A stretch of DNA of 63,253 nt, filler included, from Octopus bimaculoides (lineage: Eukaryota), in NCBI RefSeq assembly GCF_001194135.2. It is 5 parts of 5 records of this genome, joined end to end, with 100 filler letters (N's around TTAATTAATTAA, not from the genome) between each part and the next. Parts side by side here need not be neighbours in the genome. Positions count along the whole stretch, not along the records: positions 1 to 25,319 come from NC_068981.1; 4 more parts are not named here. One strand, 5' to 3'. Within the stretch, counting starts at the first letter, position 1. Each line of letters begins with the position of its first letter. The notes under the pieces were generated by a model. That model was given only the letters and a program-made list of their open reading frames with translations, did not search any database and was not told the origin of the DNA. Positions 1 to 63,253 of the stretch are shown here, piece after piece. The translations under genes and the position numbers were made by a program.

Positions 1-659
1 GACTTCAGTTCATTCTGAACATGCTGATTGTTCGTAGTGTAACACTAGTCCCTGATCATTGCGTTCTTTTCGATTCTTCGCTTCATTTTTCTTTAAAGAT
101 CTAGGGGAAATCGTGCGTGGTGCACGGATCTTATTCTATTTTCAGCAGTTCCCTATTTTTTATATCTTTGGATAAATGAAGATATGGTAGAAAATTGAAT
201 ACAAAGGGTCTCTGATATTTTCCTGTAACTTTTACCTGCTTTTCACTGTTCAATAATTAAGTTTTTCACTGAATTTGCGAGTTCTTTACTTTTCGCCATT
301 ATTACGACATTATGTTGTCTCAGTGCTGAATGAAGAATCTAGCGTTTTGACACTTAAAAATGACTACTGATACGATTATTGGAACAAACGAGAAAGTTCT
401 AATATAAAAAAAAATATTTTAACAGTATTTTGTGGCATAGAAACTCATAAATTTATTCTGTACGAATACTTTTTTCACCCGTAAATATTTATAATTGTAT
501 ATAAATTCATTAGTTACCATAATTTATTAGTTTCTTATGCATATTCTTAGTTTATGCATGTGTATGCAAATATAGTATTAGTATATCCCATTTATGTTCA
601 TTAGAAATTAAATAAATAATTTTGACATGTACGAATATTTATTTCCCACCACTGTACAT

Positions 660-990
660 ATAGGCGCATGTACGTGGGTGTGCGGGCGCGCATGTGTATG
701 TATGGACATGCCCGCTTACGTGATTACTGTGAACATTTTTACTCCCTTACCTTTACTCGCTCCCCTTACTTAGCGGTCATTCTAATAGCTCTTTTGTCTT
801 AATAACGGTCAATCACAGTAATTTTCCTTTGTTTAACGGTCATTTTCATAGCCTTCTTTTCGATGGCCCGATAACTGAAGAGATGCGGGCGTGGGTTTCC
901 GCCCCGACATCCGAAACTCGGAGTTTTATCATGGCTACCGAATAATTGCCACATATTATATTTACAGACAGATTCCTCTATTTACATAAT
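660..990 (+). mobile_element. Probable Penelope-like terminal repeat (pLTR) segment carrying a hammerhead-like motif
   Basis: 870-960 is closely similar to 25440-25530, so it is a dispersed repeat. It contains CTGAAGA...GAAA with intervening stems, as expected for Penelope pLTRs. Confidence 0.4.
869..950 (+). ncRNA. Type I hammerhead ribozyme-like motif
   Basis: CTGAAGA at 875-881; GC-rich stem II (gatgcgggcg/cgccccgacatc); GAAA at 913-916; stem III actcgg/ccgaat with one mismatch; candidate AUA cleavage triplet; stem I gataa/ttgcc is imperfect. Confidence 0.5.
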
Positions 991-1686
991 ATCGAGGTCT
1001 CTTTCATTCTTTTGTTGTCTTACCATTTCTATCAATANNNNNNNNNNNNNNNNNNNNNNNNNNNNNNNNNNNNNNNNNNNNNNNNNNNNNNNNNNNNNNN
1101 NNNNNNNNNNNNNNNNNNNNNNNNNNNNNNNNNNNNNNNNNNNNNNNNNNNNNNNNNNNNNNNNNNNNNNNNNNNNNNNNNNNNNNNNNNNNNNNNNNNN
1201 NNNNNNNNNNNNNNNNNNNNNNNNNNNNNNNNNNNNNNNNNNNNNNNNNNNNNNNNNNNNNNNNNNNNNNNNNNNNNNNNNNNNNNNNNNNNNNNNNNNN
1301 NNNNNNNNNNNNNNNNNNNNNNNNNNNNNNNNNNNNNNNNNNNNNNNNNNNNNNNNNNNNNNNNNNNNNNNNNNNNNNNNNNNNNNNNNNNNNNNNNNNN
1401 NNNNNNNNNNNNNNNNNNNNNNNNNNNNNNNNNNNNNNNNNNNNNNNNNNNNNNNNNNNNNNNNNNNNNNNNNNNNNNNNNNNNNNNNNNNNNNNNNNNN
1501 NNNNNNNNNNNNNNNNNNNNNNNNNNNNNNNNNNNNNNNNNNNNNNNNNNNNNNNNNNNNNNNNNNNNNNNNNNNNNNNNNNNNNNNNNNNNNNNNNNNN
1601 NNNNNNNNNNNNNNNNNNNNNNNNNNNNNNNNNNNNNNNNNNNNNNNNNNNNNNNNNNNNNNNNNNNACAAACACACACACACACA

Positions 1687-1732
<46 letters not shown>

Positions 1733-1740
1733 CATATATA

Positions 1741-1880
1741 CGACGGGCTTCTTTCAGTTTCCATCTACCAAATCCACTCACACGGCTTAGGCCGGCAAGG
1801 TGCCCAAGGTGTCAGGCAGTCGGACTGAACCCGGAACCATGTGGTTCGTAAGGAACCTACTTACCACACAGCCCCTCCTA
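1741..1880 (-). mobile_element. tRNA-derived SINE head (family B)
   Basis: Reverse complement matches the GGCTGTGTGGTAAG...GGTTC(C/A)G..CCAAAGCCTTGTGAGTGGATTTGGTAGA repeat seen at 19455, 26828, 39650, 53218 and 61150. Confidence 0.75.
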
Positions 1881-2289
1881 GGATAAAATGTTTTCAAAAT
1901 ATTTCACCAAATGGCCAGCATATTAAAATACCTTTTAAAGTAAAAATTATAAAGAATTATAAATAAGGGCAAAACAAAAATTTCTATGCCAATATGCTGA
2001 GAAATAGACTTTAAATCGTCAATCACCGCATACGATATATATCACTATAAACTCACAACATGTTGAATTGAGGAAAGCAAGCTTGCTTTCCTCGATTATA
2101 GTTGGTGATAATTTCATACAAGGAGTTGTCGTTTAGTAAGGAGAGTGCTAGGTGTTTGTAAAAATCTGTGTTCATTAGGACTACAGTACTACCTTTGTCA
2201 GCTTCTTTGATAGTAATGCATTTGTCCTGTTGTAAGTCTCTTAGGTTTTTCCAAACACAGATATCCTTGCATCTTCAGGCATCACCTGA

Positions 2290-2995
2290 ATTAAAGCTAT
2301 GATTTTGAAAAGCCAAATGAGATGGTGTGGCCATATTGTTCGAATGGTAGATGAACACACACCTAAACAGTTGTTTTATGTTGAGCTTGCAGAGAGGAAA
2401 CGCTATCGGTGTAAACCTAAAATATTTTTAAGGACGGCATAAGGACTACCATGAAGTCACTTGGAATGGATCCAGAGGACAAAGAAACCCTTGCTTTGTA
2501 TCAAGCTGGATAGCAAACAAAAATGTGGAGAGGAGTGAAAGCGTTTGAAGAGGCCAGGATAATGCATGCAACACTCAAGAGAAATTTAAAGAAGTATGTT
2601 AAGATCAAGAAGGTGAATGGCAATGACCTTTTTGTGTGCACAGTTCGTGACAGACCATGCCTTTCTTTTGCTGGGCTCAAATCTCATTTGCAAACCCATG
2701 GAAAACGAATCTCTACCAACTATTCTGCCTATATGTCTGTACACACCTTTTAATGCAATGTATGCCAGAAGGTCTGCAAATCTAATGGAGGCCTCAAAAG
2801 ACATTGTAAGATCCACAAAGATCATAACTTAACTGCAGCTCTTGGTGGTCCAAATCAGATATGCAGTCTATGTTGGTGTCTTTTCAAAACATTGTCTGGT
2901 TTAAAAAGCCACATCAGATGCCATGATGGTTCTAAGGTGTAAGTACAGGAGGTGGTCAAACTCTGCATAAGGATTAGACAACCACCATATATATT
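2290..2995 (+). mobile_element. RTE-clade LINE 3' fragment with three C2H2 zinc fingers
   Basis: WCGHIVRMVDEHTPKQLFYVEL matches the RTE C-terminal motif. Fingers follow: CTVR..GLKSHLQTH, CNVC..GLKRHCKIH and CSLC..GLKSHIRCH. Frameshifts and stops are present. Confidence 0.7.
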
Positions 2996-3286
2996 ATTTG
3001 CAGGATCCAATTGAATCAAAGTATTTCAATAATAAGGACATGAAGTTAGGGTTGAGAATAGCATATCCATGTATCAACACTATATATGGACACTCATGCA
3101 TATATTAATATATATATGGACTTGTCTTACCACTTACATACATATGTGTGCACATGGACAGATCAATATACTCATTGATATCATTATACATGTTTATGTA
3201 AAATCACATACAGACATACTCCAGTATGTAGTTTCACCTTCCACTTTAAGTCCCAAACCCAACATAGGGAAGGTTCCTGGTATGGT

Positions 3287-3680
3287 ATGAAATATGTAAA
3301 AACACAAATGTGCTAAGGTTCACTATAGCTGTTTCAGATTTATTTTTATTATGAGCAACTCAATTACCTCATGAAAAACCAGGTAAATATAATTTTAAAT
3401 CTTAAATTTAACATTTAAAATTTAGCTCCTAGTGAATATATTTTTTGATTTTCTCATTTTGGTGATGATTAGAGAATGAATTTACAAATCAAAGCTAGAC
3501 CTTATATGGAATAAGGAATTATAAACCTGTCAACAAACTAGGTTATTGAAAAGCCATTAATAGGTGGTCAGAGGAACAGATATGAAATACACTAACATCA
3601 GTGCCATTTTCCAGACAAACCAGAGTCATTTAGTGATAACATACTTTCAGATACATATATAAACAATTCATATACACAAG
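3287..3680. repeat. ~395-bp segment with an inverted copy at 6532-6935
   Basis: Alignment by eye to the reverse complement of 6532-6935 gives roughly 90% identity with one ~10-bp indel. Confidence 0.9.
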
Positions 3681-3777
3681 CCATAAAATTATACAAACAC
3701 AAAAGATAAAGTAAAATAAAAATGGAAATAAATATATATATGTATGCATATATACACAGATACATACACACACACAC

Positions 3778-6700
3778 ATCATCATCATCATCATCATCGT
3801 TTAATGTCCACTTTCCATGCTGGCATGGGTTGGATGGTTTGACTGACGACTGGCAAACCAGGAGGCTGTATCAGACTCCAATCTGATCAGGCAAGGTTTC
3901 TACAGCTGGATACCCTTCTTAATGCCAACCCCTCCAAGAGTGATTTTTATCTGCCATCGGCACAGGGCCAGTCAGGCAGCACTAGCATTGACCATGCTTA
4001 TATGGTGCTTTTTACATGCCACCAGCACAGGAGTCAGTCAGGCAGCACTTGCATTGACCATGCTTATATGGTGCTTTTTACATGCCACCAGCATGGGAGC
4101 CAGTTCAGTGGGACTGGCATCCACCACACTCGAGTGGTGTTTCTTATGTGCCACCAGCATGGGTGCCAGTCAGGTGGTACTGGCATCGGCCACAGCAATG
4201 ATTTCACTTGACTCAATAGGTCTTCTCAACATTACATTCTCTGCTGGATGTGTAATGTCAGTGTGCATACACATCCAGCAGAGCATACTAGCTTCATTTC
4301 TTGCAAGCTTACACATGTCCTCAGCAGTCACAGTCCATGTTTCACTGCCATGTAGTATGGCTGTTCACACATGTGTCATACAGTCTACCTTTTCCACTAA
4401 GCAAGAAACTCTTTGTTACCAGAAGAGGTAGGAGCTCTCTGAACTTTTCTCAGGCTATTCTTATTTTAGCAGCTATGCTATTAGAGCATCCATCCCCGCT
4501 ACTGACTTGGTTACCTAGGTAACGGAAGCTATCAACTACTTGTAGTTTTCCCACCTGGAATGTGATAGAAGCTGTTTTCTGCACATTTTCAGTGCTTATT
4601 ACCCCTGTGCATCTGTCACACATAAAAACTATCATCCCAGTTAACCTTCCTTTGATATTGCTGCATCTCTTATGTGTCCATAGCCTACACTGGGTACATC
4701 TTATGGAGTTCCTACTTATGCCTTTTTTACAGATCGAGCAGGGCCATCTACTTAAAGGGATTTGTGATTTGTCTGCCTTCCTACTTACTAAGACTTTGGT
4801 TTCTGCTAGGTTAACTTTAAGCCTATTGATTCTAGTCCTTGCTTCCACACCTGAAACTTCTCCTCTGACTCAGCTATTAGAGCAAGGTCATCAGCATAGA
4901 GAAGCTCCCAGGGGCACCCTGTCTTGAATTCCTCTGTTATTGCCTGAAGGACTATGATGAATAAGAGGGGGGCTGAGGACTGATCTTTGGTAGACACCTT
5001 CCCCTACCCGGAATTCTTCACTATACTTGTTGCCAACCCTCACCTTACTGACAGCATCCCTGTACATGGCTTGTACAGTTCTCACTAACCACTCATCAAT
5101 CCCTAGTTTCTGCATTGACCACCAGATGAGGGACCAGGGGACCCTATCAAAGGGTCAATGAAAGATGAAAGCCAAAGACAGGTATTTCTCCTGCAGCTGT
5201 TTTACCAGAAATATAGCATCAGTGGTGCTTCTTCCTGGAACACACCTAAACTGCATCTCATCTAAACTGACTCTCTCCCTGATTAGTTGGGCTATGACCC
5301 TCTCCATGACTTCCATCACCTGATCCAACAATTTGATACCTCTGTAATTATTCGTATCTAATGCCTCACCTTTACCTTTGTAGCAGTTGACTATGGTGCT
5401 GCTACACCAGTCATTGGGTATGACTCTTTCATGTATCACCTGACTGACTATATAGGTGACTAGATTATAGCCTACACCGCCAGATATTTTAAGCATCTTT
5501 GCAGCAATTCCTGATGGGCCAGGGGCTTTCCTTGTCTTCATACCCTTAATTGCTTTATCTGCCAAGGTACTGTCAATTCAGATTGCTGATCCTTCTCTTG
5601 GGTTGACATTTGGCAGACTCTCTTTCTTCCATTCAATCTCTTCATTTAGCAACCTCTCTCTCTTTGCAGCCTCATTAAATGCAAGTGAGCCATTATCCAT
5701 GACATCACGACTGTCTCACACACTGTCTTGCAACATGAAGCACTTCAAGTCTTTGGTTTACAAGATGCAGAACGTTGGTAAATATTTTCTTATCTGCTCT
5801 CCATTTTGCTAAGTAAACCTGCCTCCTAGCTTCCCTTCTGGCAATCTGTACAGTTCCCTGCTACCACCGTTCTTCCAGTCCTTCCATTCCTGTTTCTTTT
5901 CCCTAATGGCCCTGTCAACTACATTATTCCACCACCACATTACCTTAGGTTGAGAGGGGACTTTGCACCATCCACAAATCTGGTCAGGTTGTCTCATAGG
6001 AACCTCCAGTTGTCTTCCATATTATATATCCACCTCTTTTTCGTCAGAAGCTTCGAGTAACACATCTCTAAATCTCAGTCCATTCACAGGATCCTTAAGC
6101 TTCCAGACTTTTCTTTTCCATGCTGATCATCTAATGGGCATCCATTTAGCCCTGATCCTGAGGCCACTAACTACTAACCTGTGGGGTGCGTTTTTCACCT
6201 GAGAAGGTTTTGGTATTTATAGGTAACCATCTTTCCTGTTTCCTGGCAAGAATGTAGTCAATCTGACTAGTGTGTCCACCAGAACGGTAGGTGAATAGTC
6301 GACTTGCAGGTTTCTTGAAGTTAGTATTACAGACCATAAGATCATTTGCATCACAGAACTCCAGCAGCCTGATTCCTTCCTTATTGCAGGAACCAAATCC
6401 ATAGCCACCATGTACACCATGGAAGCTCCCTGCATGTTGTCCAACATGCCTGTTGAAGTCACCAGCCACAAAGAGAAGGTCCCTGTCATTCAACGATGAG
6501 GTAGTCTGCAAGAGGGTATCATAAAATGGGTCTTGTGTATGTGAATTGTTTATGTACGTATCTGAAAGTATGTTATCACTAAATGACTGTGGTTGGATTA
6601 TATTTATCTGGAAAATAGCACCGATGTTAGTGTATTTCATATCTGTTCCTCTGACCACTTATTAATGGCTTTTCAATAACCTAGTTTCTTGACAGGTTTA

Positions 6701-7560
6701 TAATTCATTATTCCATATAAAGTCTAGCTTTGATTTGTAAATTCATTCTCCAATTGTCACCAAGATGAGGGAATCAAAAAATATATTCACTATGAGCCAA
6801 ATTTTAAATGTTAAATTTAAGATTTAAATTTATATTTACTTGATTTTTCATGAGGTAATTAAGTTGCTCATAATGAAAATCAAATTGAAACAGCTATAGT
6901 GAACCGTAACACATTTGTGTTTTTACATATTTCATTAGGTAGCCCTGGCTGAGTGAATAGTTGCTAATCCATGTTTCTGCTTAAGTATTCTATCACAGAC
7001 TCTGGCTATTTCGATTACCTTATCAACCCATTTCTCTGCAAGAAGTATACTCATGTCCCCAACCCCATCAGTGTTCCTTACCCAGAAAATCTTATACCTA
7101 TGTTCTTCGCCTGTGAGGAACCTAGCAGAACTTCCTCTCCACCTTCTTAGATGCAGCACAATTCTATATGTCTCTGTTCAAGCATCTCAACAATCTCACC
7201 AGACCTACTTTTCAATGTGCCAACATTAAGTGTGCCAATTCCGAGGGTGTGGGCCAGTGAGACCCTGGGATGGGGGAAAACAGCATCATGTATCTGAAAA
7301 GAAAGGTCGCATTTGGCAGAACTCTTAAACATACAACAGCTTTCAACCTGCATACACTACATCATCATTTTATGTGCTACATAATCACTTCCTTCCATAG
7401 GAGATAAACACTAAGTAGGGACAGGGGAGTATTTAAACCATTGAAGCTGTTCAGGGGAAAGACATCAAATAAAAGTCAGGGGATAAAGACTTCCGGTTTA
7501 GGTAATGGGGTGGGATGGGCGATTATACCGCGAAACAGCAACACTCTGGCTGCTGGTGTG
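3778..7560 (-). mobile_element. Near full-length decayed RTE LINE (APE endonuclease + RT, (GAT)n tail)
   Basis: APE motifs GTLNVGTL..EIVEML and VAGDFN.HVG, SQIDYIL; RT motifs KAPGPSGI, NYRGIKLL, QF..VPGRSTTDAIF, LLYADDL. The 3' UTR has ~60-bp tandem units and a (GAT)n tail at 3778-3798. Many frameshifts. The 5' limit is approximate. Confidence 0.9.
6532..6935. repeat. ~400-bp insertion interrupting the RTE endonuclease; inverted copy of 3287-3680
   Basis: The LINE peptide is continuous across the block (..QPGLP(NE) | (K)DPFYDTLLQTT..). The block aligns in reverse to 3287-3680. Confidence 0.85.
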
Positions 7561-7711
7561 AAAGAATAATAATAATAATTAATTCGTTTTATTGGCCACA
7601 AGGGCTAATATNNNNNNNNNNNNNNNNNNNNNNNNNNNNNNNNNNNNNNNNNNNNNNNNNNNNNNNNNNNNNNNNNNNNNNNNNNNNNNNNNNNNNNNNN
7701 NNNNNNNNNNN

Positions 7712-7745
<34 letters not shown>

Positions 7746-8229
7746 GCACACACACAAACATAAACACACATCTATACATACACACATACACATGCCCATA
7801 TATACATACTCGTGTAATATGTGTGTGTGTGTGTGTGTGAGCACATGTGTGTGTATACATGCATACTCTCTCTTGTAGATAGAAACAATCACCCATATAT
7901 GCCTACACAGGCATATATATGTGTTTGCATGCATATAGGCAAGAATAGACACATATACATATCCATGCACAAAACAACATACATTTATAGGCATGTACAC
8001 ACACATATATATACAAATTTCAAGTGTTACAATACCATTCCTCAGTATAAACATGAATTCTAAATAGGCAGTCCGTGGCAGAAAAAAATTGCATCCTCTT
8101 CCCCATCATCATTCAGAAAAGTAGTTTGTATCACCAGCCAGGAAATTGAATAATTAATATTCCTATAAATCAGTTGCTATATTAGTGCAGCTAAAGAAGT
8201 GTTCTGTTCCTTTTACCTATATTTAAAGG

Positions 8230-10160
8230 AACTAACATGAGTTCTTTATGTCAACTTAAATTCATCCACCATAGCACCAGTATAGTGGTACACATTATCC
8301 AGTTTTCAGATTAAACATTTTTGTACCACGTTTTCAAAGGCAGTTGTTTTTCAAGGCACAGCAGTCTTTATATTTGTAGTAACAGGTAGTTATTGTGGGT
8401 TGCATGATATAAGCTTGTGTTGTTGTTGGGGAAATCAGCCCTGGCATTGTTTACATTGTTATCCCAGACAGTATTACTATACAGGTAGGTTAAGGTTGAG
8501 TTGCTAATACTATAATTATTGTTTGGATTATCAATATAATTATCAAATTTTCTATTATTTATTTTAGTTAGGTAGAATGCCTACTTCAGAAATTTTGAGT
8601 GTGATAGCTTAACAGTGAATCTGTCAAAAATATTATAATGCTATAGGGAGGAAAGTGCTTATCTAAGACATGGAAGAAAATAGTGATTATACCTGAAGAT
8701 TTTCTGTTTACATAATCTGTTACTGTGATTACTGCTGTCTCTACTATGGTGGACTATATCATCTGGAGCATCATTAATAGAGTCATCTCCCCAGTGTAAG
8801 TTATGTTGACCTTTAGGTCGACCATGCTTAAGTTTAATATCTCCCCTATGATTCGTTGGTTTTCCAAAAGAAACAGTAAAAAAAATATTTCTTGGTTTGG
8901 GTATGTCTTGAAGATCACATTTGGTAAATATTTTATTCTTAGTTTATGTAGTGTTGTAAGCCTTGCTGTTGATACTATAACTGCTATTATCTATGCCTAT
9001 GTTACCAGTATAGTTGCAGCTATCTAACCTGTTATCCATAGCAAGTTCAATATTGTTTACCTTTTTTTTATAGAGTGGTTACACAATTGCCCAGACTATT
9101 AAGGATGAATACAATCTTCTCAGCTTAGCCAGCCTCTCACACACTGTGAGATTTTCTTGTTCATCAATAACTTGGAAATTCTATGTGAGATAGTCATAAT
9201 AATAGATTTAACCACAACTCAAAGATGGTTTGAGCTCTGATTAACGGATTTTCAATTTTCATTTGGTTTGTAGTAGCCTGTCTAAAGAGACGTCAAGGAA
9301 GTTTGCTAATGTTTGCTAATATGTAGCTGCTACTTTTTAAAGAATTAAATATCTTTCTAATTCTACTTTGCTATTTATGGATGGAGAACAGAGTGTTGTC
9401 CCTATATAGTGCCCCTAATTCCGAAAAGCTGCATTTAAGCTGATATAGCAGATATATGTATACCAACTAGATGGTTGACTAAGGCAGAGTCACTTGATCC
9501 CACTGTAAGTATTGAAGTTACTGTGCTTATCACTATTGGAGCGGCACAATAACTTCAATATTACAATGGAATTAATGTTCTTCTGCTCTTGTCAAGGAAG
9601 AGTTAGTATTATAATAGGATTAACATTCTTCTGATCTAGACAAGTAGGAGTTATTTATTGTGAAGAGAAGGGCCTTATTGAGGAGAATGGTTGTAATAGA
9701 ATATTAGTAAGAAATATCCAATTGCAAAAATTTAGCAAGCATCTTATCTCCAAATTTCCAACACCATATTATAACTTTTGTCATGTCAGATCATAAGCTA
9801 AGTGTAAGTTTAAATTTAAGTATAAGGGTTATTCTATCTATTTTTTTACTAATTCTCTCTTCATCTGATTTAGATGAGCAGTTAAGTCTGACTGTAGACT
9901 AGTATTCACATCTAGGTTTATTGCCCTTAATATTAATGTGTTGTGGGCATCCACAAGAAAATTGAAGTAAAGCATCCAGAATTTTTGTCAGCTAACAAAA
10001 CTGGAAATCTATATAACTTGAGTATTGACTTTTATAGTAACTAGATCTGTTAAGAGCTCTGTAATAACTATAAGAGCACATCTTCCTCCACGCTCAAAGA
10101 ATTTGGCCTTCTCATCTAGACTAAGCTTAGTAACAATATCAAGACATATGGAATTGATAT
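8230..10160 (-). mobile_element. Decayed Penelope-like element (RT, probable GIY-YIG region)
   Basis: Minus-strand fragments SSKSDEERISKKIDRI, KFLQLDI...LLNKALLF, GSSDSALVNHLVG, GALYRDN, NFLDVSL, YYKPNE..VNQSSNH..ISHRISKL follow the Penelope RT motif order. Many stops. Confidence 0.7.
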
Positions 10161-10282
10161 GTTTGAGTGTGGAGGAAGATGTGTTATAGTTACTATAAAA
10201 GTCAATACTCAAGTTATATAGATTTCCAATTTTGTTAGCTGACAAAAATTCTGGATGCTTTACTTCAATTTTCTTGTGGATG
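9948..10282. repeat. Fold-back inverted repeat (arms 9948-10043 and 10187-10282, inner extension 10078-10098/10162-10183)
   Basis: The 96-bp arms are reverse complements with 1 mismatch. A further ~22-bp match lies inward after a ~35-bp indel. Confidence 0.9.
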
Positions 10283-10389
10283 TCCTGAAATATAAATTAG
10301 GAATGAGAACTGACTTCTATTTGATATATAATATATTGGAGAAGATGACAAAATTAATGAAGAAATAATATTACAGCTTTGAGATGAGA

Positions 10390-11390
10390 TTTACATCTGG
10401 TAACTTCATAACTGGCTGGCACTGTCTGGAGACTGGTATTACTGCTGGCTGCTCAATATCTGTTATGTGGTTTACTCTGGTCATGGACATGATTTTGAAA
10501 GTGACAGAATTTTCAGAACAAATGGCCCATATGCATGATCATGCAGAATCCCCTGTCAAGGCTAGATGAGCAGATAAAGTGGTCAAAAATGTGGTTCAGA
10601 GCAAAGTCACACAATCTGACATTTATTAGGGGAGTGCAGAAAGAAGTGAAATTTAAAATAACAGAAAAGAGAGAACATCAACAAACAAGACTGGGGTGTG
10701 CATATGGTGGAACATTGTCAAACAGAAGTCACAGGATGCAGACTATGAAGCAAATCGATGATGAAATAAAAGTAATTGATGGTTCAAAGTTACCAAGAAA
10801 GTGTCTAAAATTTGGCTTACATCCACACTTTTTGTGGCCACTATTAGTATACGAGGTGGCACCATCACAGGTTCAAGTCATTGAGCAAAAGTGCCATATG
10901 TTTATTAGGAAATGGTTAGATATACCATGGATAATGAATAGCTTAGCTCTTTATTATAAAAGGAGCTCACTGCAATTACCACTGATACCAATTATCAAAA
11001 CTTTTAAAGCAGGGAAGATATGAACAGTGATGATGCTAAAAGAGTCGAAGGATATAGAAATCAGGAATAATTAACTAGACGTAAAAAAACAGCCAGGAAA
11101 GTAGAAGTAGAAACTGATGACATCCTGTCTTCACTTAAACACTGAAATATGATGGGTACCATGCAAATTGATCAAAAGAGACTTGGATTTGGCTCAGATC
11201 GGTTCAGATCACAAATATGAAGTAGAGCAATTGCAGACTTGTTAGTAACACTGTCAAGGCAAGGGAAGCAGAGAGAAAATGGCTCCATTTGATTTAATGT
11301 TTTCAGAAAGGAGGGCTGATAAGATGGGAGGAGCATATAACTAAGAGAAAAGTAAGCTGGAACGAAATATAGAAGTGGAGTACATCTCAA
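10390..11390 (+). mobile_element. Hero/NeSL-like (R2 superfamily) non-LTR retrotransposon fragment
   Basis: GWHCLETGITAGCSISVMWFTLVM and FGLHPHFLWPLLVYEV...FIRKWLDIP...LALY...LQLPL..IIKTFKAGK match motifs recalled for Hero-type RT and C-terminal regions. Confidence 0.7.
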
Positions 11391-11733
11391 CTAAGTTTTT
11401 TTCATTCATTCTTCTTATAATGACTTAACATTGCCAAAACCTTATATAAATGAAATACTGTCTGTCAGTTTTTTACTCACTTGAACAGTGTATATTTTAT
11501 AGCCAACTCTTATTCTGCTAGACTTTATCCTAATTAGGAAAATGGAGTTTAAGAATGTGACCAACCCAAACTATAATTCTGTGTATATCTATTCGATGCT
11601 TATTCTTGCATCTTATCACCCAGTCAATCAATCAATCAATTAATCAATCAATGTATGTACGTATGTGCATGCGTGTATGTATATGTATATATATGTCAGT
11701 AGGTATGTTTGTGTGTTGTATGTGTATATAAAG

Positions 11734-12129
11734 TTAAACTCCATAATATGTGTTCTTTTTGTTTTTTCTAAAGTGTCTTCTATGGGTTTTGTGATTTTTC
11801 TTATAATGTTTATGGTTTTTTTTAAAGACATGATGTTTGTGATGTGGTTTATGGTGAGCCTTGTGATGTGATTTATGATGAACTTTGTGATGTGGTTTAT
11901 GGTGAACTTTGTGATGTGATTTATGATGGGGTATGTGATGATGTTTATGATGATGCTCATGTTGGGAATTGTGATCAGGCTTATTTCCAGGCTGGTGGTA
12001 TGGTGTGTTGAAAGTTGTATATGTATGGCTTTCATTTTTGCCTTTGTCATGGTCATCAAAACTGTTGTCATGATAAAACCAGCATTCCTTCACTGAACCA
12101 TCAAACCGAAGAAACTGCATTTCGGTGTT
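11734..12129 (-). CDS. Probable terminal coding exon (131 aa) with a His/Lys-rich (HHKx)8 tail; host gene unidentified
   Basis: Strong acceptor (ttttgttttatttttccag|AAC) at 12130-12150. Open frame NTEMQFLRFDGSVKECWFYHD...HHKSHHKVHHKPHHKVHHKSHHKAHHKPHHKH...KNTYYGV to TAA at 11736-11734. His and Lys codons vary only synonymously across the repeats. Confidence 0.7.
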   Translation of the reverse strand, partial: NTEMQFLRFDGSVKECWFYHDNSFDDHDKGKNESHTYTTFNTPYHQPGNKPDHNSQHEHHHKHHHIPHHKSHHKVHHKPHHKVHHKSHHKAHHKPHHKHHVFKKNHKHYKKNHKTHRRHFRKNKKNTYYGV

Positions 12130-13919
12130 CTGGAAAAATAAAACAAAACAACAAAAAAAGAATGATTATGAAAAAATGTTATATATAACCGCAAAGAGGA
12201 TAATTATGATGATGCCAATGATAATGTTTCTATTAATCACAGTAGGCTTAAGTTATGGAAATGAACAAAAGTATGTTTTTAAACAAATAAAGTATTATTG
12301 ATAATTTTTTTTTCTTTCAATTTACCAAGTTATCCTACATCAAGTAGTTCCCAGCAGGGTAATAACACAACTAATTATCCAACTCAAGAGGCAACCTATG
12401 CTTCACAAAGCTTATCACTTCTTTAGGATCTCTTCTTTAAAATGGGCTCGTTTACCTGTAGCAATTTGATCAAAATTTAATTGCACATAGCACCAAACAT
12501 AGGATGTGTTTTAAATGAAGTTATTTTGTAAAATAATACTGATTTCTTTATAAAAAGGTTCACTCTGTATCAACAGTGGATTTTTTCTTCGGTATCTTTT
12601 TCATTTCTGTATGGAGTAATCCACAATATAAAAGCTTCATGCATTCTACATTGGCCATTGGTACCGATTTGTTGTTTAGTCAGAAGCTTTAATGCAGAAT
12701 CTGGATCTTTTCAGTTTGACTGCCAAAGTTTGAAAGTTCAAATTTATTGAAAATTTTAAAATTTACTCCATTAATGTAGTTTTCCAAGCTGAATCTCAGG
12801 AGATATTTCACTTTTTATTGAAAAATCTTATAAAAAGGTTAGAGGTTTAAAGTTTTATAATTTTCACCCACTTAGAAAACAGGATTTGGAAGCTCTCATT
12901 TTGTGTGTAAACAAATCAAATTCTACTTTATAACCCCTCATAACTTTTTTATTTTTTGGAATTTTCAGAGAATTTTTGAAAATTTTTATTCTACACAATT
13001 TATGTGATTATCCAAAAATAAAATAAAAAAATGTTTTGGTGTGTGATTTAAGGCCTATTTGACTTATTTTTAGCACATCAATGAGTGGAAATCATTTGTC
13101 AACATATGCTTTCTCACAGACAAAAGAGTTCTTATGCTTGGCTTTGCTACTATGGAGACAGGCATGAATGTGTCTATGGCTTATGATTGGCTGAAATAAC
13201 TCAAAATTTTGCAAACATTAAAAGCTAATAACTCTTAATTTATTGATTTATTGCGAAAATGAAAGCAGTGATTAGCATATAAAACTATATCATTGCACCG
13301 AATATGAAATCAATTCAAGCAAGAATTGAAGAGATTGAATATTGGCAACCAAAGAGAAAAGATCCCAGAACCCTTCTGAATCACTATTGCAATTTTTTAT
13401 ACTGTGATATTATGCACGTGCAATATTGATATTCTATTCACTCATTAGCCCTGACAGTTCATAACATCTACAATCAGCATTTTAGCATTTAAAATACTGA
13501 AATGTATATATATTGTGCTTTGGTTAGCAGGCCACAAATCTGGGCCATTGGTCAATTTCCATGATGATGGTTGCATCAGTTTTGTTGTCTGAAATGATTG
13601 CCATTTATTTTTTTACAAAATATGTCATTATATAGGAAAATACTCAAATATACATGCACATACACATATAGATACACAAAGATGGAGAACAAGACAGGCC
13701 CAAACAATGTTATGTGATGAATATCTCAATATTAGAAACAACTTTACCTTGATTCCACTTGTATTAGTAGTAACTGACCAGAAAAATAAGCAACAAAGTG
13801 AGATTTTAGATTGTAAAGTCTGTTGCAATTTACATTTTAATGATAAAATAATGGTATTGGCAATGTGTTTTTAAAACACAGTCACAAGGCCATTCATTCA
13901 CAGCTTGGGGTGAGATTTG

Positions 13920-14134
13920 ATGGCAAGCCAGTAGAATTGCTAGTGACCCAGACAACATGCTTTGCAGTATTTTGTCCATCCTTACAGTCTGAGTTCAAAT
14001 TCTGCAAAGGTTGATTTTGCTTTTCATTTTTAGGGTTGATAAAATAAATTCCAGTTGAGCACTGGGAACAATATAATCAACTAACTACCTCCCACCAAAT
14101 TTTAGGCCCTGTGCCTATAGTAGAAAGGATTATT
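13920..14134 (+). mobile_element. tRNA-derived SINE (family A), degenerate
   Basis: CTGAGTTCAAATTC B-box-like head and GACTTTGC.TTTCAT core shared with 14821, 27594 and 60818. Confidence 0.6.
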
Positions 14135-14289
14135 TTATTGACTCAGAAAGAATTAAAGACATGAGATATTGCAATGGATTTTTTGAAATTTTGTAAATTC
14201 TGTTTCCCAAACAAAAACAACAACAACAATAATAATGATGATGATGATGATGGTCTCTTCTGTTGAACATGAAATATGCACAAATGATT

Positions 14290-14477
14290 TCTGTATAGTA
14301 ATCAAATGCATGTGCTGTACATTAGCTCACTTCCACTTTCAAATAGATCTTGTCTGTACAGAGCAATGTGAAATGAAGTGGTTTGGTCAAGAATACAATG
14401 CATGGCTCAGTGCAGGAATTGAACCCACAATCTGTGATTGTTAGAGCAACACCCAAACCACTAGGCCACACATCTTC
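14290..14477 (-). mobile_element. tRNA-derived SINE (third family)
   Basis: Reverse strand has A-box (CCTAGTGGTTTGG) and B-box (GGTTCAATTCC) like motifs; related to 60605-60760. Confidence 0.5.
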
Positions 14478-14514
14478 ACAACAACAATAACAACAACAAC
14501 AACAAAAACAACAA

Positions 14515-15565
14515 TAATGTGGTGGCTCAGCAAGGGTGACCTAAAAAAGAAAACTGAAAGCCTAATCATCGCTGCCCAGAATCAGGCATTGAATACCAAC
14601 TCAGTGAAAAGGGATGTATAGCACACAAGTGCAATGAACCTTTGCAGAATGTGTGGGAAGAGGTTTGAAAGTGTGACTTACATTGTTAGTGCTTGTGAAA
14701 GTCATGTGCAGAAAGAGTACAAGCACAGACATGACAAGGTAGCCCAAAACCTTCACTGGCTACTATGTTGGAGGTATGGTTATGAGGTAACAGGTGCTTA
14801 GTACCAACATACACCAGAAAAGGCAGTGAGCTGGCAGAAACGTTAGCACGCCGGGCAAAATGCTTAGCAGTATTTCGTCTGCTGTTACGTTCTGAGTTCA
14901 AATTCTGCCAAGGTCGACTTTGCCTTTCATTCTTTCAGGGTCAATAAATTAAGTACCAGTTATGCACTGCAGTCAATGTAATCGACTTAATCCTTTTGTC
15001 TGTCCTTGTTTGTCCCCTCTATGTTTAGCCCCTTGTGAGCAATAAAAAAATAAGAAAAGGTAATGGATGTAAAGGGGAAGGCATAAATCGTCTGGGACTT
15101 CCAGACAGACAAGGTGTTAAAGCACTGAAGGCTGGACATAGTAACCTTTAGGAGGGACAAACAAACATGTTTAATAATCAACATGGCAATACCAGGAGAT
15201 CAATATATCATCATGAAAGAAAGAGAAAAGATTGATAAATATGGAGCCCTGAGAATTGAGATCGCCAAGATGTAGTGGTTATGAGTGTCAAACATGAAGG
15301 TTGTCCCTATTGTCATCAGAGCAGTGGGTTCAATACCACCCAACCTGAAGAAACATCTGGAAACTTTAGAAATACCCTACAATCTAGGTGCATTGCAAAA
15401 ATCGGCATTACTTGGAATTGCATGCATATTATGTAAAGTAGTCTGTCTGAGATCCTTGTTGTGACTTGACAAACAGTAAAAAACCCCAGTAGATACAATA
15501 TCTTCAATCAACAACATCACAATATTGGATACTGAGTGACATCTTAAATAATAATAATAACAATA
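14515..15565 (+). mobile_element. 5'-truncated R4/Dong-like LINE 3' fragment, interrupted by a SINE
   Basis: WWLSKGDLKKKTESLIIAAQNQALNTN, C-x2-C knuckle, RLE-like region, (AAT)n tail at ~15548-15570. Closely similar to 17520-18322. Confidence 0.8.
14821..15053 (+). mobile_element. tRNA-derived SINE (family A) inserted in the R4-like LINE
   Basis: GGCAGTGAGCTGGCAGAAACGTTAGC...GAGTTCAAATTC head. Flanked by the duplicated AGAAAAGG target sequence. Confidence 0.85.
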
Positions 15566-15571
15566 ATAATC

Positions 15572-18322
15572 ATTAGAATTTTTGAACCAGCTGGGTATAT
15601 TCCAGATTACTAAAAATGGGCTCATGAATCAAATAAGAATAATTTGGAATAGAGGCTTTCTTAATGAAGCTCAGATTCAGACAATCAGGAAAAATCTTCT
15701 GTAGTGGTAATAACTTTGAGGAGGATAATATTGGTGAAGATCAGTGAATGCATAGGCAAGGTGGAGTTGTAGTAGAGGAGAGGCCAGCCGATCAATATAA
15801 TGTGGAGAACCTTGTATTACAAGAGGATATGACTGAAGAACAGAGAAACCTCATGATAAGACTCAAGGACCTAATGGTTACAAGAACAGGGACCAATCTA
15901 GTGAATTTGAGAAGCTTCGACAGTAATGATGTGAAACACATGACCCAAAAAGTTGGTGAGGTTCTAAAAAACATTCTAACAAAAAATCTAATGGAAACAA
16001 GGGACTTGATTAGATCCACTTCAATTTTAGTAGATGAACTGGTTGGAAAGAAAGAGAGGGAAGCAGACAGAAGGAGCCATAGTGGAAGCAGAGAATTGAA
16101 GGCGATATTAAAACTTTGTATAAAGATCTAAGTTGCATAGAAAAATGGTCCAAAGGGCAGTGGGAAAATGCCAAAAAAAAAGGTGCAAGGGCATATCTTG
16201 AAATAGAAAAGAAAGGGTTCAAAACATGTGCAGGCGAAAACATTAAAGGTGCTACACTGATTGCATATTGCACTTCCAGCAAAACAGGTTATTCTCAAAT
16301 AACCAGAGGCAGTTTTTTTTTAAGAGCTTAGGAGGAGATACAGAAGATAATACACCTGAAGCAGAGTAAACCCACCAATTTTGGAATAACATTAGGGGGC
16401 AAGAAGTTTCCCCACAACCACAGTGCTGAGTGGATTTATTCCATGAGATCCGAACTCCATCACCCAGAAGTGCCATGTTCACATAACAACAGAAGATGTA
16501 ATTGCACAGGTATTAAAACTGCCAAACTTGAAAGCAGAAAGACCAGACAGAATTCAAGGTTACTAGCTCAAGTGGTTTAGGTCAATACGCAAGTGAATTG
16601 TGTTGCAATTAGACAATTGCCTACAGAATGGTACAGTTCCAGAATGGATTGTAGAGGCATAGACAACATTGTTGATGAAAGATCGGTCAAAGAGCAATGA
16701 GGTTGGCAATTACCAACCCATTGCTTGTCTTAACCTCTTATGGAAAGTGTTAACAGGCATCCTCACAGGTAAAATATATATGTTCCTTGCAGAAAACAAT
16801 TTACTTCCAGTATAACAAAAGGGATGCTGAAAAGGATCCAAGGGCACCGAGGATCACCTTGTGATAGACGAGGTTGTAATCAAGAACTGCAAACAGTACC
16901 AAATAACTTGTGCATGGCCTGGATAGACTTTAAAAAAGCTTATGACATCGCATTTGTGGATTCTAGAAACATTCAACATGTGTGGAATAGCTGGGAACGC
17001 ATGTGCACTGACTTAGAACAGATTACCTAGTTGGAAAACATGTATTTTCTGTAACAACCAGCTCTTAACCAAGGTAACAGTCAAAAGAAATATTTTCCAG
17101 GGAGATTTTTGTTCATCTTTGTTATTTGTTATAGCCTTGATCCCATTTTCTGTAGTCTTGTGCAAAGTCAACATGCACTGTGAGCTGAGAAAGAGTTAAT
17201 CTTGTCTCAACCACCTTTTCTTAATGGGTGATTTAAAATGTACACAGGCTGTACAAGAAGAGCTGTAAAAGTGGACATGGGCTGATTAGCATACAGGAGT
17301 GCATCAACAGTGAAAGAAGAAACATGACAGAATATTTAGTGAATAGCAAACAAGACCTTCTACAGCCAATGCAGAAGGATTTACCAAAAATGGACTTGAG
17401 AATGCTAATGAATTCCAATCACGAATAGCCAATGAAAGAGAAGAAACTCTACTCCATATGAAATTACCTGGTAAGTTCCACCGTAAAACTAACAACCTAA
17501 AAGAGCAGGAAGCATAATGGAGGTGGTTCAACAAGAGTGATCTAAAAAAGAAGACTGAAAGCTTAATCATTGCTGCCCAGAATCAGGCATTGAATACCAA
17601 CTCAGTGAAAAGGGATATATATCACACAAATGCAAATGAACCTCTGCAGAATGTGTGGGAAGAGGGTCGAAAACATGACTTACATTGTTAGTGCTTGTGA
17701 AAGTCTTGTACAGAAAGTGTACAAGGGCAGACATAACAAGATAGCCCAAAACCTTCACTGGCTACTATGCTAGAGTTATGAATATGAGGTAATGGATGCT
17801 TGGTACCAACATACACCTGAAAACATAATGGACATAAAGAGGAAGGCAAAAATCCTCTTGGACTTTGACTTCCAGACAGAAAAGGTGTTAGAGAACTGAA
17901 GGCTAGATATAGTAACCTTTAGGAAGGACAAACAAGCATGCCTAGTAATTGACATAGCAGTTCCAAGAGATTATTATGAAAGAAAAAGAAAAGATTGATA
18001 AATATGGAGATCTGAGAATTGAGATTGCCAAGATGTGGTAGCTACAGGAGTCAAACATAAAGATTGTCCCTGTTGTCATTAGAGCATTGGATTCAATACC
18101 ACCCAACCTGAAGAAACATCTAGAAACTTTAGAAAATCCTACAATCTAGGTGTATTGCAAAAATCGGTATTACTCGGAACTGCACACACATTGCATAAAG
18201 TGCTGTTTGTCTGAGATCCTTGATGTGACTTGGCAGACAGTACAAACCCCCAGTAAACACAATAGCTTCAATCAATATCAAAATACTGAATACTGTGAAA
18301 TGTCTTGATAATAATAATAATT
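15572..18322 (+). mobile_element. R4/Dong-like non-LTR retrotransposon (RT + restriction-like endonuclease), decayed with an internal deletion
   Basis: GNYQPIACLNLLWKVLTGIL, QKGC.KGSKGT.DHLVID, AWIDFKKAYD, GIFQGD, IIAAQNQAL, DF.FQTDKVLE..R.DIV, LVIDIAVP, K.DKYGDL.IEI, (AAT)n tail. Confidence 0.85.
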
Positions 18323-19454
18323 GTTTCTAATTTAGGCACAAGACCAGCAATGGAGTTATTTAATACCATTGACTTCAGTACTTAACTGGTGCCTCATTTT
18401 ATCAACCCTGAAATGATAAAAAACAAAACTGAGCTTGGTGGATTTTGAGCTCGCAAATACTGCTCTAACAATTCTGCTAGCATTTTCTAAAATAGTTTAC
18501 ATATTCTGGGAGAAGAAACACTTGATTGGATAAAGCCTACTATTTACCTGTTTCTTATTTTATTGACCTCAAGATTGACTAACAAGATTCGAACTCAGAA
18601 CTGACTGTCTCAAGACTGAGTTTCTATACCTCCCATTAAATTATAATAGTTTTTAATTTAAAGTCACTAGGTCAGCAATTCTGAGGGAATGGGGTTAGTT
18701 GTTTTATCAACTCCAGTACTTGATTGGTACAAACCCCTGGTAGACACAATATCTGGGTCATTAAAATAACCCCAAAAGATAAAAGGCATAGCTGACCTCA
18801 ATGGGATTTGAACTTACAAATGGAAGTATCATAACTAAATAGCACAAGGTATTTTGTCCAAGGCTCTAATGATTTTTGCCTATCCAATGACATAGAACAC
18901 ATGCAAAATGAAATTTAAAAAAAATCTTACACTAAAACTAACACTATTTACAAACAGATTAACCATACTCAACAAGAGCCTAACTAACTGGAATCTAACA
19001 GGTAGCTTTCTAAATAACTGAATTTCCATATCTGGATTTCCAGTTATGTCATTACATGACCCCTGTTTTTAAAATGGCATGAGCATTTACATTTTTCTAT
19101 GCACTATAAATATGTGATGTTGCAACAAATTAAAGCAATAAAATACTTTTCCGGGCGATGTATGTAAAAATTTTCCATGTGAGAATCCATTACAGCTTTG
19201 CTAAAATTGTTCTGATACCCTAGTTGACAACTTTTATTCATTTCCAAATGAGGTAATAATCCTCCAGTCTATTGAGCAAGAAACAACCAGCCATGCTCCA
19301 CCATTAAGTAGAGCAGTGTGAAACAATCCACACCATGTGGTAATGTATCAAAGAAGTGCAGGCTTTTTATACCTGATAGATCTCATAACCTGTTTAGATC
19401 TTAGAACTATACTGACCTACTGAACTCTAGATATGAAATTTCTATTTTATTTTC

Positions 19455-19596
19455 ACAGGCATTGCTGTGTGGTAAGAAGTTTGCTTTCCAATCACATAGT
19501 TCTGGGTTCAGTCACAATTTGTGGCACCTTTTACTATAGCCTCAGATCGACCAAAGCCTTGTGTGTGGACTTGGTAGATGGAAAGGGAAAGAAATT

Positions 19597-19600
<4 letters not shown>
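19455..19600 (+). mobile_element. tRNA-derived SINE head (family B)
   Basis: GCTGTGTGGTAAGAAG...GGGTTCAGTC...CCAAAGCCTTGTG.GTGGA followed by (AT)n. Confidence 0.7.
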
Positions 19601-19648
<48 letters not shown>

Positions 19649-20105
19649 NNNNNNNNNNNNNNNNNNNNNNNNNNNNNNNNNNNNNNNNNNNNNNNNNNNN
19701 NNNNNNNNNNNNNNNNNNNNNNNNNNNNNNNNNNNNNNNNNNNNNNNNNNNNNNNNNNNNNNNNNNNNNNNNNNNNNNNNNNNNNNNNNNNNNNNNNNNN
19801 NNNNNNNNNNNNNNNNNNNNNNNNNNNNNNNNNNNNNNNNNNNNNNNNNNNNNNNNNNNNNNNNNNNNNNNNNNNNNNNNNNNNNNNNNNNNNNNNNNNN
19901 NNNNNNNNNNNNNNNNNNNNNNNNNNNNNNNNNNNNNNNNNNNNNNNNNNNNNNNNNNNNNNNNNNNNNNNNNNNNNNNNNNNNNNNNNNNNNNNNNNNN
20001 NNNNNNNNNNNNNNNNNNNNNNNNNNNNNNNNNNNNNNNNNNNNNNNNNNNNNNNNNNNNNNNNNNNNNNNNNNNNNNNNNNNNNNNNNNNNNNNNNNNN
20101 NNNNN

Positions 20106-20285
20106 GTGGCACGTAAAAGCACCCACTACACTCTCAGAGTGGTTGGCGTTAGGAAGGGCATCCAGCTGTAGAAACTCTGCCAAATCAGATTGGAGCCTGG
20201 TGTAGCCATCCGGTTTCACCAGTCCTCAGTCAAATCGTCCAACCCATGCTAGCATGGAAAGCGGACGTTAAACGATGATGATGAT
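20106..20285 (+). mobile_element. RTE LINE 3'-UTR fragment with (GAT)n tail
   Basis: Reverse complement of the 3' end seen at 3778-3935; CCCATGCTAGCATGGAAAGCGGACGTTAAACGATGATG. Confidence 0.8.
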
Positions 20286-20295
20286 ATATATATAT

Positions 20296-22990
20296 CATCA
20301 TCATCAACATTGAAACATCCGTTGTCCATGCTAGCATTGGGTTGGACAGTTTGACCAGGGCTGGTAAGCTGAGGGGCTGCACCAGACTTCAGTCTGATTT
20401 AGTATGGTTTCTACAGCTGGATGCCCTTCCTAACGCCAACCACTCTGAGAATGTAATGGGTGCTTTTACGTGCCACTGGCATGAGTGTCAATTGCATGAC
20501 ACCGGTATCTGACATGACTACAATTTCACTTGGCTTGATGGGTCTTCTTCTCAAACACAGCATATTGCTAAAGGTTTTGATCATTTGCCATTGCCTCCAT
20601 GAGGCCCAGCACTAGAAAAGTGCTTTTTACATTCCACCAGCATAGGTGCTAGTTATGTGACACTGGCATCAGTCACATTGCCTTTACAAGTCCCAATGCT
20701 TGAAAGGTGCTTTTTACAAGCCACCAACATGAGTACCAGTTACATGACACTGACAACAGCCACTATTTCACTTGACAAGTCTTCTCAAGCACAGCATATC
20801 ACCAAAGGTCTCAATTACTAGTCATTGCCTCTGTGAGGCCTTACATTCAAAGATCATGCGTCACCATCTCGTCCCACGTCTTCCCCAGTCTCCCTCTTCC
20901 ACTGGCAGAGATTGGCACTTCTTCACGCAGTTGTTCACATCCATATACATTCCATGACCATACCAACACAGTTGTCTCTCTTGCATACCACATCTGATGC
21001 CTCTTATGCCCAACTTTTCTCTCAAGACGTTTACATGCTGTTGTACATGCAAACTGACATTGGACATCAAACAAAGCACACTAGCTTCATTTCTTTCAAG
21101 CCTATGTATGTCCTTGGCAGTCACAGCCCATGTTTCACTACTGTGTAGCATGGCTGTTCACACACAGGCATCATACAATCTACCTTTCACTCTGTGCGGG
21201 AGGCCCTTTGTTACCAACAGAAGTAGGAGCTCTCTGAACTTTGACCAACATATTCTTATTCTACTGACTTGGTCACCTAGGTAATGAAAGTTATCACCAA
21301 ACTAGAAAGTTTCCCCTCTGACATTTGATGGACCCTATTTTCTGTACATTTTTAGTGTTAATTGTATCTGTGCATCTGCCACACACAAAAACTAGTTTCC
21401 TTGTTAACCTTCCTATGATATAGCTTACACTGGGTACATCTGATGGAATTTCTATCTACACTTTTCCTACAGATTGAGCAGGGCCATCTGCCTGAAGGGA
21501 TTTGTGATTTGTCTGCTTTCCTACTGACTAAGACTTTGGTTTTTGCTAGGTTAATTCTAAGGCTCTTCGATTCTAGACCTTGCTTCTACACCTGAAACTT
21601 CTTCTCTAGTTCTGGTAGTGATTCAGCTATAAGAACAAGTTCAACAGCATAAGTCATTTTAAATTTCTTTGTTATTACCTGGAGGACTATGATGATCAAG
21701 AGGGGGCCGAGGACCAATCCTTGGTGAACCCCTACTTGTACCCTGAATTTTTCACTGTACTTGATGCCAACCCTCACCTTACTGACAGCATCCTTGTACA
21801 TAGCTTGTACAGCTCTCACCAATCTCTATTTCTATTTTCCTCACTGACCACCAGATAAGGGATCAGGGTACTCTGTCGAAGGCTCTCTCCATGTCAACAA
21901 AAGCCAGGTACAGAGGTTTGTCTTTGGCTAGGTATTTCTCCTGCAGTTGCCTTATCAGAAATATAGCATCAGTGATGTTTCTCCCTGGCACAAAACCAAA
22001 CTGTGTCTCATCTAGACTAACTCTCTCCCTAATTAGTTGGGCTATGACTCTCTCCATGACCTTCATCGCCTGACCCAACAATTTAATGCCTCTGTAATTA
22101 TTTTTATCTAAAGCACCATTTTTACCTTTGTGACTATGGTGCTGCTACACCAGTTATTGGGTATCACTCTTTCATGTACCACCTGGTTAACTATGTAGGT
22201 GATTAGACCATAACCTACATCACTGGATATTTTAAGCATCGCAGCAGTGATTCCTGACAGGCTGGGGACTTTTCCTGTCTTCATGTCCTTAATTGCTTTA
22301 TCTACCAAAGTACTGTTGATTCAGATGGTTGGGCCCTCAGTTGGGTCAACATTTGGTAGACTCTTCTTCTCCCATTCATTCTCTTCATTTAACAGTCTTT
22401 TGTAATGGTGTCTTCAAGCCTCTTTCTTTGCAGAATCATTAAATGCAAGTGAATCATCAGCTATGAAAACATATTTCTCTCTTAACATCACAATTTTCTC
22501 CCACACGCTGTCTTGCAATCCTAAACACTTCAAGTTTCAGGTCCTCTTGTCACAGAACATTGGTAAACTACTTATATACCTGCCTCCTAGCTCCCCTTCT
22601 GGCTGTCTGATACAATTCCTTGCTACTACCACACTTCCAGGCTAGTTTCTTTGCCATTAGGCCTTGTCTACAGCATCATTCCACCACCACATCACCCTTG
22701 GTCTGGATAGGACTTTACACTGTCTGCAGATTTGGTCTGTGGTACTCAGCAAGCTGTCTCATTGGAATTCCCAGTTGACCTCTATGTTACAAGTCTGTAG
22801 TTCCTCCTCCTTTTCATCAAATTTCTCAACTAGGGTGTCCCTAAATCTCTGATTATACAGAGGATCCTGAAGCTGCTAAATCCTTCTTTTTCAGATTGGC
22901 CTTCTTATTGGCACCCTTCTGGCCTGAAGTCTAAAGTCACTAATGACTAGTCTATGCTGGTGGGTACATTTACACAGTCTCAGCCAGCCT
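20296..22990 (-). mobile_element. 5'-truncated RTE LINE, same family as 3778-7560
   Basis: QFGFVPGRNITDAIFLIRQLQEKYLAK..LAFVDMERAFDRVP, VGVHQGLVLGPLL, MLHSSETWAVT; (GAT)n tail at 20296. Confidence 0.9.
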
Positions 22991-23019
22991 CTCCATTTCA
23001 GGCTCTGTTTTGTGAAGAG

Positions 23020-23049
<30 letters not shown>

Positions 23050-23052
<3 letters not shown>

Positions 23053-24050
23053 ACTACTACCAATGGTACAGTCTACTTTGTTTGATTTGATGTTATGGGA
23101 AGCTACATTATAATAGTTATGATTTTTATTTTTACTTTTACTTTCCCTATTCTGAAGTTTAGGACCTCTTTTACAGTCATTTTTACTATTGCACCTACTT
23201 GTATTTTGTATGCATTTATATTTTTGTTCCTACAACTCTATATATGATCTCTAATTTTACTAGACATGGGGAAATAGCTAATGGTTTGTTTAAATCCCAC
23301 TTTTATTAAGGCTTTGTTGTAATGCTGAGTGTAGGTGTCAAAGATATTTTCATTAGCAGGGAAGTGTAATATTCTATTTGAGACACCGTTTATTAATGAG
23401 TTGATTACACCTGTAGGATGATTTGAAATGTGATGTACACAAGTTGTAGTCTCAACTGGTTTATAATATGGGTAAAATAGTCTTGATTTGAGGTCCAAAG
23501 TTACATCGAAAAAGTTCACAACCTTTAGGTTGTATTCAAAGATAATGTCTAGACTATAGTTTTTAAAGAATTTTTTCAGCTTTTTTCTCTCAGTGTATAT
23601 CTTACTGTTACTAGGGATAATAAACAAAGTGTCATCCCAACACAGACCTTCCAAATTTGGAAATAATTCTTGCAGTATTACAGTATTACAAATAGATACC
23701 ACAGAGATCAGTGACATGGACAGAATCATTTGATCCTACTGTGATATCAAAATTGTTTGGTCTATCTTTTGTAGTCCCTAATTTTCCTCAAACTCTACAA
23801 TAGTACATCTAGCATGTAGAATAATATTTAGCAAAAATTAAAGCTTCATCGAGTAGAGGTGAAATACTAGGGTAATAAGTAATGTCAAATTGAAGGAAAG
23901 AGTACCTACTTTTGTTCTATGTATTTCAGAACAAGTGTATGAGGGTGAGTAAGAAAGTTTGTAGACCGACTATGAAGGAGTGATACTAGAGCTGTGAAAT
24001 ATTGCATGCATTAATTCCAACCCTTCATATTAATAACTGCATTGTTTCTG
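23050..24050 (-). mobile_element. Penelope-like element RT fragment
   Basis: WDDTLFI, KVVNFFDVTLDL...YPYYKP...VHHISNHP..VINSLINGVSNRI...ENIF....HYNKAL are Penelope RT C-terminal motifs. Confidence 0.8.
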
Positions 24051-24059
24051 TACAGGTAA

Positions 24060-24350
24060 ACTGACATTGGACTGTTCAAAGTAGACTTCAAATGTAACTA
24101 GTTATTACTTCTCTTGAAAATGGACAAAATTTGACATCATGGTGTTATCAAGTACTTGCAGAGAAAGGGTTTAGTCCCCAAGGACATTCATGCTGACATG
24201 GTTGCTATATTAGGGGATGATGTTCCAGCTTTGTTGACGGTGCAAAAGTGAACAGCTGAATTTAGAAGGGGAAGGGAGAGTCTTGAAGATGACCTAACAT
24301 CTGGACATCCTACAACCACCACCACCGAGGAAAATATTGATAAAATGAAA
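24060..24350 (+). mobile_element. Mariner transposase N-terminal (HTH) fragment
   Basis: MDKI*HHGVIKYLQRKGL.PKDIHADMV..LGDD.P...TVQK*.AEFRRGRESLEDD..SGHP.T.TTEENIDK. Confidence 0.85.
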
Positions 24351-24998
24351 GCAAGCATTAGAACATGAAGTATTAAACAAAATGAAAGGTGCATTAGAAT
24401 TAATACACACACAAAGAGGGTGAGTGTCAAAGAATATGGTAAATATATAGAGAGAGATAGTTTGATGGTGATAGATACAGAGTGGGTGAGTTGTCGATCT
24501 AAAAGTTGAGTTGTTTCTCACAGCAAATTATATTTTTTTATTATTATTTATGATCAACTATGTCTGTGGGATGCAAAATTTGAAAATCAAATTCATTTTT
24601 CTTGAGGTTGCTCTGTTTGAAAGCCTTTTTGGGTTAAGCACACATACATAACCATATACACTCGCATTTATATAATAGAAGATATATATATATATATATT
24701 CGTTCAGGCACAGCAGTACTGATAACCAGTTGTTAGAACTCAATATACTCATCAGTCTATCTATCTACATAAGCTGATATTTTGTTAGAGGTTTTGAATT
24801 CATATATAGCTGTTTAAATGTGTATTAATATATATTTGCATGTATTTCTATATGTATATGAATAGTTATATTTATGTTCATTATATGCCTATGTGAATGC
24901 ATATGTTTATCTAAATCTGCATATTTCTGGGATGGGACCCTCACCTTCAAACTGTATTGTATTTGTTATGAGTATATATATATGTGTATATATATATA

Positions 24999-25319
24999 TC
25001 ATCATCATCGTTTAACGTTCGCCTTCCATGCTAGCATGGGTTGGACGATTTGACTGAGGACTGGTGAAACCGGATGGCAACACCAGGCTCCAATCTAATT
25101 TGGCAGAGTTTCTACAGCTGGATGCCCTTCCTAACGCCAACCACTCAGAGAGTGTAGTGGGTGCCTTTACGTGTCACCCGCACGAAAACGGCCACGCTCG
25201 AAATGGTGTCTTTTATGTGCCACCCGCACAAGAGCCAGTCCAGGGGCACTGGCAACGATCTCGCTCGAAAAACCTCATGTGTCACTCGCACATGAGCCAG
25301 TCCACGGGCACTGGCAACG
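24999..25319 (-). mobile_element. RTE-related 3'-end repeat (SINE-like or truncated LINE)
   Basis: Same (CAT)n-GTTTAACGT..CCATGCTAGCATGGG start as 3778 and 20296; near-identical in reverse to 56438-56764. Confidence 0.8.
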
Positions 25320-25419
25320 NNNNNNNNNNNNNNNNNNNNNNNNNNNNNNNNNNNNNNNNNNNNTTAATTAATTAANNNNNNNNNNNNNNNNNNNNNNNNN
25401 NNNNNNNNNNNNNNNNNNN
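25320..25419. other. Artificial 100-bp scaffold spacer (44N-TTAATTAATTAA-44N)
   Basis: The exact 44+12+44 layout is repeated four times, and the 12-mer has stops in all six frames. Confidence 0.95.
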
Positions 25420-25437
25420 AAATATATATATTTGTCT

Positions 25438-25520
25438 AAATAACTGACGAGATGCCGGAGCAGATTTCCGCCCCGACGTCCGAAATTCGGAGTTTTATTA
25501 TGGCAACGGAATAATTGTCA
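25438..25520 (+). ncRNA. Type I hammerhead ribozyme-like motif (paralogue of 869-950)
   Basis: CTGACGA at 25444-25450, GAAA at 25482-25485, stem III attcgg/cggaat, AUA triplet. Confidence 0.5.
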
Positions 25521-25543
25521 CACATTATACTACAGATATGTAC

Positions 25544-25574
<31 letters not shown>

Positions 25575-25579
<5 letters not shown>

Positions 25580-26800
25580 AATCGCACAAACTTAGATGTG
25601 ATATATCTCGACTTTGCAAAGGCCATTAATAAGGTTGATCATGGAGTGATATGTCAGAAACCACGGAGACGCAGCATAACTGGGAAAATCGGGGAGTGGT
25701 TGCATGACTTCTTAAAAGACAGAAGTCAATTTGTAGCAGCCAACGAGCTCTCCCCACGGAGACATTAATGGGAAGTGGAGTTCCCCAAGGAATTGTATTG
25801 GGGCAGCTGCTGTTCGTGATGGCTCTTTCAGATATTCCATCACTTACACAGACAGCCTCACTTACTAGCTATGCCGATGACACAAAAGTAGTACAAGCAA
25901 GCAATGAACCTTGTGATGCGAATTTTGTCCAGAAAAACCTAGATGCTATATGTAAATGGAATGAGGACAACAACATGCAATTTAATGCAGGCAAATTACA
26001 AGCCCTCCGCTACCAGCTAATTGGTGCTCAGAAGTCATAACCTTAAATCACATATGAGCAACGACGCCTCGTTTCATATGCACAATACCAAGATGGTGTC
26101 AATGTGCAGGCAAATGGCCAGATAGATTCTGAGAACCTTCAGAACAAGGGACCAGGAAACTATGCTGGTCTTATGGAGGATATTTGTCCTCAGCCGCCTG
26201 GACTATTGCTCTCACCTGTGGTCACTTTACAGTATAGGATTAATAACAGAACTGGAGGCGGTTCAGCGATTCTACACGAGGCAGATTACATCAATGGAAC
26301 AACTGAGCTACTGGGAGAGACTGAGAGAAGTACGACTCTAATCTCTGGAGCGAAGACGGGAGAGGTATGCAATGATATATATATATATATATATACTGGA
26401 AGGGCTGGCACCAAACTTTGGAATTGAGAGTTATATCAGACCTCGAAATGGACGTCACTGCACTGTTCCAAAAGTCTCAACTGTCCCATCTAAGGTGAGA
26501 GCTATGTACTGCAGTAGCTTGGGATTCAAGGGCCCGCAGTATTTAACGTCTTGCCAAAACATCTGAGGAATCTCCATCGAGTTGGGGTAGATGTTTTAAA
26601 GAAACAACTTGATCTCTTGCTATCAAAATCCCAGATGAACCAGTATCAAGGGAGGAAACTCAAAAGAGGACAGCGGTGTCGAACTCCCTCTTTCACCCAA
26701 AGCCAATCACACAGAATTGACCAATTAAAAGTGATTACACTGGTGGTGCCCCAGCATGCCCACAACCTCAGGCCTGAACCATATAAAAGAATAAAAGAAT
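25575..26800 (+). mobile_element. CR1/L2-clade LINE RT fragment
   Basis: DVIYLDFAKA.NKVDHG, GSGVPQG.VLG.LLF, SYADDTKV, NMQFNAGK.Q; (AATAAAAG)-type tail near 26785-26800. Confidence 0.85.
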
Positions 26801-26827
26801 ATATGTATGTACGCATATTTACATATA

Positions 26828-26989
26828 GGTGCAGGAGGGGCTGTATGGTAAGAAGCTTGTCTCTCAACCACATGTTACCGGATTCAATTCTACTGCGTTG
26901 TATTTTGAGTAAGTACCTTACACTATACCCTTGGTCCAACCAAAGCCTTGTGAGTGGATTTGATTGACGGCAACTAAAAGAAAACCGTT
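26828..26989 (+). mobile_element. tRNA-derived SINE head (family B)
   Basis: GGCTGTATGGTAAGAAGCTTG...CCAAAGCCTTGTGAGTGGATTTG. Confidence 0.7.
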
Positions 26990-27593
26990 NNNNNNNNNNN
27001 NNNNNNNNNNNNNNNNNNNNNNNNNNNNNNNNNNNNNNNNNNNNNNNNNNNNNNNNNNNNNNNNNNNNNNNNNNNNNNNNNNNNNNNNNNNNNNNNNNNN
27101 NNNNNNNNNNNNNNNNNNNNNNNNNNNNNNNNNNNNNNNNNNNNNTGTGTATATATATATATATATATATACAATAAGAAAATGGAAGGGAATATGTGGT
27201 ACTCATCAACTTGCAGACATTGTATAATGTCAATTTACCTGTTTATTTTTCAACTAAGAGGACAGGGGACAATAAAACCAACATGCAAACATATATGACA
27301 TATGTCATATCAGTAATAAAAATTAAAAAAGACATCTAGTGACCGAAGAAGGGACAATGTCTTACAGCTGTTTCAGCCTAGTGGTGACATGCCTCATCCT
27401 ATCTATATAACTCCAGTAAGCTGGGGTAATTGATAGATGAAATGGGTGAGAATAGAGGAACATGTATGGTTCTCTTGGCCTCTTCAGAGATTTACAAAGT
27501 TCATGGTGTTAATTTACAATATACAAATATAAACATATAAAAAAACATATAAAAATCATAAAAACTCACATATATATGGATATGCATATATAA

Positions 27594-27825
27594 GGCGGCG
27601 AGCTGGTAGAATCGTTAGCACGCCGGGCGAAATGCCTAGCGGTATTTTGTCTGCTGTTACGTTCTGAGTTCAAATTCCGCCGAGGTCGACTTTGCCATTC
27701 ATCCTTTCGGGACCGATAAATTAAGTACCAGTTGCGCACTGGGGTCGATGTAATCGACTTAATCCCTTTGTCTGTCCTTGTTTGTCCCCTCTATGTTTAT
27801 CCCCCTTGTGGGCAGTAAAGAAATA
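27594..27825 (+). mobile_element. tRNA-derived SINE (family A), well preserved
   Basis: GGCGGCGAGCTGGTAGAATCGTTAGC (A-box-like) ... GAGTTCAAATTCCGCC (B-box-like); CpGs retained. Confidence 0.85.
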
Positions 27826-27929
27826 TATATATGGATATGTATGCATACTTTGACATATATAGATATACATAAATAAAGAAACATAAATACATGAATATAT
27901 ATATGTACACTTAAGTGTACATACATAAA

Positions 27930-27960
<31 letters not shown>

Positions 27961-28299
27961 NNNNNNNNNNNNNNNNNNNNNNNNNNNNNNNNNNNNNNNN
28001 NNNNNNNNNNNNNNNNNNNNNNNNNNNNNNNNNNNNNNNNNNNNNNNNNNNNNNNNNNNNNNNNNNNNNNNNNNNNNNNNNNNNNNNNNNNNNNNNNNNN
28101 NNNNNNNNNNNNNNNNNNNNNNNNNNNNNNNNNNNNNNNNNNNNNNNNNNNNNNNNNNNNNNNNNNNNNNNNNNNNNNNNNNNNNNNNNNNNNNNNNNNN
28201 NNNNNNNNNNNNNNNNNNNNNNNNNNNNNNNNNNNNNNNNNNNNNNNNNNNNNNNNNNNNNNNNNNNNNNNNNNNNNNNNNNNNNNNNNNNNNNNNNNN

Positions 28300-28466
28300 A
28301 AATACGAAAGAATCTTATGGCCGTTTCTGGGAATATGCGAAGAAGTGTGTAGGTAAATCCTTTTGAAATTCTTTTGAAGGAAATTTGGTTTACTGAAGTT
28401 CAAAAGGATTTACCTACACACTACTGCGCATATTCCCAGAAACGGCCATAAGATTCTTTCGTATTT
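28300..28466. repeat. Inverted repeat / hairpin with 68-bp arms and a 31-nt loop
   Basis: 28300-28367 versus the reverse complement of 28399-28466 shows 2 mismatches. Confidence 0.9.
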
Positions 28467-29093
28467 ATTGGATTCATTTGAGCACTTCCCTTTTGCATTA
28501 TTGTGAACTGTCATCTCATCAGCTTGAGATTTTTTAATTTACATGTATGTATTTATGCAATTATTTGTCTGACTTTGATTTGGGCACGGAATTACACTAT
28601 TATACACATATATATGCTTTTATATGTTATATGTTGGCATATTTATAATGGCTTATATATACCCTCTATGTTCAGATGTGTATTGGTTTTGATGAGGAGT
28701 GTTATTGACCTTGAAATTTATCTCTTTATAATTAATACTTTAATCTAATTGCTCAATAAATTGAGCCCTACGCTGTTGTTGGAGTTCACCTCTTCAATTT
28801 TTCATTACCTATATATATATATATATATATAAATAATGTTCATATGTGGGTGTGGGTGTGTGTGTGTGTATTTGTCTCCACTACCGCTTGACAGCCGGTA
28901 TTGTGGTGATTACATTTACGGTTCGGGAAAAGAGACCGATAGAATAAGTACCAAGTTTAAAAGAAAAAAAACCCCAGAAATAATGGGGTCGATTCATTCG
29001 ACGAAAAGTCTTTCAATGCATGGCCGAGTGTTATGACTGAAACTAGTAAAAGAATAAACGAATATGTATACATGGATTAGATATAACAAGAGC

Positions 29094-29181
29094 AGTGTTT
29101 AACCTGCGGTAAATGTCCGGAAACATCATCTATTGAAGTGTTTAACCTGCGGTAAATGTCCGGAAACATCATCTATTGAAG
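29094..29181. repeat. Perfect 43-bp tandem duplication
   Basis: AGTGTTTAACCTGCGGTAAATGTCCGGAAACATCATCTATTGA occurs twice back to back. Confidence 0.95.
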
Positions 29182-29559
29182 ACTTGTGCTAATTAAGCAC
29201 CGATCATATCGGCTGACGAAATGTTCGTGAGTACCGGTGGATGGTACTTTTGTAGCATGTGATTTAACTTTTAGTTACGAATCAGTAGCGATAGCCATTC
29301 TTGCGCTGAATATCAAAAGGAAAAATCAGAAGAACCGATATTGAATTCAAACTGAAATTTTTAGTCGGTACCTTTATTATAGAATATTTATGTTAACAAA
29401 GTGGGCTCCCTCGTTTGCAGACTAGCAAACTAGTGAACGAAAATCTTACATAAACTGATGTATTTCGGACACAGTTAGGATCGTTCAAATGTGTGTGTGT
29501 GTGTGCGCATGGAGTTGATGGATGCACATCTTTGTGTCTCGCTGGCATCGGTAACATGT

Positions 29560-30060
29560 GCAACAGATGACCACGTGCTATGTATGTCTGAAATGGAGTA
29601 GCTAATTTTGGTCCAACTGGGCCAGCGTTCATTAAGGATCTTTCTAACAGCCGAAGGAGTTCTATCTCGTTTGGTTAGTGGGGGATAATCAGTTCAAAAA
29701 GATATTGTTTGATGCAAGTGACTGTTAAGAAGAGACCCAGTTCATCAACTTCGACATTGTTTAATATGACATCGCTCTCTCACATATCAACTCCTCACAT
29801 TTCTTGACAACCAAATTTATATCAACAGATTGATACAGTGATACCACACCCTTGCTACCTATGCTGTAGGTACTGAGATCATGTGCATGCTTGCATTCTC
29901 GGATCCTACTATAAAAGTCATTACTGCTACCATATACATTCACTAATATTTCTATGCAAGATCTGTGAGAGAAAATATAGCTGCGCGTGTAGGCATGGCT
30001 TGTCAATGATATACTCATTATAGATAGGCCTTGTGAACTTTCCGAACGCAATGCAGAGGT
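29560..30060 (+). mobile_element. Highly decayed Penelope-like RT fragment
   Basis: TQFINFDIV*Y...L and neighbouring fragments resemble the Penelope F.xFDI..FYPSI region; many stops. Confidence 0.45.
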
Positions 30061-30671
30061 AAAATTTCATTGTTGATATCTATAAAATTGTTAGATGTCA
30101 CACCGTAACACTAGAATATTGCACCACATACCAATATGACTATTAGAAGATGTTTTCATTTTTATGGTTGTCGAATGCGATCACCTCGCTCATAATTCTG
30201 AAATTTCATTGCATGCTCCTGATATAGTTTAACAGGCTGCCCACAGACATCTTACTGAATTTATTGTATTATTTGTATCCTAAAACTTGTACGGGAGAAG
30301 ACATACAATTTCTTTTACTTTCATACGCCTGTTTAAAACCTACTTTAGTATTCTTTTAATGCTATTGTTGGGGGTCTTTGTTTCTTATGAATTTAAGTTT
30401 AATTTTATGGATGTATTCATAAAAGGTATAGAAATGTTTCGAATGCCTTTTGTAAATACTTCTTTTCTGTTTTAGTTGTTTTAGCCATTGGATTGCGGTT
30501 GTGCAGAGGCACCACCTTCAACGGTTTTGGGTCGAACAAATCGACCCAGAACTTACTTTTTAAAGCCTGGAACGTTTTCAATTGGTCTCTTTGGCCGAAT
30601 CGCTATGTTACTGATCCATGGACAGATTAAAACCTGTTGACAAGCGATAGTGGGAGACAAAAACAGAAAGA

Positions 30672-30721
<50 letters not shown>

Positions 30722-30729
30722 AACACACA

Positions 30730-31130
30730 TATTAGGTCGTAAAGTATGAAATTTGTAGAAAAGAAACACTTTGCTAATGTTTTATAAATTCAAGGAATAG
30801 TTTTATTCATCAAAGTATGCACCCATATTGCTAATACACTTTTGCCATTGCAGCGGTAGCTTGTCCAGCCCGGAACTATAAAAGTCTGACAATCTAGAGT
30901 CAATAAAATCTTAGAAGGCCTGTTTTACAGCATCGTCGGAATTAAATTTTTTTCCTATCTAAAAGTTATTCAAATTCTGGAAGAAATGGTAGTCAGTGGG
31001 GACAAGATCAGGTGAGTATGGTGGATGATGGAGAACTTTCAACTTCAACTTAATATTTTTCGGTCGATAACTGATGAAGTATTAGGGTTCTGGTGTTTGT
31101 CCCACGTGTATGTTTTGTAGTAGTTGATGC
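30730..31130 (-). mobile_element. Mariner transposase 3' fragment with terminal-repeat remnant
   Basis: KKFNSDDAVKQAF*DFIDSR..DFY.SGLDKLP.QWQKC....GAYFDE* matches the mariner C-terminus. Confidence 0.8.
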
Positions 31131-31786
31131 ATTTTTCATTTATATATGTATATGTGTGTGTGTGTGTTTTTAGTCTTTTACTTGTTTCAGTCATTTGACT
31201 GCGGTCATGCTGGAGCACGGCCTTTAATAAAAGAAATCGTCCACAAGACTTTTCTTTGTAAGCCGGATACTCATTCTATCTGCCTCTTTTGTCGAGGCAC
31301 TAAGTTACGGTTGTAAAGCGATGATGGTGGGGAAGAAGAATAGACACAAAGACACACACATAAATATGCATATATATATATGCATATATGGGTACAGGAC
31401 GTCACCAGCAGTAAACAACATGAAATACAAAAGCAAATGTGGTCAATACGCGAACAACGAGAGAAACAAATGGAAAACAGGACAAGTAACATAAAGAACG
31501 ACCCTTCATCAGTTGCGTTTTTGAAGGTAGTTGCTCCCATTAGTACCAAAATAAATTTTGGGATTCATGGACGGTCAAAGTTGGGAACAAAAACAGGACA
31601 GGGGTGGCACACAAGGAAACTGAACGAAAACAAACACGGAGAGTCGTTAGACCAGAACGAGGTAAGGTAGCGAACGCTGGAGAAATATTTTCATTGACAA
31701 AAGCGAGATAGAGGGAGAGAGAGAGGGAGAGAGAGTGAGAGAGAGAGAGGGAGAGAGAGAGAGAGAGAGAGAGAGANNNNNNNNNN

Positions 31787-31825
<39 letters not shown>

Positions 31826-32795
31826 TACGTGCTGTCCTTAAGACAGTCCTGAAAGAAAATAAAGATGATCACGTGAGGAAGAGAAAGCTGGACGTTAGTC
31901 ACGAATGAGCAACGAGAGAGTGAGAAACGGAGAAAGAGGGAGGGTAGGATGAATGCAGATAGAAAATGGTGAAGGGGAGGTAAAAAGGGAATTAGAGAAA
32001 GGATGAGAGAGAAAGCACTATAGAGCAGAGTCACATCAAAAAGATAAAGATAAACTAACTTGGAAATGGATGCGTGGCGTTCAGTCAAATAATAGGATCT
32101 TTGTGATTTGACGGGCAACATTTTTTTATGTAGTGTTTTTGGTACCGAAACACTTTCAAACTTCGAATACTTGTATATTTTGTGTTATAGAACAGATAAA
32201 AAATTTTGTATTCTAAGTTATTTCATGTAAAAAATTTTGTCGTATTTCGGTAATTTCAACCAATCACTGACGTCTATTGAGGTGAAAACAATTACGCCGG
32301 AGAATGTAAGCAACGGTGTTACGGGATTTTTTCCCTTGAATAAAATTAGTCTCGTTGTTTGTCAACAAAAACTATCCGTTGTCAACAATAACTATCAGTG
32401 ATATATATTTCGTTTGTTACTGTCATTTATGACATCGTTCGTGCGTTTGTACTGGTTTTAGCTTTAGNNNNNNNNNNNNNNNNNNNNNNNNNNNNNNNNN
32501 NNNNNNNNNNNNNNNNNNNNNNNNNNNNNNNNNNNNNNNNNNNNNNNNNNNNNNNNNNNNNNNNNNNCACAGTCAAATGACTGAAACAAGTAAAAGAGTA
32601 AAAGAGTAAAAGAGTTATATATGTTTATATATATGTGTGTGTGTGTGTGTGTATGTGTGTGAAGCAAAACCCCACCTACTTACATTTTTTTTTTCATACA
32701 CCCTATTCTCTGTCTAATCAACTATGTCTCAATTTCAAAATAAAACTCAACGAAATTGTTTATTGCTGACTGGAGGAAAAGAGGGTTAATGAGAG

Positions 32796-32803
32796 TATAA
32801 AAG
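32796..32803 (+). promoter_or_regulatory. TATA box (TATAAAAG) upstream of the Sushi gene
   Basis: Canonical TATAAAAG 49 nt before the first ATG (32852). Confidence 0.5.
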
Positions 32804-32851
32804 GCTGCCCAAGAAGATATTAGAATTAAAGTGAACAAGCGACTACACTTT

Positions 32852-34356
32852 ATGACAGACAAAACTGGGAGAATGATATCCAGTACATTTTATTTCTTTT
32901 TTCTTTGTCTTATTCACGGTGCAGAGTGAAAATAATACATTTGGAAAGGTTATGATAAAGATTGTGTCGGAATTCAATAATTCGACCTCAAACGACAAAA
33001 ACTTTTCTCGGTGGTTTTTTGACCAAATGACAAATATTCTAAACTGTGGTCCTTTACCGAAATTGAACAACAGTCGAATACAATATACCTTAAAATGAGA
33101 AGAGGAAAAAATATACCTGCAACAAAAGTGCAACCGCTATTTTGAAGCAAGCGTAGAGAATACGGCATATATTATTTGTTGGAATGGTAAATGGATGTAT
33201 GAAGATAAAAAATGTAAGTTAATAACCTGTCCCATTTTTCATAAACCTGCACAGTTTCATGATAAATGTTGCATACACATATAACTCTGTTATTCACTTT
33301 TCCTGTGTTTCTGGTTATTTTTTGCGAGGAAACAATTCAATGCGGTGTCAAGAAAATCAGCAGTGGTTGTCTCTCCCACCAGTTTGTGAAATTGTTAAAT
33401 GTCTCCCACTGCAACCACCCAAACATGGCAATATAAACAATACAAATGAAGTTAAAGTTAACGAAACAGTTGCTTTTAGTTGCTTAAAACCATATAATCT
33501 GAAAGGTGAATCTGTATTAACTTGTCTTCGAGACGGTAGCTGGAACTTTCCGACACCTGTTTGCACTTTGAGTTGCTTTGTACCTGAAATTGCTGGCAGA
33601 GTTGTGACTATTTCTGAAGGTACAATTTTAAAACCAAGAACCTTAATCAATCAAGGAGAGAAACTGTTATATTCGTGCAAACGATCTTTCATTCCTGTCT
33701 CATTTGGAATCGTTCAGTGCTTGTTAGGTTAATGGTACCCAGACATAAAGTGCATAAAAACTTGTAAAATTGAGAAACTACATGGATTAAATTTTATTTT
33801 GTCACATAATTTTTCAGTTATTGAATATAGCTGCTCAGCAGGAGAAACTTTGCTGGGAGATTCTAAAAGAACCTGTTTAGAAAATGGAACGTGAAGTGTA
33901 AAACTTCCACGATGTGTAAAGAACTGTCAATTATTACGCGAGTTTGGCATATATGGCTACCGAAATTCAGACACTTTACAATATCTTCCGTTTGGCAGCA
34001 CAGTCACAGAAAACACGAATATTACTTATTCATGTCAACTTTGTTATGTGAAGAACTCAAATAAGAATGTGATGTGTCAAAATGGCATATTGACCCCAGA
34101 ACCACGCTGTTCACATACAGATATTCGGCTGAAAAATTACAAAGTCAGTTTTACCCATGAATCGTCAGTATATTATGTTTGTGAAACAAAATACACTTGC
34201 AAATCTTTTGGTTACAGATGGAAATCATGCGAGTGGACAGATTGTATGTATTATCACAACAATCCATGTGTCAATGTAGGCTTTAACAATACATCAGATA
34301 TATATATTGATGCAGAGGTTGATAGTTGTTGTGTTTTGCAGTGTAATGATGATTAA
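32852..34356 (+). pseudogene. Intronless Sushi/CCP-repeat secreted protein gene (6 CCP modules + Cys-rich C-terminus), disrupted
   Basis: Hydrophobic signal-like N-terminus. Six C..C..C..(W)..C modules, e.g. CLPLQPPKHG...FSCLKPYNLKGESVLTCLRDGSWNFPTPVC. Stops: TGA 33096, TAA 33730, TGA 33892. Frameshifts at ~32890-32905 and ~33250. No introns. Confidence 0.85.
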
Positions 34357-34408
34357 TATCAAACTATTTTTACTTGTACTTTAAATTTATGTTTACATTT
34401 TTGCTTGC

Positions 34409-34414
34409 AATAAA
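34409..34414 (+). promoter_or_regulatory. Polyadenylation signal AATAAA for the Sushi gene
   Basis: AATAAA about 50 nt after the stop at 34356. Confidence 0.45.
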
Positions 34415-35472
34415 ACGTATTCCATCGCATTACATCCAGTTATGACAACGTAATGAAATTCGTTGTATTTACCCATATCTGCAGGTTTCTGACATTCATC
34501 ATGAAATAAATAATTGGATACGATCGTGTAATTTAAACGTTTTTCAATCTTTAACAAAATTTTCATTGTTCCTATTTTTGCTTGTATCTTATTATTTTAT
34601 GTATCCCATCGAACATAGTTTATTACATCTTCCAGCCACTCGATGTTTGTTTTTAAGTAGACTGTTTTGGTGGATCTGGATTAGTTTTCAATGAACTGTT
34701 CATTACGAATTTATGTAATATTTGTGTAAATTGAGGGTGCTCAGCTCTAGTGAAGCGGTAGCATGATGTTTGTGTTTGTTTTATAGCGCAAAAACGTACA
34801 GTTATTCAATAAACTTTTGTGTTAAAAGTGTTGTGTAGAGCCAGATTTATGTTTATCATATCTACGGCAAATAGGATTATACATCATCAGAACCATAATT
34901 CCTTTCACCTGCCTTCCAGTCAAATGTACTCATCAGTAAATTAGTAGAAATCACTAATAACTTAAATTTGTGTTCGTTGTGGTACTCAAGTATCACGAGG
35001 ATCTTTGATACTAATTTCTATTTATCATGTCTCAGGAGGGTATGCTTTCAAGAGAAAGTATTTGGGCTTGCATTGACAATTCCAAGATTAGTGTAGTGTA
35101 ATTCACAAGATGAATTTTGTATTTTCTATTAACGGGGTGAGACACAGTTCTATGAAATTCAACAATGTATTGGGTACTTTCATATGTGTATATATTTATG
35201 TTTGTGTGTATATCCTGACCGATGTATCAATCTATTTTTCGCATTCTGAAGAGATTTACTAAAACAGTCTGTTGTGTCGCTAAATTTTCTACTGAGAACA
35301 TATTTTCTTCGTGGTTAGATGATTCGGCATCTATTTCTAGCATTTAGGAATCCACATTTGCTGGTCATTCCTCTTATTTTTGTATAATTTTAATCTTCGG
35401 ATTTTTTTAATATGCTAGACCACTGGTTTTAATTGATTAATATAAATTTCTACCCTCATTAATATATTTATA

Positions 35473-35572
35473 NNNNNNNNNNNNNNNNNNNNNNNNNNNN
35501 NNNNNNNNNNNNNNNNTTAATTAATTAANNNNNNNNNNNNNNNNNNNNNNNNNNNNNNNNNNNNNNNNNNNN
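35473..35572. other. Artificial 100-bp scaffold spacer
   Basis: 44N-TTAATTAATTAA-44N. Confidence 0.95.
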
Positions 35573-35621
<49 letters not shown>

Positions 35622-36739
35622 GTATTATATTTATATATGTGTGTATATATTCATATATGTACACACACATCTGTATGCATGCATTTATGTATGTGTGAGT
35701 GGTTGCTATAAACAAGTTTAAATTTGAGCAAAACTTTTGTGATGTCGCCATTCAGTGATTCAAAGTATCTGTGGTTGGTGATGGTGGTGGTGATGGTGGT
35801 GGTGGTGATGGTGTTGTTGGTGTGGTGTGGTGTGAAGTTAAGTATCTTGATGCCTCCTTGTAAAAAATATAAAGTCCCCAAATAAAGTGAGGTTTGGGAG
35901 AACAAACTGGTGAAAAAAGAGAAGACAAAAAACTAGCAAGTGGAGAAAAAATAGGGAAAAGAGAAAAGAGAGAGTGTGTGTGTGTGTTTGTGTTCATGAA
36001 GGGGGTTAGATAGCTATTAAGCTAGCAGGTGTAATGATGCTTTCTTTTGTATTTGGTCCTCATCATCTTTGCTATATATTTGGTATTGAGAAACAGGGCA
36101 AGACAGAGCGACAGGCATATTAGCAGGACACAAAATGGTATGTGGTAAGAAAAGAAAAAGAAATGAAAAAAAAAAAAATTTTTAATATATTAAATGAATA
36201 AAGAAGGACTTAGAGAAAAATGAAAATACTCATAATGTGAGACCAGTGTGTCCTGTCGCCTTCTCTTTACAATAGGCTTTTCACGTTTTGTTGGTGGGTT
36301 TCTATTTTTAATTTATAACGTTCATTCATGTCTTAACTTTCATTGAAAATATTCCAGATGATTTGAAATTTCTTTCAGGGATTGCAAAGCTCTTAATAGG
36401 GGTCACTATAATCCTCCACCCTAATTCATTTTATTTCATATTTAAAAAAAAAAAAAATAATGTATAAGCGGAAACAGAATTGCTCAGTCAGCAGTCTCTC
36501 TCTCTCTCTCTTTCCCTCTATTTTTCAATCCCTCACGCACACATACGCACTCAGACATGCACATGCACTACACATTGCATTCTAACTTTTAGTATTGTGT
36601 TGGTTGAGAGCATCTAGCTTGTCAAATAAATAAACAAACAAATGAATAAATAATGATGCAATTTTTTTTTAGACACTCTTATTGTTTGGAAAGATGATGA
36701 ATAAATGAAGAAATATGCAGCTATATGTATGTATATATA

Positions 36740-36770
<31 letters not shown>

Positions 36771-37111
36771 GTGTGTGTGTGTATTTATGTATATATTTAT
36801 GTATGTATATATATATATTTATGTGTATATTTATGTATATATATTTATATATTTATATATGTATATTTATGTATATATATGTATATATATATGTATATAT
36901 AGCTACATAAATTTTAAAACCTTCTCATTTATGGCTAGTGGACTCTCAAAGTAACAAAGAAGTATAAAATAAAATACATTAAAATACAGTATAATAAAAA
37001 TACACAAGAAAGAGAAATGATAGGAGATAGAAACGCCAAACTATATAACATTTTTATGTTGGTGACAAAGTTTCTAATAAACTATACTGGGAATGTATGA
37101 AGTTGAATTGA

Positions 37112-37164
<53 letters not shown>

Positions 37165-39649
37165 AGTAGTCTAATGGAACTCAGGGCTAAAGTCGAAAAG
37201 TTTCTGTTTTACTATTGTCTTTTTGTATCTTGTTTAATTTTGTCTTTTTACTATATTATTTTTATATTTTCATACATTTTCAGTGGTACCAAAGACCAAC
37301 ATGATAGATTAGGAAGTCTTCTGGGGTTGGATGGAGGTTTTTAATTCATGGAATAATTTTTGCTCTTCTGGAAGCTAATTAGGGGATTTTTTAAAAATAT
37401 CCAATCTTCATCAACACCATCATCATCATCATTATTATTATCATCATCATCATCATCATCATAAAAGTAGTGTGATCATTAATTGTCTATTGATTTCTGC
37501 ATAAATTCAAAACATCAACTATTTATGTCTACCTATTATATAAAAAAATAAAATATTTTATCATTATTCTCTTTTCACATCCACTACCAAACAAATACAC
37601 TTTATATACATATACACTTATTATGTGTGTGTACGTGTGTATGCACACATACACACACACATATGTATATATACATATATATATACACATGTGTATATAT
37701 ATATATATACATATGTATATAGATATACATATACATATGTACACATACATGTACACACCTTTGCACATATGTTATATTTCAATGGTTATTTTATTTATAA
37801 ATTTCTATCGCATTATTTGTCAATTTGTTTTTTGCTCTTTAGCTTTTTCCATTATTATTATTCTCACCAAACTTTCAACCTACCCTATATCATGTCCACC
37901 ACCTCCCTCTGCGTGTTTCCAAGGAAATATATTGGTGTGGAAAATTTCCTGAATGGCTTTCAACTTTGTGTTCCACAGTTAAATTTATAGACTTAAATCC
38001 ATGAACCATGAGAAACAGTAATATTTCAAAGTAATTATTTTTAAAAATAAACTAGAATAGATTCTATAAAGTTAATAAATGCAGTATGTAGTTCTTGTTG
38101 TTCTTGCATCAGTGACGGCCATTGTGTGTTCATGATGTTTTGTGTGTATATGCATGCATGTATGCGTGTGCCAGAGATTGTGGTGCAAGAGAAAAAGAGT
38201 GTTTGTTTGCGTTAAACTATTATTTGACTAAATATCTAATTACTTTCAAAATATTATTTTACACTGATTTTTATTCATTCCATATTAATTTCAAAGCTAT
38301 ATTAATTTCCTTTATATGAACAGATTAAAAGTCAAAATTTATTCCTCTATCACTTATACATACACAAGCTAGATAGGTAGACAGATACATACAAACACAT
38401 TTATTGAAACACCAATGTGAGGCTGAAAGTAATAATTTATTGAGTTTAAAAAATTAAATATCGTAGCTATATATATGTAATATTGAAAGCATTATTTTTT
38501 TGTTTTGTTTTGTTTTGCTTTTATAATTTATATAAATGAGAATGTGTTTAGAATGATTTTAGTTTTAATTCCTTTTATGTGGTTTAGTTGTGTGTGTGTA
38601 TGGTCTTTATTTTCACATACCACTGGAAAATTATAAATATGGATTCAACACTATCAAGGAAATAAGAGAAAAATCTACCAATGGATCGGGGGGGGGGGGC
38701 AATGCCTCTCTGTTGTATATAACACTCTCTTCCTCACATCTAGGTCAATGAACCAACTAAAAAGCCTATACCTAGTCTTTTTCCTTGCTAGAAATAGTAG
38801 CAAGTCTCTCTTTGATTACACCTACAAACTTACAAAATGGAGTACACTTTAGACAGTGTAGTATTTGAAGCATTATTGGATGATCATGGCTGGAACACAA
38901 CTAGCTTCATTCAACTCTTTGTGTGGTCCAGCTGTGACCATTCTAGAGGCTTCCTAAATCAGGGATGACCTAAGGCTAAACAGCAATAATATTAGCAACT
39001 ATTTCAACTGAGAAATGTAGACACTGCAACACTTTGAACAAGAAACCAAGCTAGCCTATAATGCTATTTGAACACATGACCCATGAGCTAGAACCCCAAT
39101 ATTTCATCCCCACTAATGATTTGATCAGAGTATGAATAACAGAGACCATTACATTTTAGAGTCTCTAAGACAAGCAGTGGAGAAAGGGAAGAAGAAAGAA
39201 TGACTCCTGGGTCACTGTAGTAGGAAGCAATACTTCCAGATGGTGAGCCATGAGTACTTAGACTAGAGTTCTGAGCCAAAAGCATGCAAAGGTGTGGACT
39301 ATGCTAATGTTATTCAAGGGCTAAGTAGTGGTGTAAAAAGATAGTCAGGTATACCATGAACTCAGTTTACTGTGTTTTCATGGTTCTGGCATTGAGACAA
39401 ATTAAATATGGCTTTCAAGAATTGCTTTGTATTTAAAATCTATACAAAAATTTGACTGGCAGCAAAATAAATCATTCATATTATAGCTGTTCTGCTGATA
39501 CCGGAACTCATTGGCTATTAATTTGCTTTAAGTTCAGTTTTCATTTCTTAAAAACACTGTATTAGAATGTGTGTGTGTGTGTATCTATCTATCTATCTAT
39601 ATATATATATATATATATCTATCTATCTATCTATTTTTATATATATGTA

Positions 39650-39829
39650 GGCACAGGTGTGGCTCTGTGGTAAGTAGTTAAGTAGTTTGTTTACCAACCA
39701 CATGGTTCCAGGTTCTGTCCCACTGCATGGCACCTTGGGCAAGTGTCTTCTACTATAGCCTGGGGCCGACCAAAGCCTTGTGAATGGATTTGGTAGACAG
39801 AAACTGAAAGAAGCCGCCCATCATATATA

Positions 39830-39868
<39 letters not shown>

Positions 39869-40070
39869 ATTTGTGTCCCCGCAACATCGTTTGACAACTC
39901 ATGTTGGTGTGTTTACATCCCCGTAACTTAACGGTTCAGCAAAAGAAACCGATAGAATAAGAAGTACTAGGCTTACAAAGAATAAGTCCTGGGGTCGATT
40001 TGCTCAAATAAAGTGGTGCTCCAGCATGGCTGCAGTCAAATGACTGAAACAAATAAAAGAATAAAAGAAT
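39650..40070 (+). mobile_element. tRNA-derived SINE (family B) with internal (GT)n and 3' body
   Basis: Head as at 19455; body GCTCCAGCATGGC.GCAGTCAAATGACTGAAAC; (AATAAAAG) tail. Body fragments also occur at ~28860-29060, 30480-30670, 31170-31345 and 32568-32620. Confidence 0.8.
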
Positions 40071-40750
40071 ATAGTGAGAGAGAGAGAGGGGGGGGGAGGG
40101 GGAGGTAGGCAGATAGATAAATAGCTAGATACACAAATAGATAGATAGATAGATAGATAGATGTGGCTGTATGGTTAGAAAGTTCACTTCTCAACCATGG
40201 AAGATGTATATTGTCTTTGTTTTCTATTTTACCTTTTAATTTTGTCTCCTGATTTTCTTAGTGTTTTACACTTTTGTGTTCTAATTCTGCAAGAATTGAC
40301 TTTGCTGTTCATCTCTCTGAGTTTATTAAAAGAAAGTACTTGTAAAATAGGGGGGGGNNNNNNNNNNNNNNNNNNNNNNNNNNNNNNNNNNNNNNNNNNN
40401 NNNNNNNNNNNNNNNNNNNNNNNNNNNNNNNNNNNNNNNNNNNNNNNNNNNNNNNNNNNNNNNNNNNNNNNNNNNNNNNNNNNNNNNNNNNNNNNNNNNN
40501 NNNNNNNNNNNNNNNNNNNNNNNNNNNNNNNNNNNNNNNNNNNNNNNNNNNNNNNNNNNNNNNNNNNNNNNNNNNNNNNNNNNNNNNNNNNNNNNNNNNN
40601 NNNNNNNNNNNNNNNNNNNNNNNNNNNNNNNNNNNNNNNNNNNNNNNNNNNNNNNNNNNNNNNNNNNNNNNNNNNNNNNNNNNNNNNNNNNNNNNNNNNN
40701 NNNNNNNNNNNNNNNNNNNNNNNNNNNNNNNNNNNNNNNNNNNNNNNNNN

Positions 40751-40787
<37 letters not shown>

Positions 40788-41298
40788 GGGATGAGGAAGT
40801 TATTATTGTCCTCCAACAGAGTTCTGTTGACAATAACATTTCCAGACCCCAATCTTCATACACCCCACACTTCACTCTAATGTGGTCCCAGATTTTTTGG
40901 CCTAAAGTAGAAGTTACTGATTAGCTGTCTTGAATTGTGTTTGGTTGTGGTGGGTGATGATTCAGAAGACCTGGCAAGGAACAAAAACAAGTCAAGGAGG
41001 TCTAGGCATGTTGTGTGTGTGCATGTCCATGTGTACGTACATACATGTGCATATGCATGCATGCATGTATGTGTATGCATATATATATATATATATGTAT
41101 GCTGCGTGTGTATATAATTTTGCATATGCACTGATATGATTGTACACTGTCATGTGAGTGTGAACATAATTGTTTGTATAATTGTATGTCGAACGGCATA
41201 AGTGATGGGTATGCACATTGTGTGTTCTATGTAAATCTGCATGCAGAGTGTGAATCTGCATGCAGAGTGCATCCTGGGAGTGTGAAAGTTGTCAGTTC

Positions 41299-41346
<48 letters not shown>

Positions 41347-42534
41347 CACTTTAGCATGGTAACAAAACTAACTCTAATCATTAGTATAAATATAATGATG
41401 TATATGATTGCATGTAGAACTTTCAAACTGCGTGTGTGTGTGTGTGTGTGTGTGTCGGAAAGAAAGAGGTGTATGTGTGTGTGTGTGTGTGNNNNNNNNN
41501 NNNNNNNNNNNNNNNNNNNNNNNNNNNNNNNNNNNNNNNNNNNNNNNNNNNNNNNNNNNNNNNNNNNNNNNNNNNNNNNNNNNNNNNNNNNNNNNNNNNN
41601 NNNNNNNNNNNNNNNNNNNNNNNNNNNNNNNNNNNNNNNNNNNNNNNNNNNNNNNNNNNNNNNNNNNNNNNNNNNNNNNNNNNNNNNNNNNNNNNNNNNN
41701 NNNNNNNNNNNNNNNNNNNNNNNNNNNNNNNNNNNNNNNNNNNNNNNNNNNNNNNNNNNNNNNNNNNNNNNNNNNNNNNNNNNNNNNNNNNNNNNNNNNN
41801 NNNNNNNNNNNNNNNNNNNNNNNNNNNNNNNNNNNNNNNNNNNNNNNNNNNNNNNNNNNNNNNNNNNNNNNNNNNNNNNNNNNNNNNNNNNNNNNNNNNN
41901 NNNNNNNNNNNNNNNNNNNNNNNNNNNNNNNNNNNNNNNNNNNNNNNNNNNNNNNNNNNNNNNNNNNNNNNNNNNNNNNNNNNNNNNNNNTATATTTTGT
42001 CTTTGTCATAATCTGTAATGCTGCACATACTGTGAGCAATTATTATAAAATGATTACAGCAAATTAGAAAAAGAAAGTCTGATAAAGCTGAACATCATAA
42101 CATCAATTTCCTCTGCAGACAGCATATAGCAAGCTATGGTGCAGTAATTGGTGCAGTGGAAGTGAATGATTTGCAGCAACTTTGTAACATTTTCTTCCTG
42201 ATTTTCAAATTGCGGGGAGTCCGTGTTCATTCAGTTAATAAATAATAAAAATATTAATCTGTGTGCATTTGTGAATGTGTGGATCTCTCTCTCCTCTCTC
42301 TCTTTCTGTCTGTCTCTCTGTCTCTGTATATATATGTTGGTGAATGTATGTGTGCATGCATGAATCTAGCTGGAATATGTTAAGTGTCTAAAAATGTGTG
42401 ATTATATGTGTCTTTATATGAATGTATGTATGTATGTATATTGTGTGTATATGTATGTGTTTGAATACTGGCAAGTGCTAGGTATTGGTATATGTGTGTA
42501 TAATTTTGTATATGTGTGTTTATCCATATATTAG

Positions 42535-42565
<31 letters not shown>

Positions 42566-42764
42566 AATCCACCAAAATGAAGAACAAATACAAGAAAAAC
42601 AATGCGAAGGTGTAGTACATGTAAAGTATTAGCAGACGCTCAAGGAAGGAAAGAAAGGTGGTTTTACATTTCAAGCAGAGCTCTTCTTCAGAAGCAGAGG
42701 AAAGTCCAATAGAAAAGGAAGACGGAGGAAGAAAATCACTAACAATTCACATGTAGTTTTATAT

Positions 42765-42965
42765 GCCAGTACCCGCCTGACTGGCCCTCGTGCCGGTGGC
42801 ACGTAAAAGCACCCACTACACTCCCGGAGGCATCCAGCTGTAGAAACTCTGCCAAATCAGATTGGAGCCTGGTGTTGCCTCCTGATCCACCAGTCCTCAG
42901 TCAAATCGTCCAACCCATGCTAGCATGGAAAGCGGACGTTAAATGACAATGATGATGATGATGAT
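42765..42965 (+). mobile_element. RTE-related 3'-end repeat with (GAT)n tail
   Basis: Matches 20106-20285. Confidence 0.8.
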
Positions 42966-43448
42966 ATATATATATATTCAAGTACTTCTACGTAATTAAA
43001 TGCATCAAATGCATGCATTGTTGAATAGAATCATATGCATATAATATTGAATGGATGTGTGCTTCACATGGAATGAAATATATGTCTGACTATATGAGAG
43101 TTGCATATGAATGTACAAGAAGAAAGAATATTTTAAAACTTTTAAAATAAAATATCACTTTAAATTGAATTATCTTAGTTTCTTCTGATATTTGTTATCG
43201 GTAGCAGAATATAAGGCCTGCCAGACTGTTGGTCTTTCTTGAAGAAGACGTTTAGTGTTTTGTTTTCATCTGATCATAATATTGGCTAATAATTTTGATA
43301 CTTTAATAAGAACTTAGTATAATGGGATATAGGATGAAGTGGTATAACAATAGTGTATATGTATGTATGTGTATAAATGCTCATATGTGAACATGATTAG
43401 ATGATATATAATGTAGCTTCAGACATGGCTGGATGGTCATCTCATTTA

Positions 43449-43666
43449 TGAGGGGGTACAGCAAAGTTCCTGGCTTTGGATAAAAGAAAATACAGGAGGG
43501 TCAGTTAATAATGATTTTATTCAACATATTTCCCTCTAATATTCACACACTTATTGCAGTAGTCCTTCCATTTTTCTAAGCCATGTAAAAGAACTCAGAG
43601 GGTTGGGCCTCCAACCAGGATTTTTTGCAATACCCTTAATGCTAGGAACTTTTCAGCACCCCCTCA
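43449..43666. mobile_element. Mariner-type MITE (~218 bp)
   Basis: Imperfect ~26-bp TIRs: TGAGGGGGTACAGCAAAGTTCCTGGC versus the reverse complement TGAGGGGGTGCTGAAAAGTTCCTAGC. TA precedes the left end. Confidence 0.75.
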
Positions 43667-43744
43667 CATACTGTGTACTGTCATGAGATCCTTAGTTTGA
43701 TCTCATCTTGAGTAAGTGCTCTTATCATGACCCAAAGTTTTTTG

Positions 43745-44003
43745 AGTGAAATTCAGTGGGCAGAAACTGGTTAAGCTGCCCAATGGCTCTTAGATAATCC
43801 TAGTTTTTTTAGTGAAATTCAGTGGGCAGAAACTGATTAAGCTGCCCAATGGCTCTTAGATAATANNNNNNNNNNNNNNNNNNNNNNNNNNNNNNNNNNN
43901 NNNNNNNNGTTAAGCTGCCCAATGGCTCTTAGATAATCCTAGTTTTTTTAGTGAAATTCAGTGGGCAGAAACTGATTAAGCTGCCCAATGGCTCTTAGAT
44001 AAT
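43745..44003. repeat. 66-bp tandem repeat; post-gap copy duplicates pre-gap sequence
   Basis: Period 66 (43745, 43811). 43909-44003 is identical to 43770-43865. Confidence 0.85.
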
Positions 44004-44021
44004 AAACTAAAATAACTAGGT

Positions 44022-44710
44022 GTGAGCAAAGCATTCGATGTTCCAGATACACCATACATCTGCATTGCTATCTTTGTTGTCATCATTACCACCATCATCA
44101 CTGTTCCTAGTATTGTCATCACTTATATGTCATCTACATTGTCATTGTTCGTACCAATGTCCTCATCACTTAGGTTGTGTACTTCATCAGTGTTCCTACT
44201 AATGTTGTCATCACTTTTGTCGTCTTGTTTCATCTCCATCGCTGTTGCCAATAGCATCATCGCTAATGTCATTACAATTATCTTCACGACCATCACAGTC
44301 TTTGTTGATCTCATCATTATCATCAAAGGTAATATTGCCATCATCATCGTCATCGTCATTGTCATCGTCATCATCACCATCATCACCATAGTCATTGTTT
44401 CCATCATCAACACTATCATCACTGCTATCATCATTATCATTTTTATTGTTACTGTTGTTGTCATTGTCATCGCTGTTGCCATCATCATCACTTGTACTGT
44501 TACTATTGTTACTGTTGTCACTTATTCTTTCACCGTCATCATTACCAGCTTTGCTTTCATCAACAGTCAACTTCACTGTCATTGTTGCCTTTAACATTGT
44601 AATCATCATCATCATCTTCATCATTATCAACATTGTCATCATCATCATCATCATCGTTATTTTCATCATTATCCTCAACATTGGCATCATCATCATCATC
44701 GTGACACTAC
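44022..44710. repeat. Degenerate (CAT/GAT)n-derived low-complexity tract
   Basis: Trinucleotide periodicity; several frames are open on both strands and the register shifts. Confidence 0.85.
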
Positions 44711-45400
44711 CAAATTCATATTCTTTCCTATAGGTTAGAGGAACCCCATTACCTTCTAGCCATCCTATAATAATGAAACCTAATAAATGAGATCTTTTAC
44801 TTCATTTGGTCCTACTGTCATCTACAGACATTCGTCTAACACTCAGATAGAAGATAATACTTAATATAATATTCAAATCCTTATAGTTTGAAACCTGAAT
44901 ACCATCAAAACATACAAAAGTCAAATATAATTTTCTAACTGCACTAATTCAAATTTTAGTTTTTGCTTTGCTACATTCAAGGCTGGCTTTGATTGCAAAT
45001 TTGTTTTAAGAAATATTTGCTCTAATATTTTACAGCTAGCTATGATTATAGCAAATCATAGAAAAGGACAGATAATAAGAGTTGATTCGGAACATTGGCA
45101 AGATTAGAATTAGAGAACTGGGTTTCTCATCATATGTAACAAATAAACAGACATCAATACATATGCACCCACAAATAAGTATATACACACATATACATAC
45201 ATGTACACATATTTATGTTGCATATACTTACATATATGCATATATATGCACATATATACACACATATCTATACATCTATATATGTGTGTGTGTGTGCATA
45301 TATGTATATAATTATGTGCATATACATGCGTGTGCATATGTATATTCATATATGCATATATATGTATATACATATATATGCATGTATATATACATATACA

Positions 45401-45506
<106 letters not shown>

Positions 45507-45839
45507 TACATGCACACATATACACGCGAATCTATTGCTTGTCTATTTATATTTCTCTGTAGGTCTTTCTTTCTCTTTCTCTCTCTCTGTCTCTCTCTGT
45601 ATATAGATAGATATATGTATGTATATATAGATATATATATGTATATATAGCTTTGGAAGTAAAATAATCCTTTATTTTCTACAAATTATGTAACTTTATT
45701 TTCAATTTCTTTCTCTTTCTCTTTTTTCTTTATGTCTTTGCATTCTTTCCTTCCTCTTTCCCACCCCCTTACATACAGATTCTTAAAAAGGAATAAAATA
45801 TATTATTTAATTTTGTTCTTTGAATATTATGAAAACAAA

Positions 45840-45871
<32 letters not shown>

Positions 45872-48505
45872 GGACACCACACACACACGCACGCACATGC
45901 TCGCACACATCAATACAATTAAAAGCATTTTTTTTTTCCCCTCCCGAAATGTTTAATTCATTTTTCCCATGTAACAATTTCAAAAATTAATAAATCAATG
46001 TGTTTTATTATCCCTCTCTTTATCTGCCACCCACACCTCCCGTCCCACTTCTGTCTCTGTCACTCTCCTCTTTCAATTTGCTTCTTAAAGCCTTGAATTT
46101 GTTCCAATTTCAATATATGAAACAAAACAATTGTTTGTGTTTTCTAAACAAAAATGACGTGGCTTGGGTTTCTGTCTTGGTGTAGGAATGGACACAATTC
46201 AAGACAATGTTTTATTTTATTTTAATTTTTGTTTTTAAAGTATTTGCTTAAAATTCTAATCTCTTATTACCATATTTCTGTCTGGCCATTTCAATATAGA
46301 ATTATATCTGCAGAATTTTACTGATAAGCTGGATTTTATTGTGAAGTACCGATTCAACTTATTTAATAATTGCATCTCTTAATAAATCTTGCCATATTGG
46401 CTATTGGAATCTAAGATTTTGTTTCTGTTGAAATATTTAACAAAAGAGAGAAAAAAAAATAACAACACTAAAAACAAGAACAAAAAATTAGTTAAAGCTT
46501 TAAAAATAGTTAGCTTGGGGGATTATATGAATAAACATTAGTTATTTTGTTTCTTGAAGATAATTCTTTCTTCACCTATAGTTGTGTTACTCAAAATGTG
46601 TGTGTGAGTGAGAGAGAGAGAGACTGGGTGTGTGTGTATGTGTGTGTGTATGTTTTGTTTTAATTCATGAAAATGTAATTAAATGCAAGAAAAATCTAGT
46701 GAATTTTTCCAATATCGATCAAAATAATCATTCTTGTGTTCTGAGATAGATATAGCAAAAATCTTCAAAGAAAGATCAGTTAATTAATAAACCAAAATAT
46801 TAAAAAATTGTCAAATTTTGCTGTGTAATTTGTGAAATTTTGTTTGAGTGTGTGCATCTAAGTGTAAGTGTGTGTGTACATGTCATATCACCAGTTCTAC
46901 CCCCCTCTCTCTCTCTCTCACTCCCCTTCCTTCCCTCCCCTCACCCTTTCCTGCCATAATATTGGATATTATATTCTCTTACTACATTTGCCTTTATCTT
47001 TACTGTTTTACCTTTTAAAGTGAAATGATATATGATATGATTTTTGCTGTAAGTTTCTGCAAGTCCCTTCCACATTTTGACGAAATGACAGGAAGGATTT
47101 TTTTTAAATATTAAAAAATACACATACATACAAAAGAAAGAAAAAAAAGAATACAGTAACCTTATTGGCATCTTTATATCTCAGTAACTCTTCTGTTTTA
47201 GAAGTTATTAAAATCCCAAGTTCCTAATATTTTCTATAAAATATTGTTGTCATCACAAGATAAAGTTCTTATCCGAAAGTTAGAGTTTGTGTAAGATTAT
47301 TTGTCCATTAGGAAATATAAATTCATTTCAAATATGAGAAAAGCACAAATCGCAAAATGGTTTTCATCACATGCATTTCATATATTTACATTTTTACACA
47401 CACACACACACACATATGCACTCACTCACACAGTCACATGCTCAGATATATTCCTATATATATATATATATATATTCATATACTTATTGCAGAACTAGTA
47501 CAACCCTAAGTTTACATTGCTTCTAATCTTATTTGATCTGTCTTAAAAATTTGAGAATTACTTTCTGATATATTAACAAAATATGACTTGAAAATAAAAT
47601 AAAATAAATGGTTCTTACATTTTGTTTTGTGTTTTGCTATTTTGGGAATGCTCAGCTTTGGATAACATCTCTCTCTGCTCCAGTTGAAGATACCAATGCA
47701 CTATATAGATGCATCGGAGTTGAGTATTGGTTTTCTGTTATCAATAAAAACCAATCTTGTATGAAAATCTGCTTATAAAACAGACCATAAGTTCTTTTCA
47801 ATAAAGAACACAGATCTTATCATAGATATTTTCGTTCATCTATAACCTGATTTCATATATCATTCTTGAATTCTTACAGTTTATGCAAGAACATTTTCTT
47901 TGTTACACTAACATCAACTTCAGACAGGGGAGGGTTTTTTAAAAAGTGCAGAAAGTAAAAATAATAATAGTAAATAAAAGGGAAAATTTTTTATCATAAT
48001 GTGGAATACTTTGTGTATAATTAAATATTTAACGCCCTTTAAATAACTTCAGTAAACAATTAGTACACATCATTATAAAAATGAGTTAATAAAAGGAAAA
48101 TATGTATCAGCTTTTTGTTCCTTGTAGTGATAAATGACCTGCTCTGCTGTTTACACAGACATGGGTTTGGTCAGTTCTATTATATATACATGCATATATG
48201 GGTACAGGATGTCAAAAAAACGTGAACAAAATGAAAAACGAGAGCATAAAAAAACAAAAACATGGAAAACGAACTTTTTTCGAACAACGAAAGAAGCAAA
48301 TAGAGAAATGAGACAGACAACATAAAGAATAATCCCTTCATCAGTTGTCCCCTGTTTTATCTACTCTGTGGTTCGAATGTTGGTACAAGACGCGACTTTG
48401 TTAAAACAGTCATTCCCACAAAGCAAATTAAATAAGATTTGGGATTTGCGGAGGGTTAAAGTGGTAACAAAAACAGGACAGTAAGAACAAAACAGTGAAC
48501 ATATA

Positions 48506-48549
<44 letters not shown>

Positions 48550-48754
48550 CTCTGATTACCTCCCCCTATCTAGAACTCTTTTTTACACACGGGAGCGAAG
48601 ACATGTTACAATACAAGTAGAGAAATTTGAAAAGACAACACGAAACCGGTTATTTCTCCAAATACAATGTTTATATACCCAAAATTTTATAGCATTTTTC
48701 TGACATAACAATTTAAATATATACTTTAACCATGTAACACAAGCNNNNNNNNNN

Positions 48755-48811
<57 letters not shown>

Positions 48812-49500
48812 TGAGAAAATACATACATATATGAAATTGGTCAATATACTTGCCATAGTATGCATTCTATTTTTGCTATTATTCATTTATTTATTTGTTT
48901 TTGCTTTTTCTAATAATGGATTTGTGGTAATTCTCAACATGAAAAATTGGTTGTTGATCTGGAAGGAGGAAAGCTATGTTAATGTTTCAATCAAATGGTT
49001 TGGATTAGTGTTTGCAACATTCATTGAGGGGTCAATACTCAATATTAATTCTGAGACTCTGTCTTTACATTTCGTACTTGTTCTATTGATTTAGGAAATC
49101 TTTTGGTTTAAACTTCTCTGAATGCGTACCTGGTACTTTAAATTTAGTATGAGTGAGAGAAATATATATAAGCATCGCATGTACACTCACAGGCTCACAC
49201 ACTGGTCTATATTGGTTGCATGATCTATAATTATATGTGTGTGTATGCATTCGCTTTATGCACTTTACCACAAGTATATAATGACTTGATATTAATTCAT
49301 AGGAAACACTGTACAGACACATTCCACACACATACATACATGCTTACATATAGAACAGACACATATGTTGGTAGATCGATCTGCAATTACTTGTACACAT
49401 GTGTGTGTGTGAGAGAGAGATTATTTCCTTTAGACTATTACCACAAGCATATATTGAACATTTAAATCTTTAATATTAATTCAGATAAATCACATCACAC

Positions 49501-49536
<36 letters not shown>

Positions 49537-50411
49537 CTGTGTGTATATGTGTATATATNNNNNNNNNNNNNNNNNNNNNNNNNNNNNNNNNNNNNNNNNN
49601 NNNNNNNNNNNNNNNNNNNNNNNNNNNNNNNNNNNNNNNNNNNNNNNNNNNNNNNNNNNNNNNNNNNNNNNNNNNNNNNNNNNNNNNNNNNNNNNNNNNN
49701 NNNNNNNNNNNNNNNNNNNNNNNNNNNNNNNNNNNNNNNNNNNNNNNNNNNNNNNNNNNNNNNNNNNNNNNNNNNNNNNNNNNNNNNNNNNNNNNNNNNN
49801 NNNNNNNNNNNNNNNNNNNNNNNNNNNNNNNNNNNNNNNNNNNNNNNNNNNNNNNNNNNNNNNNNNNNNNNNNNNNNNNNNNNNNNNNNNNNNNNNNNNN
49901 NNNNNNNNNNNNNNNNNNNNNNNNNNNNNNNNNNNNNNNNNNNNNNNNNNNNNNNNNNNNNNNNNNNNNNNNNNNNNNNNNNNNNNNNNNNNNNNNNNNN
50001 NNNNNNNNNNNNNNNNNNNNNNNNNNNNNNNNNNNNNNNNNNNNNNNNNNNNNNNNNNNNNNNNNNNNNNNNNNNNNNNNNNNNNNNNNNNNNNNNNNNN
50101 NNNNNNNNNNNNNNNNNNNNNNNNNNNNNNNNNNNNNNNNNNNNNNNNNNNNNNNNNNNNNNNNNNNNNNNNNNNNNNNNNNNNNNNNNNNNNNNNNNNN
50201 NNNNNNNNNNNNNNNNNNNNNNNNNNNNNNNNNNNNNNNNNNNNNNNNNNNNNNNNNNNNNTTCATTGTAACTGATAAAGTTCTACTTTTGTAAACAAGT
50301 AAAGGTTGGTATGAGGTAAGGCATCCAGTTGTAGAATTCTACACAAATAAGTTTCATTCGACCCATGCCATCATGAAAAATAGTAGATGCAAAAGGATGA
50401 TACACACACAT

Positions 50412-50454
<43 letters not shown>

Positions 50455-52249
50455 CACACACACACGCACACACACACACACACACACGCACACATGCAAA
50501 CAATTTACGTATAGAAATGTTCTTGAAGACATTAGTAGAACATCATTCATATGAGTCTCACCATTCTGTGACAGCCTGTGAAGATCATATGCACTCCACC
50601 TTTTCATTCTGATAAAACCATAAATAAGAGTTCAAGGTCTCAATCTATAGCTGTGCAAGGAATGAATATAGTCTGTTAGATGTACGAGCAGCTTGTCCAT
50701 TAAATAGTCTATTTTATCATTTCATGTAAGCATCTTCTGAAGACAAGTCATTCATTTGGATAGCTTGCTTATAAGTCATATTTCATAACTTCTGAATACT
50801 TTTTATTTATTTCCATAGGTTTTATTTATTATAACAGAAGAACTAGTATTCATAATTTTGCAGGATCTCCAGGGCTGGTATGATGTATCTGGTGGATATT
50901 CTGGTTTAATTTCAATAAGTTAATGTCTGTCATAAAAAAATAATGTGACTATGCCGGAAATATCAGTGGTTAGTAGTTCTATGGAAGAAGGATTGGGGAA
51001 AGTCTTTAGTGTAGGACTTAATATGTGAGTTACAACACTATGTGAATGGTTTTCTAATATTCTCTTTCGTTTTATCAAGTTATAATGCGCAAAAAGCTTA
51101 AAGCATTCAGTATTCAAACTTTTCTTAAAAGATACTGCTTGTATTAAAAGATGTGGTTATTATTAGGTGAAGTTAGTTATATTGTGAGTATAATATTTAT
51201 TTAATATTGCAATGACTAAAAATCTATGAAGGAATGGAATTATTCACTGGAATACATATGAGTATATTCCACCGAAATGGAAACAGACATACATGTAATC
51301 ATAGCCACGGGCCGTGCACACATATTTAAAGTACTGTCAGATGAGCTTCCTTGTTACAGCTGTAAATAACATAATCTTTCACTTAGCATAACCGAGAAGA
51401 GACAAATGTTCTTCAAAAGCTGCCCCATTTACAATACATCACCAACAAGCACCCAGGTGGATAATGTTTGGTTCATCTGTAGCGCCAAAGGAGAAACATG
51501 GATCTTATTATCTCTTCACCCGACCCTTCTTTAATCTCAACATCATTACCTAACAGCTTTCGTTTCATAAAAATTCTTGCTTTATGGTCTGGGGAAATGT
51601 AATTTAAAACAAAAGCAAAAAAAAAAAAAATGTGAAATAAAAGAAAAGAAAAAAAAGGAAAACTTAATATCTGAATGAAAGGTGTGTGTGATATTGTACA
51701 TATGGCGAAAATAGCTCCTTGTTCAAGATTGGTAACCCTAGGGTAGAAAATTAGCGATGTAATTATTCTGCTCCATTAGACAAAACCAATCCCAACACTT
51801 GCCAATGGCCATGGGATATGTAGTGATGTCGGTTATGTTCTTCTGTGATTCCATTTTCAAATTGGTCCTTCAGAACCAAATTTTAACAGACATTTCCAGT
51901 GGATATGAAAGTTTATTTATTTAGTTTTCTTTTCATTCAACCAGATTTCTTAGCAAAATAAGACACTTTTATATTTCTTCAGATTGTAGCATGAAGTTTT
52001 CTCAACCTAACTCCTTCTCCTACATCATCAATGCTTGTATTGAAACCTACTTTGGCAACTTTGCTATTGAAAGCTACACATATTCAATTGATTTTTTTCA
52101 TGGCTGGAGCTGGCGATTTGGTATTAGCATATGTAGGCATGCATTTAGATGCTCACACACATGCACGCACACACAAATGCATGTGCATGCAAGCATTAGT
52201 CCCTTTAATTTCCTTTTCTCATAAACCATTTCCTATTTAGTTTCGACAG

Positions 52250-53388
52250 AGTATTAAGGCAGAGAAAGCCTGAGTTAATTTTGGAGGTCCTCCTTCTTCA
52301 ATTTATATCTGTATTGAGATAGTTTTGGATCAAGCCACTTCTTGTATTCATGATATATGGGCTGTCCAAAGGGTAAGAAATACTAAAATTTCATCCTTTA
52401 TGTCATTCAATCTAACGTATCATATGGATATTCTAATGAATCTGTATAGTTCTATTTTATGCACTACTTGAGAACTTTTCTTCTCTATCCAATATTGTCA
52501 CCAGCATTCTTCATCTGAATCCAAAATAAAACTCCTTACTTGCTTGCTAAATTATTCCTCATGTATAGCCTCTAACCCTTCTGTTTTTTGTTTTTTTTTT
52601 CAATTTTTTTTTTATATATATATATCAAAACTCTTGAGTAACAATTCTACTTAACAATATTTCTACCCTGTGGAAGCAAAATGATATAAAGTAAATATGG
52701 TAACAATATTTCTACCCTGTAGAAGCAAAATGATATAAAGTAAATATGGTATTATACTACCATCTTATAGGTCTTCAGTTCAAATTCATGCAAGCATTTA
52801 TTTATAGCAGTAACCATAATTCAATGTATATCCCAGTAAAATTTGGTTTGCTGCCCCAAACACATAAAATATCTACTGTGTATAGTGTGCACCAGTCTAT
52901 TTTAAGTAACATTTCCAAATCATTTGGGAGTGTTACTTAAGATGGATAAACCAGTGTTCTATCCCAAGGCTAATCAGAGATTTATCTCACATCTAGCAAT
53001 TTTTCTTTGAAAGTATTTTGGAAGTTTGGATACATTGGCTACATTAATATTACATATATTCTTATTTCAGTTCTGTTTTATAACCCACTTCGGTTGTATG
53101 CATTCTAGGAAGGCTTCAACAAACTATGGAACAACTACGTCTTTTGTGAACTATAATATGAAAAAAGCATAGTAATGTGAAGCATGGAATGGACACAGGC
53201 AATACTATGAAATAGATATACAGGCATGGCTATGTGGTAAAGAAGTCTGCATTGCAACCACTTAGTTCTCAATTTAATTGCATTGCGTGAAAGCCTGGAC
53301 AAATATCTTCCTAAAGCCCTTGAGTTGACCACTACCTTCTAAGCGGATTTTTGGGTTGAAGGAAACTGTGAAGAGGTCCATTGTATGC

Positions 53389-53422
<34 letters not shown>

Positions 53423-54300
53423 TTCGCCATGATAGATCGCTAACCACTACACACATTTTTTTTCTCTGCTTGTTTCTTTCTGTGTTCCTTTCTGTAGAAG
53501 AGCCTAGGCTCAAAACAATAAAGACTTTTTCAATTCCTGAGCGTTATACTAATACATCTGTTTGTTTTCTACACCACCTGCCTTCGTTTTTTGTTTTTTG
53601 TGAATTCTCCCTATATATATAGGCAATTAATCAAAGATTAGACCTTTGGTAAACTGAAAGAGCTAAGCTTGTAGAACATATGTAAGGATTAGCCAACTTA
53701 AAATCTGTATCTGCTCTATCTCTTCGAAGATATGGAAATGTGCTTAAAATGAAATGCAACTATTTTTATTCTATAACTTAGTTCAATTGATCCACTAAAT
53801 GTTGGAATTTTTGTTCCAACTTTCTTTTGATTGTGTAAGGATGATTTCTGGGTGTGTGAATTATTTGATTTCTTATTAACTGGCTGATACTTTAGTACAA
53901 TCTACTCTTTTGAAATGGTGATAATATGGAAGTTTTGTGGTTGCTGTAGAATGTAATCCCAGATATATCAACCCACAAGTTTGGAGAACCTCTTACACCA
54001 GTCTAATAGAATCTAAAATTGTCCCTTGCATTCTGAATATAGAATGGTTCTGTGGCAATTTTATTTCACGTTTTAATTCAGTTACAGAATCAGCTTGTTC
54101 TTCATACAGTTTGCATTCTAGTGGGTGGAAGGCCTCTCTTGGTTAGGATACTGAATCTGGTCATTGTTGTTTACCTGAAGATAGTTTCTGATGAGCAAAT
54201 CTATATCGAGAATGTTCCAGCCTTGACTATCCCTTTTTTTTTTTTTTTTATAATTAGAAATGCACTGACCAGTCTTCTTTTCTTAAGATAATGGGTTATC
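52250..54300 (-). mobile_element. Very old LINE remnant (CR1/L2/Crack-like), interrupted by a family-B SINE at ~53218-53390
   Basis: Only weak minus-strand fragments (LPQNHSIFR..G..LDSI; P...TEVG; W...S....YRFI); many stops. Confidence 0.3.
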
Positions 54301-54871
54301 ATTTGAGTGATATTTGTCTGCTATTTCTAGCATGACTACACAGAAACTCTCTTGTTGACTTGGCTCAACCTGTTCTAATAGCTGGGCTTTGCTGAAGCTA
54401 CTGGACTGGATAAATTTCAACCACACTGAAAACTAATTGAAGACAAATATTATGCACAATCAATGGAATTTTTCTGTCACTGTAAAACTAGTCTGTTTTG
54501 ACACTGAAAACTTAGTGTCTGCTTCTCAGTACCACAACTCCAAAGAGAGTTAAATCGAGTAGATTGCAGTGAAATCAATAAATGCTACATGTGTGTCAAA
54601 GATTTTCTTTCTCAGACACAATTATAACACAAACATAACAATACAGCATAGTTTTTAGCAGTCCACTTCCTCCCCATTCTCCAAGACTGGGTTTGAGTGT
54701 GTTGGCAGCCATGACAGATTCTCATTCCATTAAATGTTATTACATATGGCGCTATCACATTGTTTCTGCCGAGATCTTACAGAAGATGTCATTACATGAA
54801 GATGTGCTTGAAAGATAAAAATGAAATAGAAATAGAAATGGAAAAGGAGAGGAAAATTACAACTCTTCTGT

Positions 54872-54927
<56 letters not shown>

Positions 54928-55026
54928 CCATCATCATCATGATCTTTTAACGTCTGTTTTCCCTGCTGGCTTGTATATACATATGTATGTGTTTGTGTAT
55001 GTATATGTGCGTATATNNNNNNNNNN

Positions 55027-55067
<41 letters not shown>

Positions 55068-55089
55068 CCCACATACATATGTTTGTATA

Positions 55090-55123
<34 letters not shown>

Positions 55124-55319
55124 CACGCATATTATTTATATCGTAATCATTTGGTGTCCATGTTCCATGTTGGCATTGGTTGTATTCTTATACAGAAACC
55201 AGTGAATTCAAGGACTGCATTGTGCCACACTGTCTACTTTGGCATGGCTTCTAAGGCTGGATGCCTTTCGTAATGCCAACCACTTTACAGCATATATTGT
55301 GAGCTTTTTCTACTTTCTT

Positions 55320-55464
55320 GTAGTTAGAGACGAGGACAAACGAAATAAGTTTTATATTGGAAGTTCAGTGAATTTTAAAGCCAGGTATAGGGCGCACATG
55401 AGTTCTTTTTCTAATGAGAAATATTATAATTCCACAACACTCACTTCTTACCTGCATGACAATC
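55320..55464 (+). mobile_element. GIY-YIG endonuclease fragment (Penelope-type)
   Basis: NKFYIGSSVNFKARYRAHMSSFSNEKYYNSTTLTSYL has the YIG motif, catalytic R and the F...Y..ST.LS.Y pattern. Confidence 0.75.
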
Positions 55465-55891
55465 TNNNNNNNNNNCTTGAATAAGTTTATCGAGGTAATC
55501 CCTTTTTGCAATCATAAATTTTCCTCCACCTTCCTAAAACTATATAAAAATAGAAATAAGAACAAAAATAATAGTATTAGTAGTGGTAATAATGGTAATA
55601 ATGGTGATAATAATAGTAATGATAGAAATAAAAATTAAAAATAAAAATAAAAAGACAAAAATATTGATATAAAAATATGGATACAATGGTAGTATTTATT
55701 TTTTTATCATGGCTTACGTTGGATTTGAAACCTAATAGTTTTATTTAGTTACCAAACCTGCCTGACTTTTCTAAAGGGTATACTAAAAATTAAAAATTTT
55801 TTTTTGGTCTAGTCCATATTATTTATTTAAGCTTGCTCTCATAATTACAATCTTTTGACTGGTGCCTTCGTTGATATTTGTGTGTGTTCTT

Positions 55892-55973
55892 TACCCTGAA
55901 GAGGGGGTTATCACTAGTTTGTGCTCTATTGTGCTCTAAATACGGTGATATACCCCCAAAATGGCCATAGGTG
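55892..55973 (+). ncRNA. Hammerhead-like motif, CpG-decayed core (GAAA to AAAA)
   Basis: tacc-CTGAAGA-ggggt tatcac...gtgata tacccc-(A)AAA-t ggcc AUA-ggtg. Stems I and II and the palindromic stem III (atggccat) are all present. Confidence 0.55.
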
Positions 55974-56337
55974 TTTTGTGTTTGTATTCTGACCTATATT
56001 TGTAATCCTTTGTAAATGATGTTAAAATATGGATTGACTTTACCGATGTTACCTGCTGGATGTTTGTTTAATGTATTGACTTGTGTGCCTTGATTTTCTT
56101 GGACTTAAATAATGTTGATGGTGAAATATGGATTTTACTTTGTTACACATTGGATGTTCTGTTATTATGTCATCCCGTGTACTTCGGTATTCCTGTGTAT
56201 GAAGTATGAAATTGGATTTTACCTGCTAAATTTGATGTCATGAGGGAAGTAATGAACTTTCGTACAATTTAAACTTAAACTTCTTTTATTAGCCATCACA
56301 GAGGAGTTCAAGACAGGTTGCCCCTGGGAGCTCCTCT

Positions 56338-56437
56338 NNNNNNNNNNNNNNNNNNNNNNNNNNNNNNNNNNNNNNNNNNNNTTAATTAATTAANNNNNNN
56401 NNNNNNNNNNNNNNNNNNNNNNNNNNNNNNNNNNNNN
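56338..56437. other. Artificial 100-bp scaffold spacer
   Basis: 44N-TTAATTAATTAA-44N. Confidence 0.95.
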
Positions 56438-56764
56438 GTGCCCGTGGCATGTGTAAGGACTTTCGAGCAAGATCGTTGCCAGTTCCCCTGGACTGGCTCT
56501 TGTGCGGGTGGCACATAAAATACACCATTTCGAGCGTGGCCGTTGCCAGTATCGCCTGATTGGCCTTCGTGCGGGTGACACGTAAAAGCACCTACTACAC
56601 TCTCGGAGTGGTTGGCGTTAGGAAGAGCATCCAGCTGTAGAAACTCTGCCAAATCAGATTGGAGCCTGGTGTAGCCTTCGGGTTCCACCAGTCCTCAGTC
56701 AAATCGTCCAACCCATGCTAGCATGGAAAGCGGACGTTAAACAATGTTGACGATGATGATGATG
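56438..56764 (+). mobile_element. RTE-related 3'-end repeat with (GAT)n tail
   Basis: Near-identical in reverse to 24999-25319. Confidence 0.8.
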
Positions 56765-57949
56765 TATATATATGTATATATGTATATATATGTATATATG
56801 TATATATATGTATATATGTATATATATATATATGTATGAGAAAGTTGGTATGTGAAAGCACGTGGCTGGATGTATAAAAGATAATAAGGGTGAAAAAACT
56901 ACAGAAGNNNNNNNNNNNNNNNNNNNNNNNNNNNNNNNNNNNNNNNNNNNNNNNNNNNNNNNNNNNNNNNNNNNNNNNNNNNNNNNNNNNNNNNNNNNNN
57001 NNNNNNNNNNNNNNNNNNNNNNNNNNNNNNNNNNNNNNNNNNNNNNNNNNNNNNNNNNNNNNNNNNNNNNNNNNNNNNNNNNNNNNNNNNNNNNNNNNNN
57101 NNNNNNNNNNNNNNNNNNNNNNNNNNNNNNNNNNNNNNNNNNNNNNNNNNNNNNNNNNNNNNNNNNNNNNNNNNNNNNNNNNNNNNNNNNNNNNNNNNNN
57201 NNNNNNNNNNNNNNNGAATTTCCTTATTTAAATGTGTTAGCAATGGTTAAGTTTGGGTTTGTATTTTTGAATGAAAAAGGTTTCCTTATTTAATCTAATC
57301 TGTGTTGGTGTTTTAATGGCACATTGATAGAAAGGAAAGATTATAAATTGTGGTAGCATTTGTTTTGCTCATTTCTCAATATGATCACTAAAAGGTATCA
57401 TTCGGTATTCTGGGCATGCAATCTGCTGGCGGTGCAGAGTGCATCTACGTCTGAGCGATAATCCTGTGGACCCTATGTAGTTCTTGTGGCAGCCCGGGCA
57501 TCTTATTACATAAATAAGATTTTCTGAGGCACAAGTACCTTATATCTATAATGTTGATGTGTTTAGGTGTATGTTCTTGTCACAGATCACGTATGTGTAG
57601 TTGTGTGTGTTTTTACGTTTCTATGTTATGAAAAATATGTTAGAGGTAGAGGGATAGAAGAAGCTATTACATGGGAGGGAGGTAGAAGAACGAAGTAAGA
57701 GTGAAAAGGTAGAAGGAAAGAATAGTCTTAAAGCAAGTTAATCTATGACTTTGTATGTCTCGCTCTCTCTCTCTCTCTCTCTCTCACTCTCTCTCTCTCT
57801 CCCTCTTTTACTCTTACTCTCTATATTATATGTTGAGCACGTGATCGATGTGTAAGAACGCCAGTACAGGTAGAAGAGAAGAAATAGAAAAGTTGCTAGA
57901 AACAACAGCCAAATCTCCCTTAAATCACACAAAGTAAACGGAATTTAAA

Positions 57950-59510
57950 AAATCAAATTACTGTAGTGGAAAGTTCTGTAGTGTTTGCTGGAGTTGGTGA
58001 GTCCGTTCGAGGAACGGAGGGAACTGAATGTAAGTCCTCCTCGATGAAGGGTTTTTTTTCAAACGATCAATCGATACCGTATTTTGTTTACCTCCCATAT
58101 CGAGAACGAAATACTTGGGTTCTCTTTTGATAACTTTGTAGGACCCAGAATATGGTGGTCGAAGTTGTGATGGTATCCCATCATTCCTCACGAAAATATG
58201 AGTCCAAGTATTGATGTACTTTGGGACATGTAAAACGATGTTCTGTTGTCTGGGGGCTACAGGTGACAAATGTGACATGGATGTCCGTAATCGATGCACA
58301 TATTGTGCTGGGTCAGGAAGGTCTTGTGATGAAACAGGTTCGATCATCTGCCCAGATAAGGTGAGTGCTATGCCATAGACGAGTTCAGACGGAGTATATC
58401 CAAGTTCCTTCTTAACCGTGGATTGAATACCAAGAAGGATGAGGGGGAGATGTTCCAGCCAGTGAGAACTGTCTGAAGATGCTTTTATGGATGCCTTGAG
58501 TTGGCGGTGAAAACGTTCAACCATGCTGCAGGGTGGTAAGCCGTAGTGCGGGTGTGATTACACCCGAGGAGACGAGTCAGCTCGATGAAGGGGTGGGAAT
58601 CGAACTGACGTCCTCTGTCCGTGGTTATTGTTGCAGGTGTGCCAAAACGCGAAACCTATTGTGATATCAGCGTTTTGGCGACCGTTTCCGCCGATGTATC
58701 AGATAGGGGCCAAGCTTCGGGCCACCGCGAAAAACGATCTACGCAGGTAAGCAAATGTGTATAATTCTGCGAAGGTGGCAGAGGTCCCACGATGTCGATG
58801 TGAATTTGCTGAAACCGTGCGTCGGGTTGCGAAAAGGAACCGACTGGTGCTTTTATGTGCCGGTAGGTTTTCGATTTTTGGCACGCGACACAGCACTTGG
58901 TCCATTCTCTGATATCCTTGTTGATACTGGTCCACACAAAACGGGTCGATATCAGCTTTTGAGTGGGGCGAATACCAGGGTGTGACAAAGAATGCAGAGC
59001 AGAGAAAACTTCTCAACGATGTTTCTGTGGTATATAAGGGCGTTGGTGACCGGTGGAGATATCACACTAAATATGGGCCGTGGACGATAGTAGCGGAACA
59101 TGCTGAAATTTCAGAGATGACGATTCCTGGAGCTTTAGAAGTTCTTCGTCATTCTCCTGGTCAGCTGCTATACGTGCCAGATCAATTGTAGCCGGAGTGT
59201 GGATAGCATTGGTCTGCGTGCGTGAAAGTGCATCGACTGCTAAGTTGGTCGTCCCTTTGATGTGGCGTATATCCGTCGTATACTGCGATATGAAGTCGAG
59301 GTGGCGGATTTCTCTCGGCGAGTGGCGATCCGGCTTGGTGTTAAATGCATATACCAGTGGCTTGTAGTCAGTGTATATGGCAAAATTAGTGCCTTCTAGC
59401 ATCTGTCGGAAATGCTTAACGGCCAGGTATGCCTCTAGTAATTCCCGACTGAATGTACTTTATTTCGTTTCCGCGGGTTTTAACCGCTTAGAAAAGCCCC
59501 TCAAACTCCC
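57950..59510 (-). mobile_element. Ty3/Gypsy LTR retrotransposon pol fragment (RNase H-like + integrase), frameshifted
   Basis: AFFSKRL..AET..STFSRELL..YLAVKHFR, YTD.KPL, N..VDALSR; HHCC zinc region (HPGI...C..CQ); DDE motifs [26 protein letters not shown]-before-IN order indicates Gypsy. Confidence 0.92.
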
Positions 59511-59552
59511 TAAATATAGTATATATATGTAGGTGTGTGTTTTGTGTGTGTG

Positions 59553-59596
<44 letters not shown>

Positions 59597-59696
59597 NNNN
59601 NNNNNNNNNNNNNNNNNNNNNNNNNNNNNNNNNNNNNNNNTTAATTAATTAANNNNNNNNNNNNNNNNNNNNNNNNNNNNNNNNNNNNNNNNNNNN
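59597..59696. other. Artificial 100-bp scaffold spacer
   Basis: 44N-TTAATTAATTAA-44N. Confidence 0.95.
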
Positions 59697-59758
59697 ACTA
59701 GTCAAGTACTGGGGTCGACTTACCCTCTCCCCCAAAATTCCAGGCCTTGTGCCTATAG

Positions 59759-59776
59759 GATTATTATTATTATTAA

Positions 59777-59848
<72 letters not shown>
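59759..59848. repeat. (TAT)n microsatellite, tail of a family-A SINE fragment (59697-59758)
   Basis: About 30 TAT units following GGCCTTGTGCCTATAG.A. Confidence 0.9.
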
Positions 59849-60519
59849 CAAAACTTTGCAATGCCAAAATAATCCATCATGTAAACTACACAGAAAGTAA
59901 TAGAGCGAGATCTCAGTATGTCGCATACTTCTACCTTTTAATCAATTCGTGTCATTGTTCAACCGATATCCCATATTTAATTATAAGTATTTAATTAGCC
60001 TTCTTGTAATTTACAAATTCTGTTAAAAACGCACCAATTCCTCAAATTCCAATGCCAACAGATATTTCTTCACTCTACTTATCTTGTTCTTCGACCTCCT
60101 CCCTAATTGAAAGGTTTACAAATTTACACAGCGACCACCCAATGCATTAAAAGTTACACAAACCCATATTTAAAATCTTTTTCCTTCTGTTTTCGTATAC
60201 GTCAATTTTAACCTAATAATTAATAGTTTAATTAATTAATATTCTAATGTATTCAATTTGAAATGTTTCTTCTTAATTTGACATTACCTCTTTACTTAGT
60301 ATATTTAATTAGTTCATAGTGGTGTTTAAATATACACTCAGCTGTTATCAGAATTGTTTGGGTTGACAAAACCCCACAAAATATGACGATGTTTAACATT
60401 ACTTATGCTGTATTTTCATATTCTTGTATATCAAAATTATACACACACACACAAACACACACATATATATTTATATATATATATTTATGTATGTGTGTGT
60501 AAGTATATATGTATGTATG

Positions 60520-60551
<32 letters not shown>

Positions 60552-60604
60552 ATACACCTGCTTGTTGGTTCCTCGCCTGTCTTCGTCTTTTGTTTTTTGT
60601 AAAT

Positions 60605-60760
60605 GTGTACTCAGTGGTTAGAATGTTGGGTTCACGATCATGAGGTGGTGAGTTCAATTGCCGGACTGGACTGAGTGTTGTGCTCTTGAGCAAGACACTT
60701 TTTTTCCACATCACTGTAATTCATTCAGCTATAGAAATGAGTTGTGACGTCACTGCCAAG
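60605..60760 (+). mobile_element. tRNA-derived SINE (third family)
   Basis: CTCAGTGGTTAGAA A-box, GAGTTCAATT B-box, then a TTGAGCAAGACACTT body. Confidence 0.65.
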
Positions 60761-60817
60761 GTGTATCGACCTCCGCCTTTTCCTTTCTTTCTGTGCATTA
60801 TCTTTTAGTCTGAAAAA

Positions 60818-61035
60818 AGGCGGCAAGCCGGCAGAGTCGTTAGCAGGCTGGGCGATATGCTTAGCGGTATTTGACCCGTCGCTACGTTCTGAGTTCAAAT
60901 TCCGCCGCGGTCGACTTTGCTTTTCATCCTTTCAGGGTCGATAAACAAAATACCGGTTGAGTACTGGGGTCGATGCAATCGACTTAACCCCTTCCTCCAA
61001 ATTTCAGGTCTTGTGCCTATAATAGAAAGGTTTAT
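60818..61035 (+). mobile_element. tRNA-derived SINE (family A)
   Basis: GGCGGCAAGCCGGCAGAGTCGTTAGC...GAGTTCAAATTCCGCC..GGTCGACTTTGC. Confidence 0.85.
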
Positions 61036-61149
61036 TTTTAGTCTAAAGAACTGGCAATAACCGACAGAGCACATATAAGTTTCCTGTCTTGTGTTGGCAA
61101 ATACTGGAATGGTTTCTCTTTTAATCCTCCTTCACAGCTTAAAGCTGTC

Positions 61150-61665
61150 TGTGTAGAGAGGAAGCTTGCTTCCAAACCATGTGATCTTGGGTTCAGTCCT
61201 ACTGCGTGGCTCCTTGGGTGTTCTCTGTTAAAGCCCTGGGTCGAGCAAAGCCTTGTGATCGGATTTGGTTAAAGGGAAACTGAAAGCAACCCGTCGCGCG
61301 TGCATGTGTGTGTATGTATGTGTATCTGTATGTATGTGTGCATGTGTGTAAGTATGTGTGTAAGTATGTGTGTATGTATTTATGCGTGATGTTTGTGCAT
61401 TTATGTGTGTGCATGTATTTGTGTGTATGTATGTATGTGCATGTGTGTATGTATGTGTGTATCTAAGTATGTCTATGTTTGTGTTTGTTGCCCACCGTCC
61501 CTTGACAACCGGTGTTAATTTGTTTACGTCCTCGTAAACTAGCAGTTCGGCAAAAGATTAACGACAGAATAAATACCAGGCTTACAAAAACAAATACCGA
61601 AGTTTATATCTTCGATTAAATCCTTCAAAGCGCTGCTCCAGCATGGCCGCAGTCCAGTGAATGAA
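61150..61665 (+). mobile_element. tRNA-derived SINE (family B) split by an internal microsatellite
   Basis: Head at 61150-61295; body at 61480-61665 ending GCTCCAGCATGGCCGCAGTC. Confidence 0.7.
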
Positions 61666-62629
61666 ACCAATCACGGCGGTCTTGATAAAAGAAGTCTTAC
61701 AGAGAGATTATCGCTGTTTTGTCATTGTCACATCCTTTGTTTGGAGAAGCATTCATCAGTATTTCTCAGTACTTTCATGTGCACTAAACGTACATCGCTC
61801 TCCGAATATAGCAGGCATCGCACCTCATTTAGGCTCGTGGCGATGTTCTCTCTCTTAGCGAAAACTCACCAGACAGAAATTATGTGGTCAATCGTTCCTC
61901 TCTTATGGTTACTGATTGCATAATGGATAGGTTGCGTTAGATTTTTGTCTCATTATTTTATTTTGGTAGTTATTTGTGGCTAGACACTAGTCTTTCCAGT
62001 CTAATAATATCAAACCATTCCTTTCAGTCTTTAATCTAGAACTTTTGAGCCATTGTTAGCTTTTATACTGACATATTTCCTCTCTCTGTCGATTCTCGCA
62101 GGATATTGACCATGGCGTACTCTCTCTCTCTCTCTCTCTATTATATTTATTCTATTATAGCTTTTCATTCCATTTTCATTTCATATTGTGGCTCGTTTTT
62201 TTCTGTTGCTTTGTCTTCACCTAAATACCTTTCTTCAATCTAATTAGCTTCTATTTTGTACTTTGTATTGTCTTTATATATAATGCGTTTTATTTCTTGA
62301 TTCTCCCCTTATTAAACTAACCACTCTTCTTCTACCTGCTTCCAAGTATTTTTCTAAAGCAACTGTCGTTCCTTTGTCATATTCCCCTGCTTGTTATCAA
62401 AGCCCTTCCTCCTAGCTATGTCCCATCTATTTCGGATTTACGATGGCGGTTCGGGAGACATTGAGTAATTTTCCTCATCAAGTTTCACTCCATTTCTTTT
62501 ATAATAGATTAGAGTTGTTTATTCTTCAGTTAACTATTGTTAACTAAATATTTCTAGTATTACTGAATTTGGCTTATAATTTAGTTATTAATGTATCTGT
62601 CTCCGATGATGGATATCCTCGTTGACAGA

Positions 62630-62870
62630 AATCTACGTTGGGACATGTACACAGGAAGGACAGCAGTTGGCTCATCAGACAAATCCTTTATTCCCAACTA
62701 CGCGAGGGGAAGAGAAACCAAGAAAGACTTATACTGCGATTCGAAGATACTGAAGAAAGGAGTATGAAATGGAAAGGAATTGATCATAATAAATGGCAAA
62801 CTCAAGAGGAAAAACCGATCAGCATGGAGAAAGCTTATCGAGTCGTGTGCCAAAGCCATGAGCAGTCATA
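62630..62870 (+). mobile_element. RTE LINE extreme 3' fragment
   Basis: GHVHRKDSSWLIRQILYSQLREGKRNQ....LRFED...RSMK..GIDH..W. Confidence 0.7.
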
Positions 62871-63253
62871 GGTGCGATGAGATTAACTGCAAATAATAAT
62901 AGTAATAATAATAATCCTTTTTACAATAAGCACTCAGAACGTAGTTGGCACTCCGTCGCTTACGACGTCGAGGGTTCCAGTTGATCCGATCAACGGAACA
63001 GCCCGCTCGTGAAATTAACGTGCATGTGGCTGAGCACTCCACAGACACATGTAACCCTTAACGTAGTTCTCGGGGATATTCAGCGTGACACAGTGTGACA
63101 AGGCTGACCCTTTTGAATTACAGGCACAACAGAAACAGGAAGTAAGAGTGAGAGAAAGTTGTGGTGAAAGAGTACAGCAGGGTTCGCTACCATCCCCTGC
63201 CGGAGCCTCGTGGAGCTTTTAGGTGTTTTCGCTCAATAAACACTCACAACGCC

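What the first reader, a model, noticed from the sequence alone, without database searches (positions are those of the whole stretch)
11734..12129. His/Lys-rich (HHKx)8 terminal exon under apparent protein-level constraint
Seen: a strong acceptor, a 131-aa open frame and a stop. The eight HHKx units at 11928-11833 read cat-cat-aaa, cat-cac-aaa, cac-cat-aaa, cat-cac-aaa, cat-cat-aaa, cat-cac-aag, cac-cat-aaa, cat-cac-aaa. Every change in HHK is synonymous and only x varies (S,V,P,V,S,A,P,H), with a higher-order 48-nt period. A neutral minisatellite would not be expected to confine changes to third positions. The tail ends in a strongly basic stretch (KKNHKHYKKNHKTHRRHFRKNKK) after an acidic one. 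Known: His-rich proteins serve in metal binding, cephalopod beak sclerotisation/coacervation and antimicrobial peptides. Inference: this is the C-terminus of an unidentified protein with a pH-switchable Zn/Cu- or polyanion-binding tail. The unique part NTEMQFLRFDGSVKECWFYHD did not match any family I can name.
Basis: partly seen in the sequence, partly recalled or inferred. Interest (0 to 1): 0.75.

Follow-up and report, generated by a model that had tools for sequence, protein, structure and literature searches.

The report
Octopus metalloproteinase's His/Lys-rich last exon
The flagged stretch is the already-annotated last coding exon of an Octopus bimaculoides matrix metalloproteinase gene; it adds a probably disordered histidine/lysine-rich tail that has diverged from the O. 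vulgaris copy as fast as the surrounding non-coding DNA, so it is an unusual but lightly constrained appendage.

Summary
On the minus strand, 11734-12129 is a 131-codon open frame behind a strong acceptor. It holds eight CAY-CAY-AAR-NNN units with 12/24/48-nt periodicity.

The protein is not unidentified. The exon is 100% identical to the C-terminal 131 residues of two predicted O. bimaculoides matrixins, XP_014785209.1 and XP_014785210.1. It begins one residue after the closing cysteine of the hemopexin domain, so it is a post-hemopexin extension. Related MMPs carry a stalk plus a hydrophobic GPI-type signal at this position. AlphaFold gives it pLDDT 31-38 and no secondary structure.

Evidence for constraint is weak:
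- Within the array, the all-synonymous pattern gives P of about 0.01, or 0.03 once the adjacent HHIP unit is counted.
- Against the syntenic O. vulgaris locus, the exon is 91.6% identical and the flanking non-coding DNA 91.8%.
- Observed substitutions match the neutral expectation (30 versus 29.7), and the synonymous share is not significantly raised.
- Repeat number differs between the species.
- The O. vulgaris copy has a frameshift before the basic tail, plus a nonsense codon and a second frameshift in the preceding exon.

A metal- or polyanion-binding role is untested. This is a lineage-specific variant of a known family, of low to moderate interest.

The parts
11734..12129 (-). Terminal coding exon (131 codons plus TAA) of an O. 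bimaculoides matrixin gene. It corresponds to residues 485-615 of XP_014785210.1 and 537-667 of XP_014785209.1.
   Evidence: 100% identity, with the match starting exactly at 12129; it begins one residue after the conserved terminal Cys of the hemopexin domain.
12130..12160 (-). 3' splice site: a polypyrimidine tract ending in CAG.
   Evidence: direct reading; the CAG and a shorter T-run are kept in O. vulgaris, which has a 20-nt deletion in the tract; both species' gene models use this site.
11954..12129 (-). Unique, net-acidic part of the exon (NTEMQFLRFDGSVKECWFYHD...NSQ, pI 5.6).
   Evidence: no Pfam or PDB match; 89.1% identical to O. vulgaris, below the adjacent intron at 94.2%; pLDDT below 50.
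11833..11953 (-). Coding minisatellite with 12-nt units (HHKx) and 24/48-nt higher order. There are 8 perfect units plus the degenerate HHKH and HHIP units at the 5' edge.
   Evidence: O. vulgaris has 24 nt (two units) and 9 nt fewer, both in frame.
11737..11832 (-). Polybasic end (HHVFKKNHKHYKKNHKTHRRHFRKNKKNTYYGV), including a 21-nt KKNHKxx duplication.
   Evidence: out of frame in O. vulgaris.
11816..11823 (-). A8 run where the O. vulgaris orthologue carries a 1-nt deletion plus two substitutions. This shifts the basic tail into another frame.
11624..11723 (-). Microsatellites, (ACAT)n-like and (TGAT)n, immediately 3' of the stop codon, in the presumed 3' UTR.
12161..25319 (-). At least 13 kb of the last intron, filled with decayed retroelement copies. 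No further exon of the gene lies in the window.
   Evidence: tblastn finds only the last exon. RVT_1 fragments; the gene spans about 134 kb.

Best explanation
The region is the genuine, already-annotated last coding exon of a lineage-specific Octopus matrix metalloproteinase. Isoform X1 of that protein has a signal peptide, a PG-binding-like prodomain with an RCGVFD cysteine switch, a catalytic domain with HELGHSFGLGHS and a Met-turn, and a divergent four-bladed hemopexin domain.

The exon starts one residue after the closing cysteine of the hemopexin domain. It therefore encodes only a C-terminal appendage of 131 residues. The appendage has a short acidic unique segment, a His/Lys-rich array built by in-frame 12/24/48-nt tandem duplication, and a polybasic end.

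In related MMPs (the MMP-17/25 type and molluscan relatives) this position holds a stalk plus a hydrophobic GPI-anchor signal. The octopus tail has no hydrophobic end.

Inferred, not shown: if the tail does anything, it acts as a disordered polycationic tether whose charge rises sharply as histidines protonate. Such a tether would hold the secreted protease on anionic matrix or cell surfaces, possibly helped by Zn2+ or Cu2+.

Shown: the tail is under little or no detectable purifying selection between O. bimaculoides and O. vulgaris, and the O. vulgaris copy is disabled.
For: Identity of the exon:
- The exhaustive HMMER search found only two proteins. One is P0001, 100% identical over query 1-131, matching its residues 485-615.
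- P0001 is XP_014785210.1, 'matrix metalloproteinase-20 isoform X2' of O. bimaculoides. Its cluster mate P0052 is XP_014785209.1 / A0A0L8G0Y3 and has the same C-terminus.
- Only this exon lies in the window.

Family:
- Peptidase_M10 at E=2e-49 and PG_binding_1.
- The AlphaFold model has a confident beta-rich domain at residues 276-483. Foldseek matches full-length proMMP-1, MMP-13 and MMP-12, and hemopexin-like domains with target-normalised TM-scores of 0.70-0.77.
- C276 and C483 fall in the conserved hemopexin Cys columns.

Nature of the tail:
- pLDDT 31-38 with no secondary structure.
- GRAVY -2.07, 35 His, 22 Lys, calculated charge +17 at pH 7.4 and +43 at pH 5.5.
- Relatives carry 45-78-residue extensions ending in hydrophobic stretches. 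Pristionchus zmp-1-like tails also contain His runs.

Evolution:
- The syntenic O. vulgaris locus aligns over 4.4 kb.
- Coding identity is 91.6% and non-coding identity 91.8%.
- There are 30 substitutions against 29.7 expected from the flank substitution spectrum.
- The synonymous share is 5/15 to 10/30 against 0.236 expected (P = 0.27 and 0.15).
- In-frame indels of +9, -9 and -24 nt, plus a -1 frameshift.
- The O. vulgaris penultimate exon has a TAA nonsense codon and a 1-nt deletion.
Against: - No RNA-seq or proteomic evidence could be consulted, so use of the exon rests on gene models. These comprise one identical O. bimaculoides protein, recorded under both RefSeq and UniProt accessions, plus the O. 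vulgaris model that uses the same acceptor.
- There are hints of constraint. Within the array, all HHK changes are synonymous (P about 0.01). The KKNHK duplicate differs by three synonymous transitions.
- The repeat block is 96.6% identical between the species, with 3 differences against 7.4 expected (P=0.06).
- The Nei-Gojobori dN/dS point estimate is 0.38.
- With 30 substitutions, and one lineage probably a pseudogene, moderate constraint in O. bimaculoides cannot be excluded.
- The tethering mechanism is inferred from composition and position only.
Confidence: 0.7

Rival explanations
1. One reading: the His/Lys tail is a functional module maintained by selection. It would be a pH-switchable Zn/Cu- or polyanion-binding domain, with purifying selection on the His-His-Lys triplets and a free fourth position.
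For: -: positions 1, 2, 4, 5, 7 and 8 are invariant in the eight units, and only synonymous transitions occur in HHK. This gives P of about 0.009 for 3 events and 0.03 once HHIP is counted.
- the KKNHK 21-nt pair shows the same third-position pattern.
- the repeat block has fewer interspecies differences than expected (3 versus 7.4). All three lie in one x codon.
- the calculated charge switches strongly with pH.
- His runs also occur in nematode MMP stalks.
Against: -: overall divergence and the synonymous fraction match the neutral expectation.
- unit number differs between the species (8 versus 6).
- the basic end is frameshifted in O. vulgaris.
- the O. vulgaris gene carries further disabling lesions.
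- no relative of the tail was found in either protein library beyond the two Octopus proteins.
- A 12-nt unit preserves the frame automatically, so in-frame copy-number change is not evidence of selection.
- The statistical pattern was chosen after seeing the data.
Confidence: 0.2
2. Annotation artefact: the open frame is a by-product of A/C/T-rich low-complexity DNA. Gene predictors attached it because the penultimate exon needs a stop. The real transcript would end elsewhere, for example by reading into the intron, which gives a stop after 8 codons in the O. vulgaris sequence.
For: -: many open frames of similar length occur in the window.
- two frames of the same strand are open here.
- the exon evolves at the neutral rate.
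- in O. vulgaris, reading past the GTAAGT donor gives CNVSSVFA*.
- No transcript evidence was accessible.
Against: -: only 0.45% of local dinucleotide shuffles reach 143 open codons.
- the acceptor is strong; it is conserved.
- the identical O. bimaculoides model is recorded under both RefSeq and UniProt accessions, and the O. vulgaris model uses the same acceptor in the same phase.
- the third-position pattern within the repeats fits a translated history.
Confidence: 0.1
3. The whole gene is a decaying paralogue, a pseudogene in O. vulgaris and non-functional or nearly so in O. bimaculoides. In that case the tail has no function at all.
For: -: the last two exons of the O. vulgaris copy carry three disabling lesions.
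- no orthologue from any other species was found among 5.8 billion protein clusters.
- the hemopexin domain is too divergent for Pfam.
- isoform X2 lacks the zinc-binding helix.
Against: -: isoform X1 keeps an uninterrupted 667-codon frame spread over about 134 kb, with signal peptide, cysteine switch, HExxHxxGxxH and Met-turn all intact.
- the hemopexin region still folds confidently.
Confidence: 0.15

Closest known systems
GPI-anchored membrane-type MMPs (vertebrate MMP-17/MMP-25 type) and molluscan relatives (Haliotis 'MMP-16-like' P0008, Gigantopelta 'stromelysin-3-like' P0005)
   Same: They share the prodomain, catalytic and hemopexin architecture and are among the best sequence hits. They also carry an extra C-terminal segment after the closing hemopexin cysteine, encoded at the 3' end.
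   Different: Their extension is 45-78 residues and ends in a hydrophobic GPI-signal-like stretch. The octopus extension is 132 residues, extremely hydrophilic (GRAVY -2.07), and ends in a polybasic run with no hydrophobic segment. There is no detectable sequence similarity in the extension.
Nematode zmp-1-type MMPs (Pristionchus P0044, P0045, P0051)
   Same: Their post-hemopexin stalk contains short His runs, such as SHHHHHRALR and HHYHDHNH. This suggests His-rich stalks can arise repeatedly in this family.
   Different: The His runs are short and not tandem HHKx units, and the tail still ends in a hydrophobic signal. They are not homologous to the octopus tail.
Histidine-rich region of vertebrate histidine-rich glycoprotein (tandem GHHPH-type repeats; from my own knowledge)
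   Same: It is a tandem short His-rich repeat in a secreted protein. Its charge and its Zn2+- and heparan-sulfate-binding depend on pH.
   Different: There is no sequence relationship (no hits). The repeat unit and the host protein differ. Binding has been demonstrated for HRG and is untested here.
Cephalopod His-rich structural proteins (squid beak HBPs, suckerins; from my own knowledge)
   Same: They are histidine-rich and occur in cephalopods.
   Different: Those proteins are Gly/Ala/Tyr-rich modular structural proteins. This tail has almost no Gly or Ala, is Lys-rich, and is attached to a protease. No homology was found.

Membership tests
Matrixin / MMP (MEROPS M10A) | Peptidase_M10 catalytic domain | tested here: met
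   PF00413 at E=2.1e-49 over residues 127-284 of P0052. Foldseek matches MMP catalytic domains.
Matrixin / MMP (MEROPS M10A) | HExxHxxGxxH zinc-binding motif and Met-turn | tested here: met
   HELGHSFGLGHS ... AIMWP is present in isoform X1 (P0052). That exon is absent from isoform X2 (P0001).
Matrixin / MMP (MEROPS M10A) | Cysteine-switch motif PRCGxPD in the prodomain | tested here: met
   the variant KRCGVFD is present. R99 and C100 fall in nearly invariant columns.
Matrixin / MMP (MEROPS M10A) | Four-bladed hemopexin-like domain closed by a Cys-Cys pair | tested here: met
   Pfam PF00045 is not detected. However, the model has a confident beta-rich domain at residues 276-483. Foldseek matches hemopexin-like domains (1hxn 0.70, 7u68 0.77, target-normalised TM-scores) and full-length proMMP-1. 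C276 and C483 fall in the conserved Cys columns.
Matrixin / MMP (MEROPS M10A) | The window's open frame is part of that gene's coding sequence | tested here: met
   131/131 identical to the C-terminus, with the exon boundary at 12129. Transcript evidence could not be consulted.
GPI-anchored MT-MMP (MMP-17/25 type) | C-terminal hydrophobic GPI-attachment signal after a stalk | tested here: not met
   the extension is present but has no hydrophobic stretch. It ends ...RRHFRKNKKNTYYGV.
GPI-anchored MT-MMP (MMP-17/25 type) | Furin-type RX[K/R]R site between the prodomain and the catalytic domain | tested here: inconclusive
   RISKR|F has K-R at P2-P1 but Ile rather than Arg at P4.
His-rich metal/polyanion-binding domain (HRG-type) | Tandem His-rich repeats in a secreted protein | tested here: met
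   composition only, with 25 His in 46 residues. The protein has an N-terminal signal-like helix.
His-rich metal/polyanion-binding domain (HRG-type) | Demonstrated Zn2+/Cu2+/heparin binding with pH dependence | not testable with these tools
   This needs the recombinant peptide and ITC or heparin chromatography.
His-rich metal/polyanion-binding domain (HRG-type) | Conservation of the repeat region across species | tested here: inconclusive
   the repeat block is 96.6% identical (P=0.06 against neutral). But unit number differs, the downstream tail is frameshifted, and the only comparison species carries a disabled gene.
Cephalopod beak/sucker His-rich structural proteins | Gly/Ala/Tyr-rich repeat modules and homology to HBPs or suckerins | tested here: not met
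   the tail has only 4 Gly and 1 Ala; the exhaustive search found only the two Octopus proteins.

The most novel reading that the evidence does not exclude
An octopus-lineage MMP has replaced the ancestral GPI-anchor signal of MT-MMP-like relatives with a self-expanding His/Lys coding minisatellite. This would work as a pH- and metal-gated electrostatic anchor, switching a secreted protease between matrix- or cell-bound and free states. A weaker add-on to this idea is that the first 25 residues of the exon (EMQF...ECWFYHD) are a relic of a fifth hemopexin blade.
Probability: 0.1. Interest if true: 0.5.

Novelty: new variant of a known kind. Interest (0 to 1): 0.25.

Why it matters
If the tail is functional, it would be a new way of localising a metalloproteinase: charge- or metal-switched tethering in place of a GPI or transmembrane anchor.

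If it is not functional, which the neutral-rate divergence and the broken O. vulgaris copy favour, it is a clear example of a coding minisatellite growing on the free C-terminus of a fast-evolving, lineage-restricted paralogue. It also shows that 'only synonymous changes between repeat units' can mislead when few events are involved and imperfect units are left out.

Finally, it flags O. vulgaris CAI9715303.1 as a chimeric gene model built over a probable MMP pseudogene.

Tried and rejected
- The word-index protein search with the 131 residues found nothing. It missed even the identical RefSeq protein, so that negative result was uninformative. The exhaustive search resolved it.
- Exact look-ups of the Met-started 128-residue ORF found nothing.
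- Pfam and PDB sequence searches of the tail found nothing. The best Pfam result was Presenilin at E=5.7, which is noise.
- The O. bimaculoides gene DNA could not be fetched. The gene range is about 134 kb, and the isoform X2 protein is not on record. This ruled out dN/dS for the penultimate exon and any check of upstream exons.
- tblastn found no further MMP exons in the 40 kb upstream of the O. vulgaris penultimate exon.
- Hemopexin-blade relic idea: BLASTP aligned NNTEMQFLRFDGSVKECWFYHDNSFD to two hemopexin blades of P0005, but at E=0.12 and 5.9. There was nothing against P0008. The profile-profile comparison gave E=0.42 with probability 0.1%. The idea is not supported.
- Dispersed minisatellite family: rejected, because the motif is unique to this site in both loci.
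- ncRNA or tRNA in the window: none found.
- Literature: no paper cites the accessions or describes a His-rich octopus MMP.
- A search with the hemopexin-plus-tail region returned only the same two Octopus proteins.

Full report
**1. The observation**

Read on the minus strand, a pyrimidine-rich tract (ttctttttttgttgttttgttttatttttccag) ends at 12130. It is followed by an open frame of 131 codons (12129-11737) and a TAA at 11736-11734. TRF reports periods of 12, 24 and 48 at 11836-11953. The motif CAYCAYAARNNNCAYCAYAAR occurs only here in the window, where shuffles expect none.

Two qualifications apply.
- Open-frame length is not remarkable in this window. Ten N-free stop-to-stop frames of at least 127 codons exist, and a second frame of the same strand is open for 149 codons over the same DNA. 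Even so, only 0.45% of local dinucleotide shuffles reach 143 codons.
- TRF's array has 9.8 units. The two 5' units read HHKH and HHIP, and HHIP has AAA>ATA, a replacement. 'Every change in HHK is synonymous' is therefore partly a result of counting only perfect units.

**2. What it is**

A first word-indexed search found nothing. The exhaustive HMMER search of 1.84 billion representatives found exactly two proteins.
- P0001 (615 aa) is 100% identical over all 131 residues, matching its residues 485-615.
- P0002 (250 aa) is 75% identical.

P0001 is XP_014785210.1, 'matrix metalloproteinase-20 isoform X2 [Octopus bimaculoides]'. Its cluster mate P0052 is XP_014785209.1, also UniProt A0A0L8G0Y3, 'interstitial collagenase isoform X1', 667 aa, with the same C-terminus. 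The window is therefore almost certainly O. bimaculoides.

tblastn places only this last exon in the window, and the match starts exactly at 12129. The gene spans about 134 kb. The 13 kb upstream is intron, full of decayed retroelements.

Isoform X1 has the defining matrixin features:
- Peptidase_M10 at E=2e-49 and PG_binding_1.
- A KRCGVFD cysteine switch, HELGHSFGLGHS and an AIMWP Met-turn.
- A hemopexin domain that Pfam does not recognise. An AlphaFold model built on 31 homologues gives a confident beta-rich domain at residues 276-483.
- Foldseek matches to full-length proMMP-1, MMP-13 and MMP-12, and to hemopexin-like domains with target-normalised TM-scores of 0.70-0.77.

In the family alignment, C276 and C483 of P0001 occupy the two conserved hemopexin cysteine columns. 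The exon junction lies after N484. The flagged exon therefore encodes nothing of the canonical fold. It is a 131-residue post-hemopexin extension.

**3. Anatomy of the extension**

The extension has three parts:
- A 55-residue net-acidic unique part (pI 5.6).
- A 46-residue His/Lys array (25 His, 9 Lys).
- A 30-residue polybasic end.

Overall it has GRAVY -2.07, 35 His, and a calculated charge of +17 at pH 7.4 and +43 at pH 5.5. AlphaFold gives pLDDT 31-38 and no secondary structure. The alignment has no depth in this region, so this is weak evidence for disorder.

The relatives are informative. MMP-17/25-like vertebrate proteins and the molluscan hits P0005 and P0008 carry 45-78 residues after the closing cysteine, ending in a hydrophobic GPI-signal-like stretch. 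Pristionchus zmp-1-like proteins even have short His runs in that stalk. The octopus tail has no hydrophobic end.

**4. Is it constrained?**

The O. vulgaris protein P0002 (CAI9715303.1, 'hypothetical predicted protein') led to a 70-kb syntenic locus, L001. This locus aligns with the window over 4.4 kb around the exon.

Identity in aligned columns is as follows.

| Region | Identity to O. vulgaris |
|---|---|
| Whole coding part of the exon | 91.6% |
| All flanking non-coding DNA | 91.8% |
| Unique N-terminal part | 89.1% |
| Adjacent 500 nt of intron | 94.2% |
| Repeat block | 96.6% |
| Basic end | 91.6% |

Using the substitution spectrum of the flanks (ts/tv 1.86), 29.7 substitutions are expected in the aligned coding columns and 30 are observed. 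The expected synonymous share is 0.236. The observed share is 5 of 15 single-change codons (P=0.27), or about 10 of 30 by path averaging (P=0.15). The Nei-Gojobori dN/dS is 0.38, but that method ignores the transition bias. pN (0.069) is close to the non-coding divergence (0.082).

The indels are +9, -9 and -24 nt, all in frame. The 12-nt unit makes in-frame change automatic for the repeat. There is also a 1-nt deletion with two neighbouring substitutions at the A8 run (11816-11823). This puts the whole basic end in another frame in O. vulgaris.

The O. vulgaris penultimate exon also carries a GAA>TAA nonsense codon and a second 1-nt deletion. P0002 is a chimeric model that skips that exon. 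The O. vulgaris copy therefore looks like a pseudogene, unless these are errors or polymorphisms of that one assembly.

Some evidence points the other way.
- Within the array, neutral substitutions in an HHK nonamer would be synonymous only about 21% of the time. Three to five independent synonymous-only events give P of 0.009 to 0.0004, or 0.03-0.008 once HHIP is included.
- The 21-nt KKNHKxx pair differs by three synonymous transitions.
- The repeat block has 3 interspecies differences against 7.4 expected (P=0.06).

My reading is that strong constraint is excluded. Weak or past constraint on the His/Lys array is possible but not demonstrated. One of the two lineages compared is probably non-functional, which limits the power of the test.

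**5. Distribution**

No other species' protein matched the tail or the divergent hemopexin half. This holds for the 1.84 billion representatives and for the 5.8 billion clusters. The nearest full-length relative is 44% identical over the N-terminal third only (P0003). The C-terminal half of this gene is lineage-restricted and fast-evolving.

**6. Mechanism**

Shown: the exon is a C-terminal appendage of an MMP, placed where relatives carry membrane-anchoring signals. It is hydrophilic, polycationic and built by tandem duplication.

Inferred: if functional, it acts as a disordered electrostatic tether to anionic matrix or membranes. Its charge would rise about 2.5-fold between pH 7.4 and 5.5, possibly with Zn2+ or Cu2+ bridging, as is known for the His-rich region of histidine-rich glycoprotein (my own knowledge). 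I put this at about 0.2-0.3.

The more likely state is a tolerated low-complexity extension of little functional weight.

The rivals are an annotation artefact (about 0.1) and a gene decaying in both species (about 0.15). These overlap with the main reading and are not exclusive of one another.

**7. Comparison and novelty**

The gene passes the tests made here for the matrixin family. It fails the defining GPI-signal test for MMP-17/25-type enzymes. The tail has no homology to HRG, beak proteins, suckerins or antimicrobial peptides.

The exon is already in public annotation, but the tail has not been described in the searchable literature. I class it as a new variant of a known kind, with low to moderate interest.

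**8. Dead ends**

The unique segment aligns weakly to hemopexin blades (E=0.12), but the profile comparison does not support this. No ncRNA or tRNA was found. The O. bimaculoides upstream exons could not be fetched.

Noticed in passing
L001:10001-59840 (O. vulgaris OX597814.1): The O. vulgaris gene model CAI9715303.1 (P0002) appears chimeric. An unrelated 121-residue first exon is spliced 46 kb downstream to the MMP terminal exon, skipping the penultimate MMP exon. The model reads the tail in a shifted frame and then splices out again just before the ancestral stop.
   Followed up: partly
L001:40504-40769: The O. vulgaris penultimate MMP exon carries a TAA where O. bimaculoides has Glu (IIA*GRLY) and a 1-nt deletion in ...CCTTCAAAGTAACA.... 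This suggests the orthologue is a pseudogene in that assembly.
   Followed up: partly
window 11640-12089 (-): A second frame of the same strand is open for 149 codons across the same DNA (MTTVLMTMTK...INHITKF...). After its frameshift, the O. vulgaris model actually reads part of this frame (LINIIRKIAKPIEDTLEK).
   Followed up: partly
window 4270-6660 and 20860-23000: Two decayed copies of one retroelement bearing a reverse transcriptase lie in direct orientation. They are 82-85% identical in the matching blocks. RVT_1 fragments lie on the minus strand at 21589-22081.
   Followed up: partly
window 3287-3619 and 6603-6935: 333-nt inverted arms, 92% complementary, bracket a 3-kb stretch that contains the first retroelement copy. 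The element type was not determined.
   Followed up: no
window 14633-15372 and 17635-18135: Two copies of another repeat, 87-88% identical and about 3 kb apart, lie inside the intron. Related pieces occur several times in the O. vulgaris locus.
   Followed up: no
window 3940-4194, 20615-20781, 20106-20295 / 24988-25177: 66-nt and 87-nt tandem repeats share a GTGCTTTTTACA(T/A)GCCACCAGCA core. A 190-nt inverted pair, 96% complementary, carries a recurring pseudo-ORF (KPDGYTRLQSDLAEFLQLDALPNANHSESVVGAFTCH). This is probably a dispersed octopus repeat family.
   Followed up: no
window 1038-1667, 7612-7711, 19649-20105: Three assembly gaps (runs of N) are each flanked by AT/AC dinucleotide repeats. 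The long 'ORFs' listed there are artefacts of the Ns.
   Followed up: yes
window 10535-11023 (+) and 23238-23729 (-): Two ORFs of 162 and 163 residues have no Pfam family. They are probably transposon-derived. The first lies about 0.7 kb beyond the MMP stop codon, on the opposite strand.
   Followed up: partly
P0001 versus P0052 (outside the window): Isoform X2 of the O. bimaculoides MMP skips the 52 residues carrying HELGHSFGLGHS and the Met-turn. If it is real, it would be a catalytically dead form that still carries the His/Lys tail.
   Followed up: no
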